DNA from: Escherichia coli
GTDB taxonomy: Bacteria; Pseudomonadota; Gammaproteobacteria; Enterobacterales; Enterobacteriaceae
Assembly: GCA_032372955.1 (NCBI GenBank)
Contig: GCA_032372955.1_4725.1
Reading direction: 5' to 3' (one strand)
DNA length: 64,000 bases
Shown: positions 1 through 64,000 of the stretch, in pieces
How the letters are laid out: every line of letters starts with the position of its first letter
Numbering within the stretch: position 1 is the first letter of the stretch
The notes under the pieces: generated by a model
Databases searched by the model: none
Seen by the model: the letters and a program-made list of their open reading frames with translations, nothing else
What the model was told of the DNA's origin: nothing
Program-made: the position numbers and the translations under genes

Positions 1-1
1 T

Positions 2-715
2 GGTGGCGTAGACACGCTGAAAAGCAACATCGATACCTTCAATCAGATGTTCCTTAAATCAGATGGTTATTCGGTTATTGATGGTTTAGGATTAAACATC
101 ATCGACTTCCATTTAGATATGGTTGAAAAACTTCCCGTTGATTATCTGTCTTTCTTGCACGCTGTCAAATCGACACTGGAAAATCGCGGTTCCGTGGAAG
201 GTGCTGACGTTATCACCCCGACGGTTTCCGGAAAACGTATCCGCTACATCAACGGCGCAGTCTTCTTGAAAGAATTCGACGCATCAAAAGACAATATCAT
301 CGATGCGGTTAAACGTTACCTCGACTTGGATATTGTCGTTGACGATGTTGAATGGGATAACGATCCAGAAACGTACGTCCTACCGACACCTGACGATTTG
401 CGTAGCGTTCGACAACTGACGTTCGCGAAAGATCTGTTGATGGTAACAAAACGCGGACGCGCTTTCTCTGAGATATTCTCTCGCAATAAAATCCGTACCA
501 TGGAGCGCATCCAGGAAATCACCATGAAACGCTTCAACGAGCAGAATTTTGATGCGAGCTACCAACAGTACATCGAGATCTATCCTAAGCTCGTTAAGCG
601 TGCGATTCTGCTTTGCGGTAAAGAGAACCGTATTGAAAACCAATTCGCTTACCAATATCTTCGTGCATTGACCTCATTTATCAACACTCTCGTTAAAGCT
701 TATACCAAAGGTTAA
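2..715 (+). CDS. hypothetical protein, 5'-truncated at window edge
   Basis: Frame is open from nt 2 to the ATG at 47 with no stop, so the gene probably starts upstream of the window; stop at 713-715. Confidence 0.55.
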   Translation, partial: GGVDTLKSNIDTFNQMFLKSDGYSVIDGLGLNIIDFHLDMVEKLPVDYLSFLHAVKSTLENRGSVEGADVITPTVSGKRIRYINGAVFLKEFDASKDNIIDAVKRYLDLDIVVDDVEWDNDPETYVLPTPDDLRSVRQLTFAKDLLMVTKRGRAFSEIFSRNKIRTMERIQEITMKRFNEQNFDASYQQYIEIYPKLVKRAILLCGKENRIENQFAYQYLRALTSFINTLVKAYTKG

Positions 716-724
716 GGAACTAAC

Positions 725-2014
725 ATGGCCCGCATCTCTCTTTTTGATAACGTCAATAAAAACGCATTCGAACTCGCTTTGCTGAGCGCCGAAGATCTTC
801 TTGCGACAATTCCAGCGGAGCAAAATGATCCCAACGCAGAAATCGAAGAGGACGAAGTTGAGTTGGTGATTCGACGCACCGACGAGACGATCGATGAATC
901 CAGCGAACTGGCTGAAATTGCAGTGCGTACTTCAGCAACGCTGGAAGATACCGCATACATGATCGCACCTACGATCCCTGAAGCACGTGCGAGCGACATC
1001 GCCCTTATCCGTCAGATTGCTTCGACGTCAGCAGCTAACCTGGGGATGTCTGATGAAGACATGTTCCAAGCTGACGATCGTTTGGTGGAAGGGCAAGCTA
1101 TTGTGCTGGAAGGCTTTAAAGAACGCGCCGCGCAAGCGTTATACGCAGTTTGGGTAATCATTGCGAACATGGCTGAACAGTTATGTAAGCTGATTCAGCT
1201 GCTTTTCAAAAACCTTGCGGTAGCGTATAAAAAAATTACCGATGTTGCAACCGCTGTAAATAAAGGCGAGCGTCACATCAAACAACTAAATAAACCGACC
1301 GGGAATATGATTAGCATGTTCCCTAACGCAAAAACGGTTAACGCGTTGGAGATTCGTAAACATATTGAGCAGTTGGCGGCATCCACACAAGCATCCTCTT
1401 TTTTACTACTCCAAACCGACGACATTAACAAGAAAGTTAATAAACTAACTGATTTGACGACACTTGCCGATATTCTGGACGATTATATTTACGCTATCAA
1501 GCCTGCGTTAAAAGGACTCAAAATACCAGAAAGCGGTGGGAAACGTTACGTCGTTAAAGGTCTCGACGCTCTTATGGCTGAGAAAGATACCATTAAGGCC
1601 TGCGCGCTCGTGAAGAATATTCAGATCGAAGTGGAAGAAACCGCGACTGGTAGTATCGAAAACGCGAACATTTTCAATAACGACGACGAATTGAAAGCCG
1701 CACTGACCTCGTATCTTAACGTATTTCGTATTGTTGACCCTGCATATTTCCGCCAGACCGAAAGTTTAACGAGTACTGTCGAACGTACTGCTAAACTAAA
1801 CGGTATGAAAATTAAAACTAAATGGGACGGTATGCTCGACAATCTGCCGGAAGCAGATCGTGAAACCGTTCGTCCTTATATAAGCGCCATCTCAGAAATG
1901 GCGCGCTTGAGCGCGGTATTAGCAGCTAAGATCCTCCGTGTTGCTAACCGTCAATATGCGGATGCTGTATTTGCTGCTGCGAAATACTTCGATGCCGTAA
2001 CCGAAAAAGCATAA
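725..2014 (+). CDS. hypothetical protein, member 1 of left-end paralogue trio
   Basis: 429-aa ORF, AAGGAA RBS 6 nt upstream; shares IRQIASTSAANLGM and following helix with the next two ORFs. Confidence 0.7.
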   Translation: MARISLFDNVNKNAFELALLSAEDLLATIPAEQNDPNAEIEEDEVELVIRRTDETIDESSELAEIAVRTSATLEDTAYMIAPTIPEARASDIALIRQIASTSAANLGMSDEDMFQADDRLVEGQAIVLEGFKERAAQALYAVWVIIANMAEQLCKLIQLLFKNLAVAYKKITDVATAVNKGERHIKQLNKPTGNMISMFPNAKTVNALEIRKHIEQLAASTQASSFLLLQTDDINKKVNKLTDLTTLADILDDYIYAIKPALKGLKIPESGGKRYVVKGLDALMAEKDTIKACALVKNIQIEVEETATGSIENANIFNNDDELKAALTSYLNVFRIVDPAYFRQTESLTSTVERTAKLNGMKIKTKWDGMLDNLPEADRETVRPYISAISEMARLSAVLAAKILRVANRQYADAVFAAAKYFDAVTEKA

Positions 2015-2024
2015 CCACCATGTC

Positions 2025-2056
2025 CCTTCCTCCAACCCAACAGGGAAGGAGGAAGG
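2025..2056 (+). terminator. conserved CCTCC-armed hairpin element followed by TTTATG
   Basis: CCTTCCTCC-AA-CCC-AACA-GGG-AA-GGAGGAAGG, read from sequence. Confidence 0.5.
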
Positions 2057-2162
2057 TTTATGGCGTTGGTATCCGGTTATCTTTTGACTTCTGAATCAAC
2101 GGTTCAGAAGGTAAATGGCGGACATGATCACCCGCCAAGATTTTCCTACGTAGGAGTTCCAA

Positions 2163-3464
2163 ATGGAAAACGTGTTACAACAACCCATGACATCGTTGTT
2201 TCAAGGGATTGATGATGAACCTGTAGAATCGTTCGGTATCGCTGGCAACGTTCTCGATGCCAGTAATATTGAGAATCAGTTTCACTCAATCGACGAAACA
2301 AACACGGTGATGAAAGAAGGTGAACAACACCTTCAAACATTAAATAAACTCAGGCTGGATATTGTCCCAAACATGGCTGAAGTTGAAGAACGCGATATCA
2401 GCACCATCAAACATATCGCATCGACCGCAGCAGCCGGAATGGGAATGGACCCAAACCACATCATCGAGGGCCTGGAAGAGGAAACTTCCAGCGGGATGAG
2501 CTTGAACATGGAAAGTTTTGACAAGACCGCAAAAGAAGCAACCCGAGCATTATGGCTTTACATGAACGAATTGTACCGCTACGCGATCGATATCTGCAAT
2601 CGTTGTTATCGTCGATTCGTTCGTCAGGTGAAGCCGTTATTAAAGAAAGCGGCTGCGTTGAAAACTATTTCCGAATACGATGTTAATGAAGATAACGCAT
2701 TCTGGGAGAACTTTCCTTACAACTGGCGATATCTTCATCCGAAAGGCGGTGCGGTAAACAGTATTGCTGATCTACGGCAAACCGCAGAAAACATCGTAAT
2801 GAACACAGGAATCCTCGCAGCATGGCATCGTCAACTCGATCCGTTATTAATGCAGCTACTAAAAGCACCGTCAGTGGATAACAAAGAAGGTATCGCTGCA
2901 GAAAACGAAGCCTGTTGGGAGAATATTCTCGAGGTCATCAACGATGCGTTATGCGAGAAGCCGTTAAAGCCTACCGGAACAGACGATATCGTCGTTGACG
3001 TACCTGTTGGTGCTTCCTATCTTAAAGTACACAACATCGAAGACGCAACAGGAACGCAATTCAGCGTTGTGTGGGAAGCCGTATCTTTCCAATCGGCAAA
3101 AGATGGATTCCGTTTCTTACCGTTAAACGATGTTATCGACGGAACCAACGCGATCATCAACGCATTAAGTACGTTATGGTCTACGCTACGACAGTTGGAA
3201 TTTAAACGTTGTCTTGAAGCAAGCCTTGCCGACCAGGACGAATGGATTCAACCTTACGAGCGTTTGCTACAACAGATGGACAACAACGATACCGCATCAT
3301 CCGCTATCGTTCAACGTGTGGGTATCGCGCGTAACGTCGTCGGCTTCCAGGCGGTTGCTTTTGCCCGATTCCTGTTAACTGTCTGCGACGTCATCGACGG
3401 TCTTAACGATTATCTTGACGCGCATCTCGAACTTGAGGAAACCAGCAATGCTGCAGACCTATGA
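2163..3464 (+). CDS. hypothetical protein, member 2 of left-end paralogue trio
   Basis: 433-aa ORF, AGGAG RBS; IKHIASTAAAGMGM motif paralogous to the 725 ORF. Confidence 0.7.
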   Translation: MENVLQQPMTSLFQGIDDEPVESFGIAGNVLDASNIENQFHSIDETNTVMKEGEQHLQTLNKLRLDIVPNMAEVEERDISTIKHIASTAAAGMGMDPNHIIEGLEEETSSGMSLNMESFDKTAKEATRALWLYMNELYRYAIDICNRCYRRFVRQVKPLLKKAAALKTISEYDVNEDNAFWENFPYNWRYLHPKGGAVNSIADLRQTAENIVMNTGILAAWHRQLDPLLMQLLKAPSVDNKEGIAAENEACWENILEVINDALCEKPLKPTGTDDIVVDVPVGASYLKVHNIEDATGTQFSVVWEAVSFQSAKDGFRFLPLNDVIDGTNAIINALSTLWSTLRQLEFKRCLEASLADQDEWIQPYERLLQQMDNNDTASSAIVQRVGIARNVVGFQAVAFARFLLTVCDVIDGLNDYLDAHLELEETSNAADL

Positions 3465-4554
3465 TGGACAGATTCAAGCGTTAAGCTTGTTAAAAACATT
3501 ACCTGTGCCAGAGACAGCAACGCAACGACAAATTCACCAGCTTATTTATCAGCAGGCGGGCGGTATGCTGCCGACCAGTTATACCACAGAAAGTGCTGAT
3601 CTCCTCACGATGGAATCGTACAATCAGCTTGCGATGAAAATTATCAAAGCTATCATCGATGCGATCTGGACAACGTTGCGGAACATTACTGCGTTTATCG
3701 CCAGGTTTATCGATCGTAGTCGCGCACTACAGCTCGAACTCAGCAATATCCGTCGTCACTACACAAAAGCCGTTGGTCGTAAACCCATCGCGCAAAGCTT
3801 CGAAGCTTCGACGACGCTGGCCCCACACTTACGGTATGGGAACAGTTTTGGGTTCGATTTCACAACCGGGAATACGCTATACAAACAGAATTTAGCAATC
3901 GCTGAATATCTCTTGTCTTCGTCGTTCCGTGATGATTTCAAGCAGTTCGCTAATACGTTAGATAGAGCGCTCGACATTATCTTAAAACAGACGGATACCG
4001 CATTAATCGATGTGATTAACCGTGATGCGTACACGTTATTGCATAAAGTCTACAGTACGCTGAACGAATCGAGACTTGTCAATGTAACGTTACTGGGCAA
4101 CCGTACGCTACGACTCGATCAGGTTACCGCCTCAGGTTCCGGATCAATTCAACAGTCCCTCGCCATTCAATCTGCACGGTTTGAAGTCCAGGATGTACCG
4201 TCCATTGAACGGGATATGGTGGTTACAACGCCAACATTAGAACAAGTTGGTGTGCTACTCGAGTCTGTAAATACGGGTGTTGATTTGCTGGTTAGTTACC
4301 ATCGTAAAAAGTACGCCAACGAGTTACTCGAAATCGCAGGGAATCTACAAGCAAAACTTAACGACGTTTATCGTCAACAAGGTCAGTTGTCAGTTGCTAC
4401 TGCTTCTGATGATGCTATGGTAGCCCTTTCTCGATACCTTACAGCGTATACCGCGTGGATCAAGGTGCCGCTTGTGGGCTATGCCGAGTTCTTTACGAAT
4501 TCAACAGCGGCTATGCTTGATGTCTCTCGCGAGGCGCTGAAATATTACTTTTAA
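3448..4554 (+). CDS. hypothetical protein, possible third paralogue
   Basis: Start moved to ATG 3448 (GAGGA RBS); the track start at 3415 overlaps the upstream gene by 50 nt. Weak IHQLIYQQAGGM similarity to neighbours. Confidence 0.6.
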   Translation: MLQTYDGQIQALSLLKTLPVPETATQRQIHQLIYQQAGGMLPTSYTTESADLLTMESYNQLAMKIIKAIIDAIWTTLRNITAFIARFIDRSRALQLELSNIRRHYTKAVGRKPIAQSFEASTTLAPHLRYGNSFGFDFTTGNTLYKQNLAIAEYLLSSSFRDDFKQFANTLDRALDIILKQTDTALIDVINRDAYTLLHKVYSTLNESRLVNVTLLGNRTLRLDQVTASGSGSIQQSLAIQSARFEVQDVPSIERDMVVTTPTLEQVGVLLESVNTGVDLLVSYHRKKYANELLEIAGNLQAKLNDVYRQQGQLSVATASDDAMVALSRYLTAYTAWIKVPLVGYAEFFTNSTAAMLDVSREALKYYF

Positions 4555-4569
4555 GAGGAATAACGCTTT

Positions 4570-7500
4570 ATGAAAAAATCGTTAGCTGATCTGATGCGTA
4601 AGTCGCATCTTAACCTGGAAAGCGGCGATACACCTATCGAAGTCAAAGCAACGCTTTCTACCGATAAAGAAGAGCAAGTGATCGCATTACCTACAGCGGC
4701 ACGGCCAGACAGCATCGAAGCGACGATCGAATCAGATACGCTCGAGGAAGGGGCTACCGTTGATGACGCCGTTCGTGTGATTCGTAGCACGGATGAGAAC
4801 GGTGAGGATGTCGTACGTGCTGTTATTGTGACCCGTCCTATTGATGGTAGTTTACGAATTCGTTTCACACCGAGCAGCGGTGGTGTGACCATGGAAGACG
4901 GTAACGATGTTCAACCGTTCGTTCTGATCGCGGTACCGACCGCACCTGGCGAAGAGCCGAAGAACCCATATCCGGCAAACGCGCCAACCGAAACACCGGC
5001 ACCGAAAGTGACCAATGATCCGACCGTTAACGCTGACCGTGACAACCTGAAGAACAAGATTCAGGATGCGGCTAACGCCATCGACCCGACCAACCCAGCA
5101 CAAATCGAACAGGCAGCACAACCTGCGGAAACCACCGAAGGTGTTAAAGGTAACGTCGTCGAACCGGAAAAAGCAGAACCTGTTGCTGAAACAGCGGCTG
5201 CGGCAGCCGAGGTGACGCCAGAAACCAAAACAACGGAAGAACCCATCAAAGTCACCGTGATTAAACGTGTCGTGGAGAAAGTAGAAAAGGTTGAAGATAA
5301 CGTCGCTGACGAACAACCTGTTGTCGACGCTAATGACGGTAATACCGGTGAGCAGAAAGCCGAAGCAGTTGCCCAGGAAACAGAACTGCAAGGCGATGTT
5401 GAGGTCGATAACGCTGACGAAACACCCACCGAGGACAGCACCACCGAACCTGCGTCCGAAGAACCTGCTAACACCGACGCTGACGCTGGTACCACCGACG
5501 ACACAACCACCAAGGGTGATGAAAACACCAAAGGTGACGATGATGAAGACGACGAAAACGAAGAAGATGAAGATCTGAAACAAGAGTCGTTCGAAATTCA
5601 TCAAGAGCTGGAAGCCCGTGGTGTATTAGATGTTCCTGTTGTTGAACAGCGCGCATCGGTTATTCTCGGTGAAGGTGAAACAGATGTAACCGTCATTGAA
5701 ACAGAACAACCGTACATTCCTGGCACCATGGTGGTACGTCGTCTTGATGGGGATAAGAGTGTTATTGTTCGCCGTACTCGTTACGCTGAACGCTTTAACG
5801 CTGATGGTCAGGGTGAAGCGATCGCCATTGTCGACCCTACTCTGCAAGGCGAACTGAAAATGGAATTCCGTCCGGCTGAAGGTCCGATGGAAAGCTTCGA
5901 GATTCGTCCTGAAATCAAAGACGAATACATCATGGAATCGTACAAACAGCTTGATATCGCACTGAATAGCGATCTCAATCTGGAAGACGGGGAAAAGCAA
6001 CCAGGTCGCTTTAAACAGATTCTGAAATCGGTTTACGAAGCGGTCGCGAAGTTCTTAAAAGCCCTCGTGGCACGTTTGAAAAATCTCTTTGGTGTTAATA
6101 AGAAAAAAATCGAAGGGAAGGCCAACAAGCTGACCAAAGAACAACGCACAGCACCGGTGATGAAACTGCTTCCTCCGCCGAGTAATACTTCGGATGAAAA
6201 GAAAGTCAACGTCGAATGGAACAAACTCGATACGCTGCTTGCGAACGACGCTAAATCCGTCGATAAAATCGTAAACGCGGTAAAAGACAGCAAACGTATC
6301 GCTGAAGCATCCCGTAAGTTCTTCGACCAGCTGAAGGATCTTAAAGAAGGCGAAAGTCCAAACGCTGATACGGACATGCTGACAGCAACAACAATGTCTG
6401 GCGTGGCCGCGTTCGGACATAGCGCCGACGCCGCTTTAGACGGTATTCGTAAGTTCCGTGACGAACTTAGCGCCATGAAACAGCAGGATGATGCTGTACC
6501 GTCTAACGTTAGCGTTGATATGCTGATCGATGCGTCAACGAAACTGTTTAACGAAGACCTTCTGAAAGCAGCTACACAACTTCAGGAGACAGCTGAACGG
6601 CTAATCCGTGACCTCGATAAGAGCGGTAGCGATTATGATGTTGGCTACATCGTTAAACGCACGCGCACACTGATGAACTTTGCGACAACAGCATGCACCG
6701 TCTACGGATTCGCTGCGAAAGAACTCGGCGATGTTACCGTTCGTATACTCACCGCTGTTGCAGCGGCTGATAACGGCGATCTCAAACAGGAAGAGTACCA
6801 GGATGTTGCTGGTGAAAACGATCCGGTTGTAACCGTCGAGACATTGGAAGGCGATGCTGGTACTCGTGTTGTTGCTGAGGCGGAAATCGTTGACGATCCT
6901 GCGGTGGTGGAATTCGTTGAGCGTGCTGAAGAAGCGCAGCGAAATCTGGCTATCGGTCGCCATGCGGTGAGCGCGGTGGAAGGTATTCTGGTAGCGGCAC
7001 GCGAGATCGGTCCTGATAACTTCCAGGGTAACGTCGAAGCTACCGAAATTGCGATGGAAGGATTCATGGATACCGTTAAGAGTGCGGTCAACCGTATCGG
7101 TAACTGGATTGAAACCAACCACCGTTACTATACCGCCGCTACGGCTCCATGGGATAAGCTGTTCGCCGAAACGCAGCAAGCGCTGGCCAAAGCGCGTCGC
7201 GGTAACCCAGCAGCGGAACGGATTATTCTGAAACGTTTCATCCGTCATCTTACCATCGGTGGTGAACCTGTTACCGATGTGAAGAAGCTCATCGCTGCGT
7301 TGGGTGAAATCAAAATGCTTGGTAACATGACGCGTGAATTAATCGTTGCTATCGATCGTGAACTCAGCGAAGTGCGGAAGAGCAACCAGTCCGAAACATC
7401 CGCTGGATCGGTTGTTGGTCTGAAGCGTATTCCTATTCAGAAATGGGATAAGCTTATGGTCGCTACCGTACAGCCGTGGAAAGACAGCGATCGTAAAGGC

Positions 7501-7956
7501 GTTGGGTCTAAAGCGTATCTTGGTGAAACGCACATCGTGAAGGTGAGCGCGACCTATGCGACAACGCGTAACAACCCGAACGAGGAAGCAGCGAAACTGA
7601 TGCAGTGGATCTACACCGGTATCAATCGCCAGTTTACGGTTTCTGACGACCTCACCAGTGAGGAATTACCGGTAGCCACTATCAGTGAACTGGAGGCAGT
7701 GCTGCGTGCGGCTCGTGAAGCGCATGAAGCTTGGCTTATTGCTGACAACGCCATGCAGACCCTGCGTTCAATCGATAAATTCCTGGATAGCGAACTCAAC
7801 GTTGAGAACGATGTTAATAATGTCGTTAACTACGGTATTGTTCTCGGCCTGGAAGATTGGTTGTTCCATCCGGCATTGACGTTATGGCAACAGTTCAATA
7901 AACCGATGCAAGCGGTGCTTTTCCTTATCAAAGCCCATTGCGGTGCCTACAAGTAA
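4570..7956 (+). CDS. large hypothetical protein with acidic Thr/Pro/Glu-rich low-complexity region (virion or internal head protein candidate)
   Basis: 1128-aa ORF, AAGAGGAA RBS; residues ~120-340 are strongly acidic low complexity (…GDDDEDDENEEDEDL…). Confidence 0.7.
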   Translation: MKKSLADLMRKSHLNLESGDTPIEVKATLSTDKEEQVIALPTAARPDSIEATIESDTLEEGATVDDAVRVIRSTDENGEDVVRAVIVTRPIDGSLRIRFTPSSGGVTMEDGNDVQPFVLIAVPTAPGEEPKNPYPANAPTETPAPKVTNDPTVNADRDNLKNKIQDAANAIDPTNPAQIEQAAQPAETTEGVKGNVVEPEKAEPVAETAAAAAEVTPETKTTEEPIKVTVIKRVVEKVEKVEDNVADEQPVVDANDGNTGEQKAEAVAQETELQGDVEVDNADETPTEDSTTEPASEEPANTDADAGTTDDTTTKGDENTKGDDDEDDENEEDEDLKQESFEIHQELEARGVLDVPVVEQRASVILGEGETDVTVIETEQPYIPGTMVVRRLDGDKSVIVRRTRYAERFNADGQGEAIAIVDPTLQGELKMEFRPAEGPMESFEIRPEIKDEYIMESYKQLDIALNSDLNLEDGEKQPGRFKQILKSVYEAVAKFLKALVARLKNLFGVNKKKIEGKANKLTKEQRTAPVMKLLPPPSNTSDEKKVNVEWNKLDTLLANDAKSVDKIVNAVKDSKRIAEASRKFFDQLKDLKEGESPNADTDMLTATTMSGVAAFGHSADAALDGIRKFRDELSAMKQQDDAVPSNVSVDMLIDASTKLFNEDLLKAATQLQETAERLIRDLDKSGSDYDVGYIVKRTRTLMNFATTACTVYGFAAKELGDVTVRILTAVAAADNGDLKQEEYQDVAGENDPVVTVETLEGDAGTRVVAEAEIVDDPAVVEFVERAEEAQRNLAIGRHAVSAVEGILVAAREIGPDNFQGNVEATEIAMEGFMDTVKSAVNRIGNWIETNHRYYTAATAPWDKLFAETQQALAKARRGNPAAERIILKRFIRHLTIGGEPVTDVKKLIAALGEIKMLGNMTRELIVAIDRELSEVRKSNQSETSAGSVVGLKRIPIQKWDKLMVATVQPWKDSDRKGVGSKAYLGETHIVKVSATYATTRNNPNEEAAKLMQWIYTGINRQFTVSDDLTSEELPVATISELEAVLRAAREAHEAWLIADNAMQTLRSIDKFLDSELNVENDVNNVVNYGIVLGLEDWLFHPALTLWQQFNKPMQAVLFLIKAHCGAYK

Positions 7957-7971
7957 TCCGTGCACATAAAC

Positions 7972-7993
7972 AGCCCGCCCTTCGGGGTGGGCT
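7972..7993 (+). terminator. hairpin with TTCG loop followed by TTTATGCTG
   Basis: AGCCCGCCC-TTCG-GGGGTGGGCT, 16 nt after the stop of the 1128-aa gene. Confidence 0.5.
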
Positions 7994-8044
7994 TTATGCT
8001 GTCGACCATCATGTGATATCTTATCTTTCAAACAGGAATCTGCG

Positions 8045-8428
8045 ATGACACGTGAAGCAAAATTTCTTTCACTCGCACTTAACGGTGCGCAGCAACAGAC
8101 ATGCTTGGTAGCGGCGTGCCCGCGACATTCAGTACCCGGTATGTATATTTGCCGTATTAACCCACATACCGCACACGAAACCGTCGTGCAGATTCCTGTT
8201 GCGGCACTACCGGAAGGTACCATCAAACCAATCATCCAAGGATTGCCGTTAGAAGCGCTATACGCTGTTTTAAACAACGAAATAGAAACATTAATGGAAA
8301 CGTCCAATGAAACAGATAAAACGCGTCTAGGGCTTGTTAGAGAGCTTCTACATAGCAGTCTGATTCATTATACCGGATATCGACAACAAGGAGGTGAGGA
8401 AATTAGCGAGGACGACACCGATGCCTAA
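8045..8428 (+). CDS. hypothetical protein
   Basis: 127-aa ORF; stop overlaps the next start (ATGCCTAA). Confidence 0.5.
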   Translation: MTREAKFLSLALNGAQQQTCLVAACPRHSVPGMYICRINPHTAHETVVQIPVAALPEGTIKPIIQGLPLEALYAVLNNEIETLMETSNETDKTRLGLVRELLHSSLIHYTGYRQQGGEEISEDDTDA

Positions 8429-9986
8429 ACTTGATCGAAAAATCAATGACGTATACGCGACGGTAACACGTCCGGTTGCAATCGCGGTGTTACGGCAGAT
8501 CAGCGAGCTTTGCGGATGGGATTATAATCGGGAGAACATTCTTTTTCGAGGGGAAGCGCTTCACGCTAAAATGAGCGCTGCGAACGAGCAACCGCCGCAA
8601 GTTGTTGATCAGGATGTAAAAGGGCCTGCTGACGGGTTTATCCAAATTGAGCTTAATATTGTCCCTGAAGAACAGGCGTCTATGTACGATACCGTTTACA
8701 AACGAAACAGTCTTCCCGTATTCGAAGACCGTAACCTTGGCGTATCGTTAGTACCTGTTTACAGTACAATGGTTGCGACCATGCAGATCACCAAACGGTT
8801 CGAGGATCAGGTCACCGCCGAACGTTGGTGGTACGACATGAAACGTTTGCTGACAAGCCAGCACGTCGCTGCCTTTCTTAGCGCTGAATACAGCTATGCG
8901 ATCCCAACACAGTTTCTCATGCTGTTAAAAGTTATCCACACACACCGAGAAGCAATAGCGGGTTACGGGGATAAGTTCAGCGAATACCTTAGAGACGGGT
9001 TCGACAACCGTGCAACCACCATGACGACAGTTGCCGGTGACGGTAAGAGCGTTAAATTGGTTATCAGGGAAATGCAAGAAGAGATCTCTGGCCAATTTGA
9101 TTTCACCGACGCACCAAAACCCGAGAAGAATGAGAACAGTTCTTCGTACAACGCAACCTTCTCTTACCGTTACACGTACGACACACCAACACACATCGTA
9201 GCACGGTATCCTGTTCAAGTACACCAACAGATACTCCCCGAAGAGTACCTTTACAAACCGAGCCTCTCGGTGCGTGATAAATCCCGTGCGCGTCGTGGTG
9301 GTATGGTGGTGCAGTATCAGGACATTCTTCGTGATTCGTTCTTGCCGGAGCAGGGTGCGTCGATTCAAGCGTATCGGTATCCTGATCTGGATGAATGGCT
9401 ACCGCCATCGAGCGTGGAAACCGAGCTTCCATCATGTACGCTTTTCACCGCACTGCTTGCTATCGATCCCGAACAACCTAACCTGTTGGTGACGTTGGAC
9501 TCGTTAGCCGAAGAAGGTGAATTCCATCCCGATCTTGTTCGGTGGTTCCGCGAGTACCCGGAATGGTCAAAATGCCATTACCAATCTCCTTTTTTCCTTG
9601 AGGTTTGGAAGGGTAAATACCGCTACGCAAGAGACGCGTGGACATTAACCGACGTTGGCGATCTTGAAGCGAAAGATCCGTTAGACTTACGGAGTGATTA
9701 CCACGTTCGTCTGGCGATACTGTTAGATTTAAGTCAGTTACAGGTTGAAACACTTGAAGCGTTGTGTTGTTATCCCAATCTGGTGGATGAACTGTTTGCG
9801 GTATTAGGTTTAGATAAAAAGTACTGGCCTAAGAAGAACAGTCGGGGATGCTATACGCTAATCGGGCTTATCGAAGCCATCAAACGTATCCCAACAACCG
9901 CTTCGTGGTTCAAACATCGTAGTTTATTCGTGCCGAGAATTCTTGTCGGTACCATCGTAGGAGTGAAACGCTATGGCGCTCGCTAA
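8421..9986 (+). CDS. hypothetical protein
   Basis: Start chosen at ATG 8421 (MPKLDRK) with GAGGA RBS; 521 aa; first of four translationally coupled ORFs. Confidence 0.6.
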   Translation: MPKLDRKINDVYATVTRPVAIAVLRQISELCGWDYNRENILFRGEALHAKMSAANEQPPQVVDQDVKGPADGFIQIELNIVPEEQASMYDTVYKRNSLPVFEDRNLGVSLVPVYSTMVATMQITKRFEDQVTAERWWYDMKRLLTSQHVAAFLSAEYSYAIPTQFLMLLKVIHTHREAIAGYGDKFSEYLRDGFDNRATTMTTVAGDGKSVKLVIREMQEEISGQFDFTDAPKPEKNENSSSYNATFSYRYTYDTPTHIVARYPVQVHQQILPEEYLYKPSLSVRDKSRARRGGMVVQYQDILRDSFLPEQGASIQAYRYPDLDEWLPPSSVETELPSCTLFTALLAIDPEQPNLLVTLDSLAEEGEFHPDLVRWFREYPEWSKCHYQSPFFLEVWKGKYRYARDAWTLTDVGDLEAKDPLDLRSDYHVRLAILLDLSQLQVETLEALCCYPNLVDELFAVLGLDKKYWPKKNSRGCYTLIGLIEAIKRIPTTASWFKHRSLFVPRILVGTIVGVKRYGAR

Positions 9987-11289
9987 GAAGCCCGCGAAAC
10001 CCATCATCAACCCCCAACAACCCGCGAAGGCTCGCGACGATGTTTATCGTTCTGCGGTGGTGGATGAGCAATACAATAGTCAAATCGGGTTAGTGAATTA
10101 CGCATCCGGTTATTCCGTAGAATGTGATTATTACGAACAGATTCTCGGTCGCGATGATGAACAAAGCAGTTTTCAAGCTAACCGTGATATCGCTGAACAG
10201 CAGTACCGTCGCATCAGACATTACCCTATCAAGTTAATGTCGTCATTGACGCCGTCGTACGACAACGGTACCGCACGTTTTCAATCCGAGGGTACGTGTA
10301 TACTTCCGGCGGTATCGGTTCCTCTTTTAGGTAACATGCTGTTAATCTCCGGTCTCGATCATCGTATCGCGGTGTACACAATCACCCGAATCACGCCGAA
10401 GAACATCAGCTTAGCACCGGCTTACGAATGCGATATTTCCTTCCAACGTATTCTTGACGAAAAACAGCTTATCGAACTGGAAGCGAAAATCGTTGAAGAT
10501 ACGCTATACGACCAAGACCAGTTAAAGCACGGAAAACATCCCGTAATGGCAACGGAGAAATACAATCGTAAGTATGATTATCTCCGTCGTGCACTGGGAC
10601 TTTGTCACGCGTATTACCACGAATTTTACAGCCGTGAACTCAACACACTGCTTGTTCCTGGTCAGGATGCGGCAACCTACGATCCCTGGTGTGTTAACGC
10701 GTTTACGAAATTATGGTCGTCGCTTGAAGGAAAGCCATCATGGAACTTCGGACGTCTTAACGTAGACGACAGCCAGGAAGCGAATGCGATTTCTGTCTTT
10801 GAATGGGTCATGGACGGACGTCGGGAAGACGAAGCACGGTTGACGGTGAAATTCACACTGTTGTCAACAAAGCGTTTCTATCAATACCCGGCTGCAGGTG
10901 GGATTCGTTTTAGCGGGGCGCGGTTCTGTATGTGGCCTGCGACCACGTCGCTCGGTGATGACGTCGGTAAAGAGTTAGCCGTGCCTGAAAACACACCACC
11001 GACAAACCCGTTGGTGACCAACCTTACATCGATGGAGTATGATGGCGTTCCGTTGTTTCCATCGGTAGCGGACGATCCGTACTATGTTTTCACAGAGGCT
11101 TTCTATCGCAACCAAGCCCCGATGACGATCATTGAGAGTATGGTGCGTGATATGGTCGATGAGAAAGCAATCAGCCATCCAGCACTAAAACAGATGGTTG
11201 ATGCAATACCGTTGCTTTCTCCGCTAGATCGTTATTATTTCACACCGTTCGTTATTATGCTGTTACGAGCAGGAGCTATTGAACCATGA
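9973..11289 (+). CDS. hypothetical protein
   Basis: 438-aa ORF, GGAGTGA RBS; overlaps upstream gene by 14 nt. Confidence 0.65.
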   Translation: MALAKKPAKPIINPQQPAKARDDVYRSAVVDEQYNSQIGLVNYASGYSVECDYYEQILGRDDEQSSFQANRDIAEQQYRRIRHYPIKLMSSLTPSYDNGTARFQSEGTCILPAVSVPLLGNMLLISGLDHRIAVYTITRITPKNISLAPAYECDISFQRILDEKQLIELEAKIVEDTLYDQDQLKHGKHPVMATEKYNRKYDYLRRALGLCHAYYHEFYSRELNTLLVPGQDAATYDPWCVNAFTKLWSSLEGKPSWNFGRLNVDDSQEANAISVFEWVMDGRREDEARLTVKFTLLSTKRFYQYPAAGGIRFSGARFCMWPATTSLGDDVGKELAVPENTPPTNPLVTNLTSMEYDGVPLFPSVADDPYYVFTEAFYRNQAPMTIIESMVRDMVDEKAISHPALKQMVDAIPLLSPLDRYYFTPFVIMLLRAGAIEP

Positions 11290-11891
11290 GTCTACAACAC
11301 GTTAAAGATACCCCAACCAAACGTCTATTTGAACGTAAATTCGAATTCTGGATTCCCCGTAAATTCATGGTGGATAACTACACCAACGAGGTCAGCGGCG
11401 TCTACTCTTCAGGGGTTGCAGAAATCGACGATATGGCCATGAACGAAGAGGTGCCCGCACAGCTCACCGTACCGCAGGCTGCTGAAAAACATTCTCGTGG
11501 TGTCCCTATGCGTATTGCAAATCCTGACGTGAACGCCATGAAGATGTTCATGCTTCTTCTGGAACACACGGAATACGTTAAATACAATCTCGAAAACGAT
11601 CCTAACGCGCGCGTACCGTCTCTCGAAGCCAGTCGTATCCTCGAAGAGTTCATGGGTGGTCTGTGGAACGTTGCACGCGGTCGCATTAAAGACCCAACCG
11701 AAATGAGCGGATTATCTTCACGTTTACGTGAAATCGGTCAGCGTCGTAAAATCGGCATCAACCGCGCACGTCGCGGTGGTCTCAATGCAGGCCCAACCGT
11801 TGAAGAGCAACTGCAGGCGGTTCGTCACAGTGAATTCCGTGGTACGAAGATCGAAGAATTCATCATCCAACAACAACAACGGGGTCGTTAA
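11286..11891 (+). CDS. hypothetical protein with basic C-terminus
   Basis: 201-aa ORF; ATGA start/stop overlap with the upstream gene. Confidence 0.6.
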   Translation: MSLQHVKDTPTKRLFERKFEFWIPRKFMVDNYTNEVSGVYSSGVAEIDDMAMNEEVPAQLTVPQAAEKHSRGVPMRIANPDVNAMKMFMLLLEHTEYVKYNLENDPNARVPSLEASRILEEFMGGLWNVARGRIKDPTEMSGLSSRLREIGQRRKIGINRARRGGLNAGPTVEEQLQAVRHSEFRGTKIEEFIIQQQQRGR

Positions 11892-11893
11892 AC

Positions 11894-13261
11894 ATGGATT
11901 ACAAACAGACGCCGTTAGGACGGTATATCGGTACATTTGCGCAGGAAGCAGTTGCTGTTGCGTATAAAGTCACCGCGGAATTAATCACGCCGTCAATGAC
12001 GGTGTCTGTTCCTTTAGTGACTCAAGTCCACACGTATCGAGACTATGAACGTAACGCAGGAGATGAACTTTATATCTCTGTAAAGTTCCCGCCTGGCAGT
12101 TACGGAAAATACATCTTACCGTACCAACAACAACTTAAAATGCGTATCATCGTGCAGGCATACAGCCTGATGCGTGGACAACGCCAAACCGTAGACGATG
12201 CCGCACAAGCTTACGTCTACCGAGCGGTTTGTTTAACAACCGTAGACAGTCGTATGTCTGCTACCGACGAACGTACCGCAACAGATTCTTCGAAGAAAGA
12301 CTACGAACAAATGGTCGATCTTCAATTTCAACTGTTCGATCCTGTTCTTGAAAGCTTCATGCAATCAGAAACCGGTGAAAACTATACTGGGTCGAAAGTG
12401 TTGGATGTGTTGCGCCTTGAATTCAGCAAGATACTTTCTGCGGTTGAAGCCGACACCGGATTCAAAATGCAGGGCGTGGACATTGTTGCGCCGAATAACG
12501 ACAATCTGTTCAAGTTGCTTATTCTTCCGCACGGTACCAACGCAATGGATCTCGTAGACAAAATCCAGAACCAGGTCGGTATTTATTCAGCGGACGTAGG
12601 TTGTTATTATCAATCCCCGTATCTGTATATTTATCCTCTCTACGACGAAACCCGTTTCTCTGACGGTCGTCGCACGGCTATCTTTTACAACTACCCTGCC
12701 GATATGTTTCCAGGCATGGACAAGACCTGGATCAATCGTGACAAATACGTGGAAATTGCATGTACGAGAGGGGCGTCGGTAAGCGACATCAATAACGCGG
12801 CTTCGTTGTTAGGTAATGCGGGTGGGCGTTTTGTTTCGGCAAGTCAGATGAGTCAGGGAATGACATTATCAAAAGGAGGCGATACGATAATCAGTCGTAC
12901 TGTAAACGTTAGCGAGTACGTAACTGAAGAACGTAGCGATAACGTGAAGGTGGCGAAAGGGATGGGACGCGTAACCGATAACCGATGGCGTGAATTAAGT
13001 AATACTGCTGGATTACGCGGCAGGACAATGCAGTTGGTGTGGGAATACGCAAACATGGATATGTTGTATCCCGGCATGCCTGCTAAAGTTGTGTGGATGC
13101 AGGATAACAATCTCTGCGAAGCATACGGGGTTATCATGCGTACCGATTGTGCTGTTACGATGGCAGGTTCTTCTGTACGTGAACCACAGTGGACATGCCA
13201 TGGTACGGTCACGTTATGGCTTGCACCAGAAAAAGACAACACCGTTCGTCCAACCGTTTAA
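11894..13261 (+). CDS. hypothetical protein
   Basis: 455-aa ORF beginning 2 nt after the previous stop. Confidence 0.65.
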   Translation: MDYKQTPLGRYIGTFAQEAVAVAYKVTAELITPSMTVSVPLVTQVHTYRDYERNAGDELYISVKFPPGSYGKYILPYQQQLKMRIIVQAYSLMRGQRQTVDDAAQAYVYRAVCLTTVDSRMSATDERTATDSSKKDYEQMVDLQFQLFDPVLESFMQSETGENYTGSKVLDVLRLEFSKILSAVEADTGFKMQGVDIVAPNNDNLFKLLILPHGTNAMDLVDKIQNQVGIYSADVGCYYQSPYLYIYPLYDETRFSDGRRTAIFYNYPADMFPGMDKTWINRDKYVEIACTRGASVSDINNAASLLGNAGGRFVSASQMSQGMTLSKGGDTIISRTVNVSEYVTEERSDNVKVAKGMGRVTDNRWRELSNTAGLRGRTMQLVWEYANMDMLYPGMPAKVVWMQDNNLCEAYGVIMRTDCAVTMAGSSVREPQWTCHGTVTLWLAPEKDNTVRPTV

Positions 13262-13265
13262 TATT

Positions 13266-13297
13266 CCCTCTCCCTTCCCTTACGGGTTGGGAGAGGG
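13266..13297 (+). terminator. conserved CCTCC-armed hairpin element followed by CTTATGCTG
   Basis: CCCTCTCCC-TT-CCC-TTAC-GGG-TT-GGGAGAGGG. Confidence 0.5.
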
Positions 13298-13340
13298 CTT
13301 ATGCTGTCTTATTTCGCATTACTCCAGTTTATTTCGCGAC

Positions 13341-13356
13341 TACATTACCTAGGTGA
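13341..13356 (+). promoter_or_regulatory. conserved promoter-like motif TACATTACCTAGGTGA (copy A)
   Basis: Identical 16-mer recurs at 19821; related copies at 48000 and 60503; all intergenic, upstream of + strand genes. Confidence 0.45.
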
Positions 13357-13558
13357 TAAGAGCGGTTACTGTTGTCGCTGTAAATTTCTCTTAATAATCG
13401 AGGATACAGTCATGGCCTTATTAATACGCGACCCGTCAGCATACGAAAACACGCGTTATAACCATAACCAGTTCGGCAATAATTTCTAACAAAGAACGAT
13501 CAATCTATGCATTGATTCTTCTATCCGCAATCCACCTAACATAGAAAGGTAAAATACG

Positions 13559-14128
13559 ATGTTTAATCCAGAAATCATGATTCTTGATCCTTGGTACCTC
13601 AACAAACTTCCAGGAATCAAAATGCCAGGCGATCCTCACGCATTCGATTTGATGGTCGTTGCCGAAGTTACCAGCAATACGGTTAACACCATCGACGATG
13701 ATGAGGTTCCTGTTGAAGAGGTGTTCTCTGTTACGACGACATTACTGGAAAGTCGAGAGCTGACCGAAAACGGCAGCGCCGATGAAATCATTCCTATCGA
13801 TGGTGAGATGGAGATCATGTTAACACAGGTCGAGTTGCACCATCGTGTCGCACCAACAAAAGACACGCCTTATGACAATGAACCTGCAGAACAACCTGAT
13901 GAAAACGGTCGAGTGAAACTTGCTGACATCGACGACGATGCTCTTGAAGATATCGACGAAAACGAAGAAACGAACTTCTACCAAGCTGAAGCGAAAGAAG
14001 CGTTTGATAAAGCGGTTCAGCATGATCGACGTATCACCGAGAAGATGATCCAACAACAACTTATCGGTAAACGTCTTAAGCTCGAATTCGCAAGCGGGGT
14101 GCTTACTACCTGGTCACTCATCGTCTAA
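13559..14128 (+). CDS. highly acidic hypothetical protein
   Basis: 189-aa ORF, AAAGG RBS; large D/E excess; sits downstream of promoter-like motif at 13341. Confidence 0.6.
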   Translation: MFNPEIMILDPWYLNKLPGIKMPGDPHAFDLMVVAEVTSNTVNTIDDDEVPVEEVFSVTTTLLESRELTENGSADEIIPIDGEMEIMLTQVELHHRVAPTKDTPYDNEPAEQPDENGRVKLADIDDDALEDIDENEETNFYQAEAKEAFDKAVQHDRRITEKMIQQQLIGKRLKLEFASGVLTTWSLIV

Positions 14129-14197
14129 AACCGAAACAACGTTTTCATTTCCAATCACATACTCAACAATCTAAATCCAATTAAGAGGACAACATTT

Positions 14198-14599
14198 ATG
14201 TTTAATATTCTTAGTGTACCGCGTTCCCCTGTCAGTTCTTACTTCGGTATTATGACCAGTAAAGAACACAACGTGGAATATACTGTTATCGCTAAAGATC
14301 CATCACCGATCAACGTAACGTTTGCTGAAGGTACTACCGAACTCGTTCCGTTAAATGGTGAATTCAGTAAACCTGTTAACGGCGTCTACGAACTTATCAC
14401 TCGCGATCCGAATAACAACGCGACCTACCGTGTGGTGTGTGCGTTCAACAATAACAAATTGGTTATTGTTGCGGATAGCCGTGGGTTATCGTGGATGGCT
14501 GAGGAAGGCACACATCGTTACTACGAAGAATGCTTACGAACCGCAGGCATCTACGATCTGGTAATGGACGCCCGTGCTAAAAACGACCGGATGTTTTAA
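14198..14599 (+). CDS. hypothetical protein
   Basis: 133-aa ORF with AAGAGGA RBS. Confidence 0.55.
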   Translation: MFNILSVPRSPVSSYFGIMTSKEHNVEYTVIAKDPSPINVTFAEGTTELVPLNGEFSKPVNGVYELITRDPNNNATYRVVCAFNNNKLVIVADSRGLSWMAEEGTHRYYEECLRTAGIYDLVMDARAKNDRMF

Positions 14600-14605
14600 A
14601 TTATC

Positions 14606-14932
14606 ATGATTACTCGAGAAATCATTTACGACGCTATTATCGAATGCCGCCATCGCGTCATGCGTGGAACGGTGTATAACTACCACTTAAACAACATTAT
14701 CAGTGAATGTACGGCGGTGATGACTAGCGCGCTGGGTAAACCTAGCGCTATCGCACTCTATCCAAACATCACTGAACAGGAGCAAATCAATATCGAAAAC
14801 CAACGTCGAGTGAATCGCCAATACGATGTAACAGCCATGCACGCATGGCTTATCGTTGCAGCGAAACTCAACACGCTTCTCACTGAGAACGGCTGGAAAT
14901 TTTCACCTAATGAATTCATGACAATAAGTTAA
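14606..14932 (+). CDS. hypothetical protein
   Basis: 108-aa ORF 6 nt after the previous stop; no clear RBS. Confidence 0.45.
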   Translation: MITREIIYDAIIECRHRVMRGTVYNYHLNNIISECTAVMTSALGKPSAIALYPNITEQEQINIENQRRVNRQYDVTAMHAWLIVAAKLNTLLTENGWKFSPNEFMTIS

Positions 14933-14947
14933 TCAAAGCGGTCATAA

Positions 14948-15002
14948 CCCCTCCTCCTTCCCTTACGGGTTGGAGGAGGGAACCGCACAATCTTTTTTTT
15001 TT
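14948..15002. terminator. conserved hairpin element plus T-run between convergent genes
   Basis: CCCCTCCTCC-TT-CCC-TTAC-GGG-TT-GGAGGAGGG then 10 T at 14993-15002. Confidence 0.6.
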
Positions 15003-15006
15003 GCGT

Positions 15007-16617
15007 TTAAAATTCTAAATCAAATTGTAATTCATTACTCGGTGCTGCGTTTTCATCGAACTTGTTCCACGGACCTTTACCTCCCTCGGAGACAGGTTGT
15101 CCGCCAACCTTGCGGCAATATACTGCTTTCTTACCGTAATCATCAGGAAGCATCCCGATGGTTTGGAATGGCATCGCGAAATGTTTGTCTTCAGGTTTCG
15201 TTGAACCGTTATCCGGTTGACGGTCTTTCCCTAATGCAAAGACCTGCCAGCTTTGACGTTTGCCGGGTTCCTTAACGATATCAACAATCACTTCAAGGTC
15301 AATCTCGCGGTCAATCCCTTTACAACCATCCCAGTAACTTAAACCTGCGACCTGGTCAACGAACTCTTCATCGTTACCATCACGTGCACGCATCTTCGCA
15401 TCGGATGACAGCTGGTGTACGGTCATGCCTAAAATACGTTTAACGCTGCAGAGGTTACGGACTTTGTTAAAGAGTTCTTGGAGCCATGCGCCGGTCGGCC
15501 CATTTCTATCCAGCCCTTCCGATGAGAACATTTTCAGATAGTCAATGAACAACGCCATGACTTCATAACCCATGCGTTCGAAATGGTCGATGAGATTAGC
15601 GAGTTGTTTATAACTCATCCCATCAACACGACGCATACAAACAGAGAAACCCGCATCATTGAACACCTTCAACACATAACGTGATGCCTCGCGAGGGTCA
15701 ATCTTACGAATATCGACATATTCGCCCGTTTCCTGTTCTCGCATGTTCTTGTATATTTGAAGCGTGTTTTCTTCCACTTCGTTTTCTGTCGACAAATGAA
15801 TCAGTAATGCTTTCTTTGCTCGCTCCGGAAAAAAGAAATGGGGTTTATTGTACAGTGCCAGATGCGTGAACAGTTTTAACAACACACCTGACTTGTTCCG
15901 GTGCTGCATCGCACCAATCAGTCCTAAGGTACCGCGACGTAAAACACCGACCGACCCCAACATTTTATTAAAACCTTGCCAGCCGGTTACAAACCCACCT
16001 TCAGGACTGTTACGTTCCATCGCTTTGACGAACATACGTTCAACTTTCTCGATATCGTCTTCACTGTCAGCGATAAAGCCGTCAATCATACACGACATCT
16101 CTTCGGGATTTTCGGTATCCATTTCGATACTGTCTAGCGATAATTTCAAATTCGCCATCGCATCGAAAAATTCTTTATCCCCAAGTCGCCCGTTACTGAT
16201 ATCCATGTACGTGTTTCTAAAGGTTTCGAAAACACGACGACGGGTAATCAGATTACGTAATTCGTTGTAATAGAGTGAACAGACCTTACTGATATGAGCG
16301 TCGTCTTCGATATCGTACAGTCCGTCGGCGAGAATCTCGTAAAGATTGCTTTGCTCAAGGCAATCTAAACGTATCCTTTGTAACAACTGTTGTTTATCGA
16401 AAGGTTCCGATAATGGTTGTTCCAACATCCAATGAATGGTATTCATCAGGTTGTTGAAAACCTCTCTATCTACGTCTGTAGCGAGATGGTTTTTCGGGGG
16501 TTCGACTTTATCTAAGACGGATTTAACATGTTCGATCGTACTGGGATCGGGATGGTTCAATTGTGCATTACGAAACAGTAACGTAATAATCTTAATGGCT
16601 ATCTGTTTTGGGTCCAT
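15007..16617 (-). CDS. DnaB-family replicative helicase-like protein
   Basis: Start chosen at MDPKQ (AAAGGA RBS). RecA-like C-terminal domain: Walker B FIDYLKMF, HQLSS (cf. DnaB SQLNR), DGCKGIDREIDLEVIV (cf. ESGxIEQDADxV); P-loop looks degenerate (GAMQHRNKSG). Confidence 0.55.
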   Translation of the reverse strand: MDPKQIAIKIITLLFRNAQLNHPDPSTIEHVKSVLDKVEPPKNHLATDVDREVFNNLMNTIHWMLEQPLSEPFDKQQLLQRIRLDCLEQSNLYEILADGLYDIEDDAHISKVCSLYYNELRNLITRRRVFETFRNTYMDISNGRLGDKEFFDAMANLKLSLDSIEMDTENPEEMSCMIDGFIADSEDDIEKVERMFVKAMERNSPEGGFVTGWQGFNKMLGSVGVLRRGTLGLIGAMQHRNKSGVLLKLFTHLALYNKPHFFFPERAKKALLIHLSTENEVEENTLQIYKNMREQETGEYVDIRKIDPREASRYVLKVFNDAGFSVCMRRVDGMSYKQLANLIDHFERMGYEVMALFIDYLKMFSSEGLDRNGPTGAWLQELFNKVRNLCSVKRILGMTVHQLSSDAKMRARDGNDEEFVDQVAGLSYWDGCKGIDREIDLEVIVDIVKEPGKRQSWQVFALGKDRQPDNGSTKPEDKHFAMPFQTIGMLPDDYGKKAVYCRKVGGQPVSEGGKGPWNKFDENAAPSNELQFDLEF

Positions 16618-16656
16618 CGACTCAATCCTTTCGATACTTGCAAAGAGGTAATCATA

Positions 16657-17277
16657 ATGAAGGAACTCCGATATCTCGTCGTTCCGAATTGGGTAGAACA
16701 CGCGATTATTCGAAATGCGCGTGATGACTTACAGGTGTTATTAGATCCTAAAAGTCTTTTCGGCATACTATCGCCCAATGATGTAGGTTTTTATTTCGCA
16801 GCCCAGAACGTGCCTTTCTTCATCACGAAAGAACACGAACAAGCGAACCCTGCGGTTCATCTTAACAACCTGCTTGGTGGTATGTTTGCGTATCACTATG
16901 ACGAAACAGGTTTGCCGCCAGAGAAGAATGTTGATGTGCTGTGTGAGTACATCAATCGTTATGACAATGGTTATTACCATTTACTGACGAGCTATCCGCG
17001 TGATATTGAACGTCGTTTGGCGGATCCAACTTACAGCCCAGACAAACGTCCGTTGAGTGTTCGGGTGCGTTATGTTAATGAGGATGTGATCGCGATTGTT
17101 GTCGATTGTCTTCCTTTATTGGCAGAAGAGTTATTGAGCGATCGTATTGCTGATAACTACAGCGCCGTTATTGAACACCTGCGAATTAATATGAGTCTTG
17201 CGGAAGTTGCGCAATTGCCGCTGTTCCGTTCATATTGCACCAATCGTTCCATCCATTATCGCCTGCGTCGTTTGTGA
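16657..17277 (+). CDS. hypothetical protein
   Basis: 206-aa ORF, AGAGG RBS; divergent from the helicase gene across a 39-bp gap. Confidence 0.55.
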   Translation: MKELRYLVVPNWVEHAIIRNARDDLQVLLDPKSLFGILSPNDVGFYFAAQNVPFFITKEHEQANPAVHLNNLLGGMFAYHYDETGLPPEKNVDVLCEYINRYDNGYYHLLTSYPRDIERRLADPTYSPDKRPLSVRVRYVNEDVIAIVVDCLPLLAEELLSDRIADNYSAVIEHLRINMSLAEVAQLPLFRSYCTNRSIHYRLRRL

Positions 17278-17426
17278 CGTAGGGAAAAGTTATGCGGCAT
17301 TTTTAGTGTTGTATCACGACCTCAATAACGGTAAGTGTTTACTGATACTATAGTGGCGCATGCACGCGTGTACGCTATGGTCTATCGACCGACTTATATA
17401 AGTTAATTCTGTAAAGGATACTTTCA

Positions 17427-19649
17427 ATGAATGATAAAACCCTTCTTAGCCAACAGGTCGCGGCCACTCGCCAGTTCCTGACCGCTAATGGTAGCAAACC
17501 AGCAGACAAAGGTCTGGAGAACACCTTCCTGTCTATGGAATCTGCTTCTAAGGTTGATTTCAAATCCATGGACAAACTGGTTAACGAAATGGATGTTAAG
17601 AGCTTCAGCAGCGACATCCGTAAAGCAGAAGAACCGGTTCTGTCCATGCTGGGCTTCGAAACCACCACTCCGGAAGAGAAGCAGCGTATTGAAGAACAGC
17701 TGTTCACCATGAACGCACAGCAGGCTCGTGCAGCAGCACTGATCATGCTGGCTCATGGCAACCCGGTGGAATATGCTAAACAAGCACGTTCCATGAACAT
17801 CAGCACCACTCCGTCTGGCCGTGAAGTTGACAGCTCTAACTTCGTCATGATGGCCGCCGATTCCTGCGGTTGCGAATCTGAAGAACTGGTTCAGCTGTCC
17901 TACGACCAGAAAGAACTGCGTGACATGATGCCGTACTCCGTTGTGTTCAACGTGAAGGCTTCTCGTCTGAGCCGCATGGGTAACGAACTGTACAACACCA
18001 TCGTTCTGGCTCCGAACCAGATCGGTTACGACGTATCTTTCCGTCGTCCGCTGGTGTTCAACCACCTGCGTCGTAACGCTGACGGTACTCCGGCTGATTG
18101 GGTACGTCGTCCGCTGCTGGATGCGTTCATGTACAACGACGTTCTGTCCAACGACGTGACCGATCTGCATCCGATCTATCGTGCTGACGATGCTAACGCG
18201 CAGTACTTCGTTGACAAAACTATCGTTGCTCCGCGTGACATCGAAATTAAAGGCGTAACTTACAAAACGTCTTACCTGGCCGTTGATAAACTGATCGACA
18301 TGATCGGTATTGCTGAAGACGATAGCATCCTGGCTAACGGTTACAGCGACAACACCGACGCGCTGGACGCTCAGATCACGCTGACCAAAATCCTGGTGGA
18401 AATCAAATCCACCAAACACAGCAAAACCTCTTACGTACCGTTCGACGTATCTGGTCTGATCACCAACGGTTTCCAGAAATCCCTGGAAGGCGACTTCCGC
18501 AAAATGACCCTGGCGTTCGACACCCACTCCATCTTCGTTGATGAGAACACCGTTGACGTTAAAGGTGCACGAGCTGAAGCGCTGCAGGACATCATCGATT
18601 CGAAATCCGCTGCTCAGCTGGCAATCGAAGTTTACGGTTCTTCCAACGTAGAGAAAGCCGGTCTGCGTGTTAACGGCGCTAACGCTGAACTGTATCGTCT
18701 GGTCGATCGTGACAACATCGAACAACCGCGTAAGGGCGAAGAGTTCAAACAGCTGGCTGAAGACCTGAGCTTCAAACTGGTTGGTTACGAACTGCGTATC
18801 CGCCGTAACAACAGCAACCGTCGTGAGCGTGGTAAGCACCTTGACTTCAACATGAAGCAAGAACGTTACGCAATCGGCCTGCTGGCTCCGTTCTCCATTC
18901 CTCGTCCGCTGGATTGGGAAGAAAACGCTGCTGACCTGGACGTTCTGATCCAAGCTGCTAACGCACGTTTCGACAACCTGATGGTTGAGAAACTGTTCAG
19001 CTACAAAGACGCACTGAAAGCGGTTGCGACCTCTCGCTTCCGTCAGTTCGGCGACATCCAGATCGAAGGTTTCGGTCGTTACCTGATCCGTCCGTGGTTC
19101 GAAGAAATCAATCTGGACCTGGAGAAATCTGTTCAGGGTACCACCACTGCAGAACGTCGTGCTGAAGTGTCCGCTGCGATCATGAACGTGATTCGTGAGA
19201 TGGCATACCGCATGTACTCCGAGTCTGGTTATCAGCCAGCTCTGCAGCTGCTGTCTTCCAACGCTGATGAGAAACCGCGTTGCGTAGTAGCAACTGACAA
19301 CTACATCCCGCAGTTCCTGCAGACCGATGGCGATTTCCGTACCGTTGGTGTGAGCTTCAACTTCGTGGTTGTAGATAACCCGAACGTCATGCTGCGCGAT
19401 AAGATCTTCGTGACCCTGTCTCGTGGTATCCAGGGTTCTCCGGATCCGCTGACCTTCGGTATGTTCCTGTATGTACCGGAACTGGTATCTGTTGCTCAGG
19501 TTACCCGTAACGGTCAGGTTTCTAAAGAAACCATGGTTCAGCCGCGCTGCCGCTTCGTTAACAACTGCCCGCTGCTGGGTCTGATTAACGTTGTGAACCT
19601 GCGTAAGGTCTACACTGAAAACATCAAGCTGCCTGTTCAGACTAACTGA
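17427..19649 (+). CDS. abundant virion structural protein, probable major capsid protein
   Basis: 740-aa ORF, AAAGGA RBS. Extreme bias to high-expression codons (ctg, cgt, ggt, aac, ttc), unlike neighbours; size fits jumbo-phage capsid proteins. Identity not verified. Confidence 0.55.
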   Translation: MNDKTLLSQQVAATRQFLTANGSKPADKGLENTFLSMESASKVDFKSMDKLVNEMDVKSFSSDIRKAEEPVLSMLGFETTTPEEKQRIEEQLFTMNAQQARAAALIMLAHGNPVEYAKQARSMNISTTPSGREVDSSNFVMMAADSCGCESEELVQLSYDQKELRDMMPYSVVFNVKASRLSRMGNELYNTIVLAPNQIGYDVSFRRPLVFNHLRRNADGTPADWVRRPLLDAFMYNDVLSNDVTDLHPIYRADDANAQYFVDKTIVAPRDIEIKGVTYKTSYLAVDKLIDMIGIAEDDSILANGYSDNTDALDAQITLTKILVEIKSTKHSKTSYVPFDVSGLITNGFQKSLEGDFRKMTLAFDTHSIFVDENTVDVKGARAEALQDIIDSKSAAQLAIEVYGSSNVEKAGLRVNGANAELYRLVDRDNIEQPRKGEEFKQLAEDLSFKLVGYELRIRRNNSNRRERGKHLDFNMKQERYAIGLLAPFSIPRPLDWEENAADLDVLIQAANARFDNLMVEKLFSYKDALKAVATSRFRQFGDIQIEGFGRYLIRPWFEEINLDLEKSVQGTTTAERRAEVSAAIMNVIREMAYRMYSESGYQPALQLLSSNADEKPRCVVATDNYIPQFLQTDGDFRTVGVSFNFVVVDNPNVMLRDKIFVTLSRGIQGSPDPLTFGMFLYVPELVSVAQVTRNGQVSKETMVQPRCRFVNNCPLLGLINVVNLRKVYTENIKLPVQTN

Positions 19650-19736
19650 ACTACCGTAGCTGCTTCGTTGGACGATATTCTTGACGACAACGTTGCGGAT
19701 GGTTTCATTGCACCGGACATTCATCCGGCACCGTGA
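19650..19736 (+). other. in-frame 28-codon open extension after the capsid TGA stop
   Basis: No stop from 19650 to TGA at 19734-19736, same frame as capsid ORF; encodes TTVAASLDDILDDNVADGFIAPDIHPAP. Confidence 0.4.
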
Positions 19737-19748
19737 TACATAAGTCAG

Positions 19749-19778
19749 CCTCCCTCAGCCCGTAAGGGTTGGGGGAGG
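19749..19778 (+). terminator. conserved hairpin element variant followed by TTTCTATG
   Basis: CCTCCC-TCAG-CCC-GTAA-GGG-TTGG-GGGAGG, downstream of the capsid gene and its extension. Confidence 0.5.
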
Positions 19779-19820
19779 TTTCTATGCCGTTTACGTTGTG
19801 AATAGAAAAAATTTGACGCT

Positions 19821-19836
19821 TACATTACCTAGGTGA
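19821..19836 (+). promoter_or_regulatory. conserved promoter-like motif TACATTACCTAGGTGA (copy B)
   Basis: Exact repeat of copy A, ~150 nt upstream of the 19986 gene. Confidence 0.45.
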
Positions 19837-19985
19837 CAGACGCCTGCGATGAATAAGGCATAGACAACACGTAAGGTCGTTCTCGCGCTAGGAACGATGC
19901 TGAAACCGTCGGCTGTCGGCTCGATAAGAACAAGAAAAGGGAAATGCGTTATGCGTGATAGTTTTCAATCAGATGGAGGTTGACG

Positions 19986-21422
19986 ATGCCCTCCATGCCA
20001 ATATGTGATACCGCGTTCGAACCGTGGGATGGTACGCACGCTTATCGCATTGACGGTTATGCTGAACCGTTATATGACCTGGAATTAGGATGGGCATGTA
20101 TTAATGAATCTGGCCATACCGTGTTGGTGATCACCTCCGACAATATGTTCCAGTACATTCCTGGTAGGGTTGAGGACGGCAATACATTCAGGATCGTACG
20201 ACGTTCAAAATTTCGTAGTCCTGTAATAGTTGACAGCCATGACGTATCTAATGCGAATGGTGCATTCAGAAACTTCGTCTACGCGGGTAGACGTCGGGAT
20301 ATACTCCGTGTTAAAAACGGCACAGGTTACGCGATAAGGAAACCGCATATCCGTCGTATTGTTAACACAGAGAAAATGCCGCGTCTACTAGACCAGCAAG
20401 ACTGGTACGATACGCTGGATGAAATATGTCAAATTGACCTCAACACGTTGAACTTTAATCAACCCGCATATGTCGCGCAAATCAACGTGGCAATCGTAAA
20501 AGTTAAAGGAGAATACAAAAGCGCAGACCACGTTACGAAAGGGATTGATCACCCCTACATCGCAACGTGCGCGCGGAGCTTGACGGGAAAAACAGAGGGT
20601 TTCCGAATTCTCGGAACGCAACTCACTATCCATTGGACGCCACCCGACTTTCATAATCCGTATAGCTTATGGGTTAACGTGTTAGGGAAAGCGTTCGAAA
20701 TAAAACCAACGAATGGAGCAGGCGCGCCAGGTATGTTGGTTACCTTCGGGAATAATGACTCCATCTTCGTACCGGTCGAAGATTTGGAAAAAGAGATGTG
20801 GAAGTACAATGTTTTTCCGACACGTGAATCGGCATTGCATTGGCGCGACCCCGTCCAAAAAGAAGCCTACAAAAATGATTTCGACCAACGTAGCTACGAA
20901 CGTAAGGCATCGGAAGAAACCCTTAAAGGGGTGATGGCTGAAATGCGACGTATGGCGGATGAACACAAGGCAGTTATCGCACAGATGCATGAGGCGCATC
21001 GCGCCGACGCAAAGCTGCGCGATGAACAACATAAAGCCGAACTCGATCAGCTTAAAGACGAACAAAAACGTAGGATGGAACAACACCAAGCCGAAATGAA
21101 ACGTCAAGATGATCTACGTAAACAAATACACGAAGATTATCAAGCTGATTTAAAACGTCGTGATGATGAGGCTAAACGCAAACATGAAGAATTCGTCGCT
21201 GAACTTCGTCGTCGAGATGAAGAATCCAAACGTAAGCACGACGAGTTTGCTGCTGAGATACGCCGACGTGATGAAGAGGCAAAAAGACAACGTGAAGCGG
21301 AAGAAGCGCGACGTCAACGTAACGTCGATGTTTGGAAAGCCGCTGCGAGTATAACTGCGGCCGTTGTCGGTATAGGTATGACCTTTTTCAAGATTCTTGA
21401 GAAGGCGTCATCGAAAAAGTAA
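19986..21422 (+). CDS. hypothetical protein with charged helical repeats and C-terminal transmembrane anchor
   Basis: Start chosen at ATG 19986 (GGAGG RBS). C-terminal ~130 aa is E/R/K-rich with tandem RRRDEEAKRKHEEF repeats, then hydrophobic AAASITAAVVGIGMTFF. Confidence 0.65.
   Translation: MPSMPICDTAFEPWDGTHAYRIDGYAEPLYDLELGWACINESGHTVLVITSDNMFQYIPGRVEDGNTFRIVRRSKFRSPVIVDSHDVSNANGAFRNFVYAGRRRDILRVKNGTGYAIRKPHIRRIVNTEKMPRLLDQQDWYDTLDEICQIDLNTLNFNQPAYVAQINVAIVKVKGEYKSADHVTKGIDHPYIATCARSLTGKTEGFRILGTQLTIHWTPPDFHNPYSLWVNVLGKAFEIKPTNGAGAPGMLVTFGNNDSIFVPVEDLEKEMWKYNVFPTRESALHWRDPVQKEAYKNDFDQRSYERKASEETLKGVMAEMRRMADEHKAVIAQMHEAHRADAKLRDEQHKAELDQLKDEQKRRMEQHQAEMKRQDDLRKQIHEDYQADLKRRDDEAKRKHEEFVAELRRRDEESKRKHDEFAAEIRRRDEEAKRQREAEEARRQRNVDVWKAAASITAAVVGIGMTFFKILEKASSKK
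21153..21314 (+). repeat. tandem ~54-nt (18-aa) coding repeats
   Basis: KRRDDEAKRKHEEFVAEL / RRRDEESKRKHDEFAAEI / RRRDEEAKRQREAEEARR read directly from the translation. Confidence 0.6.
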
Positions 21423-21461
21423 CTTTAATCTGCTTAAGCAACTTTCTGAAAGGAGTGTGTG

Positions 21462-23258
21462 ATGGATCCTAGATTCTGCAAAGCTGTCGCTGAGCTTGCA
21501 CCGAAGATGAACGAGAAGATAGCACGCAACATCGTCGTCGATAAGATGCAAGATGTTGAGTCCTATGTTGATCGTCTTTGGCGGAACAGCAAAGATAGTT
21601 TACCTAAGGATCTGGTGTATCATGGCCTGCGTCGCTGCATGGCCCGCGAACAGTTCCACTACTTAAGCGGAGGAAAGAAAACCAAAGGGAAGGATAGCGG
21701 TAAGCTGACCTTCGACCTTGCGCCTTCCGATGTGTTTATGGTGATGCTGGAATTCCGCTGGTACGGCGCAATGGAATCAGGTGACCGTCGTGAACCAGGA
21801 AAGGACTACTGCATTATCCGACACCCTCTCCTATTGCCCGCGGTAGGTCAGGGTGGTAAAATGCGTCTACGTGGTGCGAACTTCATTCTCAGTGCGGTGC
21901 TCGCTGACCCTGTAATCAGTTACACGAAAGACATGGCGTTCATCATGCTTCCGCGTGACAAAATCACGGTTAAACGTACACCGTATCAGTTCCTGAGCAA
22001 TGATACACCGACCGGTATCGATTATCGTCATTACCTATCATTACCCTGGTCGCAAATCTATCATCTTACCAAACAAAGTAAAGTGAACGGTGACAACATC
22101 AACCACACCAGCGTAACCACACTGGGTCACTATCTCTTTGCGAAGTATGGGGTGGGTGAGTGTTTCCGACGTTTTGCAGGCGTCGAAGCCGTAACCGGAC
22201 GGAACCTTGCTGAACGTGATTTTCCGCGCGACCAATGGGTAATCTATCGCACCATGGGGGTTATTCCTAAAGGCTTTAGTATCAGCAAAAGCGGTAAAAG
22301 CCGTAGCGCTAGCGCTGTACGTTACAAGCATCCTGATATTCAAATTGCCGTAAGACGTGGAGGCACGGAACGTATTGTTCTTGGCCTTGTCGGCGCATTC
22401 TTGTATCTCATCGACCGTTATTACGATCGTTTTCCGGAAGACTATCCGGTTGAAGAGTTCGCGAATGCGCCAGACCATTGGCGTACATTACTCGGTTTGA
22501 TTATCTTTAATAACAACAATGCAGATGCGCGTTTGTTGCGTGATGTAAACCACCACATCGACAGTCTCGATCTTTACGTTGACGAGATTCAGCAGAAGAA
22601 GTTCAAACAGGAAAATATTCCTTGCGATGACTTCTACGAATTTATGGCGTATCTGATTGACAATGTTACTATCGAAATGAGTCGTGTTGATACCACGACG
22701 ATGTTCGGTAAGGAATTGATGGTGTTGGAATATGTCATGGAGGATGTGCGTAAGAGCATCTTTAAACTGGGGTTCCATCTTAAAACCACAGAACGTGGTA
22801 AACGACAGAACAACCGTAAAGAGATGACCAATCGCGATGTACAGAAGGCGTTGCGAAATCAAGTTGCGACGGAAGCGATTCTCAATATCCAGAGCAATCG
22901 TGATAAGCGTGAGAAAGTGGCAACATCGATTCAGTCACCTGGTGATTGCATGCTGTTCAAAGTGAGCACGCATGTTGTTCTCCAGAGCCAAAATGCAGGC
23001 GGTGCTGCATTGGCTGACGAGAGTCGTTTGGTTAGTGGTTCCATCCCGTTCTGTGCAAGCTATCTGAATCTTCCACACTCCGAACCAACCGGACGTCAGA
23101 AGTTCAGTATGTACGCACCTATCGACGAACGTGGTCGGTTAATCATTACCCCACAAATTGCAAATGACGTTGCAGCAACCAATGCAGGCTTGAAGAAAGA
23201 CGTCGGTCGATTCGATGAAGAAATTGTAGAAATTAACGATCACGACATAATCGATTGA
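21462..23258 (+). CDS. hypothetical protein
   Basis: Start chosen at ATG 21462 (AAAGGAG RBS, 6-nt spacer); 598 aa. Confidence 0.65.
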   Translation: MDPRFCKAVAELAPKMNEKIARNIVVDKMQDVESYVDRLWRNSKDSLPKDLVYHGLRRCMAREQFHYLSGGKKTKGKDSGKLTFDLAPSDVFMVMLEFRWYGAMESGDRREPGKDYCIIRHPLLLPAVGQGGKMRLRGANFILSAVLADPVISYTKDMAFIMLPRDKITVKRTPYQFLSNDTPTGIDYRHYLSLPWSQIYHLTKQSKVNGDNINHTSVTTLGHYLFAKYGVGECFRRFAGVEAVTGRNLAERDFPRDQWVIYRTMGVIPKGFSISKSGKSRSASAVRYKHPDIQIAVRRGGTERIVLGLVGAFLYLIDRYYDRFPEDYPVEEFANAPDHWRTLLGLIIFNNNNADARLLRDVNHHIDSLDLYVDEIQQKKFKQENIPCDDFYEFMAYLIDNVTIEMSRVDTTTMFGKELMVLEYVMEDVRKSIFKLGFHLKTTERGKRQNNRKEMTNRDVQKALRNQVATEAILNIQSNRDKREKVATSIQSPGDCMLFKVSTHVVLQSQNAGGAALADESRLVSGSIPFCASYLNLPHSEPTGRQKFSMYAPIDERGRLIITPQIANDVAATNAGLKKDVGRFDEEIVEINDHDIID

Positions 23259-23292
23259 CACATAACCGAATAAATAAAAAGGATCGTAAGAA

Positions 23293-25851
23293 ATGTATAA
23301 TGGCAGTAACAACATGTATCAACAAATGGGCTATAGCGAAAACCCTTATACGAGCACGGTTAATTATGCGGCTGAACAGGTTCGTCAGCAACAGTATCAG
23401 CAATCACCGTACGGCGCATATCCGAATAACGCCTATCAACCACCACAATACCAACAACCCTCATATCAGCAGAACTATAACTTCATCACCCAAGAAGCAA
23501 CGATCGTCAAAATCCGTCAAGCTATCTTTAATGTCCTGAAAGACTTCGCTCAGCAAGACAAAATACAAACCGAGTTCGTCGCACGTTATACCAATAACGA
23601 TATGATGATGGAATCGCTTGTTGAAGACTGTTGTTGGAACGTGTTCTCTTACATCAACCCGATGCCGCAGAACGCGTCCGACGACCAGATCGTCTCTGCT
23701 GCCGTGAGCACAGTTGCGCTGTATCATCTTGTAACGTGGCTCTTTGAACCGAATCAGTACCCGGAATATTATCGCGCGATTGAATTATCACGCATTAACC
23801 CGGAAGCCGCGAATAAGTACACGCAGCTGAATAAAAGCGGGAGCCTGGCACAAATCGCGCAGAAGTCACGTGGTTTGAAGCAGCAGGTGATGCAGATGGG
23901 GATGACTTATCGTGGCCCGCAAGCAAGCGCGATGGTTAGTGGCGGGTACGGTCAACCACAACAGCCAGCGTACGCCATGTATGGTGGAACCTATCCGCAA
24001 CCGCAATACCAGCCTAATCCGGCAGTTATGCGTGGTATGGCTCCAACAACGCCAGGATACGGCGCACAACCTCGGCCGACGGTTGTTCAACCACAAGCGC
24101 CATCGTACATCGATTCGAAGGATTGTGCGTTCAACCGTTTGTATGATGTTGGTGATGACGATCCTATCGTTGATGATGCACCTGCTGCTACAGCGCCGCG
24201 TTACGAGGCACCACAACCACGGATTTACTCGACAAATCCTGAAGGAGATATTGGTGGTATCAACGATATCTTTGCAGCGGCTGAACAGTTTGCTGAACAG
24301 TACGAAGAGCCAGAATGGCATGTTAAGGCTGGGCAGCAGAAACCCGTTCAACCTGAACCTGCGCAGGTGAAACCGGAACCCGTTCGTACGGCTCGTTCTG
24401 CTACGGTAACAAAGACCGTTAATCCAATTGATGCGACCGAAGATGCTAAGCGTTACGGTCGTGTTGTTCAACATGAAGAATTTATGCAGATGCGTCTGAA
24501 AGCCAAAGACTTTGCACCTAATAGTCGTTGGCCGACGTTGTATGACTTCAGACACTTCGCTCGTCGGGCACGTATCGACGAAAACGGAATTCTTCATGAA
24601 ACCATTGTTGACATTACATCCCTCACGGAGGAAGAAGTGGAATACATCGAACTTGAATCAGATCCAACCGCTCGTCGTATGGCAGAGCAGGAAATGGCAA
24701 AACTGGATCGTATCGCGCAAGCAGAAGTTGTTCGTGTTAGCCTTAACAAACCGGTTCAGCGTGAGCCAATCGTTGTCGGTGAGCAGCGCGAAATGAAACT
24801 GTTTACCGTCACCGACGCGATCGCAGCGTCAAGCGTTGAGGATGCTGAAACCAAAGCTGCGGTAGCGATCATCCAGCAGACCAACACCGACGTCAACCAA
24901 AACGACGCATTAGCATTCCTGGCTACCGTCAATTCCTATCTGGGAACCTATACCGACAAAGAGCTAGATGCAATCCATGAATTCCTGGATGCGTTGTCTA
25001 TTGATAAGGGTCGTAGCGACGATATCAAAGCTTATCGTCAGATCATGCAACAGTATCGTGATGTCATTCCTCTGCGTATTTGGCATTTCCTGAACGATAG
25101 CATGACCAAAGACGTTAACAAGCTGATCAAACGTATCGTACCGAAGAACTTCTCTGAAACCACCATCTCTAGCTTCGTTGATGATATCGGAGAACTGTCC
25201 GGTTGGCTGATTCACGATCTTAAAATGGACCAGAAGTTCATTGAAGATGAATTCTCCAATTGCTACTACACCTGGGTCAACATGCTGAAGTGTCTCTACT
25301 GCAATCGCGATGGCGAAGGTCAGTGGAACATTCGTCTTTCCATGGCTGAACTGTACAACATGCATGACTACCTGAAAGCCGCTCACGAAAAATCTGCAGC
25401 GAATCGTGAACGTCATCTGGTTGCCATGAGTGAGTATCGTGCAGAACTGGAGAAAGATGGCTCTCTGGATGCTGACGAAATCGAACGTCGTTTGGCGGAT
25501 GCGGCTATCGAGGATATGCGTGTTAATCCAGACATCGTTACCGACGAAGATAGCAACGATGCTTACTGGTTCAATCACAGCGTATTCGCGATGCGTCCGC
25601 ATGTTGTTGTTCGCGTACCGACCAACGCCAAGATTCTGAAGCTGAACCAGAGCGGTTACACTCACGCATCGGCTGCAACCAACCCAAGCATTGCTCGTAT
25701 GCTGGATCAGGTGTTCAAGACCTTCGAAACCAAAGTAAAAGGTCTGCAATCTGTTACTGTAATTCTGAGCGATGATACTCGTCTGAAAGCAGTACGTACG
25801 GTAAACGGTATTACCGCTTCCGAGTATCTGCTGGAACGTGAAGAGCAGTAA
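23293..25851 (+). CDS. hypothetical protein with Q/Y/P/G-rich low-complexity regions
   Basis: 852-aa ORF, AAAGGA RBS; N-terminal ~65 aa and residues ~190-270 are Q/Y/P/N/G-rich. Confidence 0.7.
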   Translation: MYNGSNNMYQQMGYSENPYTSTVNYAAEQVRQQQYQQSPYGAYPNNAYQPPQYQQPSYQQNYNFITQEATIVKIRQAIFNVLKDFAQQDKIQTEFVARYTNNDMMMESLVEDCCWNVFSYINPMPQNASDDQIVSAAVSTVALYHLVTWLFEPNQYPEYYRAIELSRINPEAANKYTQLNKSGSLAQIAQKSRGLKQQVMQMGMTYRGPQASAMVSGGYGQPQQPAYAMYGGTYPQPQYQPNPAVMRGMAPTTPGYGAQPRPTVVQPQAPSYIDSKDCAFNRLYDVGDDDPIVDDAPAATAPRYEAPQPRIYSTNPEGDIGGINDIFAAAEQFAEQYEEPEWHVKAGQQKPVQPEPAQVKPEPVRTARSATVTKTVNPIDATEDAKRYGRVVQHEEFMQMRLKAKDFAPNSRWPTLYDFRHFARRARIDENGILHETIVDITSLTEEEVEYIELESDPTARRMAEQEMAKLDRIAQAEVVRVSLNKPVQREPIVVGEQREMKLFTVTDAIAASSVEDAETKAAVAIIQQTNTDVNQNDALAFLATVNSYLGTYTDKELDAIHEFLDALSIDKGRSDDIKAYRQIMQQYRDVIPLRIWHFLNDSMTKDVNKLIKRIVPKNFSETTISSFVDDIGELSGWLIHDLKMDQKFIEDEFSNCYYTWVNMLKCLYCNRDGEGQWNIRLSMAELYNMHDYLKAAHEKSAANRERHLVAMSEYRAELEKDGSLDADEIERRLADAAIEDMRVNPDIVTDEDSNDAYWFNHSVFAMRPHVVVRVPTNAKILKLNQSGYTHASAATNPSIARMLDQVFKTFETKVKGLQSVTVILSDDTRLKAVRTVNGITASEYLLEREEQ

Positions 25852-25871
25852 TTAACTTATCGTCCGACGGC

Positions 25872-25893
25872 GGGTATTGTATTTGCAATACCC
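25872..25893 (+). terminator. intergenic hairpin
   Basis: GGGTATTG-tatttg-CAATACCC after the 852-aa gene; no T tract. Confidence 0.35.
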
Positions 25894-25912
25894 TAGTTGA
25901 TAAGGAAACCGT

Positions 25913-26185
25913 ATGAGTCAATATAAACTCATTACCGTCTCTGTGGATGCAAAGGACTTACGCGAAATTACGTTAGCAGCCAACGCAGTTCAACAGGACA
26001 GTGAACTGACGGCATATGAACGTTACCAGCTTTTCCTCTCGATAAGCGACACGGTAGCACGTATGCAACAGAAGTACCAGGTTCAGCTAACCGTAATCGA
26101 CAAAGGCGCTGTGATCCCACCACACCCTAGTTGGCGCGTACTGAGAAGCAAACTCACCACAATTGAATCGTGGTTAACCTCGTAA
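25913..26185 (+). CDS. hypothetical protein
   Basis: 90-aa ORF with AAGGAAA RBS. Confidence 0.5.
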   Translation: MSQYKLITVSVDAKDLREITLAANAVQQDSELTAYERYQLFLSISDTVARMQQKYQVQLTVIDKGAVIPPHPSWRVLRSKLTTIESWLTS

Positions 26186-26205
26186 TAAATTAAATAGCGC
26201 ATAGC

Positions 26206-26264
26206 CCTTCTCCCCTTCCCTCATCGGGTTGGGGAGAAGGTTAACTATGTGTTATTTTTTTTTT
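26206..26264. terminator. conserved hairpin element plus T-run between convergent genes
   Basis: CCTTCTCCCC-TT-CCC-TCATC-GGG-TT-GGGGAGAAGG, TTAACTATG, then 10 T at 26255-26264. Confidence 0.6.
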
Positions 26265-26272
26265 ACGTCCGT

Positions 26273-29182
26273 TTAGACAATGTCACCTGAAGTATCGTCT
26301 TCTGACGTTGTGTCGGTCGTCGTATCCTCAGATGTGGTTGTTTCTTCTGTTGAGGTTTCCTCCATCGTTTCGGTATCGAAATCGGTATCTCCGAAATCGT
26401 CACCGCCACCGAAGTCATCAGAAGAACCGGTATCGCTACTTGAATCGGATGACCAAGAACCATCAGATGAAACGCTGCCGTCCTGTGCTTGAGCTCCCAT
26501 CTTCTCTTCAATCTTCTTCGTCAGATTCTGAATATACAATGCAAAATCACCCATGCATTTACCCATGACTTCAATATGTTCCATGGACATACGTTTCCAA
26601 TCTTGCACGGCATTCTTCTTATCGTCAAGACTGAAGAGATCAGCCAACTCCTGATTGAAGTTGTTCTCTTTTGCCCACGTACGCATTGCGGTACCAATAA
26701 TGCATGCGCGGATCATCTGCAGTGTTGTTTCATCAACACCGCCCAGACCCATGACGTAATCAGGTGTTAAATAATCATCAAGTTGCGCAGTAATCGCTTC
26801 CTTGTACTGATTATATTCACGTACCTGATCTTCAAGGCGACGAGCATTGCTATCCGGTAAATGCACACTCAGGCTGTTTAAGAACATGGATACATAAGCA
26901 TCGGCAATAACTTCCTGGACTTCTGGTTTAGTGTAATCCAGATCCATTGTTGCTGATTGGTCGTCAATCTCCTGATAAGCGTTAACGTTACGGATAACAC
27001 CGTTTTCGAAATCGCTACCAAAAAGCTGCTGCAATTGTGCCTGGGAGAGCTTAGACATGTTCGCACGAACCGTGTTTCGTAACGACGTCAACAACACGGG
27101 ACTGTATGCCGTGTATTTCTTGATGTGGTCCGATAACCCATTCGTGATCACCTCGCGACAAACCGTGAACTGTTTCTCTTGCATCGCGTTAGCTGTAATC
27201 ACAGAAGCTGCGAATTCAGATTGGTAGGAAGTATCGATAATCTCCGGAGAAACGCCCAAGCCCATGAAATGGTCACGACGGTAACGATCCATCAGCTCAT
27301 TATCAGGAGACTGATAGTTACGCTGCTCAACACTGACGTCTGTATTCAATTTTGGGAAGCGTGGGTTATTCCCCTCAACCTTCAATCGAATCGAGCTTCG
27401 TTCATACGCGTTGATGATATCCATCGGGTTAGTTTCACCCAACGGGAAACCAGACTGGTAGACACGAGCGAAACTATGCAGTGCTTGTTCGACGGTATCG
27501 ACCGGGTTTCTGTCGGTGTCTTCAAGCATTACGCTTAGCGTCGTATAGTTCAACGAACTTTTGATTTTTGCCATCAGTTCTTGAACCATGAGCATGGCTC
27601 GTTGCGACGAGATCATCTTCGTACTTTCAAGCAGCGAACGACCGATACCGTATTTGTTGTATTCATAGGCGATGTAAGTCACCATTTCACGAGGAATAAA
27701 CAAAACACGGGTCTGTTTATGGGCCAAGCTACGAGCAAGCATCGACAGATAAAACGATGATGTCGCACCGATCTCCACCGCACTGCCAAGATAACCGTTG
27801 ACAATACGTTCAACGATGTAGCGTTGCATCAGCGATTCGTACGATGATACGAAGGCCGACATGTCTACCTGATTACATGACGTACCTTGGATCATGTTCT
27901 TGGCTGCACCAATCATCTCGCTCGCCATGCCGTTGCTTGAAGTCCCTGCGATATCTGCAGTGATCTTCGACAACCGACCTTCCAACTGCTTGTAATACGC
28001 CGCATCTTCAACCAAACGTACTGGATAACCAAACTCATCCAACTGAACCAAATACCCGATATGGTTCTCCGGATCACCTGGTGCGTGTACGGGTTCTAAT
28101 GCCTCAGGTGGTACGTGCATCACACCAGGATGACCGACACTTTGACGATCGAGCGTATCTGGGGTTGCCAACGCGTAAACCGGCGATACCTTGGTGTGAC
28201 GCTGGATGTTGAGTTTATTCCAGATCTCGTTAACCTGTTCTTGCGTCAGCTCACGTCGGTTAGCGGTTAGGGTTGGGTCACCTGACAGTGTTACCAAACC
28301 ACTACCACCTAACGTGTTCGCACGTAACGCACGTTGTACCGCGGTCGCTGCTCGACGTTGATGTAGAATAGGCATGCGGAGGATGTCTGGGTTATCGACA
28401 ACCGTAACCATATCCGGAATATCGATCTTCGCTTCAATGAATTTACCGTCCTTATCACGAAGCAGGGTATTGGTAAACTTAATGCTGTCTATGCGAACAA
28501 CAGGATCGTACGGTATGGTTTCATTAACGCCTGAGAAATAATCTTCCATCGAAACCGTCGCAGGTAATTGATTTTCGTGGCGTTTGCGACTGTCGTTACC
28601 TAGAAGCCCCCAACTTGCAAAATGGTTGTCTTTAAATCCGTATTCTTCAAGTTTCAGTTGACCGTTACCATTAATGGCGCGGTCGAGCGTGCTTTCTGGC
28701 AGAACAACGAAGTTATAACTGCCCTTGATAAAGAAGACGTCTTCGATGATACGAGGGATAAGCGTCTTTATTTTATAGATATTCTTAAAATGCGTGTCGA
28801 TGGTATCGATCATCGGCTGAACGATTTCTGCGACTCTGCCGGGGAAATCTTCGCTGTCGATAAACATCTCGACCGTCTTAAGATCGTTAGGGTTCGTCAA
28901 CGCGGCAACATAGATCTGCATCACGCGTTTAAGTTCAGGGAACAACTCGAGGATGTTTTTATTATCCTCGATGTTTGTCGCGGTCGCACGCGTAACCGTG
29001 TTCATCGTCATTTGGTCGGGAACAACTAACCCGAAACGACCGCTCGCTCCTTCCGCATCACGTGTATTATAAAGACGTGACTGCGGAGCAGGAGCGACAA
29101 ATTTGTTCATGAGTGCCTTCGCAACGTCATTATTACTCATTTGACGTTCGAGGGCGACGCGCCCTTTATTTATATCGTTCAT
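26273..29182 (-). CDS. large hypothetical protein with acidic Ser/Thr/Asp-rich C-terminal tail (portal-like size; unverified)
   Basis: 969-aa ORF, AAGGAG RBS 9 nt upstream; C-terminal ~65 aa extremely acidic. Portal assignment is a size-based guess only. Confidence 0.6.
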   Translation of the reverse strand: MNDINKGRVALERQMSNNDVAKALMNKFVAPAPQSRLYNTRDAEGASGRFGLVVPDQMTMNTVTRATATNIEDNKNILELFPELKRVMQIYVAALTNPNDLKTVEMFIDSEDFPGRVAEIVQPMIDTIDTHFKNIYKIKTLIPRIIEDVFFIKGSYNFVVLPESTLDRAINGNGQLKLEEYGFKDNHFASWGLLGNDSRKRHENQLPATVSMEDYFSGVNETIPYDPVVRIDSIKFTNTLLRDKDGKFIEAKIDIPDMVTVVDNPDILRMPILHQRRAATAVQRALRANTLGGSGLVTLSGDPTLTANRRELTQEQVNEIWNKLNIQRHTKVSPVYALATPDTLDRQSVGHPGVMHVPPEALEPVHAPGDPENHIGYLVQLDEFGYPVRLVEDAAYYKQLEGRLSKITADIAGTSSNGMASEMIGAAKNMIQGTSCNQVDMSAFVSSYESLMQRYIVERIVNGYLGSAVEIGATSSFYLSMLARSLAHKQTRVLFIPREMVTYIAYEYNKYGIGRSLLESTKMISSQRAMLMVQELMAKIKSSLNYTTLSVMLEDTDRNPVDTVEQALHSFARVYQSGFPLGETNPMDIINAYERSSIRLKVEGNNPRFPKLNTDVSVEQRNYQSPDNELMDRYRRDHFMGLGVSPEIIDTSYQSEFAASVITANAMQEKQFTVCREVITNGLSDHIKKYTAYSPVLLTSLRNTVRANMSKLSQAQLQQLFGSDFENGVIRNVNAYQEIDDQSATMDLDYTKPEVQEVIADAYVSMFLNSLSVHLPDSNARRLEDQVREYNQYKEAITAQLDDYLTPDYVMGLGGVDETTLQMIRACIIGTAMRTWAKENNFNQELADLFSLDDKKNAVQDWKRMSMEHIEVMGKCMGDFALYIQNLTKKIEEKMGAQAQDGSVSSDGSWSSDSSSDTGSSDDFGGGDDFGDTDFDTETMEETSTEETTTSEDTTTDTTSEDDTSGDIV

Positions 29183-29209
29183 TTACACTGGCTCCTTGGA
29201 GGACCGATC

Positions 29210-31621
29210 GTGTCCAACACTGACTATCAGCTTTATTCGGAAAGCGTGCAGCGTCTAACGGACACCCTGATTATTAAAAGCGACATCACGGCAGAACGGT
29301 TAAACCTCAAGGTTTCCGAAGTCTACCAGATGGCCGTCGGGGACGACCCACGCACGTGGTTATACTACATGAATCTCGCTGGCGAGTATCATCCTTGTCA
29401 GACAATGATGACCGTAAATTCCCTGGATACGCTCGAAGAGATCGAGTTCACCAAGGAAAACATGTTACGGCATCGCATGACAGCAAGGGAATACGCGTAT
29501 GGTGGAGATTATTTCAATCGTTTAATTGCGCGGTACCCGGAACAACGTATGTTGATCTTGGGTATCCTTAACCCCATCGATATCGAGAAAGCAATTGCGG
29601 CACGCAATCATGAGATTCTCTGGTACGATACACAAGAGGTTGAGTCGCGCGAGGCCAATCTTATTCCACGTTTACAGCAAGAAATCGACGATTACTTCAG
29701 ACGCTGGGAACATCCGGCATATGAGAGCGTCGATATGCTTCATTGGCCTGCGCTATACGCCATCCTATTCACACAAATACCTGAGATGATAAAAGGTATT
29801 CGTTGGGAAAACTGTCATACCCATTATGCCCATAGCTTCCATATCTGGAGTTATCTGGCAAGCCATCAAGGTCTTGATCGATTCAAGCGATACATGACCG
29901 AATCCCAAATGCTCTGGTTCTATCGTAACATCGCTTACATTGAAAGAAACATGGGCAGAACGGAAAACTACGATAAGCTCATTCAAAAGGTATTAACCGA
30001 TCGTGGGATTCCAATCGGTGCGTTCTCGATCAAACAAGACGCTTCCGAGATACCTCAGACGTTAAAACCCACAGTTTACATGGAGCGTAAACCGCTTAAC
30101 CTTCAAGAGATCGTCGGTAATGGCACGGTAAGACGTAAGGTCACTACCGTGATGCAACAACAGTTCCCTCTAGCGCGGGATAACGAAGCGGAGTATTATA
30201 CCGAGCTTAACCGCACGATAGAGAAGATGTCGATGCACGACAACAATACCTTAACGACCAAGGTGTTGGAAAGTGAAGCCGAAGACCTTACAGACAGTGA
30301 ACTGTATCCTAAGTATGATTTCCTACTGAACGAATGGATTCATCTTAGCGCGATAGGCATGTATCAGTCACGGTTGACAACAACCAACCCGGTGACGGGT
30401 GATACCATGACGATGTCGATGAAAGATGCATACAAGCTGTTCTTGTATTTGCTGAACTATTCGATGGGCATGACGCTGATTGAAGTACCTAAGATCCATG
30501 CTAACCACGTCAGGGTATTAACGCTACCGACATTCGACCATCTCCGTAGCATTACCGATCCTGCTATCATTCCCGATAAACTGATCTGGTGGTGTTTGGA
30601 TAAGCAAGTGACGCTGCGTGCGGTCGTCAGTACTGAAGAGTTTCTGAGCGCCGTTACCGAGATTTACCAGGGTTGGCGTCGCCATCAGTTCATGTATCAG
30701 CTCCAGGAACATTATCAAGCTCGAGGCATGGCTGAAGCAATCGTTGAAAACTTCTACATGGATGTTGGTGTCGACTTCGGTATTGGGCAGCTTTACAAGG
30801 AATGGTTCTTATCGATGGATTGGGAGCTTGACGCAATCAGTCAAGAAGAGGCGGGAATTCTGGCTCTCGATATCTTCACAAAGGCCACCGGTCAAGATTT
30901 GGAAGATGTCACCAGTCTTAAGGATATTCAATACGGAATGCTGCAGCTGCTTAAGACATTGAGCAGTTACACCATCCATTTTATCCAGACAATCAACAGC
31001 GATCCAATCAAACCGCTAAACAAAATTGCCATCCGTCTCGGCTCGAGTTTAGTAAGCGGTAGTGAAGAACTGTGGGAAGACTGGGCGCAAGCAAACGTTC
31101 ATGATACGGATAACCAGGCTACGGAAGTTATCAAATTCGTACATGATAACAACCCGATGACGAACTGGCGTGAATCGGCAGTTGAAAGTTTGGAAGCGCC
31201 TCCGAAACCAACCTGGTGTGATTGTAGTGGTTACGAGAACACCCAAACCGTTCGATTCAGTACGCAATATTGGGCACAAGTCATTAGCGATCCTGTCTCG
31301 TTGCGTTTCCGTAAAAATCCGCTCGACGGTTTGTGGCTTGCGCCGTTCCCAGGTCGGGCACCACGCGACCTTCGTGAACGTCTGCCGTCAGAGTCGTTGC
31401 GTGGGTTAACCGTAACCCCAATCAAACCGTTCGAACAACGTTTCCGTAAACGTGATCTTCGAGGTCTCTGGATAGAACCGATTTACAAACAGTTGAACGG
31501 TCGTTTCAGATCAGTGGCTCTAAGTGAGACGAATCATGTTGCGTATAAGCCTATCAGTATGCGTCTATCGAATCCGCTCAATCGTTTGATTGTTAAACCT
31601 TTGCCTATCGAGGACGTTTAA
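29210..31621 (+). CDS. hypothetical protein
   Basis: Start moved to GTG 29210 (GGAGGA RBS, 6-nt spacer); the track start at 29141 would overlap the divergent 969-aa gene. 803 aa, no NTPase motif seen. Confidence 0.55.
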   Translation: MSNTDYQLYSESVQRLTDTLIIKSDITAERLNLKVSEVYQMAVGDDPRTWLYYMNLAGEYHPCQTMMTVNSLDTLEEIEFTKENMLRHRMTAREYAYGGDYFNRLIARYPEQRMLILGILNPIDIEKAIAARNHEILWYDTQEVESREANLIPRLQQEIDDYFRRWEHPAYESVDMLHWPALYAILFTQIPEMIKGIRWENCHTHYAHSFHIWSYLASHQGLDRFKRYMTESQMLWFYRNIAYIERNMGRTENYDKLIQKVLTDRGIPIGAFSIKQDASEIPQTLKPTVYMERKPLNLQEIVGNGTVRRKVTTVMQQQFPLARDNEAEYYTELNRTIEKMSMHDNNTLTTKVLESEAEDLTDSELYPKYDFLLNEWIHLSAIGMYQSRLTTTNPVTGDTMTMSMKDAYKLFLYLLNYSMGMTLIEVPKIHANHVRVLTLPTFDHLRSITDPAIIPDKLIWWCLDKQVTLRAVVSTEEFLSAVTEIYQGWRRHQFMYQLQEHYQARGMAEAIVENFYMDVGVDFGIGQLYKEWFLSMDWELDAISQEEAGILALDIFTKATGQDLEDVTSLKDIQYGMLQLLKTLSSYTIHFIQTINSDPIKPLNKIAIRLGSSLVSGSEELWEDWAQANVHDTDNQATEVIKFVHDNNPMTNWRESAVESLEAPPKPTWCDCSGYENTQTVRFSTQYWAQVISDPVSLRFRKNPLDGLWLAPFPGRAPRDLRERLPSESLRGLTVTPIKPFEQRFRKRDLRGLWIEPIYKQLNGRFRSVALSETNHVAYKPISMRLSNPLNRLIVKPLPIEDV

Positions 31622-31680
31622 CGTGATAGCGCAGCAAATCGTAAAGTCTTTTTTATCTAATTCCCGGCGAGGAGGTCACC

Positions 31681-32616
31681 GTGAGTGATACGGTAACAAC
31701 TATTGACGACACCGAACTTTACCCGGTCGACGTCTCTTTACCCTCATCCGATCTCGTGTATGGTCTTATCAACCACGATAACCCACCTCAGAACGGAGAG
31801 CATGTTCTAACCCCTGAATTATTGGTTTTAGGAACACCAACCACCAACCAAAGCGCCTACGAGCGCGACACCCAGATTACGGCGACAGCAACCGCTAAGC
31901 TTACCGAGTTGGACGATTATGAAGGTTCGACGACGCTGTATTACGATCGTATTAACATCGGTGCGTATCTGCGTAACGTAGCGCCTATTCTTATCGATGC
32001 GCCAGACGCCGCCAAGATGCGTGATATCTGGCCTATCATCAAAGAACGTTTCGGTCTTGGCCTTACCGCGGAAGAAATCGTCAACGACGAACTTAACTGG
32101 GATACCGTTAACGGACAATTGCTTCGTGTCGCATCTAACTGCCTGGCTTGGACGGGGAGCGTTCGTATCTTGATGAAGTCGCGTGTACCGAATCTTGATG
32201 ATATTATCGCGATCAAGGAGCTGGACGGCCTTAAGTTCTTCGGTCAAGGCGTACGCGCTAGCGGCGAGATTTACAGTTACAGCCGTGATACTTCTGATTA
32301 CGGTGAACTGCTGGCTTCGCTGGTAACAGGTACCGTTATTAGCGATGTGGTGGTTGCCGATCTTCTGGCTGAAATGACTACCGATCGTTGGGTATTAGAC
32401 GACAACGCCGCACCGTATAACCTGTATAATGCTAAAGTGGCTTTCAACGGTGAGTTAGGCGGACGTATTCCAGCAAGAGCAGGTTACCAATACGGTATCG
32501 AGATCAGTCTGGATGAAAACTACTGTACTGCCGTTGGCGGTCCATTGATTTTCTATTACAATGTCGACGGACATACCGCAAGCCTCCAGGGTCGTTCTCC
32601 AGAAGAACAAGGCTAA
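31681..32616 (+). CDS. paralogue family protein (YYDRI / LAWTGSV motifs), member 1
   Basis: 311-aa ORF, GTG start with GAGGAGG RBS; motifs YYDRINIG, ERFGLGLT, LAWTGSV. Confidence 0.65.
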   Translation: MSDTVTTIDDTELYPVDVSLPSSDLVYGLINHDNPPQNGEHVLTPELLVLGTPTTNQSAYERDTQITATATAKLTELDDYEGSTTLYYDRINIGAYLRNVAPILIDAPDAAKMRDIWPIIKERFGLGLTAEEIVNDELNWDTVNGQLLRVASNCLAWTGSVRILMKSRVPNLDDIIAIKELDGLKFFGQGVRASGEIYSYSRDTSDYGELLASLVTGTVISDVVVADLLAEMTTDRWVLDDNAAPYNLYNAKVAFNGELGGRIPARAGYQYGIEISLDENYCTAVGGPLIFYYNVDGHTASLQGRSPEEQG

Positions 32617-32626
32617 GGAATAAACA

Positions 32627-33478
32627 ATGAGTCAGAAATTGTTAAACAAAAGTCCTAAAGTACTGGTCGCTGAACTTATTCAGGCAGCCAATCCTGACTT
32701 CGACTTTAACTTCGATGCAATTGATATCACGGATGTTGCTGAAAACGGAAACCACGCGTATAAACGGAACACGCGCGCTAAGGTATCGCCTTCGGCAACA
32801 GTAACACCAGCACAATACCGTGAAAGCAGCTACGTGTGGTACGATCGTATCCCTATCCAAGACTTCTTCTTGGGGATGGAACCGAAGCTTGCTATCGATG
32901 CCGGGGTTAAAACGACGCACGATCTTATCCCTCTGATTCAATCAACGTACGGAATCGTTATCGATCAGGATAGCTGCGTCGATTCTCCGATCGTACGAGG
33001 CGATGAATATCCGTTCCCGCACACCGTAGAATTGAAAACCACCGGATTGGCTTGGACGGGAAGTGTTACGTTCTATCTCCTCGATAGTGCCCACGATATT
33101 GCGGGGATGATGAAGACTTCGGTGATGACCGGTCTCAATTTCCCGTACTACACCGCAAATCGTATCCAGGCATTGGTCTACAGTTACGCCATAGACTGTA
33201 CAGCGATCCGTTCCGATCTCGCCGGATTAAAAGTTGGCGGTAACTTAAGCGCACTGGTTAGCTTATTCAACAACGTTGCGCCAACCCCGTGGGTTTATAA
33301 CGGCCGTGAAGACGAAAACAACCTTTACGGAGCCACCGTGCTTGCAACCGGTAAAACAACAGAACTTATCGCACAGGGTTATCCTGTTAACCCGGCGTTC
33401 GCTAACGCTGTCATCGTTACGCTTAGCCAAGATTACTGCACGAACTACGGCGGTATCCTGTTGATGCAATATAACTGA
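32627..33478 (+). CDS. paralogue family protein, member 2
   Basis: 283-aa ORF, AAGGAA RBS; motifs VWYDRIPI, STYGIVID, LAWTGSV. Confidence 0.65.
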   Translation: MSQKLLNKSPKVLVAELIQAANPDFDFNFDAIDITDVAENGNHAYKRNTRAKVSPSATVTPAQYRESSYVWYDRIPIQDFFLGMEPKLAIDAGVKTTHDLIPLIQSTYGIVIDQDSCVDSPIVRGDEYPFPHTVELKTTGLAWTGSVTFYLLDSAHDIAGMMKTSVMTGLNFPYYTANRIQALVYSYAIDCTAIRSDLAGLKVGGNLSALVSLFNNVAPTPWVYNGREDENNLYGATVLATGKTTELIAQGYPVNPAFANAVIVTLSQDYCTNYGGILLMQYN

Positions 33479-33494
33479 TTAAATAGGAAAAGAC

Positions 33495-34379
33495 ATGGCT
33501 TCTACACAAATCCGTGCTACCGATCGTATCGTCCGTACGATTATCGGCGGTCAAGTACAAACTAACCTTACGCTCGGTCTTCCTCATGCATGGGAAGAAC
33601 ACAGCACCTTGAATGAAAAGCTTCAGATTCAATCAAAGGTTTACCCCGAGGGTAATCCTGCTGTACGTTACTTCTGTATCGGCAACCAGGGTCACGAATT
33701 CATCCGCAACGCTAACGGTATCCCTTCCTCGATGCCGATCGCTCACGAAGCAAGCGATCTATCACCGTGGAAAATCAAACCTTTCGTAATGCGTGAAGTT
33801 GGTAACGACTTGACCACGGACGAACGCGCTAAATTTGGGTTACGTCGTATTGAGACACTGGAAAGCGGTAAAAAGTATATCTGTTATTACGGTCGTCGCA
33901 TCGATTTCGATAACGTTGTCCGCTCCATGCGTTATACCAAATACGTCGACGGTGTCGCTCAGACCATCGAATGGCATCCAACCGACGCGAACCTCAACCC
34001 CGCCCGACCAGATATTCCAACAACCGGAATTCTGGTAGCGACCGGGGAGTACTACGACTACAGCTGTAAAGTCTCTTTGGTTTGGACGCCATGGGATATT
34101 AACGAATATCTCAATGTGGCTAAACTCACCGAAGGTGGTGAAGAGTACGCGGTTATTTCTGAAATTGGGATGGTCTCTGCGGGCGATAAAATCGTTCGTG
34201 CTGATGATGGTCAAGGTTCGGCCTTCGACATGAACGAAATCGTCGGTGCGCAGGTTACCGATCTGATTTCGACTTACCACAACCTTTATACCACCAACGA
34301 TACGCTGACACTGAAATACGACCTTGGTGCGTTGGAAGCTCGTAAGGCAGGCCCGACGGGCGCAGAAATCCTACCGTAA
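33495..34379 (+). CDS. paralogue family protein, divergent member 3
   Basis: 294-aa ORF, AGGAAAA RBS; weaker motifs YYGRRIDF and LVWTPWD in the same order. Confidence 0.55.
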   Translation: MASTQIRATDRIVRTIIGGQVQTNLTLGLPHAWEEHSTLNEKLQIQSKVYPEGNPAVRYFCIGNQGHEFIRNANGIPSSMPIAHEASDLSPWKIKPFVMREVGNDLTTDERAKFGLRRIETLESGKKYICYYGRRIDFDNVVRSMRYTKYVDGVAQTIEWHPTDANLNPARPDIPTTGILVATGEYYDYSCKVSLVWTPWDINEYLNVAKLTEGGEEYAVISEIGMVSAGDKIVRADDGQGSAFDMNEIVGAQVTDLISTYHNLYTTNDTLTLKYDLGALEARKAGPTGAEILP

Positions 34380-34394
34380 CCTAAGGGGTGTTAA

Positions 34395-35300
34395 ATGGAG
34401 TACAGTGAAATCCTAGGGTTAGAATCGAAAGAAATCCTCTTTCGGCTGATTCGAAAGCATAGCGATTTCGATGCTCGAGGCGTAACGCTGGATAAACTGG
34501 TTATCGGTGAGGCTTCTGAAAGCACAGGGTACAAGCGTAACAGCAAGTTAACCGTGCATCCCCAGCCGGGTTCAGGGCTGGTGAACTCTGTCGACATCTA
34601 TTATAACCGCATCGATCTTGGTAAACTGGGTACTTGGCCTGGCGGACAGCACCACTGGCCCGTCGAGATCGAAACCTTAGATGCGCTAACCAAGGTCTCT
34701 GAGATCCTACCTGTCTTAGCATCGACGTACGGTATCCTTCTCAACAAAACCGAGATTGTCGACGCAGATCTGGATAAGTCCAAGTCACCGATACAGGTTG
34801 TGATAACACCTAAACCCGGTAACCAAGTATGGGTTGGTCAGTTACTTGTCGAGTTAACTTCAGGACATAATGACCTCAACAACCTCGTTCGCAACAATAT
34901 GTTGGCTGGGTTGAATTATATCATCGATCGAGATAGCAGTAAACTCCCGGGCGCTATTGTTTCGTACAACTGGTTCGTATCTGCTGGTGTTCTGGCGTCA
35001 CTTACCGATGGTTATACGTTAACCTCAGGTGATACGCAATCGGAGGCACTAATCGCAGAAATGAACATGCTGCAATTGGGTCTCTCTGAAGAGATCGACG
35101 GCCTTATGGTCAACGATCGCTGGGTATTGTCAGCAATACCTGGACCACTCAACTTGCAGAATGCGAGAGTAATAGCCGATCCAGAGCAATTCAAAACACT
35201 ACCGTTTGGCGTGCGTACGGATGTTAGTAAAGCCGTCGTACTTCAACTTAGTGTGATGAATACGCTCATCGATGGTTATCTAACGCTATATGTAGCATAA
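34395..35300 (+). CDS. paralogue family protein, member 4
   Basis: 301-aa ORF; motifs YYNRIDLG, STYGILLN, VWVGQL. Confidence 0.65.
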   Translation: MEYSEILGLESKEILFRLIRKHSDFDARGVTLDKLVIGEASESTGYKRNSKLTVHPQPGSGLVNSVDIYYNRIDLGKLGTWPGGQHHWPVEIETLDALTKVSEILPVLASTYGILLNKTEIVDADLDKSKSPIQVVITPKPGNQVWVGQLLVELTSGHNDLNNLVRNNMLAGLNYIIDRDSSKLPGAIVSYNWFVSAGVLASLTDGYTLTSGDTQSEALIAEMNMLQLGLSEEIDGLMVNDRWVLSAIPGPLNLQNARVIADPEQFKTLPFGVRTDVSKAVVLQLSVMNTLIDGYLTLYVA

Positions 35301-35308
35301 CAGCATAT

Positions 35309-35341
35309 CCCCTCCTCCTTCCCTGTTGGGTTGGAGGAGGG
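35309..35341. terminator. conserved hairpin element between convergent genes
   Basis: CCCCTCCTCC-TT-CCC-TGTT-GGG-TT-GGAGGAGGG followed by TTATG and T-rich sequence. Confidence 0.55.
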
Positions 35342-35351
35342 TTATGTTTGG

Positions 35352-36632
35352 TTATTTGTTTTTCTGACTGGAATCGATCAATTCGAGCTTGTGTACTGTC
35401 TGCAACGTCGCATGCGTTTCCAACCAGACCTGGTGAAGATAAGGCGTATCGTTAAGCCGCTTAACGCGCGTATGTTTGTACAACGTATTTTCAAACAACA
35501 TGTTCTTACGAAGTCCCCAGCGCGAGTGAAGTACCCATAACGGTTTTTCATAGGTCTGCACGTAAGCTGGTAACTCGCCGAGATCGGCTCGAATCAGTCC
35601 TTCCGGTTTCTTACCTAAGAAATACTGTCCTGGTACACCACTTCGTGGTAAAGGTTCTTGTGTAACCTGAATCGATGTTGCTTTGATGTACACCCAGAAA
35701 CTGCAAGGATGCGTCACCCACGCTTTCAATGCTTTATCAGACAATAAACGATTGGCAACAATGTCGGACTGTGGGTCTTCTTCGTTCAACAGAATACCAA
35801 GAGATGTTAGATCAAGGTATTTGCGGGAACGGAAGTATCTTTCATAGAGAAACATGTTAATGCAGTTTATTTTCGCTGTCGTGTCGCTAACGATCGTGTA
35901 ACAATCGTCAAGAAGATGTAAATATCCCCCGAACACCAGCGCGACGGTTTCATCTTCGGCGACCTTGCGCGGTAGCCGTAAATACATCTCGTCCTTATAC
36001 GGCAAGAGCTTCGTGGAATCAGCGATCATCTCTTCTGTGATAGCATGGATTTCCAAACTCCCGATACGGCTAAAATCAATCATACCGATATCGTTTTCTT
36101 GGCCACGCTGTGCTGTCTTGAACCCACCTTGGATATAGACACCAACGTCTTTACCGTAAACGTGAGGATGGACATAACCGCCTACGGTGAACAAGCAGTG
36201 TTTGCCGATATTTTCGTAATTCGTATTCGCTTTCGTCAACAGGATATCAGTGCGTTCCGACTCGGGAATCGCGTTGCTTGGATGATAGCCACTATTACCG
36301 ACTTTAGGGAGAAAGCCTACCGTAATAGCGTCATGACAATAAAGCTTGTGGGTTTTAATCGACAGCTCGCCAGGCTGTCCACGAAGGTTAGTATGCGCAT
36401 CCGATTTCGCTTTCAACCACGCATTGAGTGTATCACTGCTGTTTTGAAGCTCGGATTGAAATGTGTACAGATCAATAACTTGTTGCTGGTCAGCATAGCT
36501 TTCATGGACCTGGATCTTGAGTTTTTGATACGTTGAGAACAACGTACTCAGGACACTTTCACCCGCCTCAAGCGCTGTCCAGGCCGTGCCAGAACCCACG
36601 GGTAATCCGTAAGTTTTTACCAATGTATACAT
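35352..36632 (-). CDS. hypothetical protein (opposite-strand gene inside host-range module)
   Basis: 426-aa ORF, AAGGGGG RBS; divergent from the first tail-fibre gene. Confidence 0.65.
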   Translation of the reverse strand: MYTLVKTYGLPVGSGTAWTALEAGESVLSTLFSTYQKLKIQVHESYADQQQVIDLYTFQSELQNSSDTLNAWLKAKSDAHTNLRGQPGELSIKTHKLYCHDAITVGFLPKVGNSGYHPSNAIPESERTDILLTKANTNYENIGKHCLFTVGGYVHPHVYGKDVGVYIQGGFKTAQRGQENDIGMIDFSRIGSLEIHAITEEMIADSTKLLPYKDEMYLRLPRKVAEDETVALVFGGYLHLLDDCYTIVSDTTAKINCINMFLYERYFRSRKYLDLTSLGILLNEEDPQSDIVANRLLSDKALKAWVTHPCSFWVYIKATSIQVTQEPLPRSGVPGQYFLGKKPEGLIRADLGELPAYVQTYEKPLWVLHSRWGLRKNMLFENTLYKHTRVKRLNDTPYLHQVWLETHATLQTVHKLELIDSSQKNK

Positions 36633-36686
36633 GGGAGAGGCCCCCTTATTTTATAGTTACAGTAATATTTTACCGCTGTTAACACA

Positions 36687-36704
36687 GGATACCCCAGGGT
36701 ATCC
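36687..36704. promoter_or_regulatory. 18-bp perfect palindrome in divergent promoter region (operator candidate)
   Basis: GGATACCC-CA-GGGTATCC between - gene start 36632 and + gene start 36737. Confidence 0.4.
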
Positions 36705-36736
36705 CATACTTACTAACAACTTGTAAAGGGCGCATC

Positions 36737-38890
36737 ATGACAGATGAAATTAAACGCCTTCCGTATAACCCGCAGGGGAATTTGGATGGCGCATGGGTTC
36801 CAGAAGAACCCGTCACTGTCCGTCCTTCCACGGGGACCGGATTTAACTTTCTCGTTCCTAAATACGCGCCATATTTTCGTAATGGGTTAAAGATCTACAA
36901 CCCTGAAACAAACGCGTATCTGGAAGAAGGCGTTGACTTTTTATGCACTCACCCCTTCCGTGCCATGGCTGCGCTGACCGGCCTGGAATTATACGGTTCC
37001 ATCATGCTGTTGGACACCGCATTCAGTGGACAGTTGCAACTGAACTACTATTCACTGGGGGGTGAGTTTACACTTGATCAACAACAAATTCTTAACGTTT
37101 TAGCCAACAACCTCTACGACCCCCGCGTTACGTTCTGGGAAAAGGTTGCTGACGTTCCTTCCGTATTCCCGCCAATCAACCACCAACATAATGTCGAAAC
37201 CGACACAATGACGTGGGACGATGTGGTGGCGGCAATCGAATCATTGAAAGAACCGCTTGAAGAAGGGTTCAATAAAGCAATGACCGCATTGCTGCAGCAC
37301 GAGAATCGTCGCGATAACCCCCATGGCGTAACCAAGGCTCAAGTTGGATTGGGGAATGTTCAGAACTTCACAACGGCGACCGAGAGCGATCTGGAAACCA
37401 TCGGTGAAAATCTGTACATGACGTTGGCGATGACGCGTAAGATGATCGCTAACCTGAGTGGTGATAGTGCTGCTGCACACATCAGCAACTACAACAACCC
37501 ACACAAGGTAACTAAAGCCCAGGTGGGACTCGGAAACGTTGAGAACTACGGTACAGCCGATAGTAATGCAACCATTACCGGTACGGCCACAAATCTGTAC
37601 ACAACACCAGCGGGTGTACGTGCGGCAATCAAGGCGATCACGGACGGCTTAAGTACGCGCATCGATCATGTCAACGCTGCGTTAACAACCCATACCGGGG
37701 ATAATAACAACCCTCACGCTGTTACGAAAGCACAGGTAGGACTGGGGGACGTACAGAACTACGGTGTGGCGTCTAATGGGGAAGCCGGTGCAGGTGTTGC
37801 TAACAACAAATACATGACGCCCGCAACCACAGCAGCCGCCATCGCAGCGTTAATCACCCCAACCGTAACCGAACATATCGGTAACACCAACAACCCACAT
37901 GGGGTGACCAAAGCCCAAGTCGGTCTGGGAAGCGTGCAGAACTTTGGGGTTGCTACTACCCAAGAAGCTATCGACGGTCAGGCTAACAACAAGTACATGA
38001 CACCAATACTTGTTCGTTACGCGATCGAGCAAATGGCTGGTCAAGGGTTCAGTAGTCACATCGCAAATACCGAGAACCCGCACCAAGTATCTAAAGCACA
38101 GGTAGGGTTGGGGAGTGTTGAAAACTATCCTGTCGCTTCTGATGTGGAAGCACAAACAGGTGTAGCGACCAACCGCTATATGACACCGGCTGCGACAAAA
38201 GCGGCAATCATCGCTTTAGCGGGTGATGGTTTTGCGGCACACGTTGTCGATAAGAGCAACCCGCATGAAGTAACAAAATCTCAAGTTGGGTTAGGGAACG
38301 TACAGGACTTTGCTGTCGCCACCGACACGCAAGCTGCCGACAAGACTAACCAGACGACGTACATGACACCGTACTCGACTTACAAGTCAATTGCGGCGTT
38401 TGCGGCGTTAGCCGATCATACGCACACAGCCGAACAAGTCGGTGCGCTCCCCATCAATGGGGGTAAGTTAACCGGACCAATCGATCTTTCAGCAACGTCT
38501 ATCACGGGTACCGGACTCGGTATCGATGGTGCTAATGGTTCAATCAACGTCAATAAGTTGACCATCAACCAGCTTCTGGAAGCTTACGGTGGCATTGAAT
38601 CCAGTGATACGATTAAAATCCTGAACGACGATGAGACGCCCGCTAACTTCCTTGCCGATGGCGATCTCGAAGGGATCAAATGGGTTAACATCAACAGCCA
38701 AGAACCTGGAGAGAACCAAGACGGCGAGAAGATGCAGAAGATCGGTAAGCTGAGCGATTACCTTAAGAACGATTATTTAACCAGCTTGAAGACGAACACA
38801 GCGTTCCGTGATGTCTTCCAAGCACTGCTTAGGGAATTCCTTGCTAACTTCAACGCGGTTATCAAAGCAACCGACTTCGAGACGTTATAA
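36737..38890 (+). CDS. tail fibre protein with T4-type repeats
   Basis: 717-aa ORF, AAAGGG RBS; six copies of NPHxVTKAQVGLGNVxNY spaced ~60 aa apart. Confidence 0.8.
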   Translation: MTDEIKRLPYNPQGNLDGAWVPEEPVTVRPSTGTGFNFLVPKYAPYFRNGLKIYNPETNAYLEEGVDFLCTHPFRAMAALTGLELYGSIMLLDTAFSGQLQLNYYSLGGEFTLDQQQILNVLANNLYDPRVTFWEKVADVPSVFPPINHQHNVETDTMTWDDVVAAIESLKEPLEEGFNKAMTALLQHENRRDNPHGVTKAQVGLGNVQNFTTATESDLETIGENLYMTLAMTRKMIANLSGDSAAAHISNYNNPHKVTKAQVGLGNVENYGTADSNATITGTATNLYTTPAGVRAAIKAITDGLSTRIDHVNAALTTHTGDNNNPHAVTKAQVGLGDVQNYGVASNGEAGAGVANNKYMTPATTAAAIAALITPTVTEHIGNTNNPHGVTKAQVGLGSVQNFGVATTQEAIDGQANNKYMTPILVRYAIEQMAGQGFSSHIANTENPHQVSKAQVGLGSVENYPVASDVEAQTGVATNRYMTPAATKAAIIALAGDGFAAHVVDKSNPHEVTKSQVGLGNVQDFAVATDTQAADKTNQTTYMTPYSTYKSIAAFAALADHTHTAEQVGALPINGGKLTGPIDLSATSITGTGLGIDGANGSINVNKLTINQLLEAYGGIESSDTIKILNDDETPANFLADGDLEGIKWVNINSQEPGENQDGEKMQKIGKLSDYLKNDYLTSLKTNTAFRDVFQALLREFLANFNAVIKATDFETL

Positions 38891-38895
38891 CGGAT

Positions 38896-38932
38896 GGGTG
38901 GGTTCTACCCACCTTTCCTTCTTTTTATTTTT
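38896..38932 (+). terminator. rho-independent terminator after tail-fibre gene
   Basis: GGGTGGG-TTCTA-CCCACC followed by TTTCCTTCTTTTTATTTTT. Confidence 0.6.
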
Positions 38933-38947
38933 CGATAGGATGTGAAA

Positions 38948-39457
38948 ATGGGCACAAAAATGAGTGAATTGGGTGCTCGCATGACGGCATGGTACGCAAG
39001 GAAGGATAACCCTAACCAAGTCACCGCAGCACAAATCGACGCACCCGATAAAAACACGATCGATACGAGAATCGGCAAAAAGCTCCCTAAGGGGATACTC
39101 CCCGTAGCGTATTTCGGTGATTGTACTGATATCCGTAGCGAACGCATCAGCAACGTTACCGCCAGCGGTACGGTAATCTCGTATCCTGAAATACCCGTCA
39201 TGATCGCCGGTACCGACTATATTCTGGCGAAGGGAACGCTAGACATCAAAAAACTTACTTCCGACTGGGCGAACAAAACCGGTTATCTTTTCATTCGTCA
39301 GAAAGACGGATCGATCGATTGGATCTGGCAGAGTAGTGCTGGGGTCGATACGTCAACAGCAATTCGCGTCGGGCAGGTGAGCTGTAACGCAACAGGAATC
39401 ACTTCGGTGGTCTTTAACAAAGTCTTCATCCTCGGCCAAAAACGTTACATGGGGTAA
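38948..39457 (+). CDS. tail-fibre-associated protein
   Basis: Start chosen at ATG 38948 (AGGA RBS); N-terminal NPNQVTAAQIDAPDK resembles the fibre repeat. Confidence 0.5.
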   Translation: MGTKMSELGARMTAWYARKDNPNQVTAAQIDAPDKNTIDTRIGKKLPKGILPVAYFGDCTDIRSERISNVTASGTVISYPEIPVMIAGTDYILAKGTLDIKKLTSDWANKTGYLFIRQKDGSIDWIWQSSAGVDTSTAIRVGQVSCNATGITSVVFNKVFILGQKRYMG

Positions 39458-39461
39458 CCGC

Positions 39462-39947
39462 ATGAAGCTATCAACACTGCTTTCTGAATGGGGGACGTAT
39501 CTTACCCAAAAGAACCCTCACGAGGTAACGCCAACACAAACAGATGTCTACGTTAAGACCGAAGTGGCTTCTAAACTTGCACCGCTTGTTACCCAGTGTT
39601 ACCTTCCCTTTCTTTTTTTCAGTCGCGATCGTATCGTACCGTCTGGTTCTTACAACAACGGAAGAATAAGTTTGTCGGAAGGTGTTGCCGAATACAATAC
39701 CAAAGAGGGTGTTGTTCCTGCAACGACGTTGGATGTGTCTGGTGTAAGTGAATCTGTTGGCTGGGTTTATCTTGCTGTCACCGATAGCGGTTTCGCCTAT
39801 ACGTTAACGGATAGCAACAGTAGTTACAAAAACGTGATGCGTATCGGGACATGGAACAAAGTTCAGGGTACCGTGCACCTCGCGGCAACACGTAAGATCG
39901 GCACCGTTGAAATCGACGACGGACAGCTTCCTGACTCGCCTATTTAA
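39462..39947 (+). CDS. tail-fibre-associated protein
   Basis: 161-aa ORF; N-terminal KNPHEVTPTQTDV motif; follows previous gene by 4 nt. Confidence 0.5.
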   Translation: MKLSTLLSEWGTYLTQKNPHEVTPTQTDVYVKTEVASKLAPLVTQCYLPFLFFSRDRIVPSGSYNNGRISLSEGVAEYNTKEGVVPATTLDVSGVSESVGWVYLAVTDSGFAYTLTDSNSSYKNVMRIGTWNKVQGTVHLAATRKIGTVEIDDGQLPDSPI

Positions 39948-39959
39948 TCGAGGTGAATA

Positions 39960-42563
39960 ATGGCAATGAAAAAGTTCAGCGAACTGGTGAATAGCGTTAC
40001 TACGCGTATCGCCAGTCGCAACAATCCAACAGGACTAAACGCGAGCGATCTCGGTGCCTACAGTACCGCTGAGTTCAACACTGAGATGGAAAAATACATC
40101 GATATTGGCGTAACCGATATCGAACAGGTTGGGGACCAAAGTTATTTTCCTCTGGCAATCGAAGGCTCCGCTGACGGTGCTATCTCCCTAAACGACAGAT
40201 ACCGTCGTTACGGCGTATGTCGTGAATCAGACGGTACTATCGTGTTATTGCGTTCAGCAACGAACAGCGTAAAGAAAGGGGTTTACTACGTTATCTGTAA
40301 AACAGATCAAAACGGGCAAATCACCGAAGTTATCCCAACCAGTCGTCGTTATGAACCCGCGACGCTCGACCGTATTCCTACGGCGATATACTGTCACCAG
40401 AACGGTATCATGTTAGGTCAAGCTGCTTTTGAAGACGGTAGCAGCCCTAAAATGTTTATCGCGTTGACAGACGGAACGTTTGACGCATCCAAACATGTCG
40501 CCATGTATCTTGATGGTAGTCTTGCCAACTTTGTTGATACATCACCGCATATCTGCTGTTGGGAAATTAACGGTAAAATCTACATCGCTATCGCTGGCAC
40601 TAACAGTTATAAACTCTACTTAAATGTTTATACCGTAACTAAATCTTCCATCGGTCCCAGCGGTGGCAGCGTAGCGGCTACGCAGCTTACGAATATTAGC
40701 GGTAGAACGATAGAAGGAACAGCGATAAGCAACAGTGCCGAGATGATTGTCTGCAACCGCATATCTGCGAACGATTTCCCTTCTGACGGGATCGGTCAAA
40801 TCGTCTGGCGCGCTCAGATTCGTCTGCATGCGGCAACCAAAGGCACGAAAGCACGTATTCTGATTGCTTCGTCGTGGTGGACAAACAACCGCAAAAATCA
40901 GCAAAAGAACGGGGTACATCAGTTCTATCTGGATTTTGAAACCACCAACAACAGTTATAGCATGAATCCAGGCGCTGGACAATCCACGTACGTGTCAACC
41001 GATAGCGGAATAGACTGGGTAGGACCTTCCAACACAACGGCGGGGACAAGCGGGTATAACGACGGTTTCTGGCAGTGGGGTTCGGGTAACAGTACGGGAA
41101 ATATTGAAATCGATGAACGTGGTCAAGTCGCTGTGATTCAAAACGACAACTTATCCGCTCCCTACGCACGATCGTACACTATCAGAGGTTTCTCTGGAAA
41201 CGTGTTTGACGAACTTGCCAAACTTGGTCCAACCAGTGGAATACAGCACGACTCAAACTGGAAAAGCGTTGACGATCGTGTCGTTGGTGCACTTGCGTCC
41301 CATGGTTACCTGGGTTTCTTTGCTAAAAACAAGGTTTTCGTTAACTCGCGTACGGCTGGTGGGCAAGGTAATTTCGAAGCCCGTTTGGTGACTTACGATT
41401 GGAACCTTAGCTATCGTTATCGAGGTGAGGGTATAGACGTTTACGGTTTTCCACCTTCCAACAACGTGGTGGTTAGCGCAGGTCAACTATCGCGACCTTT
41501 CCTAACCGTACATTTAAGCGATGACAATACGGTAGTTAGCGGGTCTTATTTAACTGATTCAAACTTATCCGGTAAAATCGGATACGACGCCACCAAACTC
41601 GCACCTTCCGGTGAAGACATCAGTATAACCGCAGCCAACCTGCAAGCGGGCGGACAGCTCGTGTGGAACGCGTATACTGGAACCAAGGTGTCTGGTGTTA
41701 GTCAGTGGCAGCATGCGTTAGCCGTACCTCCAGATGGTACAAACGCACCCTGTATTCTGTTTGTTGCTGGCTGTAATAACAGCACGCGCGTACATGGACG
41801 AATCGCTGCGGAAGTTACCGTATCCGCACGTAAAGGTGCTATTACGGTGACGGGCGTAACCAAACTGCTGGGTTATGTCGAGGAAGCCGATACAACAACT
41901 ATCGGTAGTCAGTATGCTGCCTGGGGTGCATTAGCTTACAAGAAGGTGAGTGATGGATGGCTTGTTGCGGGACATGTTCCGTACTCCCGTCAGTCTGCAG
42001 GGAACCAGAACACCTATCAGTTCCGAGCTGGACGACAAAACGATGGGAACTGGACAACCATCGCATTTGAAGGTATGTATGCTTACCTACAGACAAGCGG
42101 CTGGCGCTGGAACGTGCATCCGGTGTGGGGAATCGGTTATGTTGATACCGCAGTCTCTACGGTGATGGGTAATGGCGGTCAAGTCTTTAGCGCTGTCGGT
42201 AATTCCGTTGCGGAATATAAAGCTCTCGCTGTTAAAAACCGTTACATGGTTTCTACGGTCGTTGCTGCTTCCGGTTACGATATCTACATCAACGAAGACA
42301 TCACTTGCTTGTTTGCCGGTAAAGTCATGACCCTACCTAAAGGCCATTATAACCTAAAAGACTATAATAGCTCACCAGGTAATAAAACATGGTACGTTTC
42401 CGTTGTTCCTAATGGCGACCAGTTAGAACTGGAGTTAACCATCTACAAGCAAGAGGATGATAAAGGACAGCGCGTTAATATCGGAACGATTACGACCAGC
42501 GATACCCAGATCTCTGTCATTAATCTCAATAAGACAACCAAATTAGGTACAGTCACGTTATAA
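39960..42563 (+). CDS. large tail fibre/tail spike protein
   Basis: 867-aa ORF, GAGGTGA RBS; N-terminal NNPTGLNASDLGAYS adaptor-like motif; sits within fibre module. Confidence 0.6.
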   Translation: MAMKKFSELVNSVTTRIASRNNPTGLNASDLGAYSTAEFNTEMEKYIDIGVTDIEQVGDQSYFPLAIEGSADGAISLNDRYRRYGVCRESDGTIVLLRSATNSVKKGVYYVICKTDQNGQITEVIPTSRRYEPATLDRIPTAIYCHQNGIMLGQAAFEDGSSPKMFIALTDGTFDASKHVAMYLDGSLANFVDTSPHICCWEINGKIYIAIAGTNSYKLYLNVYTVTKSSIGPSGGSVAATQLTNISGRTIEGTAISNSAEMIVCNRISANDFPSDGIGQIVWRAQIRLHAATKGTKARILIASSWWTNNRKNQQKNGVHQFYLDFETTNNSYSMNPGAGQSTYVSTDSGIDWVGPSNTTAGTSGYNDGFWQWGSGNSTGNIEIDERGQVAVIQNDNLSAPYARSYTIRGFSGNVFDELAKLGPTSGIQHDSNWKSVDDRVVGALASHGYLGFFAKNKVFVNSRTAGGQGNFEARLVTYDWNLSYRYRGEGIDVYGFPPSNNVVVSAGQLSRPFLTVHLSDDNTVVSGSYLTDSNLSGKIGYDATKLAPSGEDISITAANLQAGGQLVWNAYTGTKVSGVSQWQHALAVPPDGTNAPCILFVAGCNNSTRVHGRIAAEVTVSARKGAITVTGVTKLLGYVEEADTTTIGSQYAAWGALAYKKVSDGWLVAGHVPYSRQSAGNQNTYQFRAGRQNDGNWTTIAFEGMYAYLQTSGWRWNVHPVWGIGYVDTAVSTVMGNGGQVFSAVGNSVAEYKALAVKNRYMVSTVVAASGYDIYINEDITCLFAGKVMTLPKGHYNLKDYNSSPGNKTWYVSVVPNGDQLELELTIYKQEDDKGQRVNIGTITTSDTQISVINLNKTTKLGTVTL

Positions 42564-42576
42564 GGACCTCCAGGTT

Positions 42577-44625
42577 ATGTCGACACCAATTACCCTGAAG
42601 TACCCCGAGGACTGGACCGGTACACTCGCCAGCAACCACATCGTTGGTGAAGAGCATACCGTTCCACGAACCGAGAATAAATGTTACGCCCTTGATGGCG
42701 GACCGTTCTTCACCGAAAGTCTGGTCATCACTGAAAAGCTTACCGGTAAGACACTGGTACGAGGCGTGGATTATAAACCCATTTTCTTGTATCAGGATGC
42801 AACGCTTTACGCAGGTAAAGAAATCTGTGCAGCCATCGCCATCATCAACGATGATATCGAGGGGACATTAGTTAACGACTATTGTATCATCGGTGGTGTT
42901 TACGTAAGTCTTATTGACGCGTTATATCAGGCTATCGAAGAACTCAAACTTGACGATCGTCCGATCAACTGGGACGACATCAAGAACAAACCGGAACTTT
43001 ATCCGCCTGAACCACACATCCACCACGTTAGCGCCATCTACGGTACCGAACATCTTTGCTTAGCGATCTATTCACTGAAAGCCGCAATACTTATCGGTGA
43101 TGCTGCGTCCGATAACCGTCTCTGGGCAGCAATCGATCAGTTACGCAAAGACATGCAAGCAGCGGATAAAGATCTGACCGATCTGCATTACGCTCACGCT
43201 AACCGTACCGATAACCCGCACGAAACCACAAAAGCCCAAGTCGGACTAGGTAACGTACAGAACTATCCTACCGCAAACAAGGCGGAGGCAGAAGCCGGTA
43301 CTGCACCTGACCGATACATGACCGCACAAACGGTTGGTTGGGCGATTGCTAAACTGGCGGGCGATCTAGTCGATGCGCACGCTAACCGTCGGGATAACCC
43401 GCACAGCGTCACCAAAGCGCAGGTTAACCTTGGGAACGTTGATAACTTCCCGACCGCTTCGGATGATGAGGCGAAAGCCGGGACAGCGAACAACCGTTTC
43501 ATGACGCCGCTACGTACCGTTGCCGCGATCGAACAGTTCGCGTTGATTCCACTTAACGCGCATAAAGCCGATTATAACAACCCACACAGGGTAACGAAAG
43601 CCCAGGTGGGATTAGGGAATGTGCAAGACTATCCGATGGCTTCTGAAGAAGAAGCGCGTGCCGGTGTTGCAGCTAACCGATTAATGGCACCGAACACAAC
43701 CAAAGCGTCCATTGAGACCTTTGCGTTAGTTCCGCTTAATGCACACATCGCTGACAAGAATAACCCACACCAAGTGTCTAAAGCACAAGTAGGGTTAGGA
43801 AGTGTTGAGAACTACCCAACCGCTAACCAAGCTGAGGCGCAAGGTGGTTCTGCGACGAACCGTTACATGACGCCACAGTCTACCAACTGGGCAATTCAGA
43901 AATTAGCGGGTGATCTGGTTAACGCTCACGCTAACCGTCGAGACAACCCGCACGCTGTTACGAAAGCGCAGGTAGGGTTAGGGAACGTACAGAACTATGG
44001 TATCGCTTCCGATGCGCATGCGCAGCAAGATGTTAACACCGTGTATTCTACACCACGTAACGCCCGTCTCGCTGCAACGCACATCATCGACACACGCTTG
44101 TTCTGGGGTTCTTACAGCGGAAACAAACTGGTCTTCGTTGATGGTAATGGTGGTACGCGTTTAGGTAAACATGTCATCATCACGGAGAATGGCGGCGGTG
44201 AGATCACACGCTTCTATTGGGGGAACTCTGCGGGCGGTGGTAGTGCGCTATACTTCAACAGCAATATCGATGTTCCTAACGCTTACATTCGCTCGGATGA
44301 GCGTAGTAAACACGACATCCGTTATCTGAAAGACCATCCAGAATCTCTCAGTGAACGTTTACGTGAAATGGCGCGCAATGGGCTTGCCCGCTTCCGTCAC
44401 AACTACGATCCTGATGTCGAGAAGATCGGTGTTATCGCACAGCGTGTTCAAGAACAGTTCCCTGAAATGATCAACGTATCAGATAAAGGACTGTTAAGTC
44501 TTGACACCATGGTGTATAGCGGGGTTCTGTTAGGCGGTTGGTACGAACACGACCAACAGCTTCGTGCTCTGCGTGCAATGGTTGAAGAAATTGCACATCA
44601 CGTGAAAGGAACCAAGGGTATTTAA
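42577..44625 (+). CDS. tail fibre protein with C-terminal S74-type intramolecular chaperone
   Basis: 682-aa ORF; eight NPHxVTKAQVGLGNV repeats; last 110 aa begin SDERSKHDIRYL and contain IGVIAQRVQEQFPEM. Confidence 0.8.
   Translation: MSTPITLKYPEDWTGTLASNHIVGEEHTVPRTENKCYALDGGPFFTESLVITEKLTGKTLVRGVDYKPIFLYQDATLYAGKEICAAIAIINDDIEGTLVNDYCIIGGVYVSLIDALYQAIEELKLDDRPINWDDIKNKPELYPPEPHIHHVSAIYGTEHLCLAIYSLKAAILIGDAASDNRLWAAIDQLRKDMQAADKDLTDLHYAHANRTDNPHETTKAQVGLGNVQNYPTANKAEAEAGTAPDRYMTAQTVGWAIAKLAGDLVDAHANRRDNPHSVTKAQVNLGNVDNFPTASDDEAKAGTANNRFMTPLRTVAAIEQFALIPLNAHKADYNNPHRVTKAQVGLGNVQDYPMASEEEARAGVAANRLMAPNTTKASIETFALVPLNAHIADKNNPHQVSKAQVGLGSVENYPTANQAEAQGGSATNRYMTPQSTNWAIQKLAGDLVNAHANRRDNPHAVTKAQVGLGNVQNYGIASDAHAQQDVNTVYSTPRNARLAATHIIDTRLFWGSYSGNKLVFVDGNGGTRLGKHVIITENGGGEITRFYWGNSAGGGSALYFNSNIDVPNAYIRSDERSKHDIRYLKDHPESLSERLREMARNGLARFRHNYDPDVEKIGVIAQRVQEQFPEMINVSDKGLLSLDTMVYSGVLLGGWYEHDQQLRALRAMVEEIAHHVKGTKGI
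44293..44622 (+). other. S74-type autoproteolytic intramolecular-chaperone domain
   Basis: Residues 573-682 of the 42577 ORF; Ser of SDERSK would be the autocleavage nucleophile by analogy with endosialidase/T5 L-shaped fibre domains. Confidence 0.6.
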
Positions 44626-44630
44626 TTCAA

Positions 44631-44709
44631 CGTTCTAGAACGCGTTGTAACGCTTCGAAAAGTTTAACCTGGGGTTTGCCTGGATTAAATCGTTTATCGC
44701 GTTCTAGAC
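44631..44709. promoter_or_regulatory. pair of GTTCTAGA-containing palindromic sites upstream of endolysin gene
   Basis: CGTTCTAGAACG at 44631-44642 and GCGTTCTAGAC at 44699-44709. Confidence 0.3.
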
Positions 44710-44752
44710 CCTTCCTTGTTCCTCTAAATCGTTATTCCGACGAGGAGTTCTA

Positions 44753-45388
44753 ATGGCTAAGATTACTGAAAAAGATTTTACCTGCGAATTCATCATTCGC
44801 GACAAAACCGATGTTGAAGGTGGGTATATTGATGACCCGGATGACAGCGGGAAATGTACAAACCACGGCATCACGCAAGCGCTTGCTAATCAATACAAAA
44901 CCACGCTGAAAACGAAATTCGGCTGGAACGGTAACATGCGTAACCTTACCACGGAAATGGCGTTCTTTATCTACAAGACTCATTTCTGGGATAAGATGAA
45001 GCTTGACGAAGTCATGAAACGTTCTGTGTTCTTAGCTGACCGTCTCTTTGACCTGGGTATCAATGCAGGTAAAACGGTTGCGGTTAAGAACCTTCAGCGT
45101 TACCTGAACGTCATGAACAACCGTCAAACTTACTGGAAAGATATCAACGCCGACGGTTTGATGGGACCTGCGACGTTAGGCGTACTCGACGCTTACATCG
45201 CTAAACGCGGAGAAACCGGTAAAGATTATCTCATCGACGCGATGCTAGATATGCAGAGCACTTACTACATCGAATTAGCTGAACGTCGTGAGAAAGACGA
45301 GAAGTTCATTTACGGTTGGCAGGCACGTAAACGTCGTGAGCGTAAGCGTTATGAAGCGATCATCTTGAACGGGTTCAGTGCTGAGTAA
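44753..45388 (+). CDS. endolysin, GH108-type muramidase with peptidoglycan-binding C-terminus
   Basis: 211-aa ORF, GAGGAG RBS; N-terminal EGGYIDDPDDSGKCTNHGIT matches the GH108 motif. Confidence 0.75.
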   Translation: MAKITEKDFTCEFIIRDKTDVEGGYIDDPDDSGKCTNHGITQALANQYKTTLKTKFGWNGNMRNLTTEMAFFIYKTHFWDKMKLDEVMKRSVFLADRLFDLGINAGKTVAVKNLQRYLNVMNNRQTYWKDINADGLMGPATLGVLDAYIAKRGETGKDYLIDAMLDMQSTYYIELAERREKDEKFIYGWQARKRRERKRYEAIILNGFSAE

Positions 45389-45451
45389 AACCCTGCCGTA
45401 AACCGTCATAAAACGCTCCAGAACGAACGGAACGCATAAAGACGTATAAGA

Positions 45452-45483
45452 CCCCTCCTCACCCAATAACGGATGAGGAGGGG
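45452..45483 (+). terminator. CCTCC-armed hairpin with different loop
   Basis: CCCCTCCTCA-CCCAATAACGGA-TGAGGAGGGG, perfect 10-bp stem after the endolysin gene. Confidence 0.45.
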
Positions 45484-45631
45484 CTTAACAGGTGTTCGTG
45501 TTTATTCAGGTTGGTCTGGGTCCCTGGCCGCTTGAGGAGATCCACAACCCTTTCAACACCACGCTTCATACGAAGCGCTCAATGAGAAAGATAAGCGTGC
45601 AACCACGCAGATTGTTACAACCAAATTGTAG

Positions 45632-45678
45632 AAGAGCAATAGCCGAGCTGTACAAAACCCATACTATTGCTCTTTATG
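45632..45678. terminator. hairpin followed by TATG at the 3' end of the - strand abundant gene
   Basis: AAGAGCAATAG ... CTATTGCTCTT (11-bp stem, 21-nt loop) then TATGCTT. Confidence 0.4.
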
Positions 45679-45682
45679 CTTA

Positions 45683-46225
45683 TTAGCCAACAACGCTAAC
45701 GGTCGGTTTCACGAAGCCATCAGCTACGTTATCCGCCAGAACGGTTGCCAGGTCATCTTTCGGTGCAGCTGCGTAGGTCAGTGCAACCTGCAGAGTGCCG
45801 GTATATACCAGGCCATTCTCGATCGCATTCAGAGTTACCTGACCAACAGTACCTGCAGACAGCTGGAAGGTTTCTTCATTGATTTCACCGGTCAGGGAAG
45901 CCAGACCGAATTTGGTGACCAGCTTGCTTACCAGCTCGGAAGCCTTAATGCTGTCGGTACCGTGCGGCAGTTCGAAAGTAACATCGCCAGTTACATCAGC
46001 GAAAACTTCGGACAGAGCCAGACGATCGTAGTAGAACTGCTGAGTACCCTGCAGGTTAGCTGCTTCAGCTGCAGCATCCAGCTGAATAACGGTGTTCTTT
46101 TCATGTTCGGAAGACGTCTGCGGAGTACCGAACTGCAGTTCTTCTTCGGTCAGCGTGCGGGTTGCTTTGGTGTTGATAAGATCAAGCAGAAGGGATTTCG
46201 CTGCTTTGTTAAAGTCTAAGGCCAT
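45683..46225 (-). CDS. abundant small protein, short member of the YYDR/LxYTG paralogue family
   Basis: Start chosen at internal ATG (MALDFNK) with GAGGACA RBS; high-expression codon usage like the capsid gene; motifs FYYDRLAL, TKFGLASLT, LVYTGTLQV. Confidence 0.65.
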   Translation of the reverse strand: MALDFNKAAKSLLLDLINTKATRTLTEEELQFGTPQTSSEHEKNTVIQLDAAAEAANLQGTQQFYYDRLALSEVFADVTGDVTFELPHGTDSIKASELVSKLVTKFGLASLTGEINEETFQLSAGTVGQVTLNAIENGLVYTGTLQVALTYAAAPKDDLATVLADNVADGFVKPTVSVVG

Positions 46226-46366
46226 GATAATGTGTCCTCTGATTTTTGATGGTCGAAAAGGAGATTCGGAGTCGTTCTCCATAATATTTACATTAATATA
46301 AAATATATTAATTTCTGTAAACACTTACATCTTTTGAGAGTGATGTAACAACCATAGAGGTAGAAA

Positions 46367-47260
46367 ATGGCAACTCAAGTTTCGCTTACTTTAAAAACAC
46401 CTTGGCAACTTATCGTTGATGAGATTAACAAACTCAACGCCGACACTGGTGCCAGCTTCCAATACACCGACCTTAAATACGTTCTTAAAGAAAAGAATCC
46501 TTCTGCTCCAGAAGCAACTTTAACGCTTAGCCCTGGTGATGGTACCCCTTACTTCAATAACCGTGATGTTACCTACCATCGTCTGGATCTGGCTAAATGG
46601 TTCCAGAAAATCGCTGTACGTGTTAACGTTACTGCTGACACCACCATCGGTGATGTGGTTGACCTTGTAGCTCAACGCTACGGTATGATCACACCGACCG
46701 GTGAGAAGTTCCTGGATAAAGATAAAGACATCAAAGCCGATACGTTATCTAATCCGGTTACCTTCAACGAGCATGGTATCCAGACGATCACCCTGGAAGC
46801 TAAAGAAGATTCGTTGGCGTGGTACGGCTCTGTTCAAGTTAAAGTTTATAACACCACGCTGGATCTGGCTAACATCATCAAGGTTACCAATCTGGGTAAC
46901 TTAACCTACGTTGATGAAGGCGACGGCACCAAAACGTCAGCACGTCTGTTAACCTATCCGTTAGACTTCAGTACTTACACCGCAGGTTTACAAGCTATTA
47001 CCAGCAACGATACCAAGATCGATGCAGGCTTAGCAGGTAACCTGACTACCCTGATCAAAGAGCAGACTGGTGTAAGTGATGATATCATCAATGAACTGAA
47101 AACCAATCTGCAAACAGCTACCTTTGTCTATAACGGTGCTACCACCGGGTCTACTGACAAAGGTGTTAACGCTACGTACAGCAATGTGCTGGTGCTGTCG
47201 TTAGCTGACGGTACTCACACCTACGGTAAAGCAGTATTCGGTTATAACGTTTCCGAATAA
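46367..47260 (+). CDS. paralogue family protein, member 5
   Basis: 297-aa ORF, AGAGG RBS; motifs VTYHRLDLA, QRYGMITP, LAWYGSVQV; divergent from the 45683 gene. Confidence 0.65.
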   Translation: MATQVSLTLKTPWQLIVDEINKLNADTGASFQYTDLKYVLKEKNPSAPEATLTLSPGDGTPYFNNRDVTYHRLDLAKWFQKIAVRVNVTADTTIGDVVDLVAQRYGMITPTGEKFLDKDKDIKADTLSNPVTFNEHGIQTITLEAKEDSLAWYGSVQVKVYNTTLDLANIIKVTNLGNLTYVDEGDGTKTSARLLTYPLDFSTYTAGLQAITSNDTKIDAGLAGNLTTLIKEQTGVSDDIINELKTNLQTATFVYNGATTGSTDKGVNATYSNVLVLSLADGTHTYGKAVFGYNVSE

Positions 47261-47276
47261 TTTTAATTAATCTCTC

Positions 47277-47308
47277 CCTTCCTCCTTCCCTGTTGGGTTG
47301 GAGGAAGG
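47277..47308 (+). terminator. conserved hairpin element followed by TTTATG
   Basis: CCTTCCTCC-TT-CCC-TGTT-GGG-TT-GGAGGAAGG. Confidence 0.55.
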
Positions 47309-48097
47309 TTTATGTTTGTGATTATTCTTCTCTTTTATAATTTCTAATGATAAGATTAAGTACCTGGAGTAAAAGTTTACAGATGTTGTAAATGTATTTG
47401 GAAAGTAAAATTTCCACGACCTCGGCCCCTTCGGGGGACGGGGGAGGAGCGAAGTCCTTTAGAGACGAGCAACAGGATAACTCTAAGAAAAAGAAAAACT
47501 AAACGAGCGAAGCGAGTTTATGTTTTTATCCTTAGAGTTATCAAGCTATAAGCGTAGCGTTAGCGTATAACGGTTATGTCGTATACGAATGCAATGAGTA
47601 TAGACGAGATACTCTGATGAACAACGTGAAGAAGAGTATCACAAATGTTTTTTGAGTTATCCGGATTTAACTAGCATGTAACGAAGTGTAATGCACAGAT
47701 GACATGTGTTACCGTTAAGGTAGTAAACACATGTTATCCATTGTTTTGAAGATAAGCTTATTAACTTACTTTTAAATCAATTTAAATATACAAACAACTT
47801 AAACATACCAAGATAAAACAATTGAACCTAAGATAAACAAGATAACTTAGACAATACACTTTTAACGAATACAGATAACATCTTACTTAAATCAAAATAC
47901 CTATCCTCGTTTACCTTCCTTGCTTGCAACACCTCTTCTAAATCCATCCCTTCTTAAGAAACAACAAAACCCTTACTGTAACACAAATCCTTTCACGACT
48001 ATATTACCTAAGTGATGCGTACGTACGATGTTCGTATTGCGTCAAATAGAACTCAATACGTTGTTTAATTAACGTGAAAAACAGAGGAACTTTTTAA
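47309..48097. other. 789-bp AT-rich non-coding region with inverted and direct repeats
   Basis: No ORF of 60 aa or more; 12-bp inverted repeat 47476-47487 / 47531-47542; five AGATAA copies 47750-47880; direct repeat CTTACTT(TT)AAATCAA at 47765 and 47882. Confidence 0.6.
48000..48015 (+). promoter_or_regulatory. conserved promoter-like motif TATATTACCTAAGTGA (copy C)
   Basis: Preceded by TTTCACGAC as in copy D; ~80 nt upstream of the 48098 gene cluster. Confidence 0.45.
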
Positions 48098-48880
48098 ATG
48101 AACGATGAAATCATTTTTGATACCATGTTTACTGGAGATGAATACCTGGCGTTACCGAGCGATGTTCAAAACGAATGCGTGAAGGTAGCATGCTACAGCG
48201 GCGGTCAGGCTGGGATGCGTGTACGTTGCGTTGACGGGACGAACGGGAAAGTTGTTTGGCGTGGTGCTCACACGTACCCTTACCTGCTTACCGGCAACAA
48301 GAATTGGTACGCTCATCGCAGCCAGCATCCTGCACGGATGAGCGCGAGCGGATTCGTGGTACGTGGTGCGTTGGATGAACGGGTGGAACGCATCGAGATC
48401 ACCGATCGCGCGTTCATCGATCAGCTTGCACAGGTTGCTTACGATGAGGGACGTGCAACAGGGCGATACGGTTGGTTGAAGGTGAACAGCGATACGCAAT
48501 TACAGGTAGGATTCCATCACGCGCTTCCTGGGTGGGCGAACCATACCGTTGGAACGTATTACACCAAAAAGCTTACCATGGTGAAACCTTACATGGCGGA
48601 TGCGAGCTTGGAGGCAACGGATCAGATGCATCAATTGCTTCGCATGTATTATCCACGGGTGGTGCATCCACTTGGGTTCGCTTGGGTCAGCGAAGTGCGC
48701 TACAACCCACGCAAGAAACGCGTTGAAGCGAAGGTGCTTAACGAACGTTGGTTACCGGTTGTGCAACCAGGGCTTGACGATGAATCCATCATGATGCGGG
48801 TAAGCCGAAGCCGGTTCGTACAATGGGATGCTACCATGCTACAACGCCCACAACACGTTACAGGAGAAACGTTCGCATGA
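48098..48880 (+). CDS. hypothetical protein
   Basis: 260-aa ORF, AGAGGAA RBS; first gene after the AT-rich region and promoter-like motif. Confidence 0.6.
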   Translation: MNDEIIFDTMFTGDEYLALPSDVQNECVKVACYSGGQAGMRVRCVDGTNGKVVWRGAHTYPYLLTGNKNWYAHRSQHPARMSASGFVVRGALDERVERIEITDRAFIDQLAQVAYDEGRATGRYGWLKVNSDTQLQVGFHHALPGWANHTVGTYYTKKLTMVKPYMADASLEATDQMHQLLRMYYPRVVHPLGFAWVSEVRYNPRKKRVEAKVLNERWLPVVQPGLDDESIMMRVSRSRFVQWDATMLQRPQHVTGETFA

Positions 48881-49176
48881 TACGCGCAACAGGATACGAA
48901 AACAAAGGCAAGAACAGCGTGCAGCGTTACGTTGCCGACGAGGAAGGGAAAGCAGAATACCTGGATTGGTTCAACCGTTACAGCGCAAGCAAGGTACGTG
49001 ATCCTAGCATCCTGAGGTTACAGAGCAGTTTCCAATGGCAGGCTTCCGAACAACGCTGGTACATCACGTTGGAAATCGGAACGGTACGGGAAGACCAGCT
49101 TCCTGCATACTTAAAAGAACAACGGGAGCAGATCAACACATTACTCGCACAACACAAAACGGAACCTAAACCTTAA
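48877..49176 (+). CDS. hypothetical protein
   Basis: Start chosen at ATG 48877 (CAGGAGAAA RBS), ATGA overlap with upstream stop. Confidence 0.5.
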   Translation: MIRATGYENKGKNSVQRYVADEEGKAEYLDWFNRYSASKVRDPSILRLQSSFQWQASEQRWYITLEIGTVREDQLPAYLKEQREQINTLLAQHKTEPKP

Positions 49177-49216
49177 TCCAACACCAACAAGCGAAAAGGA
49201 AAGTACAACAGAAATC

Positions 49217-49492
49217 ATGTTGATGAAACCGACAGCAAAGAACAAGGTTTATAAAGCAATCTACGCGTCAGACACAGTCAGCCTGACGAAGATCATCAAA
49301 TACAAACTTGAGAAGGTGCTACGTGTTGAACCGAGCATAGGCTTAGTCCGTTATCGCCTGATTACCGAGAACGGTGAAGGGTATTACGCACCGTCGTCTC
49401 GAAGCGATAACGCCGTTGTGTTAACCCGGGATGTGGTTGAAGCAATCAACAACGGAACGAAGGCGTTCTACGCGCACAGAAAAGCCGTATAA
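49217..49492 (+). CDS. hypothetical protein
   Basis: 91-aa ORF; RBS weak. Confidence 0.45.
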   Translation: MLMKPTAKNKVYKAIYASDTVSLTKIIKYKLEKVLRVEPSIGLVRYRLITENGEGYYAPSSRSDNAVVLTRDVVEAINNGTKAFYAHRKAV

Positions 49493-49569
49493 CGCAATAA
49501 ACGAATCCAAAGAAGGGAAACTATACCTTAACTTAAAACGACGCTTAGAGAGCGTTACAGGAGCTTAGA

Positions 49570-49977
49570 ATGCAACATGATCAAACGAACACCACCGCAA
49601 CGTCAATAGCCCTTGCCGATGCCGTCCAGGCGTGGAACGAGAACCCAGCCTGTCGAGCAAAGATGGAATTGGTGTACGAAGGATCAACCCGTGTCAGGAC
49701 GGCTGATGATGTTCTGGTCGTACGAGGTGAATTCTTCGCCTTAGGTGTCACGGACCGTGGTCCGTTAGATGCGCTTTGGATCGAGTTACAAACCTGCCCG
49801 CAGAGACCACGCTACGTGACCCGTGACCATCGTCCTGAGAACGCGTTGGTCGGAACCGGTTCCGTGGATATTTTCATCTGGCAGGATACCCTCGACAACA
49901 TGAACAAGATGATCGACGTTGAGAACATCGTTGCAAATAAGTTAACCCAACTTAAAGAACGTCTGATGCCGCTATAA
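49570..49977 (+). CDS. hypothetical protein
   Basis: 135-aa ORF, AGGAG RBS. Confidence 0.55.
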   Translation: MQHDQTNTTATSIALADAVQAWNENPACRAKMELVYEGSTRVRTADDVLVVRGEFFALGVTDRGPLDALWIELQTCPQRPRYVTRDHRPENALVGTGSVDIFIWQDTLDNMNKMIDVENIVANKLTQLKERLMPL

Positions 49978-50089
49978 CGCATCAACATCACCCGCCTGTA
50001 CCTCATCGTGTTCGGGCGGGGCAATAAGAAACCAAGGGGACATCGCCGTCCCCGTTACTATCATCAACCACTATCAAGAGGAACCTACC

Positions 50090-50533
50090 ATGGAAATTAA
50101 ATTCTGTAAATCGATCGCGATTGTACCTGAACAACCTGCGGATGATCTCGAAAAGCTCGATCATCCCACACTGCAACATGCGCTGGAACGTTTAGCCTCT
50201 TTTGCGCCGTTAGAGAATCATCTTCACTGCGTTAATCTTGAAGCATCCGACTTCGACGTGAAGCTTGGGTTCGTGTTTTCACAAACGGGGAAGGATGTGT
50301 TAGAAAACATATTCTGGTCTGCTGAGCATAAGGCGAGAAATGTGATGACGAAGTTAGTTTATAACGTTAGCCTTAGTGAAGACGGCACCTATTGGACGTC
50401 AGAGGCTTGCTGGACGATTTCTGCGATTTCACGAATGGACAAAATACACTATTTGCATCGTGTTGCTGATAGCATTGTACACCAACTGGATCGTTTTGAT
50501 ACCACCCGCTTATCGAATGGAACACAGTGTTAA
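50090..50533 (+). CDS. hypothetical protein
   Basis: 147-aa ORF, AGAGGAA RBS. Confidence 0.55.
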   Translation: MEIKFCKSIAIVPEQPADDLEKLDHPTLQHALERLASFAPLENHLHCVNLEASDFDVKLGFVFSQTGKDVLENIFWSAEHKARNVMTKLVYNVSLSEDGTYWTSEACWTISAISRMDKIHYLHRVADSIVHQLDRFDTTRLSNGTQC

Positions 50534-50548
50534 TACGAGGAATCGAAC

Positions 50549-50977
50549 ATGCAAATTAAATGGCCTGAATCAGCAGTAACTGCAGCGCGCGTTGGTCTTT
50601 ATCATTCGCTGGTTGCTCAGCATACCAGCTTACATCGCACCCTATCACTTTTACGCGAAGACGAAAAACTACGTGAACACATTCAGCCGATCTCAGCATC
50701 AATGAATGCGAACACGTTGTCTATGCGTTGCGTTCGATTGACTTTTGTGTGTACCACGTTAGGAAAGACGTTGCTTGAGGCTGCCTATCTTCGTTGTTGC
50801 GAAAGCACGACGTTCACCGACGATATGGTGTTGTCGATCGAGATGTATTGTCAGACAAATGGAATACGTCAACCGCAGATAGTTTGGAAAATATACGGAT
50901 TGACACCAAAAGTAATCAGCACGAAGTTAGATGCGGTTGCTAATAGCCTTAATGAAATTTTGAAAGAAGGAATTTGA
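50549..50977 (+). CDS. hypothetical protein
   Basis: 142-aa ORF, GAGGAA RBS. Confidence 0.55.
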   Translation: MQIKWPESAVTAARVGLYHSLVAQHTSLHRTLSLLREDEKLREHIQPISASMNANTLSMRCVRLTFVCTTLGKTLLEAAYLRCCESTTFTDDMVLSIEMYCQTNGIRQPQIVWKIYGLTPKVISTKLDAVANSLNEILKEGI

Positions 50978-50978
50978 T

Positions 50979-51341
50979 ATGCAACAACGTATCGGTTTAT
51001 CGCTCGCCATTGACCGACTGATCAAAGTCTCATCGTTACGAAGTGAATTTGTTGGCGTCCGTGAAGAAGCGGCGAATAACCGCTGTATTTTAACGTTTAC
51101 GTGTACCAAGAAAGGCGTGACGGTTATCCGTGATGTTTGGGACGCTGTGAACAAACGTGAACCCCGCTGCTCGGTATCTGTCGTTGATTACAAAAACCTG
51201 GATAATACTTACACTATCCGTTTAGAATGGGAGCATCGCCTCAGGACATTCGTTGAAGTTCGGTCGAAGCTGTTAGCTGAATTGTTGAACGAAGCCTGTT
51301 TACGTGACGAGAACGCTACAGAACTCTTCAGAACGCTTTAA
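50979..51341 (+). CDS. hypothetical protein
   Basis: 120-aa ORF, AAGGAA RBS; starts 2 nt after the previous stop. Confidence 0.55.
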   Translation: MQQRIGLSLAIDRLIKVSSLRSEFVGVREEAANNRCILTFTCTKKGVTVIRDVWDAVNKREPRCSVSVVDYKNLDNTYTIRLEWEHRLRTFVEVRSKLLAELLNEACLRDENATELFRTL

Positions 51342-51447
51342 TTCAATCTTAGATAAGGAAACCCCTTAGAAATTAAAACAAACCGTTATACGTCGTTCTG
51401 TGACGTTTAAGCTATACATTGAACTCATGGCAATCGAGGAAAGAAAA

Positions 51448-51837
51448 ATGTTAAATTCAACTTTTACCCACTATCTCCACACCTATGCAAAATTATGCTG
51501 CGTTGACATGGAAGAGCTCGCGAACGATAATACTGTTCGCGATTGTGAGATGCTTCCTAAGCGACAAGGTTTTCTACCCGGTTCGCGGTCAGCGGCGTTC
51601 TTCTTAATCGCTTACTTCATCGTTAGTCATAGTGCGGCGCTGTTGAGCCAAACCAAGAAACAGCGAAAGGATTACGCTACCGCAATCACTCAAGTTTATT
51701 TCGATCGTCTTCACGGACGTGCAGTGAGTATCGATACCGCGTTAACGACCGCGTTTCGTCATCGAGGCGCAACCGCGGTACAGCTACCTGCTTTGGTTAA
51801 GATCGGAAAAGAAATCATCCAGAATGCAACGCGTTAA
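51448..51837 (+). CDS. hypothetical protein
   Basis: Start chosen at ATG 51448 (GAGGAAAG RBS); 129 aa. Confidence 0.5.
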   Translation: MLNSTFTHYLHTYAKLCCVDMEELANDNTVRDCEMLPKRQGFLPGSRSAAFFLIAYFIVSHSAALLSQTKKQRKDYATAITQVYFDRLHGRAVSIDTALTTAFRHRGATAVQLPALVKIGKEIIQNATR

Positions 51838-51852
51838 TAAATAAACCATAAA

Positions 51853-51909
51853 CCTTCCTTCCCCGGCCTTTACGGCTAGGGAAGGAGGTTGTATAGCATT
51901 TCTTTTTTT
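51853..51909. terminator. imperfect member of hairpin family plus T-run between convergent genes
   Basis: CCTTCCTTCCCCGGCC-TTTAC-GGCTAGGGAAGGAGG then TCTTTTTTTATT. Confidence 0.45.
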
Positions 51910-52996
51910 ATTGGAACGGGTCTGTACGACCGCTGCCACGATCTACACCACCGTGATCGTGGGTGTATACGTTTGTTCCGGTTGGTGAACGCCAAGAGCC
52001 TGCGATGTGTATGAAGTTCCCATTCAACGTCATCGTGTTCCCGTCTTCACCTGTGAAGCTTACAGCTCCAGTGAATACCGTATTAGGACATTTGAACGTG
52101 GTCTGTCCTGATACTTGCGCGGTGTAGCGATCACACTTCAAAGAAACATTCTGGCTCGTAACGCTTTCTGTTTTACTGGTACGCTCGAAGTTCTCACATT
52201 CGGTATAAATGTTTTTTGCTTTCATTCGGATATCGTTCTTAGCAATTGCTTTGAGCGTATCCTCGCATTGGAATGTGATGTTCTTTTTTGTCACGTCGAT
52301 GATGCTGTCGTCCTGGTTTTGATAACGCAGCATATGCTCGACAAAATGGAGTAACAGCAGATTTTGATGGACGCTGTCCGCAACCTGTAGGTAACCCTCG
52401 TCCAGATTAAGTTCCATGTAGACTTGGGTAACTTCACCAAGCTGTGCGCTGGTGCCGATAACCGCTTTCTTGAGGAAAGTATCAACCATTAGGTAATAGC
52501 AGTCTTCCGTTGAAATCGATTTACGGTCCTTCTTGGCGCTAGGACGTGCGCTGATGGTGAGGATAACCGATTCCATGGTCATCAGCTCGCTATCCCCTCC
52601 TTTGGGCTGCCAGTATAGCTGTTCTTCATCGGCGGTACGCCAGACCACCACACGCTGACCTTTCCTCAAGTTAGGTGCTGTCATCCGGTTACTGCCGAAG
52701 GGTAACCAGTAACACTGTACGCTGGTTGTTGTTGCCGCTTTCGCCGTATAACTGTTCCCTTGAGCGTCTGTTGCACTGACTTCTTTCACGCTTCCCGCCG
52801 CTTCAACTTTCCCGTCAGCACCTGACATCATCTCATCAAGAAAGACCTCCAGCGCCTGGTTAGGATCTTCTTCCAGACTTTTATTGGAAAAGTCGGCAGC
52901 AACAGTACCCAAGGCAAAGATACGGAAAACGCTTACGTTGTTGTCTGGAGCTAGCTGACTCCCTTTTGTGCGATTGTCTGTTGCCAGATCGCTCAT
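51908..52996 (-). CDS. hypothetical protein with His/Gly-rich C-terminus (possible baseplate spike-like; unverified)
   Basis: 362-aa ORF, AGGAG RBS; C-terminal VYTHDHGGVDRGSGRTDP. Confidence 0.55.
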   Translation of the reverse strand: MSDLATDNRTKGSQLAPDNNVSVFRIFALGTVAADFSNKSLEEDPNQALEVFLDEMMSGADGKVEAAGSVKEVSATDAQGNSYTAKAATTTSVQCYWLPFGSNRMTAPNLRKGQRVVVWRTADEEQLYWQPKGGDSELMTMESVILTISARPSAKKDRKSISTEDCYYLMVDTFLKKAVIGTSAQLGEVTQVYMELNLDEGYLQVADSVHQNLLLLHFVEHMLRYQNQDDSIIDVTKKNITFQCEDTLKAIAKNDIRMKAKNIYTECENFERTSKTESVTSQNVSLKCDRYTAQVSGQTTFKCPNTVFTGAVSFTGEDGNTMTLNGNFIHIAGSWRSPTGTNVYTHDHGGVDRGSGRTDPFQ

Positions 52997-53039
52997 GCTG
53001 TAATCTCCTACTGATTTAAATAACGATATAGAAAATAAC

Positions 53040-53083
53040 GCTGAAGTATGGCTTCAGCTTCGCATTCTGAACCCGTGGTTCAG
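53040..53083. promoter_or_regulatory. two adjacent inverted repeats upstream of the Rad50-like gene
   Basis: GCTGAAG-TATGG-CTTCAGC (53040-53058) and CTGAACC-CGT-GGTTCAG (53067-53083). Confidence 0.35.
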
Positions 53084-53110
53084 AAGGTATCGAAGAAGGA
53101 TTATCATAGC

Positions 53111-55567
53111 ATGCGATGCACCTATCTCCACTTACGTGGATTCAATCGTTTTGATACCGGGATGATTCGGGAGCTGGTCATCCGGCCAGATAATCCCGTA
53201 CAACTCATTTTAGGCAGTAATGGTTCCGGTAAGAGTAGTCTACTGCCTTTGCTGTATCCAACCGTTCCTGAGCGTGCCGATTTTGATAAAGATGGGTATT
53301 ACGAGTACCGCTGCGAACACCGTAATAAGCAATACCGTCTTATCAGTCGTTTAGAAAAAGGGTTTAAGCACGAGTTCTACGTTAACGATAGCGAGAACCT
53401 GAATGGTGGTGGTACACAACCAGCCCAGTGGAAACTAATCGAGGAACATTTTGAACTTAATGACGACACCATTCGTTTGTTGTTAGGTTACGAAACGGCT
53501 TACCAGTTCACCGAAATGGGGCCGATGAAACGTCGCGAACGATTAACGCAGATATGTCCGGTTAACGTCGATTATGCGCTTGAGTTGTTTCAGGTGGTTA
53601 AGCAACAAGTACGTTCACTGAAAGCGGTGAATGAACATACACTGAATAAGTTGGTTGAAACATCACAGCGCATTGAAGCGAAATACACCGGCACCGACCA
53701 CCAGGGATTGGAAGCAGAGTTAAAGCAGCAACGCTCAGCGCTCGAAGCGATGATGGGGTTGCCGTTATTCGATAGTGATGTCGATCAACGACAGCTTCTG
53801 GAATCCGCACAACGTGCCCATCATTTTAATCGCGAGCTTCTTCGTGCGGTTGTTCGTTACCAAGGAGGAACATCGCAACAAGAACAGCAGAATCTGGCTG
53901 GACTAAGAGAACAACTCGCGAATGCGAATGCAAAACTCGAAAGTCAGGTTGACGAGCTGTTGGGTATCGATAACATTCTTGACCAGTTGAAACAGTCTGG
54001 AGAAGGTGATATCGATCAAATTAAAGCCCGCATTGCACGTTTGGACGAACAACTTCAGCAAGATCATCCAGGTGAGCTTTTAACAATGAATCTGGACGCT
54101 GCGGTTTGTTTACAACAGCTCATGCAAGTTCAGGCTCCGTTAACGGAATTGCTGCAAGAATGGATTGATACCGACAACACCTATCACGTCTACGATGCTG
54201 AAGCTTACATCAAGGAGGAAGAGGCGGCAAGAATGCGTTTGCGTAACGCGAAACATGCGTTAGCCGATTTGGAAGCGCATCTCGACCATCTTAACCATCA
54301 ACCCCAGACCAGCTGTCCAAAATGCAATTATCGCTTTCACGTTGGTGAAACGGAAAAGACCAGCAAAGCGAGTATTGAACAGCGTATTCAGAAAGGCCGT
54401 GCTTGGGTTGAAGAACAAGAGAAATCGTTAGCTGAGCTTAGCGAGAAGGTTCAGCGCTATACGCTCTGGATGGAACAGCATCGTCAGTTAACACGTTGGA
54501 CGAAGGATTATTACGCCATTAAACCCATGTGGGACAATCTGCTGGAAGAAGGACGTAAAAACGGTTTAGGATTCCGCAGCATTGGAATCATTAACGACTG
54601 GTTGCTTGCGTTTGAGAAACTTGCGCGTTACACACAAGCCGAGCAAGAACGGAAGCATCTTCAAGGCATGCTCGAACGTGTACAAGCGGTTGATGTTGAA
54701 CCGTTACAGCAACGTCGAGAATTGCTTTATAAGAACAGGACAGAGTTGTTAACAACCGTTGAGCGGTTAACACAAGCCATCACAGCTACGGAAGGCAGAT
54801 TGGAAACCATTACGACGATTATGGAAGATCAGGTGCGTTCTGATAACAGCGATAAAGCGTTAACGCAACTGTGGTTAGAGTATCTGCAACACCTCTACAC
54901 GAAATCGTTACGTGCTGCGATGTCTGATACGGTTCGCCGAATAAGTCATGTCGAACAGCAACTACAGGAAGCTAAAACCGACCAGCAGCTTCTGGCTCAG
55001 TTGGAAACGACACAAAAAGAGGTGGAAGAACAGCTCAGTTACGCACAACTTGTTTTGGATGAGTTGAGTCCATCCAACGGATTGATTGCCGAAACAATTG
55101 CTGGCCCAATCAACGCATTCGTTGAATACATGAACGGTATCATTTCGAGTATTTGGGAATACCAACTTCAGATACTCCCGTGTGCTATCGACGCGCAAGG
55201 ATTGAACTATCGTTTTCCGCTTTTAACTGAGAAGTATCCGACACCGCGAAAAGATATTGTTTATGGGAGTAAGGGACAAAAGGAAATTATCAACATCGCG
55301 TTCATCATCGCGATGATGCATTACAAAGGGTTTACGGATTATCCGTTGATGTTAGATGAATTCGCATCAACATTCGATCCGCAGCACCAATCTAATGCCA
55401 TGGATTTTGTTCGTCGTCTGGTTGATGGTCACCGCGTAAGCCAGGTGTGGTTTATCAGTCACTATGTAATCAACCATGCATCATTCCGTAAAGCCGAGTG
55501 TATGGTTCTTGATAAAACGAACATCATTCTCCCTGAAACATATAACGAACACGTCACGATTATTTAA
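53111..55567 (+). CDS. SMC/Rad50/SbcC-family ATPase
   Basis: Start chosen at MRCTYLHLRGFNRF (typical family N-terminus). Walker A LILGSNGSGKSSLL, long Q/E/L-rich coiled coil, signature-like GSKGQKE, Walker B PLMLDEF, H-loop WFISHY. Confidence 0.7.
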   Translation: MRCTYLHLRGFNRFDTGMIRELVIRPDNPVQLILGSNGSGKSSLLPLLYPTVPERADFDKDGYYEYRCEHRNKQYRLISRLEKGFKHEFYVNDSENLNGGGTQPAQWKLIEEHFELNDDTIRLLLGYETAYQFTEMGPMKRRERLTQICPVNVDYALELFQVVKQQVRSLKAVNEHTLNKLVETSQRIEAKYTGTDHQGLEAELKQQRSALEAMMGLPLFDSDVDQRQLLESAQRAHHFNRELLRAVVRYQGGTSQQEQQNLAGLREQLANANAKLESQVDELLGIDNILDQLKQSGEGDIDQIKARIARLDEQLQQDHPGELLTMNLDAAVCLQQLMQVQAPLTELLQEWIDTDNTYHVYDAEAYIKEEEAARMRLRNAKHALADLEAHLDHLNHQPQTSCPKCNYRFHVGETEKTSKASIEQRIQKGRAWVEEQEKSLAELSEKVQRYTLWMEQHRQLTRWTKDYYAIKPMWDNLLEEGRKNGLGFRSIGIINDWLLAFEKLARYTQAEQERKHLQGMLERVQAVDVEPLQQRRELLYKNRTELLTTVERLTQAITATEGRLETITTIMEDQVRSDNSDKALTQLWLEYLQHLYTKSLRAAMSDTVRRISHVEQQLQEAKTDQQLLAQLETTQKEVEEQLSYAQLVLDELSPSNGLIAETIAGPINAFVEYMNGIISSIWEYQLQILPCAIDAQGLNYRFPLLTEKYPTPRKDIVYGSKGQKEIINIAFIIAMMHYKGFTDYPLMLDEFASTFDPQHQSNAMDFVRRLVDGHRVSQVWFISHYVINHASFRKAECMVLDKTNIILPETYNEHVTII

Positions 55568-55588
55568 GACAAATAAGGATTTCTGTTG

Positions 55589-56401
55589 ATGAAAAAGCCC
55601 ATGAAGAAGCTAGGCCATGCACGCAAGCATCGCTATTCCGATCTGGAGAAAATGTTTTTAACGCAGCAGCCGTTTCTCCAGACTTATTTTAACGGGATGG
55701 CGAAGAAGTTAGCCGATGAGTACCAGGAGCGTGGTACGCCAGCACGAATTACAATCACCGTAATTCCAACGTTCGCTGAAAAGATCTATAACGTCATGAC
55801 GGAGATTATTCCCGAAGACGCAAAATCCCAGGATGAAGTTCTGCGATTAACACGCTACATCCGTTTTAAAGAACATCTGGACGCACAAGCCACCATCATT
55901 CTGGAAAACGAAAAACCTGAACCCGACGTTGAGCTTATTGCTTCTCTCCTCCCTGACCGTTTATTACACGATTTTGTTACCGTGAAACGTATCGACGAAC
56001 AAGGAAAAGAGGTTGAGGTTCAGCTACGCCAAGAAACCGTGGTTGCGTTGGATTGGATTGAAGACCGTTGTAAAGCGCTGAGCAAGCTTCTGGATGATGA
56101 AGGGACGAATGCTCGTGTCGCTATCGATTTCGGTTATGAACCGGATGATGCAGTAACCATGATGCGCGTGCTGTACGATCCTAAGGTTAATGACCACGCG
56201 ATCATCGTTAAACGCGAAGGCGTTAAAGGCGAAGTTAGCCTGGTTAAAGACCTGGGTCCTATTCACACGGTAGGTTTAACCGAAGACCAAACGCCGTTCG
56301 AAAAGCTTTCGGTGTATGAGCAATCGGAAGTTGAACGCTTCCTGGAAGGTGTTGTTGCGAAAACCTTCCCATGGTCAGTAGAGGCTGTTGTAACATCATG
56401 A
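55589..56401 (+). CDS. hypothetical protein
   Basis: 270-aa ORF, AAGGA RBS; no phosphoesterase (Mre11/SbcD) motifs seen. Confidence 0.55.
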   Translation: MKKPMKKLGHARKHRYSDLEKMFLTQQPFLQTYFNGMAKKLADEYQERGTPARITITVIPTFAEKIYNVMTEIIPEDAKSQDEVLRLTRYIRFKEHLDAQATIILENEKPEPDVELIASLLPDRLLHDFVTVKRIDEQGKEVEVQLRQETVVALDWIEDRCKALSKLLDDEGTNARVAIDFGYEPDDAVTMMRVLYDPKVNDHAIIVKREGVKGEVSLVKDLGPIHTVGLTEDQTPFEKLSVYEQSEVERFLEGVVAKTFPWSVEAVVTS

Positions 56402-57012
56402 TCCCACCAGAATACGCTTACGATATTCTGGCAATCGACCCTGGCACCGATACACTCGGTGCGTCGTTACTACGTTTGGACGTGCGTGTCGAAGATATTG
56501 AACTGCTGTATGCGGGGACATGGCACGCCTCACGTCGATACGATCCCGATGGCGATATTGCGCTTGGATACGGTAATCGTGCCGCGCGTATCCAAGAACA
56601 CCGTCGTTCGCTGACAACGTTATTGCAAGAGTACCAGCCGCAAGCGGTTGCTTGTGAGACACCGTTCATCGGTCGTTTCAAGCAAAGCGGTATGGCGCTC
56701 AGCGAGCTGTTTTCAGCGATTCAGACAACGGTTATCGACTTTGATCCTACGGTATCTTTCTTAGGGGTTGATAACCGAAGCGCAAAACGCGCTGTTGGGA
56801 TTATGACGTCCCGTGTTGGTAAGGACGATGTTCGCCAGAAAGTGCTGAACCTCATGAACATCACACCCAGAAACGGTGTCGTGTTAGCGAATCTTGATGA
56901 GCATGCGATAGACAGCATCGCCGTGGGTTATTTCGCAGCTGAACTCCTGTTCGAAGAATGGCGTATTCTTGATGACCATCGAAACGGGAAGGTCGGTACA
57001 AAACGCCGTTAG
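56398..57012 (+). CDS. RuvC-like Holliday junction resolvase
   Basis: Start at MIPPEY (ATGA overlap). ILAIDPGTDTLG N-terminal Asp motif, VACETPF Glu, NLDEHAIDSIAVGYF (DxxD/A pattern of RuvC). Confidence 0.7.
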   Translation: MIPPEYAYDILAIDPGTDTLGASLLRLDVRVEDIELLYAGTWHASRRYDPDGDIALGYGNRAARIQEHRRSLTTLLQEYQPQAVACETPFIGRFKQSGMALSELFSAIQTTVIDFDPTVSFLGVDNRSAKRAVGIMTSRVGKDDVRQKVLNLMNITPRNGVVLANLDEHAIDSIAVGYFAAELLFEEWRILDDHRNGKVGTKRR

Positions 57013-57044
57013 CAACTCGTACAAAACCCAAGAAGGAAAACGTT

Positions 57045-58226
57045 ATGAATACGGTTGAATGGGGCCTAGTTGATTATTGTCCTCAAGTCCCGGTTATCTG
57101 TGGTGCAGAGAAATACAGCGAAGATCGTTTTATCGTACCGTTGGTCAGTACGACGACAAAACGTCCGGTTAGTGAAGGTGCAATAACCGGTCTGTTGGCG
57201 CATCTTAACGACGGTAAGGTGCCCGTCATTAGCAGTAAAATCGAAGCGGTGCTTGATGGCGCTGAAGTGCTCTTCCCGATTCGTGACGTGAACGATATCG
57301 TCGGTCGCGTTTTAACAGGATGGTTGGAAGACGACGGTGTGGTAAAAGCCTTGATTCATATTGACCGCGATACTCCTAATGCGGAACGTGTGAAACAGGC
57401 ATTGAATTCGGATGCTACGCGTTTGCAGATCACCGTCATGGACGTTGGTGCTGAAAACAAGTATTTAGTTGAATACTTCGTTCCCATGGTGTCCATCGAA
57501 CCTTTTGACCGCATTGTTGAGCAACCTGAACCTACCGCAGATAAAATAGTGACGCCAGCGGTAATGCGAAGTATCACTGCAGACAACTCGGTATTGAACA
57601 ATGAATCTATCATCCTACGTGGTATTGTTCCTACCGGATACAACGGTGAAGCATTATTAGTCAGAATTCCGGAACTTAATAACCGTCGTGTGTTTATCGG
57701 ATGTGTTGGGTATGAAGTTCTGTACTTCGACGCCGAAGGTCGTGCTGTGATTGCGACAAAATCAAAGTTATTTAACCAGCATAAAGCGCAAGCGTCCGCA
57801 ACCCAACCGTACCGGCTGGTGTATTCCGAAGATAAAGTAACGATCTGGTTCGTGAATGGAAACGATACCCTTAATAGTGCTTTTCCAGAGAAAACATTCA
57901 AACCAGTGACATTAATAGAAATGTTCGGTGGTGAGGCATACGTAGCTAATTGTGTTAATGGTCAGTTCCGTCTACCCTCCTGTTGTGAATTCAAGACGGA
58001 TGACACCATTACCGTAAACAATGTGCGTGTAAGTCTAATAAGAATCGACGCTAGTTCCGGTTTTGCGGTGTTTGAACCCCACGGCATGATTCTCGAAAAT
58101 CTTAAAGAGGCTTGTAAGGTCTCAGAACCATTCGGTGATGAACGCAGCCTTATCATCGTTAAACGTACCGATGTTGATCGGGTGGAGATTACAGTATCGC
58201 AGCCGATGTCGGCGAAAACGAAGTAG
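57045..58226 (+). CDS. hypothetical protein
   Basis: 393-aa ORF, AAGGAAAA RBS. Confidence 0.6.
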   Translation: MNTVEWGLVDYCPQVPVICGAEKYSEDRFIVPLVSTTTKRPVSEGAITGLLAHLNDGKVPVISSKIEAVLDGAEVLFPIRDVNDIVGRVLTGWLEDDGVVKALIHIDRDTPNAERVKQALNSDATRLQITVMDVGAENKYLVEYFVPMVSIEPFDRIVEQPEPTADKIVTPAVMRSITADNSVLNNESIILRGIVPTGYNGEALLVRIPELNNRRVFIGCVGYEVLYFDAEGRAVIATKSKLFNQHKAQASATQPYRLVYSEDKVTIWFVNGNDTLNSAFPEKTFKPVTLIEMFGGEAYVANCVNGQFRLPSCCEFKTDDTITVNNVRVSLIRIDASSGFAVFEPHGMILENLKEACKVSEPFGDERSLIIVKRTDVDRVEITVSQPMSAKTK

Positions 58227-58242
58227 TTAATTGGAGCGGGGA

Positions 58243-64000: not shown

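What the first reader, a model, noticed from the sequence alone, without database searches (positions are those of the whole stretch)
19986..21422. Protein with tandem charged-helix repeats and a C-terminal membrane anchor
The C-terminal third is an uninterrupted E/R/K-rich segment with three tandem 18-aa repeats (RRRDEE[AS]KRKHEEF[VA]AE[LI], nt 21153-21314), typical of a single stable alpha-helix spacer, followed by a hydrophobic helix and a KK terminus (tail-anchored topology). It sits directly downstream of promoter-like motif copy B. A rigid spacer on a membrane anchor suggests a ruler or tether function.
Basis: seen in the sequence. Interest (0 to 1): 0.45.

Follow-up and report, generated by a model that had tools for sequence, protein, structure and literature searches.

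The report
Tail-anchored stalk protein of nucleus-forming phages
This gene encodes a core protein found only in nucleus-forming jumbo phages, with a globular head on a long charged helix that ends in a probable membrane anchor, so it may link a lipid membrane to the phage nucleus, although its function is untested.

Summary
ORF 19986-21422 (478 aa) is 99% identical to phage Goslar gp040. It has a ~290-aa beta-rich N-terminal domain and one uninterrupted predicted helix (about residues 289-474). The helix contains not three but about seven degenerate 18-residue repeats with single-alpha-helix-like charge patterning. A 17-19-residue hydrophobic segment and a basic tail lie at the extreme C-terminus.

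The gene is not an orphan. It is Chimalliviridae core gene cg35 (phiKZ gp122, RAY gp001), one of the genes unique to chimallin-encoding phages. It always lies between the major capsid gene and a non-virion RNA polymerase subunit gene. A conserved TAYATTAC promoter motif, of the kind used by the virion RNA polymerase, lies upstream, which suggests early expression.

gp040 is absent from the Goslar virion proteome. The PhiPA3 orthologue co-purifies with chimallin and ChmB. phiKZ gene 122 tolerated no transposon insertions, though polar effects are possible.

Head, stalk and hydrophobic tail are conserved family-wide. Stalk length varies (460-507 aa among close relatives, through 18- and 11-residue indels). 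The tail is transmembrane-grade only in some lineages.

My best reading is an early, tail-anchored spacer acting between a membrane and the nuclear shell. This is inferred, not shown.

The parts
19749..19778 (+). Terminator-like GC hairpin ending the major capsid protein transcript
   Evidence: Stem of 13-15 pairs (15 in the predicted fold) with a GUAA loop. The stretch 19735-19800 folds at -31.3 kcal/mol, z -5.6 against shuffles. A similar hairpin precedes the motif copy at 13341.
19813..19836 (+). Conserved chimallivirus promoter motif (TTTGACGCT-TACATTAC-CTAGGT-G), with the start site predicted at G19835
   Evidence: Four copies of TAYATTAYNWANGTG in the window against 0.7 expected. The same motif lies between the capsid gene and gene X in 12 of 15 chimallivirus loci. 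It matches published promoter consensus sequences of phiKZ, 201phi2-1 and EL (PMC7058600). It also matches the virion-polymerase early motif TATATTAT-(6N)-G+1 of AR9 (PMC5312081).
19975..19979 (+). Ribosome-binding site GGAGG, 6 nt before the ATG
   Evidence: Read directly from the sequence.
19986..21422 (+). CDS of the Goslar gp040 orthologue (Chimalliviridae core gene cg35, phiKZ gp122 family), 478 aa
   Evidence: Orthology table in Prichard et al. 2023, Table S3.
19986..20855 (+). N-terminal beta-rich globular domain (residues 1 to about 290), specific to the family
   Evidence: N40, S42, P220, G234 and F277 are invariant across 28 homologues. hhalign against the EL-like clade gives 95.6% probability, E 1.3e-8. 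Foldseek matches only uncharacterised chimallivirus proteins. No Pfam family and no PDB relative.
20850..21332 (+). Single uninterrupted charged alpha-helix (residues about 289-449), roughly 21 nm if straight
   Evidence: AlphaFold2 helix 289-474 or 310-475; composition; charge-pair statistics.
20937..21314 (+). About seven degenerate 18-residue repeats (residues 318-443).
   Evidence: Autocorrelation z 9.4, 6.1 and 4.2 at lags 18, 36 and 54. Hydrophobic periodicity is 3.6 residues.
21333..21389 (+). C-terminal hydrophobic helix W450-F468 (candidate tail anchor), followed by the conserved K469
   Evidence: Kyte-Doolittle 19-residue mean 1.76; Eisenberg mean hydrophobicity 0.63 with moment 0.29. 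W450 and K469 are nearly invariant in 28 homologues.
21390..21419 (+). Short basic C-terminal tail KILEKASSKK
   Evidence: Read from the sequence. A Lys directly after the hydrophobic segment occurs in nearly all members (W450 and K469 are conserved in at least 90% of 28 homologues).
21462..23258 (+). Downstream gene, probably co-transcribed: non-virion RNA polymerase subunit (Goslar gp039, phiKZ gp123)
   Evidence: PHROG 2943 'polymerase', E 7e-120. 39-nt gap with no hairpin or motif. This gene order is the same in all 15 loci examined.

Best explanation
The ORF encodes the Goslar-type member of Chimalliviridae core gene cg35 (the phiKZ gp122 family).

Shown
- It is a non-virion protein.
- Its gene sits behind a conserved promoter motif at the head of an operon with a non-virion RNA polymerase subunit gene.
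- The protein has three parts: a family-specific ~290-aa N-terminal domain, a ~140-160-residue helix made of degenerate 18-residue repeats with charge patterning typical of a stable single alpha-helix, and a hydrophobic C-terminal helix bracketed by a conserved Trp and Lys.

Inferred
- The gene is transcribed early by the injected virion polymerase.
- The C-terminal helix inserts post-translationally into a lipid bilayer, either the inner membrane or the early phage infection (EPI) vesicle derived from it. The whole protein stays on the cytoplasmic side.
- The stiff stalk holds the N-terminal domain about 20 nm from the membrane in Goslar-type phages and less in others.
- The N-terminal domain engages the chimallin shell or its partner ChmB. 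The protein would then act as a membrane-to-nucleus tether or spacer during establishment of the phage nucleus.
For: Identity and orthology
- 98.4% nucleotide identity to Goslar and 99% protein identity to gp040.
- Prichard et al. Table S3 lists cg35 as Goslar gp040 = phiKZ gp122 = RAY gp001, marked as unique to chimallin-encoding phages.
- Independent support comes from cross-hits among PHROGs 7727, 7286 and 15024, an hhalign probability of 95.6%, and Foldseek E-values of 1e-9 to 1e-11 to proteins of 201phi2-1, RP12, Deimos-Minion and others.
- The order capsid gene, gene X, polymerase subunit gene holds in all 15 loci.

Architecture conserved at 13-30% identity
- Every member has a head, a charged helix and a C-terminal hydrophobic segment, with W and K spaced about 19 residues apart.
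- The tail is transmembrane-grade in the Goslar clade (Kyte-Doolittle 1.76-2.02), in the Ralstonia and Burkholderia phages (1.75-2.0) and in a Vibrio phage (2.47).

Nature of the stalk: see the charge-pair and heptad statistics.

Early expression
- The promoter motif matches virion-polymerase consensus sequences and is conserved at this position.
- The non-virion polymerase is a product of early genes (PMC5312081).

Not in virions: gp040 is absent from the Goslar virion mass-spectrometry table, although trace gp039 was detected.

Link to the shell: the PhiPA3 orthologue (gene 138) was found in ChmA and ChmB pulldowns and in ChmA proximity labelling (PMC10643120).

Importance
- phiKZ genes 119-124 carry no transposon insertions.
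- Antisense knockdown of phiKZ 122 lowers fitness and strongly changes phage transcription at 30 min (PMC12571901).
Against: - No transmembrane predictor could be run, and the hydropathy of the Goslar tail is marginal.
- Comparable hydropathy peaks occur in 9 of 52 ORFs of the window.
- The C-terminal flank is basic, which disfavours translocation across an energised inner membrane.
- The phiKZ, PhiPA3, EL-like, Serratia and Aeromonas orthologues have weaker tails with 2-3 charged residues (Eisenberg mean 0.42-0.53). These include PhiPA3, the only phage with interaction data.
- The shell association comes from one pulldown and proximity-labelling data set in a distant orthologue, and those authors left the role open.
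- The phiKZ knockdown and transposon phenotypes may be polar effects on the polymerase gene immediately downstream.
- The N-terminal domain model is poor (pLDDT mostly 30-75), so nothing is known about what it binds.
Confidence: 0.4

Rival explanations
1. The protein is a soluble, shell-associated factor. The C-terminal hydrophobic helix is not a lipid anchor. It is a protein-protein contact or oligomerisation element, for example one that docks into the chimallin lattice or bundles several stalks. The helix is a spacer projecting from the nuclear shell.
For: - Tails of the phiKZ, PhiPA3, EL-like, Serratia, Aeromonas and Photobacterium orthologues are only moderately hydrophobic and contain 2-3 charged residues.
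- The PhiPA3 orthologue was recovered with ChmA and ChmB.
- Hydropathy of the Goslar tail is marginal, and similar peaks are common in this genome.
- A weak hydrophobic stripe with 3.6-residue periodicity (37% occupancy, z 3.9) could support lateral association.
Against: - Several lineages have tails that are hard to explain other than as transmembrane helices: Vibrio LIGIVIGGIAAVLTALGV (mean 0.87, no charges), Burkholderia, P0015 and P0016.
- The Trp and Lys flanks at a constant spacing of about 19 residues are a typical bilayer-interface signature.
Confidence: 0.3
2. The protein is a capsid-assembly factor. It would be a membrane-bound initiator or scaffold-like chaperone that nucleates procapsids on the inner membrane, functionally like T4 gp40 or a scaffolding protein, and it is absent from mature virions.
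For: - The gene lies immediately downstream of the major capsid gene.
- The protein is helical and charged like scaffolds, and is absent from virions.
- One family member gives a weak Pfam Phage_scaffold hit (E 0.0011).
- Capsids of Pseudomonas chimalliviruses are reported to assemble on the membrane (PMC10299810 introduction).
- ChmB pulldowns are rich in capsid proteins.
Against: - A strong hairpin and a virion-polymerase-type promoter separate it from the capsid gene and join it to a polymerase subunit gene.
- The family is listed as unique to chimallin-encoding phages.
- The Phage_scaffold hit is a single sub-threshold coiled-coil match.
Confidence: 0.12
3. The protein is an accessory factor of the non-virion RNA polymerase, involved in assembly, import or localisation of the enzyme. 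This would explain the invariant linkage to the gp123-type subunit gene.
For: - The operon with the polymerase subunit gene is conserved in all 15 loci.
- Knockdown of phiKZ 122 strongly changes phage transcription at 30 min.
- There is a weak Foldseek resemblance to NusG, but it is not significant (E 0.2).
Against: - The purified phiKZ non-virion polymerase is described as split beta and beta-prime homologues plus gp068, with no gp122 (PMC5312081).
- The knockdown effect can be explained by polarity on gene 123.
- A hydrophobic C-terminal tail and a 20-nm stalk have no obvious role for an enzyme that works inside the nucleus.
Confidence: 0.1
4. The protein is an ordinary coiled-coil structural (virion) protein. 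This is the refutation condition set by the first reader.
Against: - Not detected in the Goslar virion proteome, where even proteins at 0.1 copies per virion were listed.
- Heptad core positions are only 28% hydrophobic.
Confidence: 0.03

Closest known systems
Chimalliviridae core gene cg35: phiKZ gp122, PhiPA3 gene 138 product, RAY gp001, EL gp079 (PHROGs 15024, 7286, 7727)
   Same: These are homologous by profile and fold, and occupy the same genomic position between the capsid gene and the non-virion polymerase subunit gene. Most of the loci examined (12 of 15) carry the same upstream promoter motif. All share the tripartite layout of head, charged helix and hydrophobic C-terminal helix.
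   Different: The Goslar-type protein has by far the longest stalk, about 140-160 residues against about 40-90, built from 18-residue repeats. Its tail is more hydrophobic than those of phiKZ and PhiPA3. Identity to those proteins is only 13-16%. No member has an assigned function.
Bacterial C-tail-anchored inner-membrane proteins (E. coli ElaB, YqjD and YgaM, DUF883); comparison from memory
   Same: A cytoplasmic N-terminal part, one hydrophobic helix within the last ~30 residues, and a very short basic C-terminal end.
   Different: There is no sequence similarity. Those proteins are about 100 aa, are host-encoded and bind ribosomes in stationary phase. They have no long repeat helix.
Charged single alpha-helix (SAH) domains, such as those of myosin X and myosin VI
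   Different: The period here is 18 residues, with a faint hydrophobic stripe at 3.6 residues. The N-terminal half of the stalk is only 45% charged. Monomeric behaviour is untested.
Eukaryotic tail-anchored coiled-coil tethers (golgins; CCDC90/MCUR1-type coiled coil plus C-terminal transmembrane helix)
   Same: A long rod ending in a C-terminal membrane helix, and the concept of capture at a distance. Two family members give weak Pfam CCDC90-like hits (E 0.0014).
   Different: This is analogy only. The hits are sub-threshold, the organisms and membranes differ, and the rod is SAH-like rather than a dimeric coiled coil.

Membership tests
Chimalliviridae core gene cg35 (phiKZ gp122 family) | Detectable sequence or profile homology to phiKZ gp122 and its relatives | tested here: met
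   PHROG 7727 E 1e-5, with cross-hits linking PHROGs 7727, 7286 and 15024. hhalign probability 95.6%, E 1.3e-8. Foldseek E 1e-9 to 1e-11 to chimallivirus proteins. Listed as cg35 in Prichard et al. Table S3.
Chimalliviridae core gene cg35 (phiKZ gp122 family) | Position between the major capsid gene and the gp123-type non-virion polymerase subunit gene | tested here: met
   Window, Goslar, two metagenomic relatives and 11 other phages.
Chimalliviridae core gene cg35 (phiKZ gp122 family) | Restricted to chimallin-encoding phages | tested here: inconclusive
   A search of 1.84 billion representative proteins gave only 3 hits. Every contig examined for synteny carried the phiKZ-type capsid gene, and named BFVD matches were jumbo phages. 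I did not check for chimallin in those contigs. The claim of uniqueness comes from the literature.
Tail-anchored membrane protein | A single hydrophobic helix within about 30 residues of the C-terminus, with no signal peptide or other hydrophobic segment | tested here: met
   The top eight Kyte-Doolittle windows all fall within residues 447-474, and the segment ends 7-10 residues from the C-terminus.
Tail-anchored membrane protein | Hydrophobicity and length sufficient to span a bilayer | tested here: inconclusive
   17 uncharged residues; Kyte-Doolittle 1.76; summed insertion-scale value +1.35 kcal/mol for the window protein and -0.09 and -0.38 for P0015 and P0016. Orthologues range from an Eisenberg mean of 0.42 to 0.87. 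No dedicated predictor was available.
Tail-anchored membrane protein | Demonstrated post-translational membrane insertion with the N-terminus in the cytoplasm | not testable with these tools
   Needs fractionation or microscopy.
Charged single alpha-helix (SAH) | High E/K/R content, no Gly or Pro, and an excess of opposite charges at i+3 and i+4 | tested here: met
   70% charged in residues 390-443 and 54% in 301-449. Pair enrichment z 3.4-5.1 and same-charge depletion z -4 to -4.8.
Charged single alpha-helix (SAH) | Monomeric, stable helix in solution without a hydrophobic seam | tested here: inconclusive
   The seam is weak but detectable: the 18-residue stripe is 37% hydrophobic, z 3.9. The oligomeric state is not testable here.
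Canonical (heptad) coiled coil | Hydrophobic residues at heptad a and d positions | tested here: not met
   The best register is 28% hydrophobic against 23% in shuffles (z 1.6). Hydrophobic periodicity is 3.6, not 3.5.
Phage scaffolding or virion structural protein | Co-expression with capsid genes, presence in procapsids or virions, or homology to scaffold families | tested here: not met
   Absent from the virion proteome. Separated from the capsid gene by a hairpin and a promoter. No Pfam scaffold hit for this protein.

The most novel reading that the evidence does not exclude
cg35 is the phage-encoded link between the lipid world and the protein world of the chimallivirus life cycle. It would be made in the first wave of transcription and insert by its tail into the EPI vesicle or the inner membrane. 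Its N-terminal domain would recruit or orient chimallin and ChmB, so that the protein shell is nucleated at, and receives the genome from, the membrane vesicle. The stalk would set the gap between the two. Its indels of 18 and 11 residues correspond to near-whole helical turns and so keep the head in the same azimuthal orientation relative to the anchor.
Probability: 0.22. Interest if true: 0.85.

Novelty: new variant of a known kind. Interest (0 to 1): 0.6.

Why it matters
About twenty genes are shared by, and unique to, nucleus-forming phages. Several of them still have no function, and cg35 is one. The phiKZ gene tolerated no transposon insertions, although polar effects are possible.

How the injected genome passes from the lipid EPI vesicle to the chimallin shell is an open question. 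So is how shell assembly is localised. No phage-encoded membrane protein has been tied to either step in the papers I could search.

Two things make cg35 a concrete candidate. It has a conserved layout of head, stalk and hydrophobic tail. It is probably expressed early alongside the polymerase needed for the next stage. The natural length variants of the stalk (460, 478, 489 and 507 aa) offer ready-made material for testing whether distance or helical phase matters.

If the tail turns out not to bind lipid, the result still defines the domain structure of a protein associated with the nuclear shell.

Tried and rejected
Searches that found nothing
- Pfam gave no family for this protein, and only scattered sub-threshold coiled-coil hits for relatives.
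- The PDB sequence profile search gave nothing.
- Foldseek against the PDB gave nothing significant; the best hit was Aquifex NusG at E 0.2.
- The afdb50 library was unavailable.

Searches that were poorly spent
- The second homologue search, with full-length sequences, was swamped by word matches to the charged region and added only phiKZ gp122.
- tblastn of the N-terminal domain against 50,697 phage records found only Goslar.

Other negative results
- Tandem Repeats Finder found no DNA repeat, so recent slippage is rejected.
- The sigma-70 promoter scan found nothing, which fits phage-polymerase transcription.
- Literature searches for Goslar gp40, for transmembrane proteins of chimalliviruses, and for the phiKZ and PhiPA3 orthologues found no functional study.
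- Several 'gp122' and 'gp138' hits referred to unrelated genes of other phages.

Ideas considered and dropped
- Spanin or holin: wrong topology and wrong genomic context.
- Anchor for PhuZ filaments: some chimalliviruses lack PhuZ, whereas cg35 is a core gene.
Full report
**What the window is.** The region 19500-22000 is 98.4% identical to Escherichia phage vB_EcoM_Goslar, a nucleus-forming jumbo phage. The ORF 19986-21422 corresponds to Goslar gp040 (YP_009820725), annotated 'hypothetical protein', with 4 substitutions in 478 residues. Upstream lies the major capsid protein gene (17427-19649; Pfam PhiKZ_MCP, E 5e-216). Downstream lies a non-virion RNA polymerase subunit gene (21462-23258; PHROG 2943, E 7e-120).

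**Checking the observation.**
- The start is an ATG preceded by GGAGG.
- Residues 301-449 are 54% charged with 1% Gly/Pro, and residues 390-443 are 70% charged.
- AlphaFold2 gives one continuous helix from about residue 289 or 310 to 474. Without an alignment, pLDDT exceeds 90 in the centre.
- The three 18-residue units at nt 21153-21314 are real, but they are the best-preserved end of a longer array. Similarity autocorrelation over residues 305-450 peaks at lags 18, 36 and 54 (z 9.4, 6.1, 4.2). Weaker peaks occur at lags 11, 29 and 47. This gives about seven units between residues 318 and 443.
- The DNA units share only 52-65% identity and Tandem Repeats Finder reports nothing. The repeats are therefore ancient and kept by selection on the protein.
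- The only hydrophobic peak is residues 452-468 (Kyte-Doolittle 1.76), followed by KILEKASSKK.

One caveat applies. 9 of 52 ORFs in this window reach a 19-residue Kyte-Doolittle mean of 1.6 or more, so the number alone is weak evidence. The position and the conservation carry the argument.

**Single helix or coiled coil.**
- Opposite charges at i+3 and i+4 are about twice as frequent as in shuffles of the same composition (z 3.4-5.1).
- Like charges at those spacings are depleted 3- to 7-fold (z -4.0 and -4.8).
- The best heptad register has only 28% hydrophobic core positions (z 1.6).
- Hydrophobic residues recur every 3.6 residues, not every 3.5, and form a faint stripe (37% occupancy, z 3.9).

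This favours a charged single alpha-helix, or at most a weakly associating straight helix, over a canonical coiled coil. It cannot be settled without biophysics.

**Relatives and repeat number.** Close relatives (>=90% identity in the N-terminal domain) come mostly from Salmonella and E. coli sequencing runs. They are 460, 478, 489 or 507 aa long. The N-terminal domain, the last repeats and the tail are nearly identical, and all length differences lie in the stalk. They are indels of 18, 11 and 18+11 residues. Eighteen residues make 5.0 helical turns and eleven make 3.06, so the indels change length by up to about 7 nm while rotating the head by 20 degrees or less. This is suggestive, but duplication of a repeat unit would also produce 18-residue steps.

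An exhaustive HMMER search of 1.84 billion representative proteins found only two further proteins, at about 30% identity. Both keep a shorter charged helix and a more hydrophobic tail (Kyte-Doolittle about 2.0). Both lie between a phiKZ-type capsid gene and the polymerase subunit gene.

**It is a universal chimallivirus gene.** In every chimallivirus locus I fetched, one gene of 330-480 codons occupies the same slot. The loci came from phages of Ralstonia, Burkholderia, Xanthomonas, Klebsiella, Serratia, Photobacterium, Vibrio and Aeromonas, plus EL, PhiPA3 and a phiKZ-like phage. Several lines of evidence show that these proteins are homologous:
- PHROG cross-hits link families 7727, 7286 and 15024.
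- An N-x-S motif (N40, S42) and a G-x-F-x-T-x-x-E-A motif run through the family.
- hhalign between the Goslar clade and the EL-like clade gives 95.6% probability.
- The AlphaFold model matches 28 BFVD proteins at E <= 1e-3. All are uncharacterised, and those that carry a name come from jumbo phages.

Prichard et al. 2023 reached the same orthology. Their Table S3 lists core gene cg35 as Goslar gp040, phiKZ gp122 and RAY gp001, flagged as unique to chimallin-encoding phages.

All members share the layout of head, charged helix and C-terminal hydrophobic or amphipathic helix, with a Trp before and a Lys after the hydrophobic stretch. Tail hydrophobicity varies.
- It is transmembrane-grade in the Goslar, Ralstonia/Burkholderia and one Vibrio lineage (Eisenberg mean 0.63-0.87, with at most one charged residue).
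- It is only 0.42-0.53, with 2-3 charges, in phiKZ, PhiPA3, EL-like, Serratia, Aeromonas and Photobacterium phages.

**Expression context.** A strong hairpin (-31.3 kcal/mol, z -5.6) follows the capsid gene. Next comes TTTGACGCT-TACATTAC-CTAGGT-G at 19813-19836. The core motif occurs four times in the window against 0.7 expected, always on the + strand in intergenic DNA. It lies between the capsid gene and gene X in 12 of 15 chimallivirus loci, often as the only copy in the locus.

The motif matches published promoter consensus sequences of phiKZ (TATATTAC), 201phi2-1 and EL (PMC7058600). It also has the form of the AR9 early promoter TATATTAT-(6N)-G+1, which is recognised by the injected virion polymerase (PMC5312081). 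That paper also states that the non-virion polymerase is a product of early genes.

With a 39-nt gap and no terminator before gp039, gp040 most likely heads an early operon gp040-gp039(-gp038). The timing is inferred, because I found no Goslar transcript data.

**Experimental hints from the literature.**
- gp040 is absent from the Goslar virion proteome table, in which gp039 at about 0.1 copies per virion still appears (doi 10.64898/2026.04.21.720040).
- The PhiPA3 orthologue (gene 138, which the paper tool prints as 'xxxxx') was found in GFP pulldowns of both ChmA and ChmB and in ChmA proximity labelling. Its role was left unknown (PMC10643120).
- In phiKZ, genes 119-124 carry no transposon insertions after selection.
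- Two antisense oligomers against gene 122 each gave a mild fitness defect, and depletion strongly altered phage transcription at 30 min (PMC12571901).
- Both phiKZ results could be polar effects on gene 123, which starts about 10 nt downstream.

**Interpretation.** The architecture, the family assignment, the non-virion status and the operon structure are shown or well supported. Membrane insertion, early timing and shell binding by the Goslar protein are inferences.

Putting these together, I favour a tail-anchored spacer made early in infection. It would connect a lipid bilayer (the inner membrane or the EPI vesicle derived from it) with the chimallin shell or its partners, with a stalk of about 21 nm in this phage. 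A fixed 'ruler' is unlikely given the variation in length. A tether whose reach can drift, but whose helical phase is kept, fits better.

The main rival is that the tail is a protein-binding or bundling helix and the protein is a soluble component of the shell periphery. Roles in capsid assembly or as a polymerase accessory factor are less likely, for the reasons given under the rival explanations.

**Fold of the head.** Even with a 28-sequence alignment the N-terminal domain is modelled poorly (pLDDT 30-80). It has no significant PDB neighbour. Small beta-barrel and C2-like matches are too weak to use.

**Verdict.** The gene is a known but uncharacterised core gene. Its head, stalk and tail layout and its variable repeat stalk were not described in any paper I could find.

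Noticed in passing
window 17424-19724, minus strand: A 766-aa open reading frame runs antisense through the entire major capsid protein gene. It is probably a by-product of the codon usage of the capsid gene.
   Followed up: no
window 13341-13355, 48000-48014, 60503-60517 (+ strand): Three further copies of the promoter motif TAYATTACYTARGTG lie in intergenic DNA upstream of ORFs 13559-14128, 48098-48880 and 60542-61198. The copy at 13341 follows a GC hairpin (about 13265-13300), as the copy at 19821 does.
   Followed up: partly
window about 13314-13502 (Goslar gp047, L001 1817-2005): The 63-aa CDS annotated as gp047 in Goslar RefSeq contains the promoter motif copy at 13341, so the annotation may be spurious.
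   Followed up: no
window 23293-25851: This is the gp038 orthologue (phiKZ gp124), the third gene of the putative operon. It gives a sub-threshold Pfam Cas9_C_2 hit (E 0.002). It is detected at about 25 copies per Goslar virion. Knockdown of phiKZ 124 also alters transcription.
   Followed up: partly
window 61252-61827 and 61818-62252: Two overlapping ORFs have strongly hydrophobic N-terminal segments (Kyte-Doolittle 19-residue means 2.65 and 2.24). They are the clearest membrane-protein candidates in the window.
   Followed up: no
L010 1290-2441 (Xanthomonas phage RTH11): The cg35 orthologue is annotated as 207 aa, but the reading frame continues about 177 codons upstream and contains the conserved N-terminal motifs. 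The annotated start is too far downstream.
   Followed up: partly
L007 4447-4980 and L008 4572-4946: PhiPA3 and phiKZ-like phages carry an extra small gene (gp137 and gp121 respectively) between the promoter and the cg35 gene, overlapping its start by about 30-45 nt. Goslar-type, Ralstonia and most other lineages lack it.
   Followed up: no

What the first reader, a model, noticed from the sequence alone, without database searches (positions are those of the whole stretch)
23293..24130. Prion-like Q/Y/P/G-rich low-complexity regions in an 852-aa phage protein
The N-terminal ~65 aa (…QQMGYSENPYTS…QQQYQQSPYGAYPNNAYQPPQYQQPSYQQNYNF) and residues ~190-270 (…GGYGQPQQPAYAMYGGTYPQPQYQPNPAVMRGMAPTTPGYGAQP…) resemble eukaryotic prion-like / phase-separating domains, which are rare in phage proteins. 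In a large phage this could mediate condensate formation or multivalent binding; that is speculation.
Basis: partly seen in the sequence, partly recalled or inferred. Interest (0 to 1): 0.55.

Follow-up and report, generated by a model that had tools for sequence, protein, structure and literature searches.

The report
Low-complexity arms of phage JADA protein
The Q/Y/P/G-rich stretches are real and belong to the Goslar-lineage version of JADA, an essential early protein of nucleus-forming jumbo phages whose molecular function is unknown; comparison of about 80 relatives shows the floppy, sticky-looking segment is a conserved family trait, which gives a testable clue to how JADA works.

Summary
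**Observation:** confirmed. ORF 23293-25851 (+) encodes 852 aa with two uncharged low-complexity regions: LCR1 (aa 1-64) and LCR2 (aa 201-272). It is the outlier among 43 ORFs in the window.

**Identity:** the window is 97.4% identical to E. coli phage Goslar, and the protein is Goslar gp038. It is not an orphan. Synteny, iterative profiles, profile-profile alignment and a Foldseek hit to PDB 9RP3 place it in the JADA family (PhiKZ gp124 / Pa36 gp316). JADA is essential, early and abundant, localises to the early-infection (EPI) vesicle, and triggers Avs5. Its own function is unknown.

**Anatomy:** LCR2 is JADA's disordered inter-domain linker. LCR1 is an N-terminal extension present in only some clades.

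**New here:**
- 57 of 76 unique family members have a Q/G/P/N-rich linker almost free of K, E, D, L and I.
- Aromatic or Met residues in these linkers are spaced more evenly than chance (p = 1e-5).
- About a fifth of lineages carry Arg-rich RD/RGG tracts instead.
- In the Goslar genome only ChmC has a comparable tract.

**Interpretation:** the layout fits a sticker-and-spacer segment giving weak multivalent association. Condensate formation is inferred, not shown, and the strict prion (Q/N) criterion is not met.

The parts
23293..25851 (+). Complete ORF, 852 aa. Goslar-lineage orthologue of JADA (Goslar gp038 = PhiKZ gp124 = Pa36 gp316 = RAY gp4).
   Evidence: ORF listing. 99.1% aa identity to Goslar gp038. 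Family membership. Independent published orthologue table.
23278..23283 (+). Shine-Dalgarno-like AAAGGA, 9 nt upstream of the ATG.
   Evidence: Sequence read directly and conserved in the L008 relative.
23293..23484 (+). LCR1, aa 1-64. A Q/Y/N/P-rich N-terminal extension with 12 Tyr at a spacing of about 5 and almost no charge.
   Evidence: Composition and aromatic spacing, CV 0.37 vs 0.79 in shuffles, p = 0.003. pLDDT 25-37. In-frame indels among relatives. Present in only some clades.
23485..23892 (+). N-terminal helical domain, aa 65-200. The homology-supported core is aa 70-156.
   Evidence: AF2 predicts helices with pLDDT 55-73. hhalign against the rest of the family gives probability 95.4%, E = 1.7e-8.
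23893..24108 (+). LCR2, aa 201-272. A P/Q/G/Y/A/M-rich, acid-free inter-domain linker, equivalent to JADA's 'disordered linker'.
   Evidence: Composition. pLDDT 23-25. 86% identity to the 80%-identical relative, as conserved as the folded domains. Position-conserved low complexity across the family.
24109..24387 (+). Acidic, P/A-rich disordered segment, aa 273-365. It contains a predicted amphipathic helix (aa 324-333, within DIGGINDIFAAAEQFAEQYEEPEW) and an internal YDVGDDDPIV motif.
   Evidence: 19 acidic and 8 basic residues. Helix H324-333 in the AF2 model. Similar motifs seen by eye in P0005, RAY gp4 and Eowyn gp146.
24388..25848 (+). C-terminal domain, aa 366-852, homologous to the JADA C-terminal dimerisation and Avs5-activating domain (PDB 9RP3).
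   Evidence: Iterative HMM search reaches 82 of 82 syntenic ORFs with 0 false hits. hhalign probability 99.45%, E = 4.6e-22. In Foldseek against the PDB the only significant hits are 9rp3_B and 9rp3_A, E = 8.5e-5 and 2.2e-4.
21462..23258 (+). Upstream neighbour: non-virion RNA polymerase beta subunit (Goslar gp039 / PhiKZ gp123 family). This is the conserved synteny anchor of JADA.
   Evidence: phrog_2943 match, E = 7e-120. Annotated as nvRNAP beta subunit in RAY.
26273..29182 (-). Downstream neighbour: portal protein (Goslar gp036).
   Evidence: phrog_3004 match. Goslar cryo-EM preprint names gp36 as the portal.

Best explanation
**What it is.** The 852-aa ORF is the Goslar-lineage orthologue of JADA. 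JADA is the essential, early and abundant Chimalliviridae protein that gathers at the early-phage-infection (EPI) vesicle and is sensed by the bacterial Avs5 defence system.

**Domain order.** LCR1 (N-terminal tail), then a helical N-domain, then LCR2 (inter-domain linker), then an acidic disordered stretch, then the C-terminal domain, which is dimeric in the solved orthologue.

**How the LCRs most likely work.** Both LCRs are intrinsically disordered 'sticker-and-spacer' segments. Tyr stickers (in other clades Trp, Phe or Met) sit at even intervals in an uncharged Q/G/P/N spacer.

Most likely they do not serve only as a passive tether. They probably provide weak, multivalent, cohesive contacts. 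A dimer would carry four such arms in the Goslar lineage. These contacts would help concentrate JADA, and whatever its folded domains bind, at the infection site during early phage gene expression.

**Status of each step.**
- Shown here: the identity of the protein, the domain map, the disorder prediction, and family-wide conservation of composition and patterning.
- Taken from papers: essentiality, early abundance, focus formation at EPI vesicles, and the transcription phenotype.
- Inferred: that the LCRs mediate self- or hetero-association or condensation.

**Confidence by layer.** About 0.95 for identity, about 0.9 for disorder, and about 0.4 for a cohesive or multivalent role.
For: **Identity.**
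- 97.4% nt identity to Goslar, 99.1% aa identity to gp038.
- Directly downstream of, and co-directional with, the nvRNAP beta subunit. PMC12931631 describes this position as invariant for JADA.
- An HMM search seeded only with Goslar-clade C-domains converges on 82 of 82 syntenic ORFs and on none of about 1000 other ORFs.
- hhalign of the Goslar clade against the rest of the family gives 99.45% for the C-domain and 95.4% for the N-domain.
- Foldseek of the AF2 C-domain model returns only 9RP3 (JADA) as a significant hit among 350,542 chains.
- The Prichard 2023 orthologue table lists Goslar gp038 = RAY gp4 = PhiKZ gp124.
- 9RP3 is PhiKZ gp124 apart from one residue.

**Disorder.**
- pLDDT is 23-34 over aa 1-59 and 202-365.
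- In the orthologue, the linker and N-terminal region are invisible in cryo-EM.

**Selection on composition and pattern.**
- 57 of 76 unique members have a window of at least 60% QNYPGSM upstream of the C-domain. 48 of 76 exceed the maximum seen in 500 background ORFs.
- Relative to the C-domains, pooled linker windows have K at x0.02, E at x0.07, D at x0.14 and L at x0.13, but Q at x5.7 and G at x3.3.
- Aromatic residues are more evenly spaced than in shuffles in 22 of 25 lineages (Wilcoxon p = 1e-5). Adjacent aromatic pairs number 6 against 17.7 expected.
- Sticker identity swaps between clades (GWG, GFG, GFNQGG, QGYQAP, Met-rich) while the pattern is kept.
- LCR2 is as conserved as the folded domains among close relatives (86% vs 75-85%), and shows 14 synonymous against 3 non-synonymous codon changes relative to Goslar.
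- LCR1 is a terminal tail, so it cannot be a mere linker, and similar tails occur in several clades.
- Arg is preferred over Lys in linkers (7.7% vs 2.2%), unlike the C-domain (5.2% vs 5.6%).

**Context.**
- JADA is diffuse before infection and forms foci at EPI vesicles afterwards.
- PhiKZ124 knock-down strongly perturbs phage transcription.
- The only other protein in Goslar with a comparable tract is ChmC. Its disordered tail is required for condensates in vitro in the PhiPA3 orthologue.
Against: - There is no direct evidence of self-association or phase separation for any JADA.
- The PhiKZ-type JADA is diffuse when expressed alone. Any condensation therefore needs an infection-specific partner, or does not occur.
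- The C-domain alone is enough to activate Avs5, so at least that property does not need the LCRs.
- About a fifth of lineages replace the uncharged tract with highly charged RD/RGG tracts, and the sister lineage P0005 lacks LCR1. The exact chemistry is therefore not essential, and a generic 'long flexible spacer' requirement could explain part of the conservation.
- For LCR2 of this protein alone, even aromatic spacing is not significant (p = 0.18).
- Even spacing can be a by-product of ancient short-repeat expansion.
- The AF2 models are low-confidence overall (mean pLDDT 39.6 and 59.4), and the Foldseek match has a low TM-score (0.23-0.27).
Confidence: 0.55

Rival explanations
1. The LCRs are passive entropic tethers. 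They are needed only to keep the N-domain and the dimeric C-domain flexibly connected at some distance, and their composition merely reflects what is tolerated in a soluble, protease-resistant spacer.
For: - The JADA paper describes the region simply as a long disordered or flexible linker, and the C-domain alone activates Avs5.
- Linker chemistry differs radically between clades, from uncharged polar to Arg/Asp-rich, as expected if only length and flexibility matter.
- Linker sequences cannot be aligned across clades.
Against: - LCR1 is a terminal tail that links nothing, yet it has the same composition and recurs in several clades.
- A passive spacer would not be expected to exclude K, E and D almost completely or to prefer Arg over Lys.
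- It would not be expected to space aromatic residues more evenly than chance.
- It would not be expected to be as conserved as the folded domains among close relatives.
Confidence: 0.3
2. The tracts are nucleic-acid-associated low-complexity regions. They help JADA bind or co-condense with phage mRNA or DNA emerging at the EPI vesicle, in the manner of RGG/PLD regions of eukaryotic RNA-binding proteins and of phage ChmC.
For: - The alternative linker flavour in about 9 of 45 lineages is RGG/RD-rich, a classical RNA-binding composition.
- Arg is retained and Lys excluded even in the uncharged flavour.
- The authors suggested from modelling that the JADA C-domain binds DNA, and JADA foci lie next to DAPI-stained DNA.
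- Knock-down alters phage transcript levels.
- ChmC is a precedent.
Against: - LCR1 and LCR2 of this protein carry only 1 and 3 basic residues and are followed by an acidic stretch, so direct nucleic-acid binding by these tracts is unlikely in the Goslar lineage.
- No experimental nucleic-acid binding is reported for JADA.
Confidence: 0.2
3. LCR2 plus the following acidic motif mimics the intrinsically disordered linker and acidic tip of bacterial SSB. JADA would use this mimicry to recruit or sequester host SSB-interacting proteins such as the DnaX-complex chi subunit.
For: - 'GGYGQPQQP' in LCR2 and the downstream 'YDVGDDDPIV' resemble E. coli SSB 'GGWGQPQQP ... MDFDDDIPF'. The SSB sequence was verified against PDB 1EQQ.
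- A secondary citation states that PhiKZ gp124 was found bound to host DnaX/FtsZ complexes.
Against: - The acidic motif is internal (aa 284-293), not a free C-terminus, which established knowledge says SSB-tip recognition needs.
- An acidic segment after the LCR is not conserved across the family. Net charge of that region ranges from -16 to +6.
- The DnaX claim is second-hand and concerns a different orthologue.
- The composition match is generic to G/Q/P-rich disordered regions.
Confidence: 0.07
4. The protein is a packaged virion or ejection protein, and the LCRs act inside the capsid or during ejection, for example as an extended, easily threaded segment.
For: - Goslar gp038 was detected in CsCl-purified virions: 26 peptides, 28% coverage, an estimated 17-39 copies.
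- The gene lies in a block containing the major capsid protein and the portal.
Against: - The same preparation contains chimallin and PhuZ at more than 100 estimated copies, so 25 copies is within the carry-over range.
- It was not modelled in the virion structure.
- PhiKZ gp124 carries no structural-protein note in the record.
- It is described as newly synthesised, early and abundant.
Confidence: 0.07
5. The tracts are bona fide prion or amyloid-forming domains.
For: Q/N/Y-rich, charge-poor composition.
Against: - The maximum Q+N is 26 per 80 aa, below the classical threshold of 30.
- Pro makes up 9% of LCR1 and 18% of LCR2.
- Aromatic residues are evenly spaced, a pattern that established work on prion-like domains associates with liquid rather than amyloid states.
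Confidence: 0.03

Closest known systems
[quoted passage not shown]
   Same: - Same gene slot directly downstream of the nvRNAP beta subunit.
- Same three-part layout: N-domain, long disordered linker, C-domain.
- Both folded domains are homologous at profile level, and the C-domain model finds only 9RP3.
   Different: - About 16% identity to PhiKZ gp124 in the C-domain.
- 852 aa against 721 aa.
- The Goslar lineage adds a 64-aa Tyr/Gln-rich N-terminal tail and has a more Tyr-rich linker followed by a strongly acidic stretch.
- Essentiality, EPI-vesicle localisation, dimerisation and Avs5 activation have not been tested for the Goslar protein.
- The paper does not discuss the linker's composition, patterning or any condensate role. 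The terms 'low complexity', 'phase separation' and 'condensate' are absent from its text.
ChmC (PhiPA3 gp61 / Goslar gp176), the chimallivirus RNA-binding protein with an N/G-rich disordered tail (PMC11077065)
   Same: - Same phage family.
- An oligomeric folded module plus an uncharged polar low-complexity segment followed by an acidic cluster.
- ChmC and gp038 are the only two Goslar proteins with such tracts.
- The ChmC tail is required for condensates in vitro.
   Different: - Unrelated fold: Whirly tetramer against the novel JADA fold.
- The ChmC tract is N/G-rich with few aromatics, about 40 aa long and C-terminal.
- JADA's tracts are Q/P/G/Y-rich, 64 and 72 aa long, and N-terminal and internal.
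Eukaryotic prion-like / FET-family low-complexity domains (FUS, EWS, TAF15, hnRNPA1). This comparison rests on established knowledge, not on a tool result.
   Same: - Uncharged G/Q/S/N/P spacers with evenly spaced Tyr (GYG and YQQ motifs).
- Arg favoured over Lys.
- Predicted disorder.
- Attached to an oligomeric or nucleic-acid-associated module.
   Different: - Much shorter (64 and 72 aa against roughly 150-250 aa).
- Richer in Pro.
- Bacterial-virus context.
- No demonstrated phase separation.
- No evolutionary relationship.
E. coli SSB intrinsically disordered linker plus acidic tip (PDB 1EQQ residues 113-178)
   Same: A G/Q/P-rich uncharged linker after a folded oligomeric domain, with the near-identical peptide GG[WY]GQPQQP and a downstream D-rich motif.
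   Different: - The acidic motif is internal, not C-terminal.
- There is no OB fold.
- The similarity is compositional and is not conserved across the JADA family.

Membership tests
JADA family (PhiKZ gp124 / Pa36 gp316) | Gene lies immediately downstream of, and is co-directional with, the nvRNAP beta subunit (PhiKZ gp123 family). | tested here: met
   Window 21462-23258 (phrog_2943, E = 7e-120) is followed 35 nt later by the ORF. The same order is seen in Goslar, RAY, Eowyn, PhiKZ and 80 IMG/VR loci.
JADA family (PhiKZ gp124 / Pa36 gp316) | C-terminal domain homologous to the JADA C-domain solved in PDB 9RP3. | tested here: met
   - Goslar-seeded iterative HMM search reaches PhiKZ gp124 and all 82 syntenic ORFs, with no other ORFs.
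- hhalign against the rest of the family: probability 99.45%, E = 4.6e-22 over 338 columns.
- hhalign against PhiKZ gp124 alone: probability 75%, E = 2.6e-5.
- The A3 profile hit to 9RP3 is by construction, because A3 contains PhiKZ gp124, and is not counted.
JADA family (PhiKZ gp124 / Pa36 gp316) | Same three-dimensional fold as 9RP3. | tested here: inconclusive
   In Foldseek against 350,542 PDB chains, only 9rp3_B and 9rp3_A are significant (E = 8.5e-5 and 2.2e-4, probability 1.00). However, the TM-score is 0.23-0.27 because the AF2 model is only moderately confident (mean pLDDT 59.4, pTM 0.35).
JADA family (PhiKZ gp124 / Pa36 gp316) | N-terminal helical domain homologous to the JADA N-domain. 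| tested here: met
   hhalign aligns aa 70-156 to the rest of the family with probability 95.4%, E = 1.7e-8. AF2 predicts a helical bundle with pLDDT 55-73. A direct iterative search from the Goslar seed alone failed.
JADA family (PhiKZ gp124 / Pa36 gp316) | Long disordered region between the two domains. | tested here: met
   aa 202-365 have pLDDT 23-33 with almost no secondary structure.
JADA family (PhiKZ gp124 / Pa36 gp316) | C-domain homodimer; early, abundant, essential; localises to the EPI vesicle; activates Avs5. | not testable with these tools
   Experimental properties reported for Pa36 and PhiKZ only.
Classical Q/N-rich prion domain | At least 30 Q+N in an 80-residue window (Michelitsch-Weissman criterion, from established knowledge). 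| tested here: not met
   The maximum is 26 Q+N per 80 aa, at aa 3-82.
Classical Q/N-rich prion domain | PLAAC/HMM prion-like score; self-propagating amyloid. | not tested
   No PLAAC tool was available, and amyloid behaviour is experimental.
Sticker-and-spacer prion-like low-complexity domain (FUS/hnRNPA1 type) | Uncharged polar/Gly spacers, depleted in charged and aliphatic residues, and predicted disordered. | tested here: met
   LCR1 has 3 charged residues in 64 and LCR2 has 3 in 72, with no I or L in either. pLDDT is below 35.
Sticker-and-spacer prion-like low-complexity domain (FUS/hnRNPA1 type) | Aromatic residues spaced more uniformly than random. | tested here: met
   LCR1: CV of gaps 0.37 against 0.79 in shuffles, p = 0.003. 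Family linkers: 22 of 25 lineages have z below 0, Wilcoxon p = 1e-5. LCR2 alone is not significant, p = 0.18.
Sticker-and-spacer prion-like low-complexity domain (FUS/hnRNPA1 type) | Drives phase separation or higher-order assembly. | not testable with these tools
   Requires in-vitro or in-cell experiments.
SSB-type disordered linker plus acidic tip | Acidic, aromatic-ended motif at the extreme C-terminus. | tested here: not met
   YDVGDDDPIV lies at aa 284-293 of 852, while the protein ends ...EYLLEREEQ. SSB tail verified.

The most novel reading that the evidence does not exclude
JADA's low-complexity arms build a selective, liquid-like hub on the cytoplasmic face of the early-infection vesicle.

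Two interchangeable chemistries are found across the family: an aromatic/Gln/Gly 'prion-like' flavour and an Arg-rich mixed-charge flavour. The hub would concentrate the newly made non-virion RNA polymerase, mRNA or nucleus-building factors, and so organise the hand-over from vesicle to phage nucleus.

This would be a bacterial-virus counterpart of eukaryotic transcriptional or nuclear-pore-type condensates. It would also explain why Avs5 surveys exactly this spot.
Probability: 0.2. Interest if true: 0.8.

Novelty: new member of a known kind. Interest (0 to 1): 0.5.

Why it matters
JADA is one of the few phage proteins known to be essential at the most vulnerable step of nucleus-forming jumbo-phage infection, and it is the trigger of a dedicated bacterial immune sensor. 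Its own molecular function is still unknown.

This analysis shows that its 'disordered linker' is a position-conserved, composition-constrained, evenly patterned low-complexity element. It comes in two chemical flavours, and some clades duplicate it as an N-terminal tail. What had been treated as a structural blank becomes a concrete hypothesis, multivalent assembly at the EPI vesicle, that can be tested by mutation.

The analysis also shows that the family is present in every chimallivirus locus sampled. Earlier BLAST-level surveys left it out of the 'core genome', and a later functional screen listed it as non-core.

For the window itself, the practical result is an annotation: the 'hypothetical protein' gp038 orthologue is JADA.

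Tried and rejected
- **Pfam and PHROGs on the 852-aa protein.** Only a sub-threshold Cas9_C_2 match (E = 0.0019, 18.4 bits against a cut-off of 27), and in the family scan only the window sequence matched that family. Rejected as chance.
- **Literature search 'Goslar gp38'.** The hit concerns PhiKZ gp38, an unrelated protein.
- **Full-length word-index homology search.** Returned only four close relatives, because the search was swamped by low-complexity words.
- **Exhaustive HMMER with the C-domain.** Only one further cluster, P0005. This at first suggested an orphan, a view later overturned by synteny and profiles.
- **Profile query A3 in the word-index search.** One hit only.
- **Iterative N-domain search from the Goslar seed.** Failed. 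Resolved by profile-profile alignment.
- **Full-length AF2 with 7 sequences.** The C-domain was not usable. A second run with 23 sequences was moderately better.
- **The A3 profile hit to 9RP3.** Recognised as circular because A3 contains PhiKZ gp124. It was used only as the pointer to the paper.
- **DNA tandem repeats as the origin of the tracts.** None found.
- **Virion-protein reading.** Down-weighted because chimallin and PhuZ contaminate the same MS preparation. The stored peptide table is truncated, so coverage of the N-terminal half could not be established.
- **SSB-tail mimicry.** Kept only as a weak rival, because the acidic motif is internal and not conserved.
- **One loosely specified literature search.** Returned only generic condensate papers.


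Full report
**1.

The window carries an 852-aa ORF at 23293-25851 (+). The finding's span, 23293-24130, covers aa 1-280.

Two low-complexity regions stand out:
- LCR1 (aa 1-64) has the composition Q14 Y12 N9 P6 S5, only three charged residues, and thirteen aromatic residues at a spacing of about five.
- LCR2 (aa 201-272) has the composition P13 Q11 G10 Y8 A8 M6, no acidic residues and three arginines.
- An acidic, P/A-rich stretch follows at aa 273-365.

Neither the Q/N/Y/P/G/S maximum (0.78 in 60 aa) nor the Q+Y maximum (0.43) was reached in 2000 shuffles of the protein. Among 43 ORFs of the window the next best values are 0.58 and 0.25.

The tract is translated:
- An AAAGGA Shine-Dalgarno motif lies 9 nt upstream of the ATG.
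- The LCR1 indels between relatives are 3, 36 and 3 nt, so the frame is preserved.

No DNA tandem repeat underlies the tracts.

**2. What the protein is**

The window is 97.4% identical to Escherichia phage Goslar, a nucleus-forming jumbo phage (Chimalliviridae). The ORF is the orthologue of Goslar gp038, annotated 'hypothetical protein', at 99.1% aa identity. It lies between the non-virion RNA polymerase beta subunit (gp039) and the portal (gp036).

Sequence searches at first suggested an orphan:
- No Pfam or PHROG family matched.
- Only four close relatives were found.
- An exhaustive HMMER search against 1.84 billion representatives added one relative at 38% identity. It sits in the same gene order.

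Synteny changed the picture. RAY gp4, Eowyn gp146 and PhiKZ gp124 occupy the same slot, have similar sizes, and are themselves full of Q/Y/P/M/G-rich sequence.

I fetched 80 further chimallivirus loci using the nvRNAP gene as an anchor. The evidence for one family is as follows:
- An HMM search seeded only with Goslar-clade C-terminal domains converged on all 82 syntenic downstream ORFs. It hit no other ORF among 1100, apart from Goslar itself and one displaced copy.
- Profile-profile alignment of the Goslar clade against all other members gave 99.45% probability (E = 4.6e-22, 338 columns) for the C-domain.
- The same test gave 95.4% (E = 1.7e-8) for the N-domain, aligning aa 70-156.
- A published orthologue table independently lists Goslar gp038 = RAY gp4 = PhiKZ gp124.

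A profile search of PDB sequences pointed to entry 9RP3, 'Gp316/JADA'. That hit is circular, because the profile contained PhiKZ gp124, and I used it only as a pointer. 9RP3 differs from PhiKZ gp124 by one residue.

A second AF2 run on the window's C-domain used a 23-sequence alignment (mean pLDDT 59.4). Searched against 350,542 PDB chains, its only significant matches were the two 9RP3 chains (E = 8.5e-5 and 2.2e-4). The TM-score was low, 0.23-0.27, so the fold test is supportive but not conclusive.

**3. What is known about JADA**

Muralidharan et al. (Mol Cell 2026, PMC12931631) named Pa36 gp316 'Jumbo phage Avs5 Defense Activator'. Their main points:
[quoted passage not shown] - The N-terminal part is invisible in cryo-EM.
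- The protein is diffuse before infection and forms foci at early-phage-infection vesicles afterwards.
- The C-domain alone triggers the Avs5 Sir2 NADase.
- Its molecular function is unknown, and a role in early transcription is suggested.

An antisense screen found that PhiKZ124 depletion lowers phage yield and ChmA levels and strongly perturbs phage transcription at 30 min.

The JADA paper's text never mentions low complexity, phase separation or condensates. In the searchable library the only chimallivirus paper linked to phase separation concerns ChmC.

**4. Mapping the finding onto JADA**

LCR2 is JADA's inter-domain linker. LCR1 is an N-terminal tail placed in front of the N-domain. Full-length AF2 gives pLDDT 23-34 for aa 1-59 and 202-365, against 55-73 for the helical N-domain.

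**5. What the family comparison adds**

*Prevalence.* Among 76 unique members, the most Q/N/Y/P/G/S/M-rich 60-aa window upstream of the C-domain has a median of 0.73.
- 57 of 76 reach 0.60 or more.
- 48 of 76 exceed the maximum (0.65) seen in 500 background ORFs from the same loci, whose median is 0.45.
- In most members the window sits at residues 120-200, just after the N-domain.

*Composition.* Relative to the C-domains, the pooled linker windows are enriched and depleted as follows:

| Residue | Fold change |
|---|---|
| Q | x5.7 |
| G | x3.3 |
| P | x2.6 |
| N | x2.1 |
| M | x1.9 |
| W | x1.8 |
| Y | x1.7 |
| R | x0.63 |
| I | x0.17 |
| D | x0.14 |
| L | x0.13 |
| E | x0.07 |
| K | x0.02 |

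*Pattern.* The sequences cannot be aligned across clades, but the pattern persists while the aromatic residue changes. Examples are GWG repeats, GFG/QGFG repeats, GFNQGG, QGYQAP, Met-rich tracts, and Tyr-rich tracts in Goslar and Eowyn.

*Spacing.* Aromatic residues are spaced more evenly than in shuffles in 22 of 25 lineages (mean z = -0.99, Wilcoxon p = 1e-5). Adjacent aromatic pairs number 6 against 17.7 expected. For this protein, LCR1 is significant (p = 0.003) and LCR2 is not (p = 0.18).

*Conservation among close relatives.* LCR2 is as conserved as the folded domains (86% identity against 75-85%). Relative to Goslar it shows 14 synonymous and 3 non-synonymous codon changes.

*N-terminal tails.* Tails of the same composition occur in several clades: Goslar, the L025-L032 group, the RAY and L048/L057 group, and others. 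They are absent from Goslar's sister lineage.

*The 'LCR-poor' clades.* These are not free of low complexity. They carry Arg-rich mixed-charge RD/RGG linkers instead. Among 45 representatives, 27 are uncharged polar/aromatic, 9 are Arg-rich mixed-charge and 9 are intermediate. Lys is avoided in all (K 2.2% and R 7.7% in linkers, against 5.6% and 5.2% in C-domains).

*Rarity in the genome.* Across the Goslar genome only gp038 and ChmC (gp176) have a 40-aa window that is at least 80% Q/N/Y/P/G/S/M. The ChmC tail is required for condensates in vitro in the PhiPA3 orthologue.

**6. Mechanism**

The best-supported reading is that the LCRs are disordered sticker-and-spacer elements under selection for composition and patterning. 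They would give the dimeric protein several weakly cohesive arms. These arms would help it accumulate, with partners, at the infection site during early gene expression.

The evidence stands at three levels:
- Identity, domain map, predicted disorder and comparative signatures are shown here.
- Focus formation, essentiality and the transcription phenotype come from papers on orthologues.
- The link between the LCRs and assembly is inferred.

Several observations count against this reading:
- The PhiKZ-type protein is diffuse when expressed alone.
- Avs5 activation needs only the C-domain.
- Linker chemistry is interchangeable between clades.
- Even spacing could be a relic of ancient repeat expansion.

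The main rival is a passive tether. It is weakened by four observations: the terminal position of LCR1, the near-total exclusion of K, E and D, the Arg-over-Lys bias, and the conservation among close relatives.

The other readings rank lower:
- A nucleic-acid-associated role is plausible for the RGG/RD flavour. It is unlikely for the nearly charge-free Goslar tracts.
- An SSB-tail mimic is suggested by GGYGQPQQP...YDVGDDDPIV against SSB GGWGQPQQP...MDFDDDIPF, and by a second-hand report of DnaX association. However, the acidic motif is internal and is not conserved.
- A virion role is suggested by about 25 estimated copies in virion MS. The same preparation contains chimallin and PhuZ at more than 100 copies.
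- A true prion domain is unlikely. Q+N is 26 per 80 aa, Pro content is high, and the aromatics are evenly spaced.

**7. Novelty and score**

The protein family, its synteny and the existence of a disordered linker are already published. The Goslar-lineage protein is a new, divergent member, at about 16% identity to the solved orthologue, with an extra N-terminal tail.

As far as the searchable literature shows, the following are new:
- The compositional and patterning analysis of the linker across the family, including its two flavours.
- The parallel with ChmC.
- The finding that the family is present in every sampled locus. It is missing from the 2023 core-gene list and was labelled non-core in the antisense screen.

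This gives a concrete handle on an open question, namely what JADA does. It is an inference from sequence, not a demonstration.

Interest is 0.5. The most novel reading not excluded is an LCR-built hub on the EPI vesicle that organises early expression and the hand-over to the nucleus. I give it a probability of about 0.2 and an interest of 0.8 if true.

Noticed in passing
window 23893-24108 (LCR2) compared with Goslar L001:8894-9109: Codon differences between the window and Goslar are concentrated in LCR2. There, 17 of 72 codons differ (14 synonymous), against 33 of 487 in the C-domain and 7 of 136 in the N-domain. This is roughly three-fold higher local synonymous divergence. It could be a recombination patch, a mutational hot spot or relaxed codon constraint.
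   Followed up: no
window 19980-21422 (+): This is the orthologue of Goslar gp040 / PhiKZ gp122 (core gene cg35). Its C-terminal third consists of E/K/R/D-rich near-repeats (RRDDEAKRKHEEFVAELRRRDEESKRKHDEFAAEIRRRDEEAKRQ). It ends in a hydrophobic stretch (VWKAAASITAAVVGIGMTFFKIL) that looks like a tail anchor. PhiKZ122 knock-down, like PhiKZ124 knock-down, strongly perturbs phage transcription at 30 min. The gp122-gp123-gp124 block may therefore act together.
   Followed up: no
window 26273-26480 (-), the C-terminus of the portal: The portal ends in an S/T/D/E-rich acidic low-complexity tail of about 65 aa (...SSDGSWSSDSSSDTGSSDDFGGGDDFGDTDFDTETMEETSTEETTTSEDTTTDTTSEDDTSGDIV). It has the lowest sequence entropy in the window.
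   Followed up: no
Goslar NC_048170 156216-157496 (gp173; outside the window): The C-terminus carries 'WPGMGMQPAGWGMPPAPQSPNG', a Met/Gly/Trp/Pro tract resembling JADA linkers of other clades (L042, L043). The gene lies near ChmC (gp176). It is a possible partner with a matching low-complexity pattern.
   Followed up: no
P0007, P0012, P0015-P0017: These JADA-family proteins are annotated as hypothetical proteins of Caballeronia or Paraburkholderia isolates. Several lie on contigs of about 280 kb (P0012, P0015, P0016), while P0007 is on a 144-kb contig and P0017 on a 14-kb contig. They are most likely jumbo-phage genomes carried along in bacterial isolate assemblies.
   Followed up: no
L006-L085 and Prichard 2023 supplementary tables: The JADA family is absent from the published 72-gene chimallivirus core list, which goes from cg36 straight to cg37. 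It was listed as 'non-core' in the antisense screen. Yet it is present at the syntenic position in all 82 loci where a downstream ORF could be read. It appears to be a core gene hidden by extreme divergence.
   Followed up: partly
L039, L045, L055, L061, L063, L064, L078, L083, L085 (inter-domain regions): In these lineages the JADA linker is an Arg/Asp/Gly-rich mixed-charge tract with RD, RGG and RDY repeats, for example RYDRDDRYSDRHEENRRIRNYDDRYSRNRDYRDRDDRYDRRYERDRYERR. This is the chemical opposite of the uncharged Goslar-type linker, but it occupies the same position.
   Followed up: partly
window 25913-26185 (+): A small 90-aa ORF (Goslar gp037) lies between JADA and the portal. A small ORF occupies the same place in RAY (gp5), in the L002 contig and in PhiKZ (gp125). 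Homology between them was not tested.
   Followed up: no

What the first reader, a model, noticed from the sequence alone, without database searches (positions are those of the whole stretch)
31681..35300. Six-member paralogue family of ~300-aa proteins flanking the tail-fibre module
Four tandem genes (31681, 32627, 33495, 34395) and a divergent pair beside the endolysin (45683 on -, 46367 on +) share ordered motifs: Y-Y/W-D/N-R-I/L, (S/R/K)(T/F)(Y/F)G(I/L/M), and LAWTGSV / LAWYGSV / LVYTGTL / LVWTPWD. Their position bracketing the fibre genes suggests receptor-binding accessory or decoration proteins that diversified by duplication. No function could be assigned from sequence.
Basis: seen in the sequence. 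Interest (0 to 1): 0.6.

Follow-up and report, generated by a model that had tools for sequence, protein, structure and literature searches.

The report
Known jumbo-phage DUF7941 filament protein paralogues
Five of the six flagged genes are true paralogues of a virion protein family (DUF7941) already described in phage Goslar and its relatives, and the sixth is an unrelated baseplate spoke protein, so the finding is real but already known.

Summary
The window is a close relative (96% nt) of the E. coli jumbo phage Goslar (Chimalliviridae).

**Family membership**
- Five of the six flagged genes are real paralogues: 31681, 32627, 34395, 45683(-) and 46367. They are 22-27% identical, with BLASTP E 1e-7 to 1e-17.
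- All five match Pfam DUF7941, at E 1e-21 to 1e-64.
- The gene at 33495 is not a member. It is DUF7208, the baseplate "spoke" protein (Goslar gp32 / phiKZ gp139). Its look-alike motifs are out of order.

**Structure**
- AlphaFold2 models of two members show an N-terminal domain, a low-confidence linker and a C-terminal domain.
- No Ig-like or fibre-adaptor fold was found.

**Prior description**
- The family was named "paralog family B" in Salmonella phage SPN3US in 2017.
- A 2026 Goslar preprint describes it as head-to-tail filament formers proposed to make a baseplate-anchored host-capture "fibre cloud".

**What I add**
- The "disordered" linker is the most conserved segment, which fits a docking motif.
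- The two abundant members evolve faster than their neighbours (dN/dS 0.25-0.32 against 0.11 or less).
- The SPN3US tailless-mutant data place the family in the head. The preprint does not address this conflict.

Novelty: already known. Interest is low to moderate.

The parts
31681..32616 (+). Paralogue A, 311 aa, orthologue of Goslar gp34. Full-length DUF7941 (N-terminal domain, linker, C-terminal domain). GTG start preceded by a GAGGAGG ribosome-binding site.
32627..33478 (+). Paralogue B, 283 aa, orthologue of Goslar gp33. Full-length DUF7941.
   Evidence: Pfam DUF7941 at 163 bits. BLASTP to A at 5e-17. 97.9% identity to Goslar gp33. About 112 copies per Goslar virion.
33495..34379 (+). Not a family member. 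Baseplate spoke protein (Goslar gp32 / phiKZ gp139, DUF7208) embedded in the DUF7941 gene cluster.
   Evidence: Pfam DUF7208 at 323 bits. 34% identity to phiKZ gp139, E 4e-51. PDB 11lx/11pb/36za E 2.8e-201 and 9xpg/9xqd. hhalign against the DUF7941 profile gives probability 0.9%. Forms the spoke filament of five dimers.
34395..35300 (+). Paralogue D, 301 aa, orthologue of Goslar gp31. Full-length DUF7941, the lowest-copy member.
   Evidence: Pfam DUF7941 at 188 bits. 98.0% identity to Goslar gp31. About 8.5 copies per Goslar virion.
35309..35341 (.). GC-rich hairpin (CCCCTCCTCC...GGAGGAGGG) between convergent genes D and the gp30 homologue. Probable bidirectional terminator closing the A-D cluster.
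   Evidence: Sequence read. Annotated as a terminator in the Goslar record.
45683..46225 (-). Paralogue E, 180 aa from the ATG, orthologue of Goslar gp23. Short form: DUF7941 N-terminal domain plus linker, no C-terminal domain. The most abundant member.
   Evidence: Pfam DUF7941 at 77 bits, covering profile positions 4-174 of 276. 91.1% identity to Goslar gp23. dN/dS 0.32. About 2,144 copies per Goslar virion. Sits beside the endolysin gene, as phiKZ gp143 does.
46367..47260 (+). Paralogue F, 297 aa, orthologue of Goslar gp22. Full-length DUF7941. Purified Goslar gp22 forms filaments in vitro.
29210..31621 (+). Context: homologue of Goslar gp35 / phiKZ gp128, the baseplate wedge protein that contacts the innermost spoke dimer. 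Lies immediately upstream of the A-D cluster.
   Evidence: BLASTP to phiKZ gp128 at 4.5e-116. Role described.
35352..36632 (-). Context: homologue of Goslar gp30 / phiKZ gp130, a component of the peripheral-baseplate star lobe.
   Evidence: BLASTP to phiKZ gp130 at 2.3e-24. phiKZ star-lobe composition.

Best explanation
The window encodes five paralogous DUF7941 virion proteins of a Goslar-like chimallivirus. The same family is SPN3US "paralog family B".

**Proposed mechanism.** Each protein is a polymerisation module. It has a globular N-terminal domain, then a strongly conserved linker that is unstructured on its own, and in the long forms a variable C-terminal domain. The linker (plus C-terminal domain) of one subunit docks onto the N-terminal domain of the next. 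This gives head-to-tail, flexible homo- or hetero-polymeric filaments.

**Proposed division of labour.**
- The three low-copy members (31681, 32627, 34395) are co-encoded and probably co-transcribed with the spoke protein (33495) and the wedge and star-lobe proteins. They are most likely the baseplate-proximal members that join the filaments to the outer end of the six spokes, as phiKZ gp127 does.
- The divergent pair next to the endolysin (45683-, 46367+) supplies the high-copy bulk subunits.
- The filaments are proposed to enlarge the capture radius of the virion and to carry host-binding domains found on other paralogues.

**What is shown and what is inferred.**
- Shown here: homology, domain layout, fold match to gp127, linker conservation and synteny.
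- Taken from the literature on the 91-98% identical Goslar orthologues: virion copy numbers and in-vitro filaments of gp22.
- Inferred: the anchoring role of the tandem trio, and the host-capture function.
For: **Family membership**
- Pfam DUF7941 at 77-216 bits for all five.
- Mutual BLASTP E 1e-7 to 5e-17.
- The family is large: 2,241 cluster representatives at E<=1e-3. Long (about 275-300 aa), short (about 176-190 aa) and multi-domain forms all occur.

**Fold**
- AF2 models of A and F both show N-terminal domain, low-confidence linker and C-terminal domain.
- A sequence profile also finds PHIKZ127 in PDB 9xqd at E 3.5e-17.

**Location**
- In phiKZ the gp139 spoke band "terminates at gp127", with one gp127 per star lobe.
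- In the window, the spoke gene lies inside the DUF7941 cluster, next to homologues of phiKZ gp128 and gp130.

**Polymerisation**
- The preprint reports AF3 head-to-tail dimers and negative-stain filaments of purified gp22.
- Independently, the linker is as conserved as the domain cores across 113 diverse family members (1.4-1.9 bits per column).
- The linker is the most conserved segment among 57 gp22 orthologue clusters: entropy 0.14, against 0.37 for the N-terminal domain core and 0.61 for the C-terminal domain.
- None of the 25 substitutions between F and Goslar gp22 falls in residues 59-209.

**Division of labour**
- Goslar copy numbers are gp31 8.5, gp34 27, gp33 112, gp22 577 and gp23 2,144.

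**Exposure**
- E and F have dN/dS 0.25-0.32. The eleven other genes compared, tail-fibre genes included, have 0.01-0.11 at similar dS.
Against: - No filaments have been seen attached to virions. The Goslar peripheral-baseplate map shows no DUF7941 density.
- The SPN3US studies detect all roughly 20 family members in purified tailless particles and classify them as head proteins. The preprint does not mention SPN3US.
- The virion preparations used for copy numbers also contained chimallin and PhuZ. Self-assembled filaments could therefore simply co-purify.
- phiKZ gp127 is most similar to F and B, and only weakly (2e-8 and 4e-6). No one-to-one orthology singles out a member of the tandem trio as the spoke cap.
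- I could not run multimer predictions.
Confidence: 0.6

Rival explanations
1. The DUF7941 proteins, at least the abundant ones (E and F), are head-associated. They would be packaged inside the capsid as ejection or inner-body-like proteins, or bound to the capsid or collar, rather than anchored at the baseplate.
For: - SPN3US paralog family B is DUF7941 (Pfam on SPN3US gp138-145). A's best SPN3US match is gp141.
- All family B members were found in tailless-mutant particles and are counted among the 55 head proteins.
- gp141 and gp160 are estimated at more than 300 copies per capsid.
- Copy numbers of about 600-2,100 in Goslar are in the range of internal head proteins such as gp58.
- PHROG labels the family "head and packaging".
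Against: - phiKZ gp127 is modelled in cryo-EM density at the outer baseplate.
- The phiKZ GenBank notes mark gp127 and gp143 "structural protein", unlike the many entries marked "structural head protein".
- The Goslar capsid maps did not reveal these proteins.
- No prohead-protease processing is reported for family B, unlike the known ejection proteins.
- Purified gp22 self-assembles into filaments that would co-sediment with any particle preparation.
Confidence: 0.2
2. The proteins are ordinary fixed-stoichiometry building blocks of the peripheral baseplate, such as caps or connectors of the spokes like phiKZ gp127-gp126. They would not form micron-long filaments on the virion. The very high apparent copy numbers of gp22 and gp23 would reflect free polymers that co-purify.
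For: - Only one gp127 per star lobe is seen in phiKZ.
- phiKZ has just three family members.
- The low copy numbers of the tandem trio (about 8, 27 and 112) fit multiples of six.
- The preparations demonstrably carry non-virion assemblies.
- The filament cloud has never been imaged on particles.
Against: - The linker is conserved in all long and short forms, and gp22 forms filaments in vitro. These show that polymerisation is an intrinsic, selected property.
- The family has expanded to 10-21 members, some fused to carbohydrate-binding or LRR domains. This is hard to reconcile with a simple cap.
- E and F evolve faster than their neighbours.
Confidence: 0.15
3. One reading: six paralogous receptor-binding accessory or decoration proteins with Ig-like or fibre-adaptor folds.
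For: The genes bracket the tail-fibre genes. Five share ordered motifs.
Against: - The sixth gene is unrelated (DUF7208 spoke).
- No binding domain is detectable in these five.
Confidence: 0.05

Closest known systems
Goslar DUF7941 proteins gp22, gp23, gp31, gp33, gp34 (Basu et al., bioRxiv 10.64898/2026.04.21.720040)
   Same: They are direct orthologues: 91-98% aa identity, the same gene order and the same lengths. They share the Pfam family and the predicted layout of N-terminal domain, linker and C-terminal domain.
   Different: The only differences are strain-level substitutions. These are concentrated in E and F: 16 of 180 and 25 of 297 residues, dN/dS 0.25-0.32.
phiKZ gp127 (PDB 9xqd chain 0), with gp126 and gp143
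   Different: Identity is only 19-24%. phiKZ has 3 members, against 5 in this window and 10 in Goslar. In phiKZ the genes lie downstream of gp128 on the opposite strand and are not interleaved with the spoke gene.
SPN3US "paralog family B" (gp83, gp138-154, gp161, gp237; Ali et al. 2017, PMC5694885)
   Same: It is the same Pfam family. It has the same pattern of one abundant long member (gp141, 32.6 kDa) and one abundant short member (gp160, 18.5 kDa), plus many low-copy members.
   Different: SPN3US has 20-21 members, mostly in one long tandem array. They were assigned to the head from tailless-mutant proteomics, which conflicts with the baseplate model.
Goslar gp32 / phiKZ gp139 spoke protein (DUF7208), for ORF 33495 only
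   Same: 99.3% identity to Goslar gp32 and 34% to phiKZ gp139. Solved structures 11lx and 9xpg.
   Different: It is not related to DUF7941 (hhalign probability 0.9%).

Membership tests
DUF7941 (Pfam PF25613) | Whole-protein score above the Pfam gathering cutoff (27 bits) | tested here: met
   A 216, B 163, D 188, E 77 (N-terminal 174 of 276 profile positions) and F 173 bits. ORF 33495 gives no DUF7941 hit, so the feature is not met for that ORF.
DUF7941 (Pfam PF25613) | N-terminal domain fold as in the only solved member, phiKZ gp127 (9xqd chain 0) | tested here: met
DUF7941 (Pfam PF25613) | Layout of globular N-terminal domain, flexible linker and globular C-terminal domain (short forms lack the C-terminal domain) | tested here: met
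   AF2 models: A has its linker at 169-199 with pLDDT<50. F has a pLDDT dip around residues 165-190, below 50 at 178-184. The alignment shows that E ends after the linker.
DUF7941 (Pfam PF25613) | Encoded by phiKZ-like nucleus-forming jumbo phages (Chimalliviridae) | tested here: met
   The window is 96.4% identical to Goslar. tblastn hits in 125 phage records are Erwinia, Salmonella, Serratia, Klebsiella and other phages; the listed records are 210-322 kb.
DUF7941 (Pfam PF25613) | Physical presence in purified virions | not testable with these tools
   Reported for the Goslar orthologues by LFQ mass spectrometry and for SPN3US family B.
DUF7941 (Pfam PF25613) | Head-to-tail polymerisation through the linker docking on the next N-terminal domain | not testable with these tools
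   Only single-chain prediction was available. Indirect support: the linker is the most conserved segment. The literature reports AF3 dimers and gp22 filaments.
SPN3US paralog family B | Homology to SPN3US gp138-154 | tested here: met
   A's best SPN3US match is gp141. SPN3US gp138-145 all score as DUF7941, E 2e-31 to 6e-87.
DUF7208 / phiKZ gp139-type baseplate spoke (ORF 33495 only) | Sequence match to the solved spoke proteins and to the Pfam model | tested here: met
   Pfam at 323 bits. PDB 11lx E 2.8e-201 and 9xpg E 3e-42. 34% identity to gp139 over 272 residues.

The most novel reading that the evidence does not exclude
The five paralogues may form a graded, possibly branched assembly.
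- The three low-copy members encoded with the spoke gene would nucleate heteropolymer filaments at the six spoke tips.
- The fast-evolving gp22 and gp23 orthologues would extend these filaments to micron length.
- The result would be a new kind of phage host-capture organelle whose exposed surfaces are under host-driven selection.

The roughly 4-fold steps in Goslar copy number (8.5, 27, 112, 577, 2,144) and the substitution pattern are compatible with this, but they do not show it. The core idea, the filament cloud, is already published as a proposal. Only the hierarchy and the selection pattern would be new.
Probability: 0.2. Interest if true: 0.55.

Novelty: already known. Interest (0 to 1): 0.25.

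Why it matters
For genome annotation, these genes should be labelled DUF7941 virion (filament-forming) proteins. The gene at 33495 should be labelled the baseplate spoke protein.

Biologically, the family is one of the largest lineage-specific expansions in nucleus-forming jumbo phages. It may explain how these large, slowly diffusing virions find hosts.

The open point that matters is where the bulk of these proteins sits. The baseplate-filament model (Goslar, phiKZ) and the head assignment (SPN3US tailless mutants) have not been reconciled. The conserved linker motif offers a precise handle for mutagenesis.

Tried and rejected
- **Single-sequence search of A against the PDB** found nothing useful (cadherin, E 0.35). 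Only the five-sequence profile found phiKZ gp127.
- **ORF 33495 as a very divergent member** was tested and rejected: profile hmmsearch, hhalign and motif order.
- **More family members in the window**: none found among 303 six-frame ORFs.
- **One-to-one orthology between phiKZ gp127 and one of the tandem trio**: not found. gp127 is closest to F and B, and only weakly. gp126 scores only 0.017 against the profile, and gp143 gives no hit at all even at E<=10.
- **Promoter and terminator consensus scan** of 29-48 kb: promoter-like sites are below the shuffle expectation and therefore uninformative for this phage.
- **Rfam scan of 44.5-48.5 kb**: nothing significant.
- **Word-indexed protein search**: returned mostly close gp22 orthologues. 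Family breadth came from the exhaustive representative search.
- **Multimer prediction** was not possible with the single-chain tool.
Full report
**Origin of the window.** The region 31000-36000 is 96.4% identical at nucleotide level to Escherichia phage vB_EcoM_Goslar, a 237-kb nucleus-forming jumbo phage (Chimalliviridae). It lies in reverse orientation relative to the reference record. Gene order and gene lengths match the Goslar annotation one to one. The flagged ORFs correspond to these Goslar genes:

| ORF | Window coordinates | Goslar orthologue |
|---|---|---|
| A | 31681-32616 | gp34 |
| B | 32627-33478 | gp33 |
| C | 33495-34379 | gp32 |
| D | 34395-35300 | gp31 |
| E | 45683-46225, minus strand | gp23 |
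| F | 46367-47260 | gp22 |

For E, the mechanical ORF list gives a 213-aa GTG ORF. The Goslar annotation, and the 19.1-kDa mass used in the Goslar proteomics, correspond to the 180-aa ATG form. A starts at a GTG preceded by GAGGAGG.

**Check of the observation.**
- All-against-all BLASTP, with E-values scaled to a database of 1e6 residues, links A, B, D, E and F at E 1e-7 to 5e-17 and 22-27% identity. C hits none of them.
- The independent Pfam model DUF7941 (PF25613) scores A, B, D and F over their full length at 163-216 bits. It scores E over its N-terminal 174 profile positions at 77 bits. The cutoff is 27 bits.
- C is instead DUF7208, at 323 bits. PHROGs agree: 1037/2935 for the five, 3315 for C.
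- A profile built from the five finds no other ORF among all 303 six-frame ORFs of at least 60 aa, and does not find C even at E<=10. hhalign of C against the profile gives a probability of 0.9%.
In C the FGL (residue 114) precedes YYGRR (131), so the resemblance is by chance.
- Across 113 diverse family members these three motifs are the most conserved blocks of the N-terminal domain.

**What ORF C is.**
- C is 99.3% identical to Goslar gp32 and 34% identical to phiKZ gp139 (E 4e-51).
- It matches solved chains 11lx/11pb/36za (E 2.8e-201) and 9xpg/9xqd.
- In both phages this protein forms the "spoke", a band of five dimers linking the inner baseplate to the peripheral baseplate.

**Structure of the family members.**
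- The AlphaFold2 model of A has mean pLDDT 74.7. It shows a confident N-terminal domain (about residues 10-165), a linker with pLDDT<50 (169-199) and a C-terminal domain (200-295).
- The model of F has mean pLDDT 86.9 and the same layout, with the pLDDT dip around residues 165-190, below 50 at 178-184.
- The sequence profile also finds PHIKZ127, at E 3.5e-17.
- There is no Ig-like or known fibre-adaptor fold.

**Context and synteny.**
- The A-D cluster has 10-16 nt intergenic gaps and a strong hairpin after D. It lies between homologues of phiKZ gp128 (the wedge protein that contacts the innermost spoke dimer; window 29210-31621) and phiKZ gp130 (a star-lobe protein; window 35352-36632, minus strand). 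A gp129 homologue lies further upstream.
- E and F sit beside the endolysin gene, as the short phiKZ member gp143 sits beside endolysin gp144.
- The cluster is therefore part of the peripheral-baseplate gene module.
- In the phiKZ atlas, the gp139 band "terminates at gp127", with one gp127 per star lobe (PMC13250141).

**What is already published.**
- *SPN3US, 2017.* The family was catalogued as "paralog family B" (20-21 members). One long member (gp141) and one short member (gp160) are abundant, and the rest are low-copy (PMC5694885). I confirmed that SPN3US gp138-145 are DUF7941 and that A's best SPN3US match is gp141.
- *Goslar preprint, 2026* (bioRxiv 10.64898/2026.04.21.720040).
  - It names ten Goslar DUF7941 proteins: gp22, 23, 31, 33, 34, 86, 91, 92, 93 and 161.
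  - It reports about 577 copies of gp22 and about 2,144 of gp23 per virion.
  - It predicts head-to-tail docking of the linker and C-terminal domain on the next N-terminal domain.
  - It shows filaments of purified gp22 by negative stain.
  - It proposes a baseplate-anchored "fibre cloud" for host recognition.
  - Its Table S4 gives about 112 (gp33), 27 (gp34) and 8.5 (gp31) copies for the tandem members.
- The finding is therefore already known.

**Additional analysis done here.**
1. *Family size.* An exhaustive profile search finds 2,241 cluster representatives at E<=1e-3 and 837 at E<=1e-10. Long, short and multi-domain architectures all occur.
2. *Linker conservation.*
   - The linker that AlphaFold2 leaves unstructured is as conserved as the domain cores across the family: 1.4-1.9 bits per column, consensus L-x8-L-x-G-L-x-Y-P...K..A..YSY.
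   - It is the most conserved segment among 57 clusters of gp22 orthologues. Mean entropy is 0.14, against 0.37 for the N-terminal domain core, 0.56 for the first 58 residues and 0.61 for the C-terminal domain.
   - A conserved segment that is disordered in isolation is what a fold-on-binding docking motif looks like. This is independent support for the head-to-tail model.
3. *Evolutionary rate.*
   - Compared with Goslar, E and F have dN/dS of 0.32 and 0.25 at ordinary dS (0.16-0.18).
   - A, B, C, D, the baseplate neighbours and even the tail-fibre genes have 0.01-0.11.
   - None of the 25 substitutions in F falls in residues 59-209.
   - The abundant subunits thus keep an invariant polymerisation core and vary on the rest of their surface. 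That is compatible with exposure to host-driven selection or with relaxed constraint.

**Unresolved conflict.**
- The SPN3US studies found all family-B proteins in purified tailless particles and count them as head proteins.
- The Goslar preprint does not cite SPN3US, saw no DUF7941 density in its own baseplate map, and notes that its preparations also contained chimallin and PhuZ assemblies.
- Because gp22 self-assembles, free filaments could co-purify with any particle preparation. That would explain both data sets without deciding where the bulk protein sits.
- The only direct structural localisation is phiKZ gp127 at the spoke tip.
- I therefore rate the polymerising-module mechanism as likely. 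Baseplate anchoring of the low-copy tandem trio is plausible from synteny and stoichiometry. The micron-scale cloud is unproven.

**Verdict.** This is a real paralogue family with five members in the window, not six. It is already in Pfam, already described in SPN3US, phiKZ and Goslar itself, and already has a published mechanism proposal. Novelty: already known. Interest 0.25, mainly for the unresolved localisation question and the linker-motif handle.

Noticed in passing
window 47261-48097: An 840-nt AT-rich stretch (the 46001-48000 block has GC 0.41, against about 0.48 for its neighbours) lies downstream of F. It has no ORF longer than 39 aa and no Rfam match. The equivalent gap is also unannotated in the Goslar record.
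   Followed up: partly
window 36737-38890 and 42577-44625 (also the N-termini of 38942-39457, 39462-39947 and 39960-42563): The two large tail-fibre proteins carry five to six copies of a repeat, NPH-x-VTKAQVGLGNV-x-N[YF]-x(10-20)-YMTP. The three ORFs between them each begin with a single degenerate copy (for example NPNQVTAAQ and NPHEVTPTQ). This suggests a shared attachment or assembly motif.
   Followed up: no
window 45683-47260: E and F are 91% identical to their Goslar orthologues with dN/dS 0.25-0.32, while flanking structural genes are 98-99.8% identical with dN/dS of 0.11 or less. The substitutions in F avoid residues 59-209 completely.
   Followed up: yes
window 39462-39947 and 48098-48880: The gp27 homologue (82.6% aa identity to Goslar) and the gp21 homologue (86.9%) are the most divergent genes in the compared 33-kb stretch. 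They are possible host-range or accessory hot spots.
   Followed up: no
window 26273-29182 (minus strand): The 969-aa homologue of phiKZ gp129 ends in a roughly 80-residue low-complexity tail rich in S, T, D and E.
   Followed up: no
proteins P0008, P0015, P0020, P0037, P0041, P0046: Many gp22 orthologues come from assemblies labelled Salmonella enterica, E. coli or Shigella flexneri, on contigs of 236-249 kb. Whole Goslar-like phage genomes are therefore present in bacterial isolate assemblies, either as a carrier state or as contamination.
   Followed up: no
Goslar Table S4, applying to window genes D, A, B, F and E: The estimated copies per virion of the five orthologues rise in steps of about 3-5 fold: 8.5, 27, 112, 577 and 2,144. 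This may be coincidence, or a hint of a hierarchical or branched assembly.
   Followed up: no
L003 14820-15263 (phiKZ gp126): phiKZ gp126 aligns only to the N-terminal domain and stops before the conserved linker. It could accept a linker but could not donate one, so it is a candidate chain terminator.
   Followed up: no

What the first reader, a model, noticed from the sequence alone, without database searches (positions are those of the whole stretch)
36737..44625. Tail-fibre genes share near-identical repeat segments, suggesting intragenomic recombination
Both long fibre genes (36737-38890 and 42577-44625) carry the NPHxVTKAQVGLGNV repeat (six and eight copies). One unit, ENPHQVSKAQVGLGSVENYP, is encoded by about 86 percent identical DNA in both genes (near 38072-38128 and 43762-43818). 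Two short ORFs between them (38948, 39462) begin with truncated versions of the same motif. Repeat-mediated exchange between fibre genes is a plausible host-range diversification mechanism.
Basis: seen in the sequence. Interest (0 to 1): 0.45.

Follow-up and report, generated by a model that had tools for sequence, protein, structure and literature searches.

The report
Mosaic tail-fibre module, Goslar-like phage
Two paralogous tail-fibre genes of a Goslar-like jumbo phage share a 61-residue shaft repeat whose DNA resemblance is mostly what protein conservation alone would give; the module diversifies by swapping blocks with related phages, not by exchange between the two genes, which is ordinary for phage fibres.

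Summary
The window is a Goslar-like E. coli jumbo phage (95.7% identical to vB_EcoM_Goslar). The two fibre genes are real (orthologues of virion proteins gp029 and gp025). Gene A has six repeats as stated; gene B has five, not eight.

The A5/B4 core is 50/60 nt identical (83%; 87% over NPH..NY). Identical amino acids plus codon usage already predict 73%, and unrelated phages (Streptococcus EJ-1, Erwinia MM7) hit the same core at 78-82%. Whole units are 39-67% identical. Megablast finds nothing between the genes, they share no 20-mer, and TRF does not see the arrays.

Ten Goslar-like modules all keep 6 and 5 units, in the same order, with no A/B chimeras. Recombination is still real, but of another kind. 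The module is a patchwork of allelic blocks exchanged between related phages (gene A 37615-38563, s2 39608-40080, the middle of the 867-aa gene), with 8-10-fold higher dS and low dN/dS. The breakpoints lie outside the conserved cores.

Short ectopic conversion patches between cores do occur in relatives (Goslar A1/A3 44 nt, L005 A6/B5 28 nt). In the window, a B4-to-A5 patch is only suggested.

Ordinary fibre mosaicism; low interest.

The parts
36737..38890 (+). Fibre gene A (717 aa), orthologue of Goslar gp029. It has an N-terminal domain shared with gene B, six 61-aa shaft repeats, and a C-terminal domain of its own.
   Evidence: ORF. Colinear with Goslar gp029. BLASTP against gene B E = 3e-93. 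PHROG tail and virion-structural families. gp029 was detected in Goslar virions by mass spectrometry.
37298..38422 (+). Repeat array of gene A. Units: A1 37298-37480, A2 37478-37660 (followed by a 30-nt extension), A3 37691-37873, A4 37874-38056, A5 38057-38239, A6 38240-38422.
   Evidence: Regex and HMM give six domains with i-E 1e-20 to 4e-23. Unit-to-unit identity matrix.
38072..38131 (+).
   Evidence: 50/60 nt identical to the B4 core. The codon-resampling null expects 44.1 +/- 2.6.
38084..38109 (+). Candidate short B4-to-A5 gene-conversion patch, suggestive only.
   Evidence: Window-private substitutions cluster here and match B4. 'VSKAQ' is unique to the window among ten A5 orthologues.
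37615..38563 (+). Allelic block in gene A of L009/L006 type, set within Goslar-type flanks. It is an inter-phage recombination import spanning the end of A2 to 140 nt past A6.
   Evidence: 134 of 155 informative sites inside are L009-like and 63 of 70 outside are L007/Goslar-like. Chi-square 120 against a permutation maximum of 19.5. The repeat segment tested (A2-A6, 37478-38422), which overlaps most of the block, has dS 0.81 against about 0.08 in the flanks, with dN/dS 0.07.
38948..39457 (+). s1 (169 aa from the ATG; an upstream GTG at 38942 is possible), orthologue of Goslar gp028. It starts with a conserved N-terminal half-repeat (..WYARKDNPNQVTAAQ..).
   Evidence: ORF. Unit HMM E = 0.0012. 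Homologous N-terminus with s2 and with the 867-aa gene. Present in the Goslar virion mass spectrometry.
39462..39947 (+). s2 (161 aa), orthologue of Goslar gp027. The N-terminal half-repeat (..YLTQKNPHEVTPTQ..) is conserved. The distal part occurs as two diverged alleles.
   Evidence: The window allele is 95-97% identical to L012 and only 70-80% to the other modules compared over this stretch, Goslar included.
39608..40080 (+). Allelic block of L012 type covering most of s2 and the start of the next gene.
   Evidence: 89 of 96 informative sites are L012-like inside, and 209 of 223 are Goslar-like outside. Chi-square 229 against a permutation maximum of 25.8. dS 0.73 for s2.
39960..42563 (+). 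'big' (867 aa), orthologue of Goslar gp026. The N-terminal ~60 aa are conserved and contain a degenerate half-motif (..RIASRNNPTGLNASDLG..). The central part is variable.
   Evidence: phrog_3573 covers residues 26-864, and the same PHROG also matches the N-terminal and first-repeat region of A and B. The central block 40847-41426 is partly L005-like. The L011 allele is only 50% identical in protein beyond residue 60. Present in the virion mass spectrometry.
42577..44625 (+). Fibre gene B (682 aa), orthologue of Goslar gp025. It has an N-terminal domain paralogous to that of A, five shaft repeats, a glycine-rich tip and a C-terminal S74 intramolecular chaperone.
   Evidence: Mass spectrometry lists it as 'Tail fiber (HOV27_gp025)'.
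43195..44109 (+). Repeat array of gene B. Units: B1 43195-43377, B2 43378-43560, B3 43561-43743, B4 43744-43926, B5 43927-44109.
   Evidence: Regex and HMM give five domains. dS against Goslar is 0.23 and dN/dS 0.03.
43759..43818 (+). B4 core (NNPHQVSKAQVGLGSVENYP), the partner of the A5 core. Its protein sequence is invariant in all eight modules that include gene B.
44293..44469 (+). Peptidase_S74 (endosialidase-type intramolecular chaperone) domain of gene B, residues 573-631.
   Evidence: Pfam PF13884, E = 1.5e-5, 25.6 bits against a cutoff of 22. A weak sequence match to the phage S16 gp37 tip, 6f45, covers the same region.

Best explanation
The region is the tail-fibre module of a Goslar-like (Goslarvirus, chimallivirus) jumbo phage. 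It holds two old paralogous fibre genes, A and B. Each has a shaft built from a 61-residue unit: a strongly conserved extended core, H-x5-NPHxVTKAQVGLGNVxN, followed by a short helix and a ~21-residue helix.

The DNA resemblance between units of the two genes comes from purifying selection on that core plus codon bias, not from recent exchange.

Diversification works differently. Related phages that co-infect exchange allelic blocks of the module by homologous recombination in conserved flanks. This replaces the distal shaft units of A, the distal part of s2, the centre of the 867-aa protein and, in relatives, s1, the whole 867-aa protein or the tip of B. The N-terminal anchors stay conserved.

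On top of this, occasional short-patch (20-44 nt) ectopic gene conversion homogenises individual repeat cores within and between A and B. These patches are almost silent and do not move specificity.

Shown: the anatomy, the constraint-level DNA similarity, the fixed copy number, the block mosaicism, and the conversion patches in relatives. Inferred: that the swapped parts determine host range, and that co-infection is the setting for the exchange.
For: Identity and expression:
- The window is 95.7% identical to Goslar over 63 kb, and the module is the largest low-identity cluster in it.
- All five gene products are in purified Goslar virions.

Constraint explains the A/B similarity:
- Unit identities are 39-67% at the DNA level.
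- The A5-B4 core matches at 50/60 against a null of 44.1 +/- 2.6, family-wise P 0.074.
- The longest exact run between units in the window is 18 nt, family-wise P 0.32-0.63.
- Megablast gives 0 HSPs and no 20-mer is shared. TRF sees no array.
- The same core is hit at 78-82% DNA identity in Streptococcus phage EJ-1, Erwinia MM7-like phages and phiKZ-like Pseudomonas phages.
- The repeat occurs in more than 25 PHROG families and in prophage-like proteins of Streptococcus and Enterococcus.

Block exchange between phages:
- dS against Goslar is 0.08-0.12 in the background but 0.81, 0.73 and 0.63 in three blocks, with dN/dS 0.07-0.16.
- The nearest neighbour of the window switches among ten genomes: Goslar/L007, then L009/L006, then Goslar, then L012, then Goslar, then L005.
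- Two-breakpoint chi-square values are 120, 229 and 41 against permutation maxima of 19.5, 25.8 and 17.1.
- The N-terminal 55-60 aa of s1, s2 and 'big' stay 84-95% identical where the rest drops to 50-77%.

Short conversion patches:
- Goslar A1/A3 share a 44-nt exact run (P < 0.001), L010 A1/A3 29 nt (P 0.005) and L005 A6/B5 28 nt (P 0.006), all under a conservative position-specific codon null.
Against: - The codon-resampling nulls are only approximations. The A3-B5 core in the window (52/60, family-wise P 0.0045) and the A5 'VSKAQ' patch show that some A-B similarity in the window may exceed constraint.
- The source of the window is unknown. If it is a metagenome co-assembly, some of its mosaic junctions could be assembly chimeras. 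However, its blocks match no sampled genome exactly, and the same kind of mosaic is seen between the isolate Goslar and independent assemblies.
- No experiment links the swapped blocks to host range. The fibres are unresolved in the Goslar cryo-EM map.
Confidence: 0.75

Rival explanations
1. The shared repeats act as homology for recombination between genes A and B within one genome. This would produce chimeric or resized fibres and so diversify host range.
For: - Short inter-genic conversion patches exist in the clade: L005 A6/B5, 28 nt with an N-to-D change.
- There is a suggestive B4-to-A5 patch in the window.
- A5-B4 is the most similar inter-gene unit pair, at 70% aa and 67% nt.
- The best blastn HSP between the genes is A5-A6 against B4-B5, 282 nt at 68%.
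Against: - There are no indels and no unit reshuffling in gene A or gene B in any of ten modules.
- The longest shared exact word in the window is 18 nt, below the roughly 25-30 nt usually needed for efficient homologous recombination (own knowledge), and no 20-mer is shared.
- Overall, derived bases match paralogous units no more often than ancestral bases do: 0.319 against 0.332.
- All patches lie in the conserved core and are nearly silent.
- The breakpoints of the real block exchanges lie outside the cores.
Confidence: 0.1
2. The divergent blocks reflect locally accelerated evolution, through positive selection or targeted mutagenesis such as a diversity-generating retroelement, rather than recombination.
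For: The divergent blocks fall in fibre and receptor-binding candidates, where diversifying selection is expected.
Against: - The excess divergence is mainly synonymous: dS is 8-10-fold higher and dN/dS is 0.07-0.16.
- Each divergent block in the window has a 91-97% match in another lineage, giving incompatible tree topologies along the module.
- There is no near-identical template/variable repeat pair in the module, and the A5/B4 mismatches show no adenine bias.
Confidence: 0.03
3. The mosaic pattern of the window is an artefact of co-assembling several related strains into one contig.
For: The origin of the window is unknown. Eight of the nine comparison sequences are metagenome or IMG/VR assemblies.
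Against: - The window's blocks are only 91-97% identical to their nearest sampled relatives, so they are not spliced from those genomes.
- The isolate genome Goslar shows the same kind of mosaic against independent assemblies. Its divergent A4-A6 allele is shared with L007.
- All reading frames are intact across the junctions.
Confidence: 0.05

Closest known systems
Escherichia phage vB_EcoM_Goslar gp025-gp029 (Goslarvirus; NC_048170)
   Same: - Same five genes, in the same order and with the same lengths. The module is 92.7% identical at the DNA level without indels in the coding regions.
- Same repeat numbers, 6 and 5.
- All five products are present in Goslar virions, and gp25 and gp29 are labelled tail fibre.
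   Different: - Three blocks carry diverged alleles: A2-end to A6, s2, and the centre of gp026 (dS 0.6-0.8).
- Goslar carries an A1/A3 44-nt conversion tract that the window lacks.
- The window carries 'VSKAQ' in A5, which Goslar lacks.
T-even phage long-tail-fibre genes 37/38, where conserved motifs (His boxes, glycine-rich motifs) flank hypervariable segments and serve as recombination points (Tetart et al. 1996, 1998; own knowledge, not checked here)
   Same: - A conserved His-containing motif is repeated along a fibre gene.
- The fibre locus is mosaic between related phages.
   Different: - Here the breakpoints do not coincide with the motifs.
- No duplication or deletion of units is seen in ten genomes.
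- Motif DNA identity between paralogous units is at constraint level.
- There is no sequence homology to gp37 apart from the S74-type C-terminus.
Tail fibres and spikes with a C-terminal Peptidase_S74 intramolecular chaperone (endosialidase, T5 pb1 and S16 gp37 type)
   Same: Gene B has a PF13884 domain above the gathering threshold at residues 573-631, preceded by a glycine-rich tip. There is a weak match to the S16 gp37 tip, 6f45.
   Different: - Gene A lacks this domain.
- Autocleavage was not tested.
- The shaft repeat is unrelated to those fibres by sequence.
Widespread 'YomR-like' NPH-x-VTKAQVGLGNV shaft repeat of phage tail-fibre and tail-collar-fibre proteins (PHROGs 2163, 13857, 11029, 25620, 2712 and others)
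   Same: The repeat has the same core and a similar ~55-61-residue period. It occurs in phages of Erwinia, Pseudomonas, Serratia, Streptococcus and Enterococcus.
   Different: - No Pfam or NCBIfam model matched it.
- No solved structure was found by sequence. Foldseek gave only weak hits to the T4 gp12 and gp34 shafts and to a Klebsiella phage KP1 baseplate chain.

Membership tests
Goslarvirus fibre module (gp025-gp029 orthologues) | Colinear gene order and high nucleotide identity to Goslar gp029-gp025 | tested here: met
   One 7889-nt HSP at 92.7% identity, with identical gene lengths. The whole window is 95.7% identical to Goslar.
Goslarvirus fibre module (gp025-gp029 orthologues) | The products are virion components | not testable with these tools
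   Shown for Goslar itself by mass spectrometry. Inferred for the window by orthology.
Peptidase_S74 intramolecular-chaperone fibres | PF13884 domain at the C-terminus, above the gathering score | tested here: met
   Gene B residues 573-631, 25.6 bits against a cutoff of 22, E = 1.5e-5. Gene A has no hit.
Peptidase_S74 intramolecular-chaperone fibres | Autoproteolytic release of the chaperone after trimer folding | not testable with these tools
   This needs biochemistry or peptide mapping of the mature protein.
Motif-mediated fibre recombination of the T-even His-box / GRM type | Recombination breakpoints coincide with the repeated conserved motifs | tested here: not met
   The window's breakpoints lie at 37606-37615 (A2 offset 128-137, variable half) and 38563-38593 (140-170 nt past the array).
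Motif-mediated fibre recombination of the T-even His-box / GRM type | Unit duplications, deletions or shuffling among relatives | tested here: not met
   No indels in gene A or gene B in the ten modules. All have 6 and 5 units in register.
Ectopic gene conversion between paralogous repeats (concerted evolution) | Exact-match tracts between paralogous units that are longer than amino-acid identity plus codon usage allow | tested here: inconclusive
   Not met in the window: maximum 18 nt, family-wise P 0.32-0.63. Met in relatives: Goslar 44 nt, L010 29 nt, L005 28 nt, family-wise P <= 0.006. The window's A5 patch is suggestive only, P 0.006-0.04.
Diversity-generating retroelement | A template/variable repeat pair of near-identical DNA with adenine-specific mismatches | tested here: not met
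   No near-identical direct repeat in the module. The best repeats are 60-90% identical over 29-127 nt and correspond to the protein repeat. Mismatches are not adenine-specific.
Diversity-generating retroelement | A reverse transcriptase gene nearby | not tested
   Only nine ORFs around the module were scanned against Pfam, and none is a reverse transcriptase. The rest of the window was not scanned.
Invertible fibre-gene segments (Cin / Min / Gin shufflon type) | Inverted crossover sites flanking alternative fibre C-termini on opposite strands | tested here: not met
   Only chance-level inverted repeats of 18-26 nt at 73-89% complementarity, one of which lies just downstream of the endolysin gene. 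All five genes are on the same strand.
Pfam / NCBIfam tail-fibre repeat families | A significant match of the 61-aa unit to a curated repeat model | tested here: not met
   No Pfam or NCBIfam hit to the repeat region at E <= 0.01.

The most novel reading that the evidence does not exclude
The five genes may encode one composite, branched fibre apparatus.

The three low-copy virion proteins are s1, s2 and the 867-aa protein. They are about 1:1:1 in Goslar virions and roughly six-fold rarer than A and B. All begin with a conserved ~55-residue anchor that imitates the first half of the A/B shaft unit (helix end plus NP[HNT]x[VL][TN]xxQ).

They could dock onto, or co-fold with, the repeat shafts through this motif mimicry, possibly as a heterotrimeric pseudo-unit. 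Distal cassettes could then be swapped between phages without disturbing assembly. Under this reading the repeat core doubles as an assembly code and as an occasional gene-conversion substrate.
Probability: 0.2. Interest if true: 0.5.

Novelty: new member of a known kind. Interest (0 to 1): 0.25.

Why it matters
It corrects a tempting inference: short stretches of 83-87% DNA identity between repeats in two fibre genes need not mean recent exchange. For Goslar-like chimalliviruses, whose fibres are still unresolved by cryo-EM, it also gives a usable map. The map separates the parts of the five-gene fibre module that are fixed (N-terminal anchors, repeat number) from the parts that circulate as alleles (distal shaft of gp029, gp027, centre of gp026, gp028, tip of gp025). 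This is a practical guide for host-range engineering and for interpreting future structures. Conceptually it is standard tail-fibre mosaicism.

Tried and rejected
- Tandem Repeats Finder on the module found only two trivial 9-10-nt repeats. The 183-nt arrays are too diverged at the DNA level.
- Megablast of A against B gave no HSP.
- Pfam and NCBIfam have no model for the repeat.
- The PDB sequence search gave only a spurious archaeal L18e match for A and a weak S16 gp37 / collar-fibre match for B.
- Foldseek of a confident AF2 model of three units (pLDDT 91) against the PDB gave only weak, low-TM hits to T4 gp12 and gp34 and to a Klebsiella phage KP1 baseplate chain, so no structural family could be assigned.
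- A literature search for the motif string returned only unrelated papers.
- A DGR was rejected because there is no TR/VR pair.
- An invertible segment was rejected because there are no inverted crossover sites.
- Positive selection as the cause of the divergent blocks was rejected because of low dN/dS and high dS.
- A global test for gene conversion, asking whether derived bases match paralogues more than ancestral bases do, was negative: 0.319 against 0.332.
- My first 'exact-match tract' extension was flawed because it did not check internal non-private sites. Only run lengths are used.
- The first, genome-wide codon null called 7 of 10 genomes significant. A stricter position-specific null reduced this to 3 of 10, and the stricter figure is the one reported.

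Full report
**What the region is.** The 64-kb window is 95.7% identical over 63,065 nt to Escherichia phage vB_EcoM_Goslar, a nucleus-forming jumbo phage of genus Goslarvirus. The finding covers five same-strand genes, colinear with Goslar gp029 to gp025:
- gene A, 36737-38890 (717 aa)
- s1, 38948-39457
- s2, 39462-39947
- an 867-aa gene ('big'), 39960-42563
- gene B, 42577-44625 (682 aa)

The GH108 endolysin follows at 44753-45388. A 2026 preprint on the Goslar virion could not resolve the peripheral baseplate or the fibres. It did detect gp25 and gp29 by mass spectrometry and calls them likely fibre components. Its supplementary table also lists gp026, gp027 and gp028. These three are at roughly equal estimated copy number, about six-fold below gp025 and gp029.

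**Checking the observation.** Gene A carries six copies of the NPHxVTKxQVGLGxV motif. Gene B carries five, not eight. A regex and a profile HMM built from the units agree, and no other ORF in the window carries the motif. The period is 61 residues (183 nt).

A and B are paralogues throughout their N-terminal domains and shafts (BLASTP E = 3e-93). Only B ends in a Peptidase_S74 intramolecular chaperone.

The flagged pair is unit A5 (ENPHQVSKAQVGLGSVENYP) and unit B4 (NNPHQVSKAQVGLGSVENYP). In the correct register, 38072-38131 against 43759-43818, the DNA is 50/60 identical (83%), or 47/54 (87%) over NPH..NY.

Three intervening ORFs, not two, begin with a degenerate half-motif:
- s1 matches the unit HMM at E = 0.0012 and s2 at E = 0.089.
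- The N-terminal ~55 residues of s1, s2 and the 867-aa protein are mutually homologous (E = 3e-7 and 5e-4).

**Is the DNA similarity more than protein constraint?** Mostly not.
- Whole units are 39-67% identical at the DNA level. A5-B4 is the highest pair, at 67% nt and 70% aa.
- Megablast finds nothing between the genes. The best sensitive-blastn HSP is 282 nt at 68%. Core hits are 50-67 nt at 85-86%. The longest shared word is 18 nt and no 20-mer is shared.
- TRF does not recognise the arrays.
- With amino-acid sequences fixed and synonymous codons resampled from the phage's own usage, A5-B4 is expected to match at 44.1 +/- 2.6 of 60 positions. The observed 50 has P = 0.02 for that pair and 0.074 family-wise. 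A3-B5 (52/60) is the only pair that stands out, at family-wise P 0.0045.
- The longest exact run between any two units in the window (18 nt) is unremarkable under both the genome-wide and a stricter position-specific codon null (P 0.32 and 0.63).
- As an independent control, the same core is hit at 78-82% DNA identity in Streptococcus phage EJ-1, Erwinia MM7-like phages and phiKZ-like Pseudomonas phages. The window phage cannot have recently recombined with these.
- The repeat is spread over more than 25 PHROG families and occurs in proteins of Streptococcus and Enterococcus genomes.

**What relatives show.** I collected nine further Goslar-like modules: Goslar itself, two IMG/VR contigs and six metagenome contigs. 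I aligned them with the window. Three results follow.

1. Copy number is fixed. No module has any indel in gene A or gene B. All keep six and five units in the same order, with no A/B chimeras.

2. The module is a clear patchwork of alleles exchanged between lineages.
   - Against Goslar, dS is 0.08-0.12 in most segments. It is 0.81 across A2-A6, 0.73 in s2 and 0.63 in residues 251-580 of the 867-aa protein, with dN/dS 0.07-0.16.
   - The window's nearest relative changes along the module:

     | Stretch of the window | Nearest relative |
     |---|---|
     | up to ~37606 | Goslar/L007 type |
     | 37615-38563 | L009/L006 type |
     | then | Goslar type |
     | 39608-40080 (s2) | L012 type, 95-97%; other modules 70-80% |
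     | then | Goslar type |
     | 40847-41426 | partly L005-like |

   - Two-breakpoint chi-square tests give 120, 229 and 41 against permutation maxima of 19.5, 25.8 and 17.1.
   - The breakpoints in gene A fall in the variable half of A2 and 140-170 nt beyond the array, not in the conserved cores.
   - Other lineages carry diverged alleles of s1 (L012), of almost the whole 867-aa gene (L011) and of the tip of B (L008).
   - The first 55-60 residues of s1, s2 and the 867-aa protein stay 84-95% identical while the remainder drops to 50-77%. This is the usual layout of a conserved anchor with an exchangeable distal part.

3. Short ectopic conversion between repeat cores does happen in the clade.
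   - Goslar's A1 and A3 cores share a 44-nt exact run. Six of its seven core differences from the window's A1 are private to Goslar in the four-genome comparison, all seven match its own A3, and all are synonymous.
   - Goslar and its close relative L007 carry matching variants in both units (CAC/GCG against CAT/GCT), a sign of concerted evolution.
   - L010 A1/A3 share 29 nt.
   - L005 A6/B5 share 28 nt, including an N-to-D change found in no other B5. This one is an inter-genic event.
   - Under the conservative null these three have family-wise P <= 0.006. The other seven genomes, the window included, have none.

**The flagged pair in the window.** Among ten A5 orthologues only the window has 'VSKAQ', which is identical to the invariant B4. 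Its private substitutions cluster at 38084-38109 and match B4.
- In the four-genome set, 7 of 9 private sites match B4 and five consecutive ones lie within 15 nt. Binomial P is about 0.006 for this pre-specified pair.
- In the ten-genome set, 4 of 5 match (P = 0.04).
- The tract still differs from B4 at two internal sites.

I rate a short B4-to-A5 conversion as plausible (about 0.6) but unproven. Globally, derived bases match paralogous units no more often than ancestral bases do (0.319 against 0.332), so conversion is sporadic rather than pervasive.

**Mechanism.** The best-supported account has three parts:
1. A and B are old paralogues whose shaft unit is under strong purifying selection in its core.
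2. Host-range-relevant variation enters by homologous recombination between co-infecting Goslar-like phages, which replaces allelic blocks distal to conserved anchors.
3. Rare 20-44-nt conversion patches homogenise individual cores within and between A and B, with almost no effect on the protein.

Parts 1 and 3, and the mosaic pattern in part 2, are shown. The link to host range and the co-infection setting are inferred. Goslar encodes RuvC- and SbcC-like proteins (annotation), so phage-borne recombination functions are available. Their involvement is an inference.

**Structure.** An AF2 model of units B2-B4 is confident (pLDDT 91). Each unit is an extended conserved segment followed by a short helix and a ~21-residue helix. 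Foldseek against the PDB gives only weak hits to the T4 gp12 and gp34 shafts and to a Klebsiella phage KP1 baseplate chain. PDB sequence searches give nothing useful for the repeat. Pfam and NCBIfam have no model that matches it.

**Comparison with known systems.** The phenomenon is classical tail-fibre mosaicism. Two of its defining features were tested here and not met: breakpoints at the motifs, and unit duplication or deletion. DGR and invertible-segment mechanisms are excluded for the module. Assembly chimerism of the window cannot be excluded without reads but is unlikely.

**Verdict.** The real diversification mechanism is allelic block exchange between related phages. This is a new member of a known kind, and interest is low (0.25).

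The most novel reading not excluded concerns the three low-copy proteins. They may dock on the A/B shafts through their N-terminal half-repeat and so form a composite fibre (probability about 0.2).

Noticed in passing
window 38948-42563 (s1, s2, 867-aa gene); Goslar gp028, gp027, gp026: In the Goslar virion mass-spectrometry table the three proteins have nearly equal estimated copy numbers (about 8.5-22 per virion). This is roughly six-fold below gp029 and gp025 (about 50-136). All three share a conserved N-terminal ~55-aa segment containing a half-repeat, which hints at a stoichiometric accessory complex on the fibres.
   Followed up: partly
L011 (ERZ1026903 contig) region aligned to window 40200-42200; L012 aligned to 38990-39450; L008 aligned to 44030-44270: Other Goslar-like lineages carry strongly diverged alleles: almost the whole 867-aa gene (45-55% nt identity), s1 (68-77%) and the distal tip of gene B (79%). 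Each component of the module therefore circulates as a cassette.
   Followed up: partly
L005 (IMGVR_UViG_3300045988_173921), units orthologous to window 38282-38309 (A6) and 43969-43996 (B5): B5 of this relative carries a 28-nt exact copy of its own A6 core, including a unique N-to-D change. This is the clearest inter-gene conversion patch in the clade.
   Followed up: yes
L001 (Goslar), units orthologous to window 37316-37359 (A1) and 37709-37752 (A3): Goslar has a 44-nt exact match between its A1 and A3 cores. Goslar and L007 each carry the same variant pair in both units (CAC/GCG against CAT/GCT), which indicates concerted evolution.
   Followed up: yes
window 6001-7000, 45001-46000, 48001-49000, 50001-51000, 57001-58000: These are further islands of low identity to Goslar (85.9-92.1%, against about 96-98% elsewhere). 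By position, those at 48-51 kb fall among the small hypothetical genes gp016-gp021.
   Followed up: no
window 33495-35300 and 45683-47260: The neighbours of the module are DUF7208 and DUF7941 proteins and the orthologues of Goslar gp023 and gp022. The Goslar preprint proposes that its DUF7941 proteins, with gp22 and gp23 as worked examples, form a long 'fibre cloud' on the baseplate. The fibre module thus sits inside a larger host-recognition gene cluster.
   Followed up: no
window 63066-64000: The window runs about 935 nt past position 1 of the linear Goslar record, so the two records are differently permuted or oriented.
   Followed up: no
window 43378-43926 (units B2-B4): The AF2 model is confident (pLDDT 91). 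The 61-aa unit is an extended conserved loop plus a short helix plus a ~21-residue helix. No curated domain model or close solved structure exists for this very widespread fibre repeat.
   Followed up: partly
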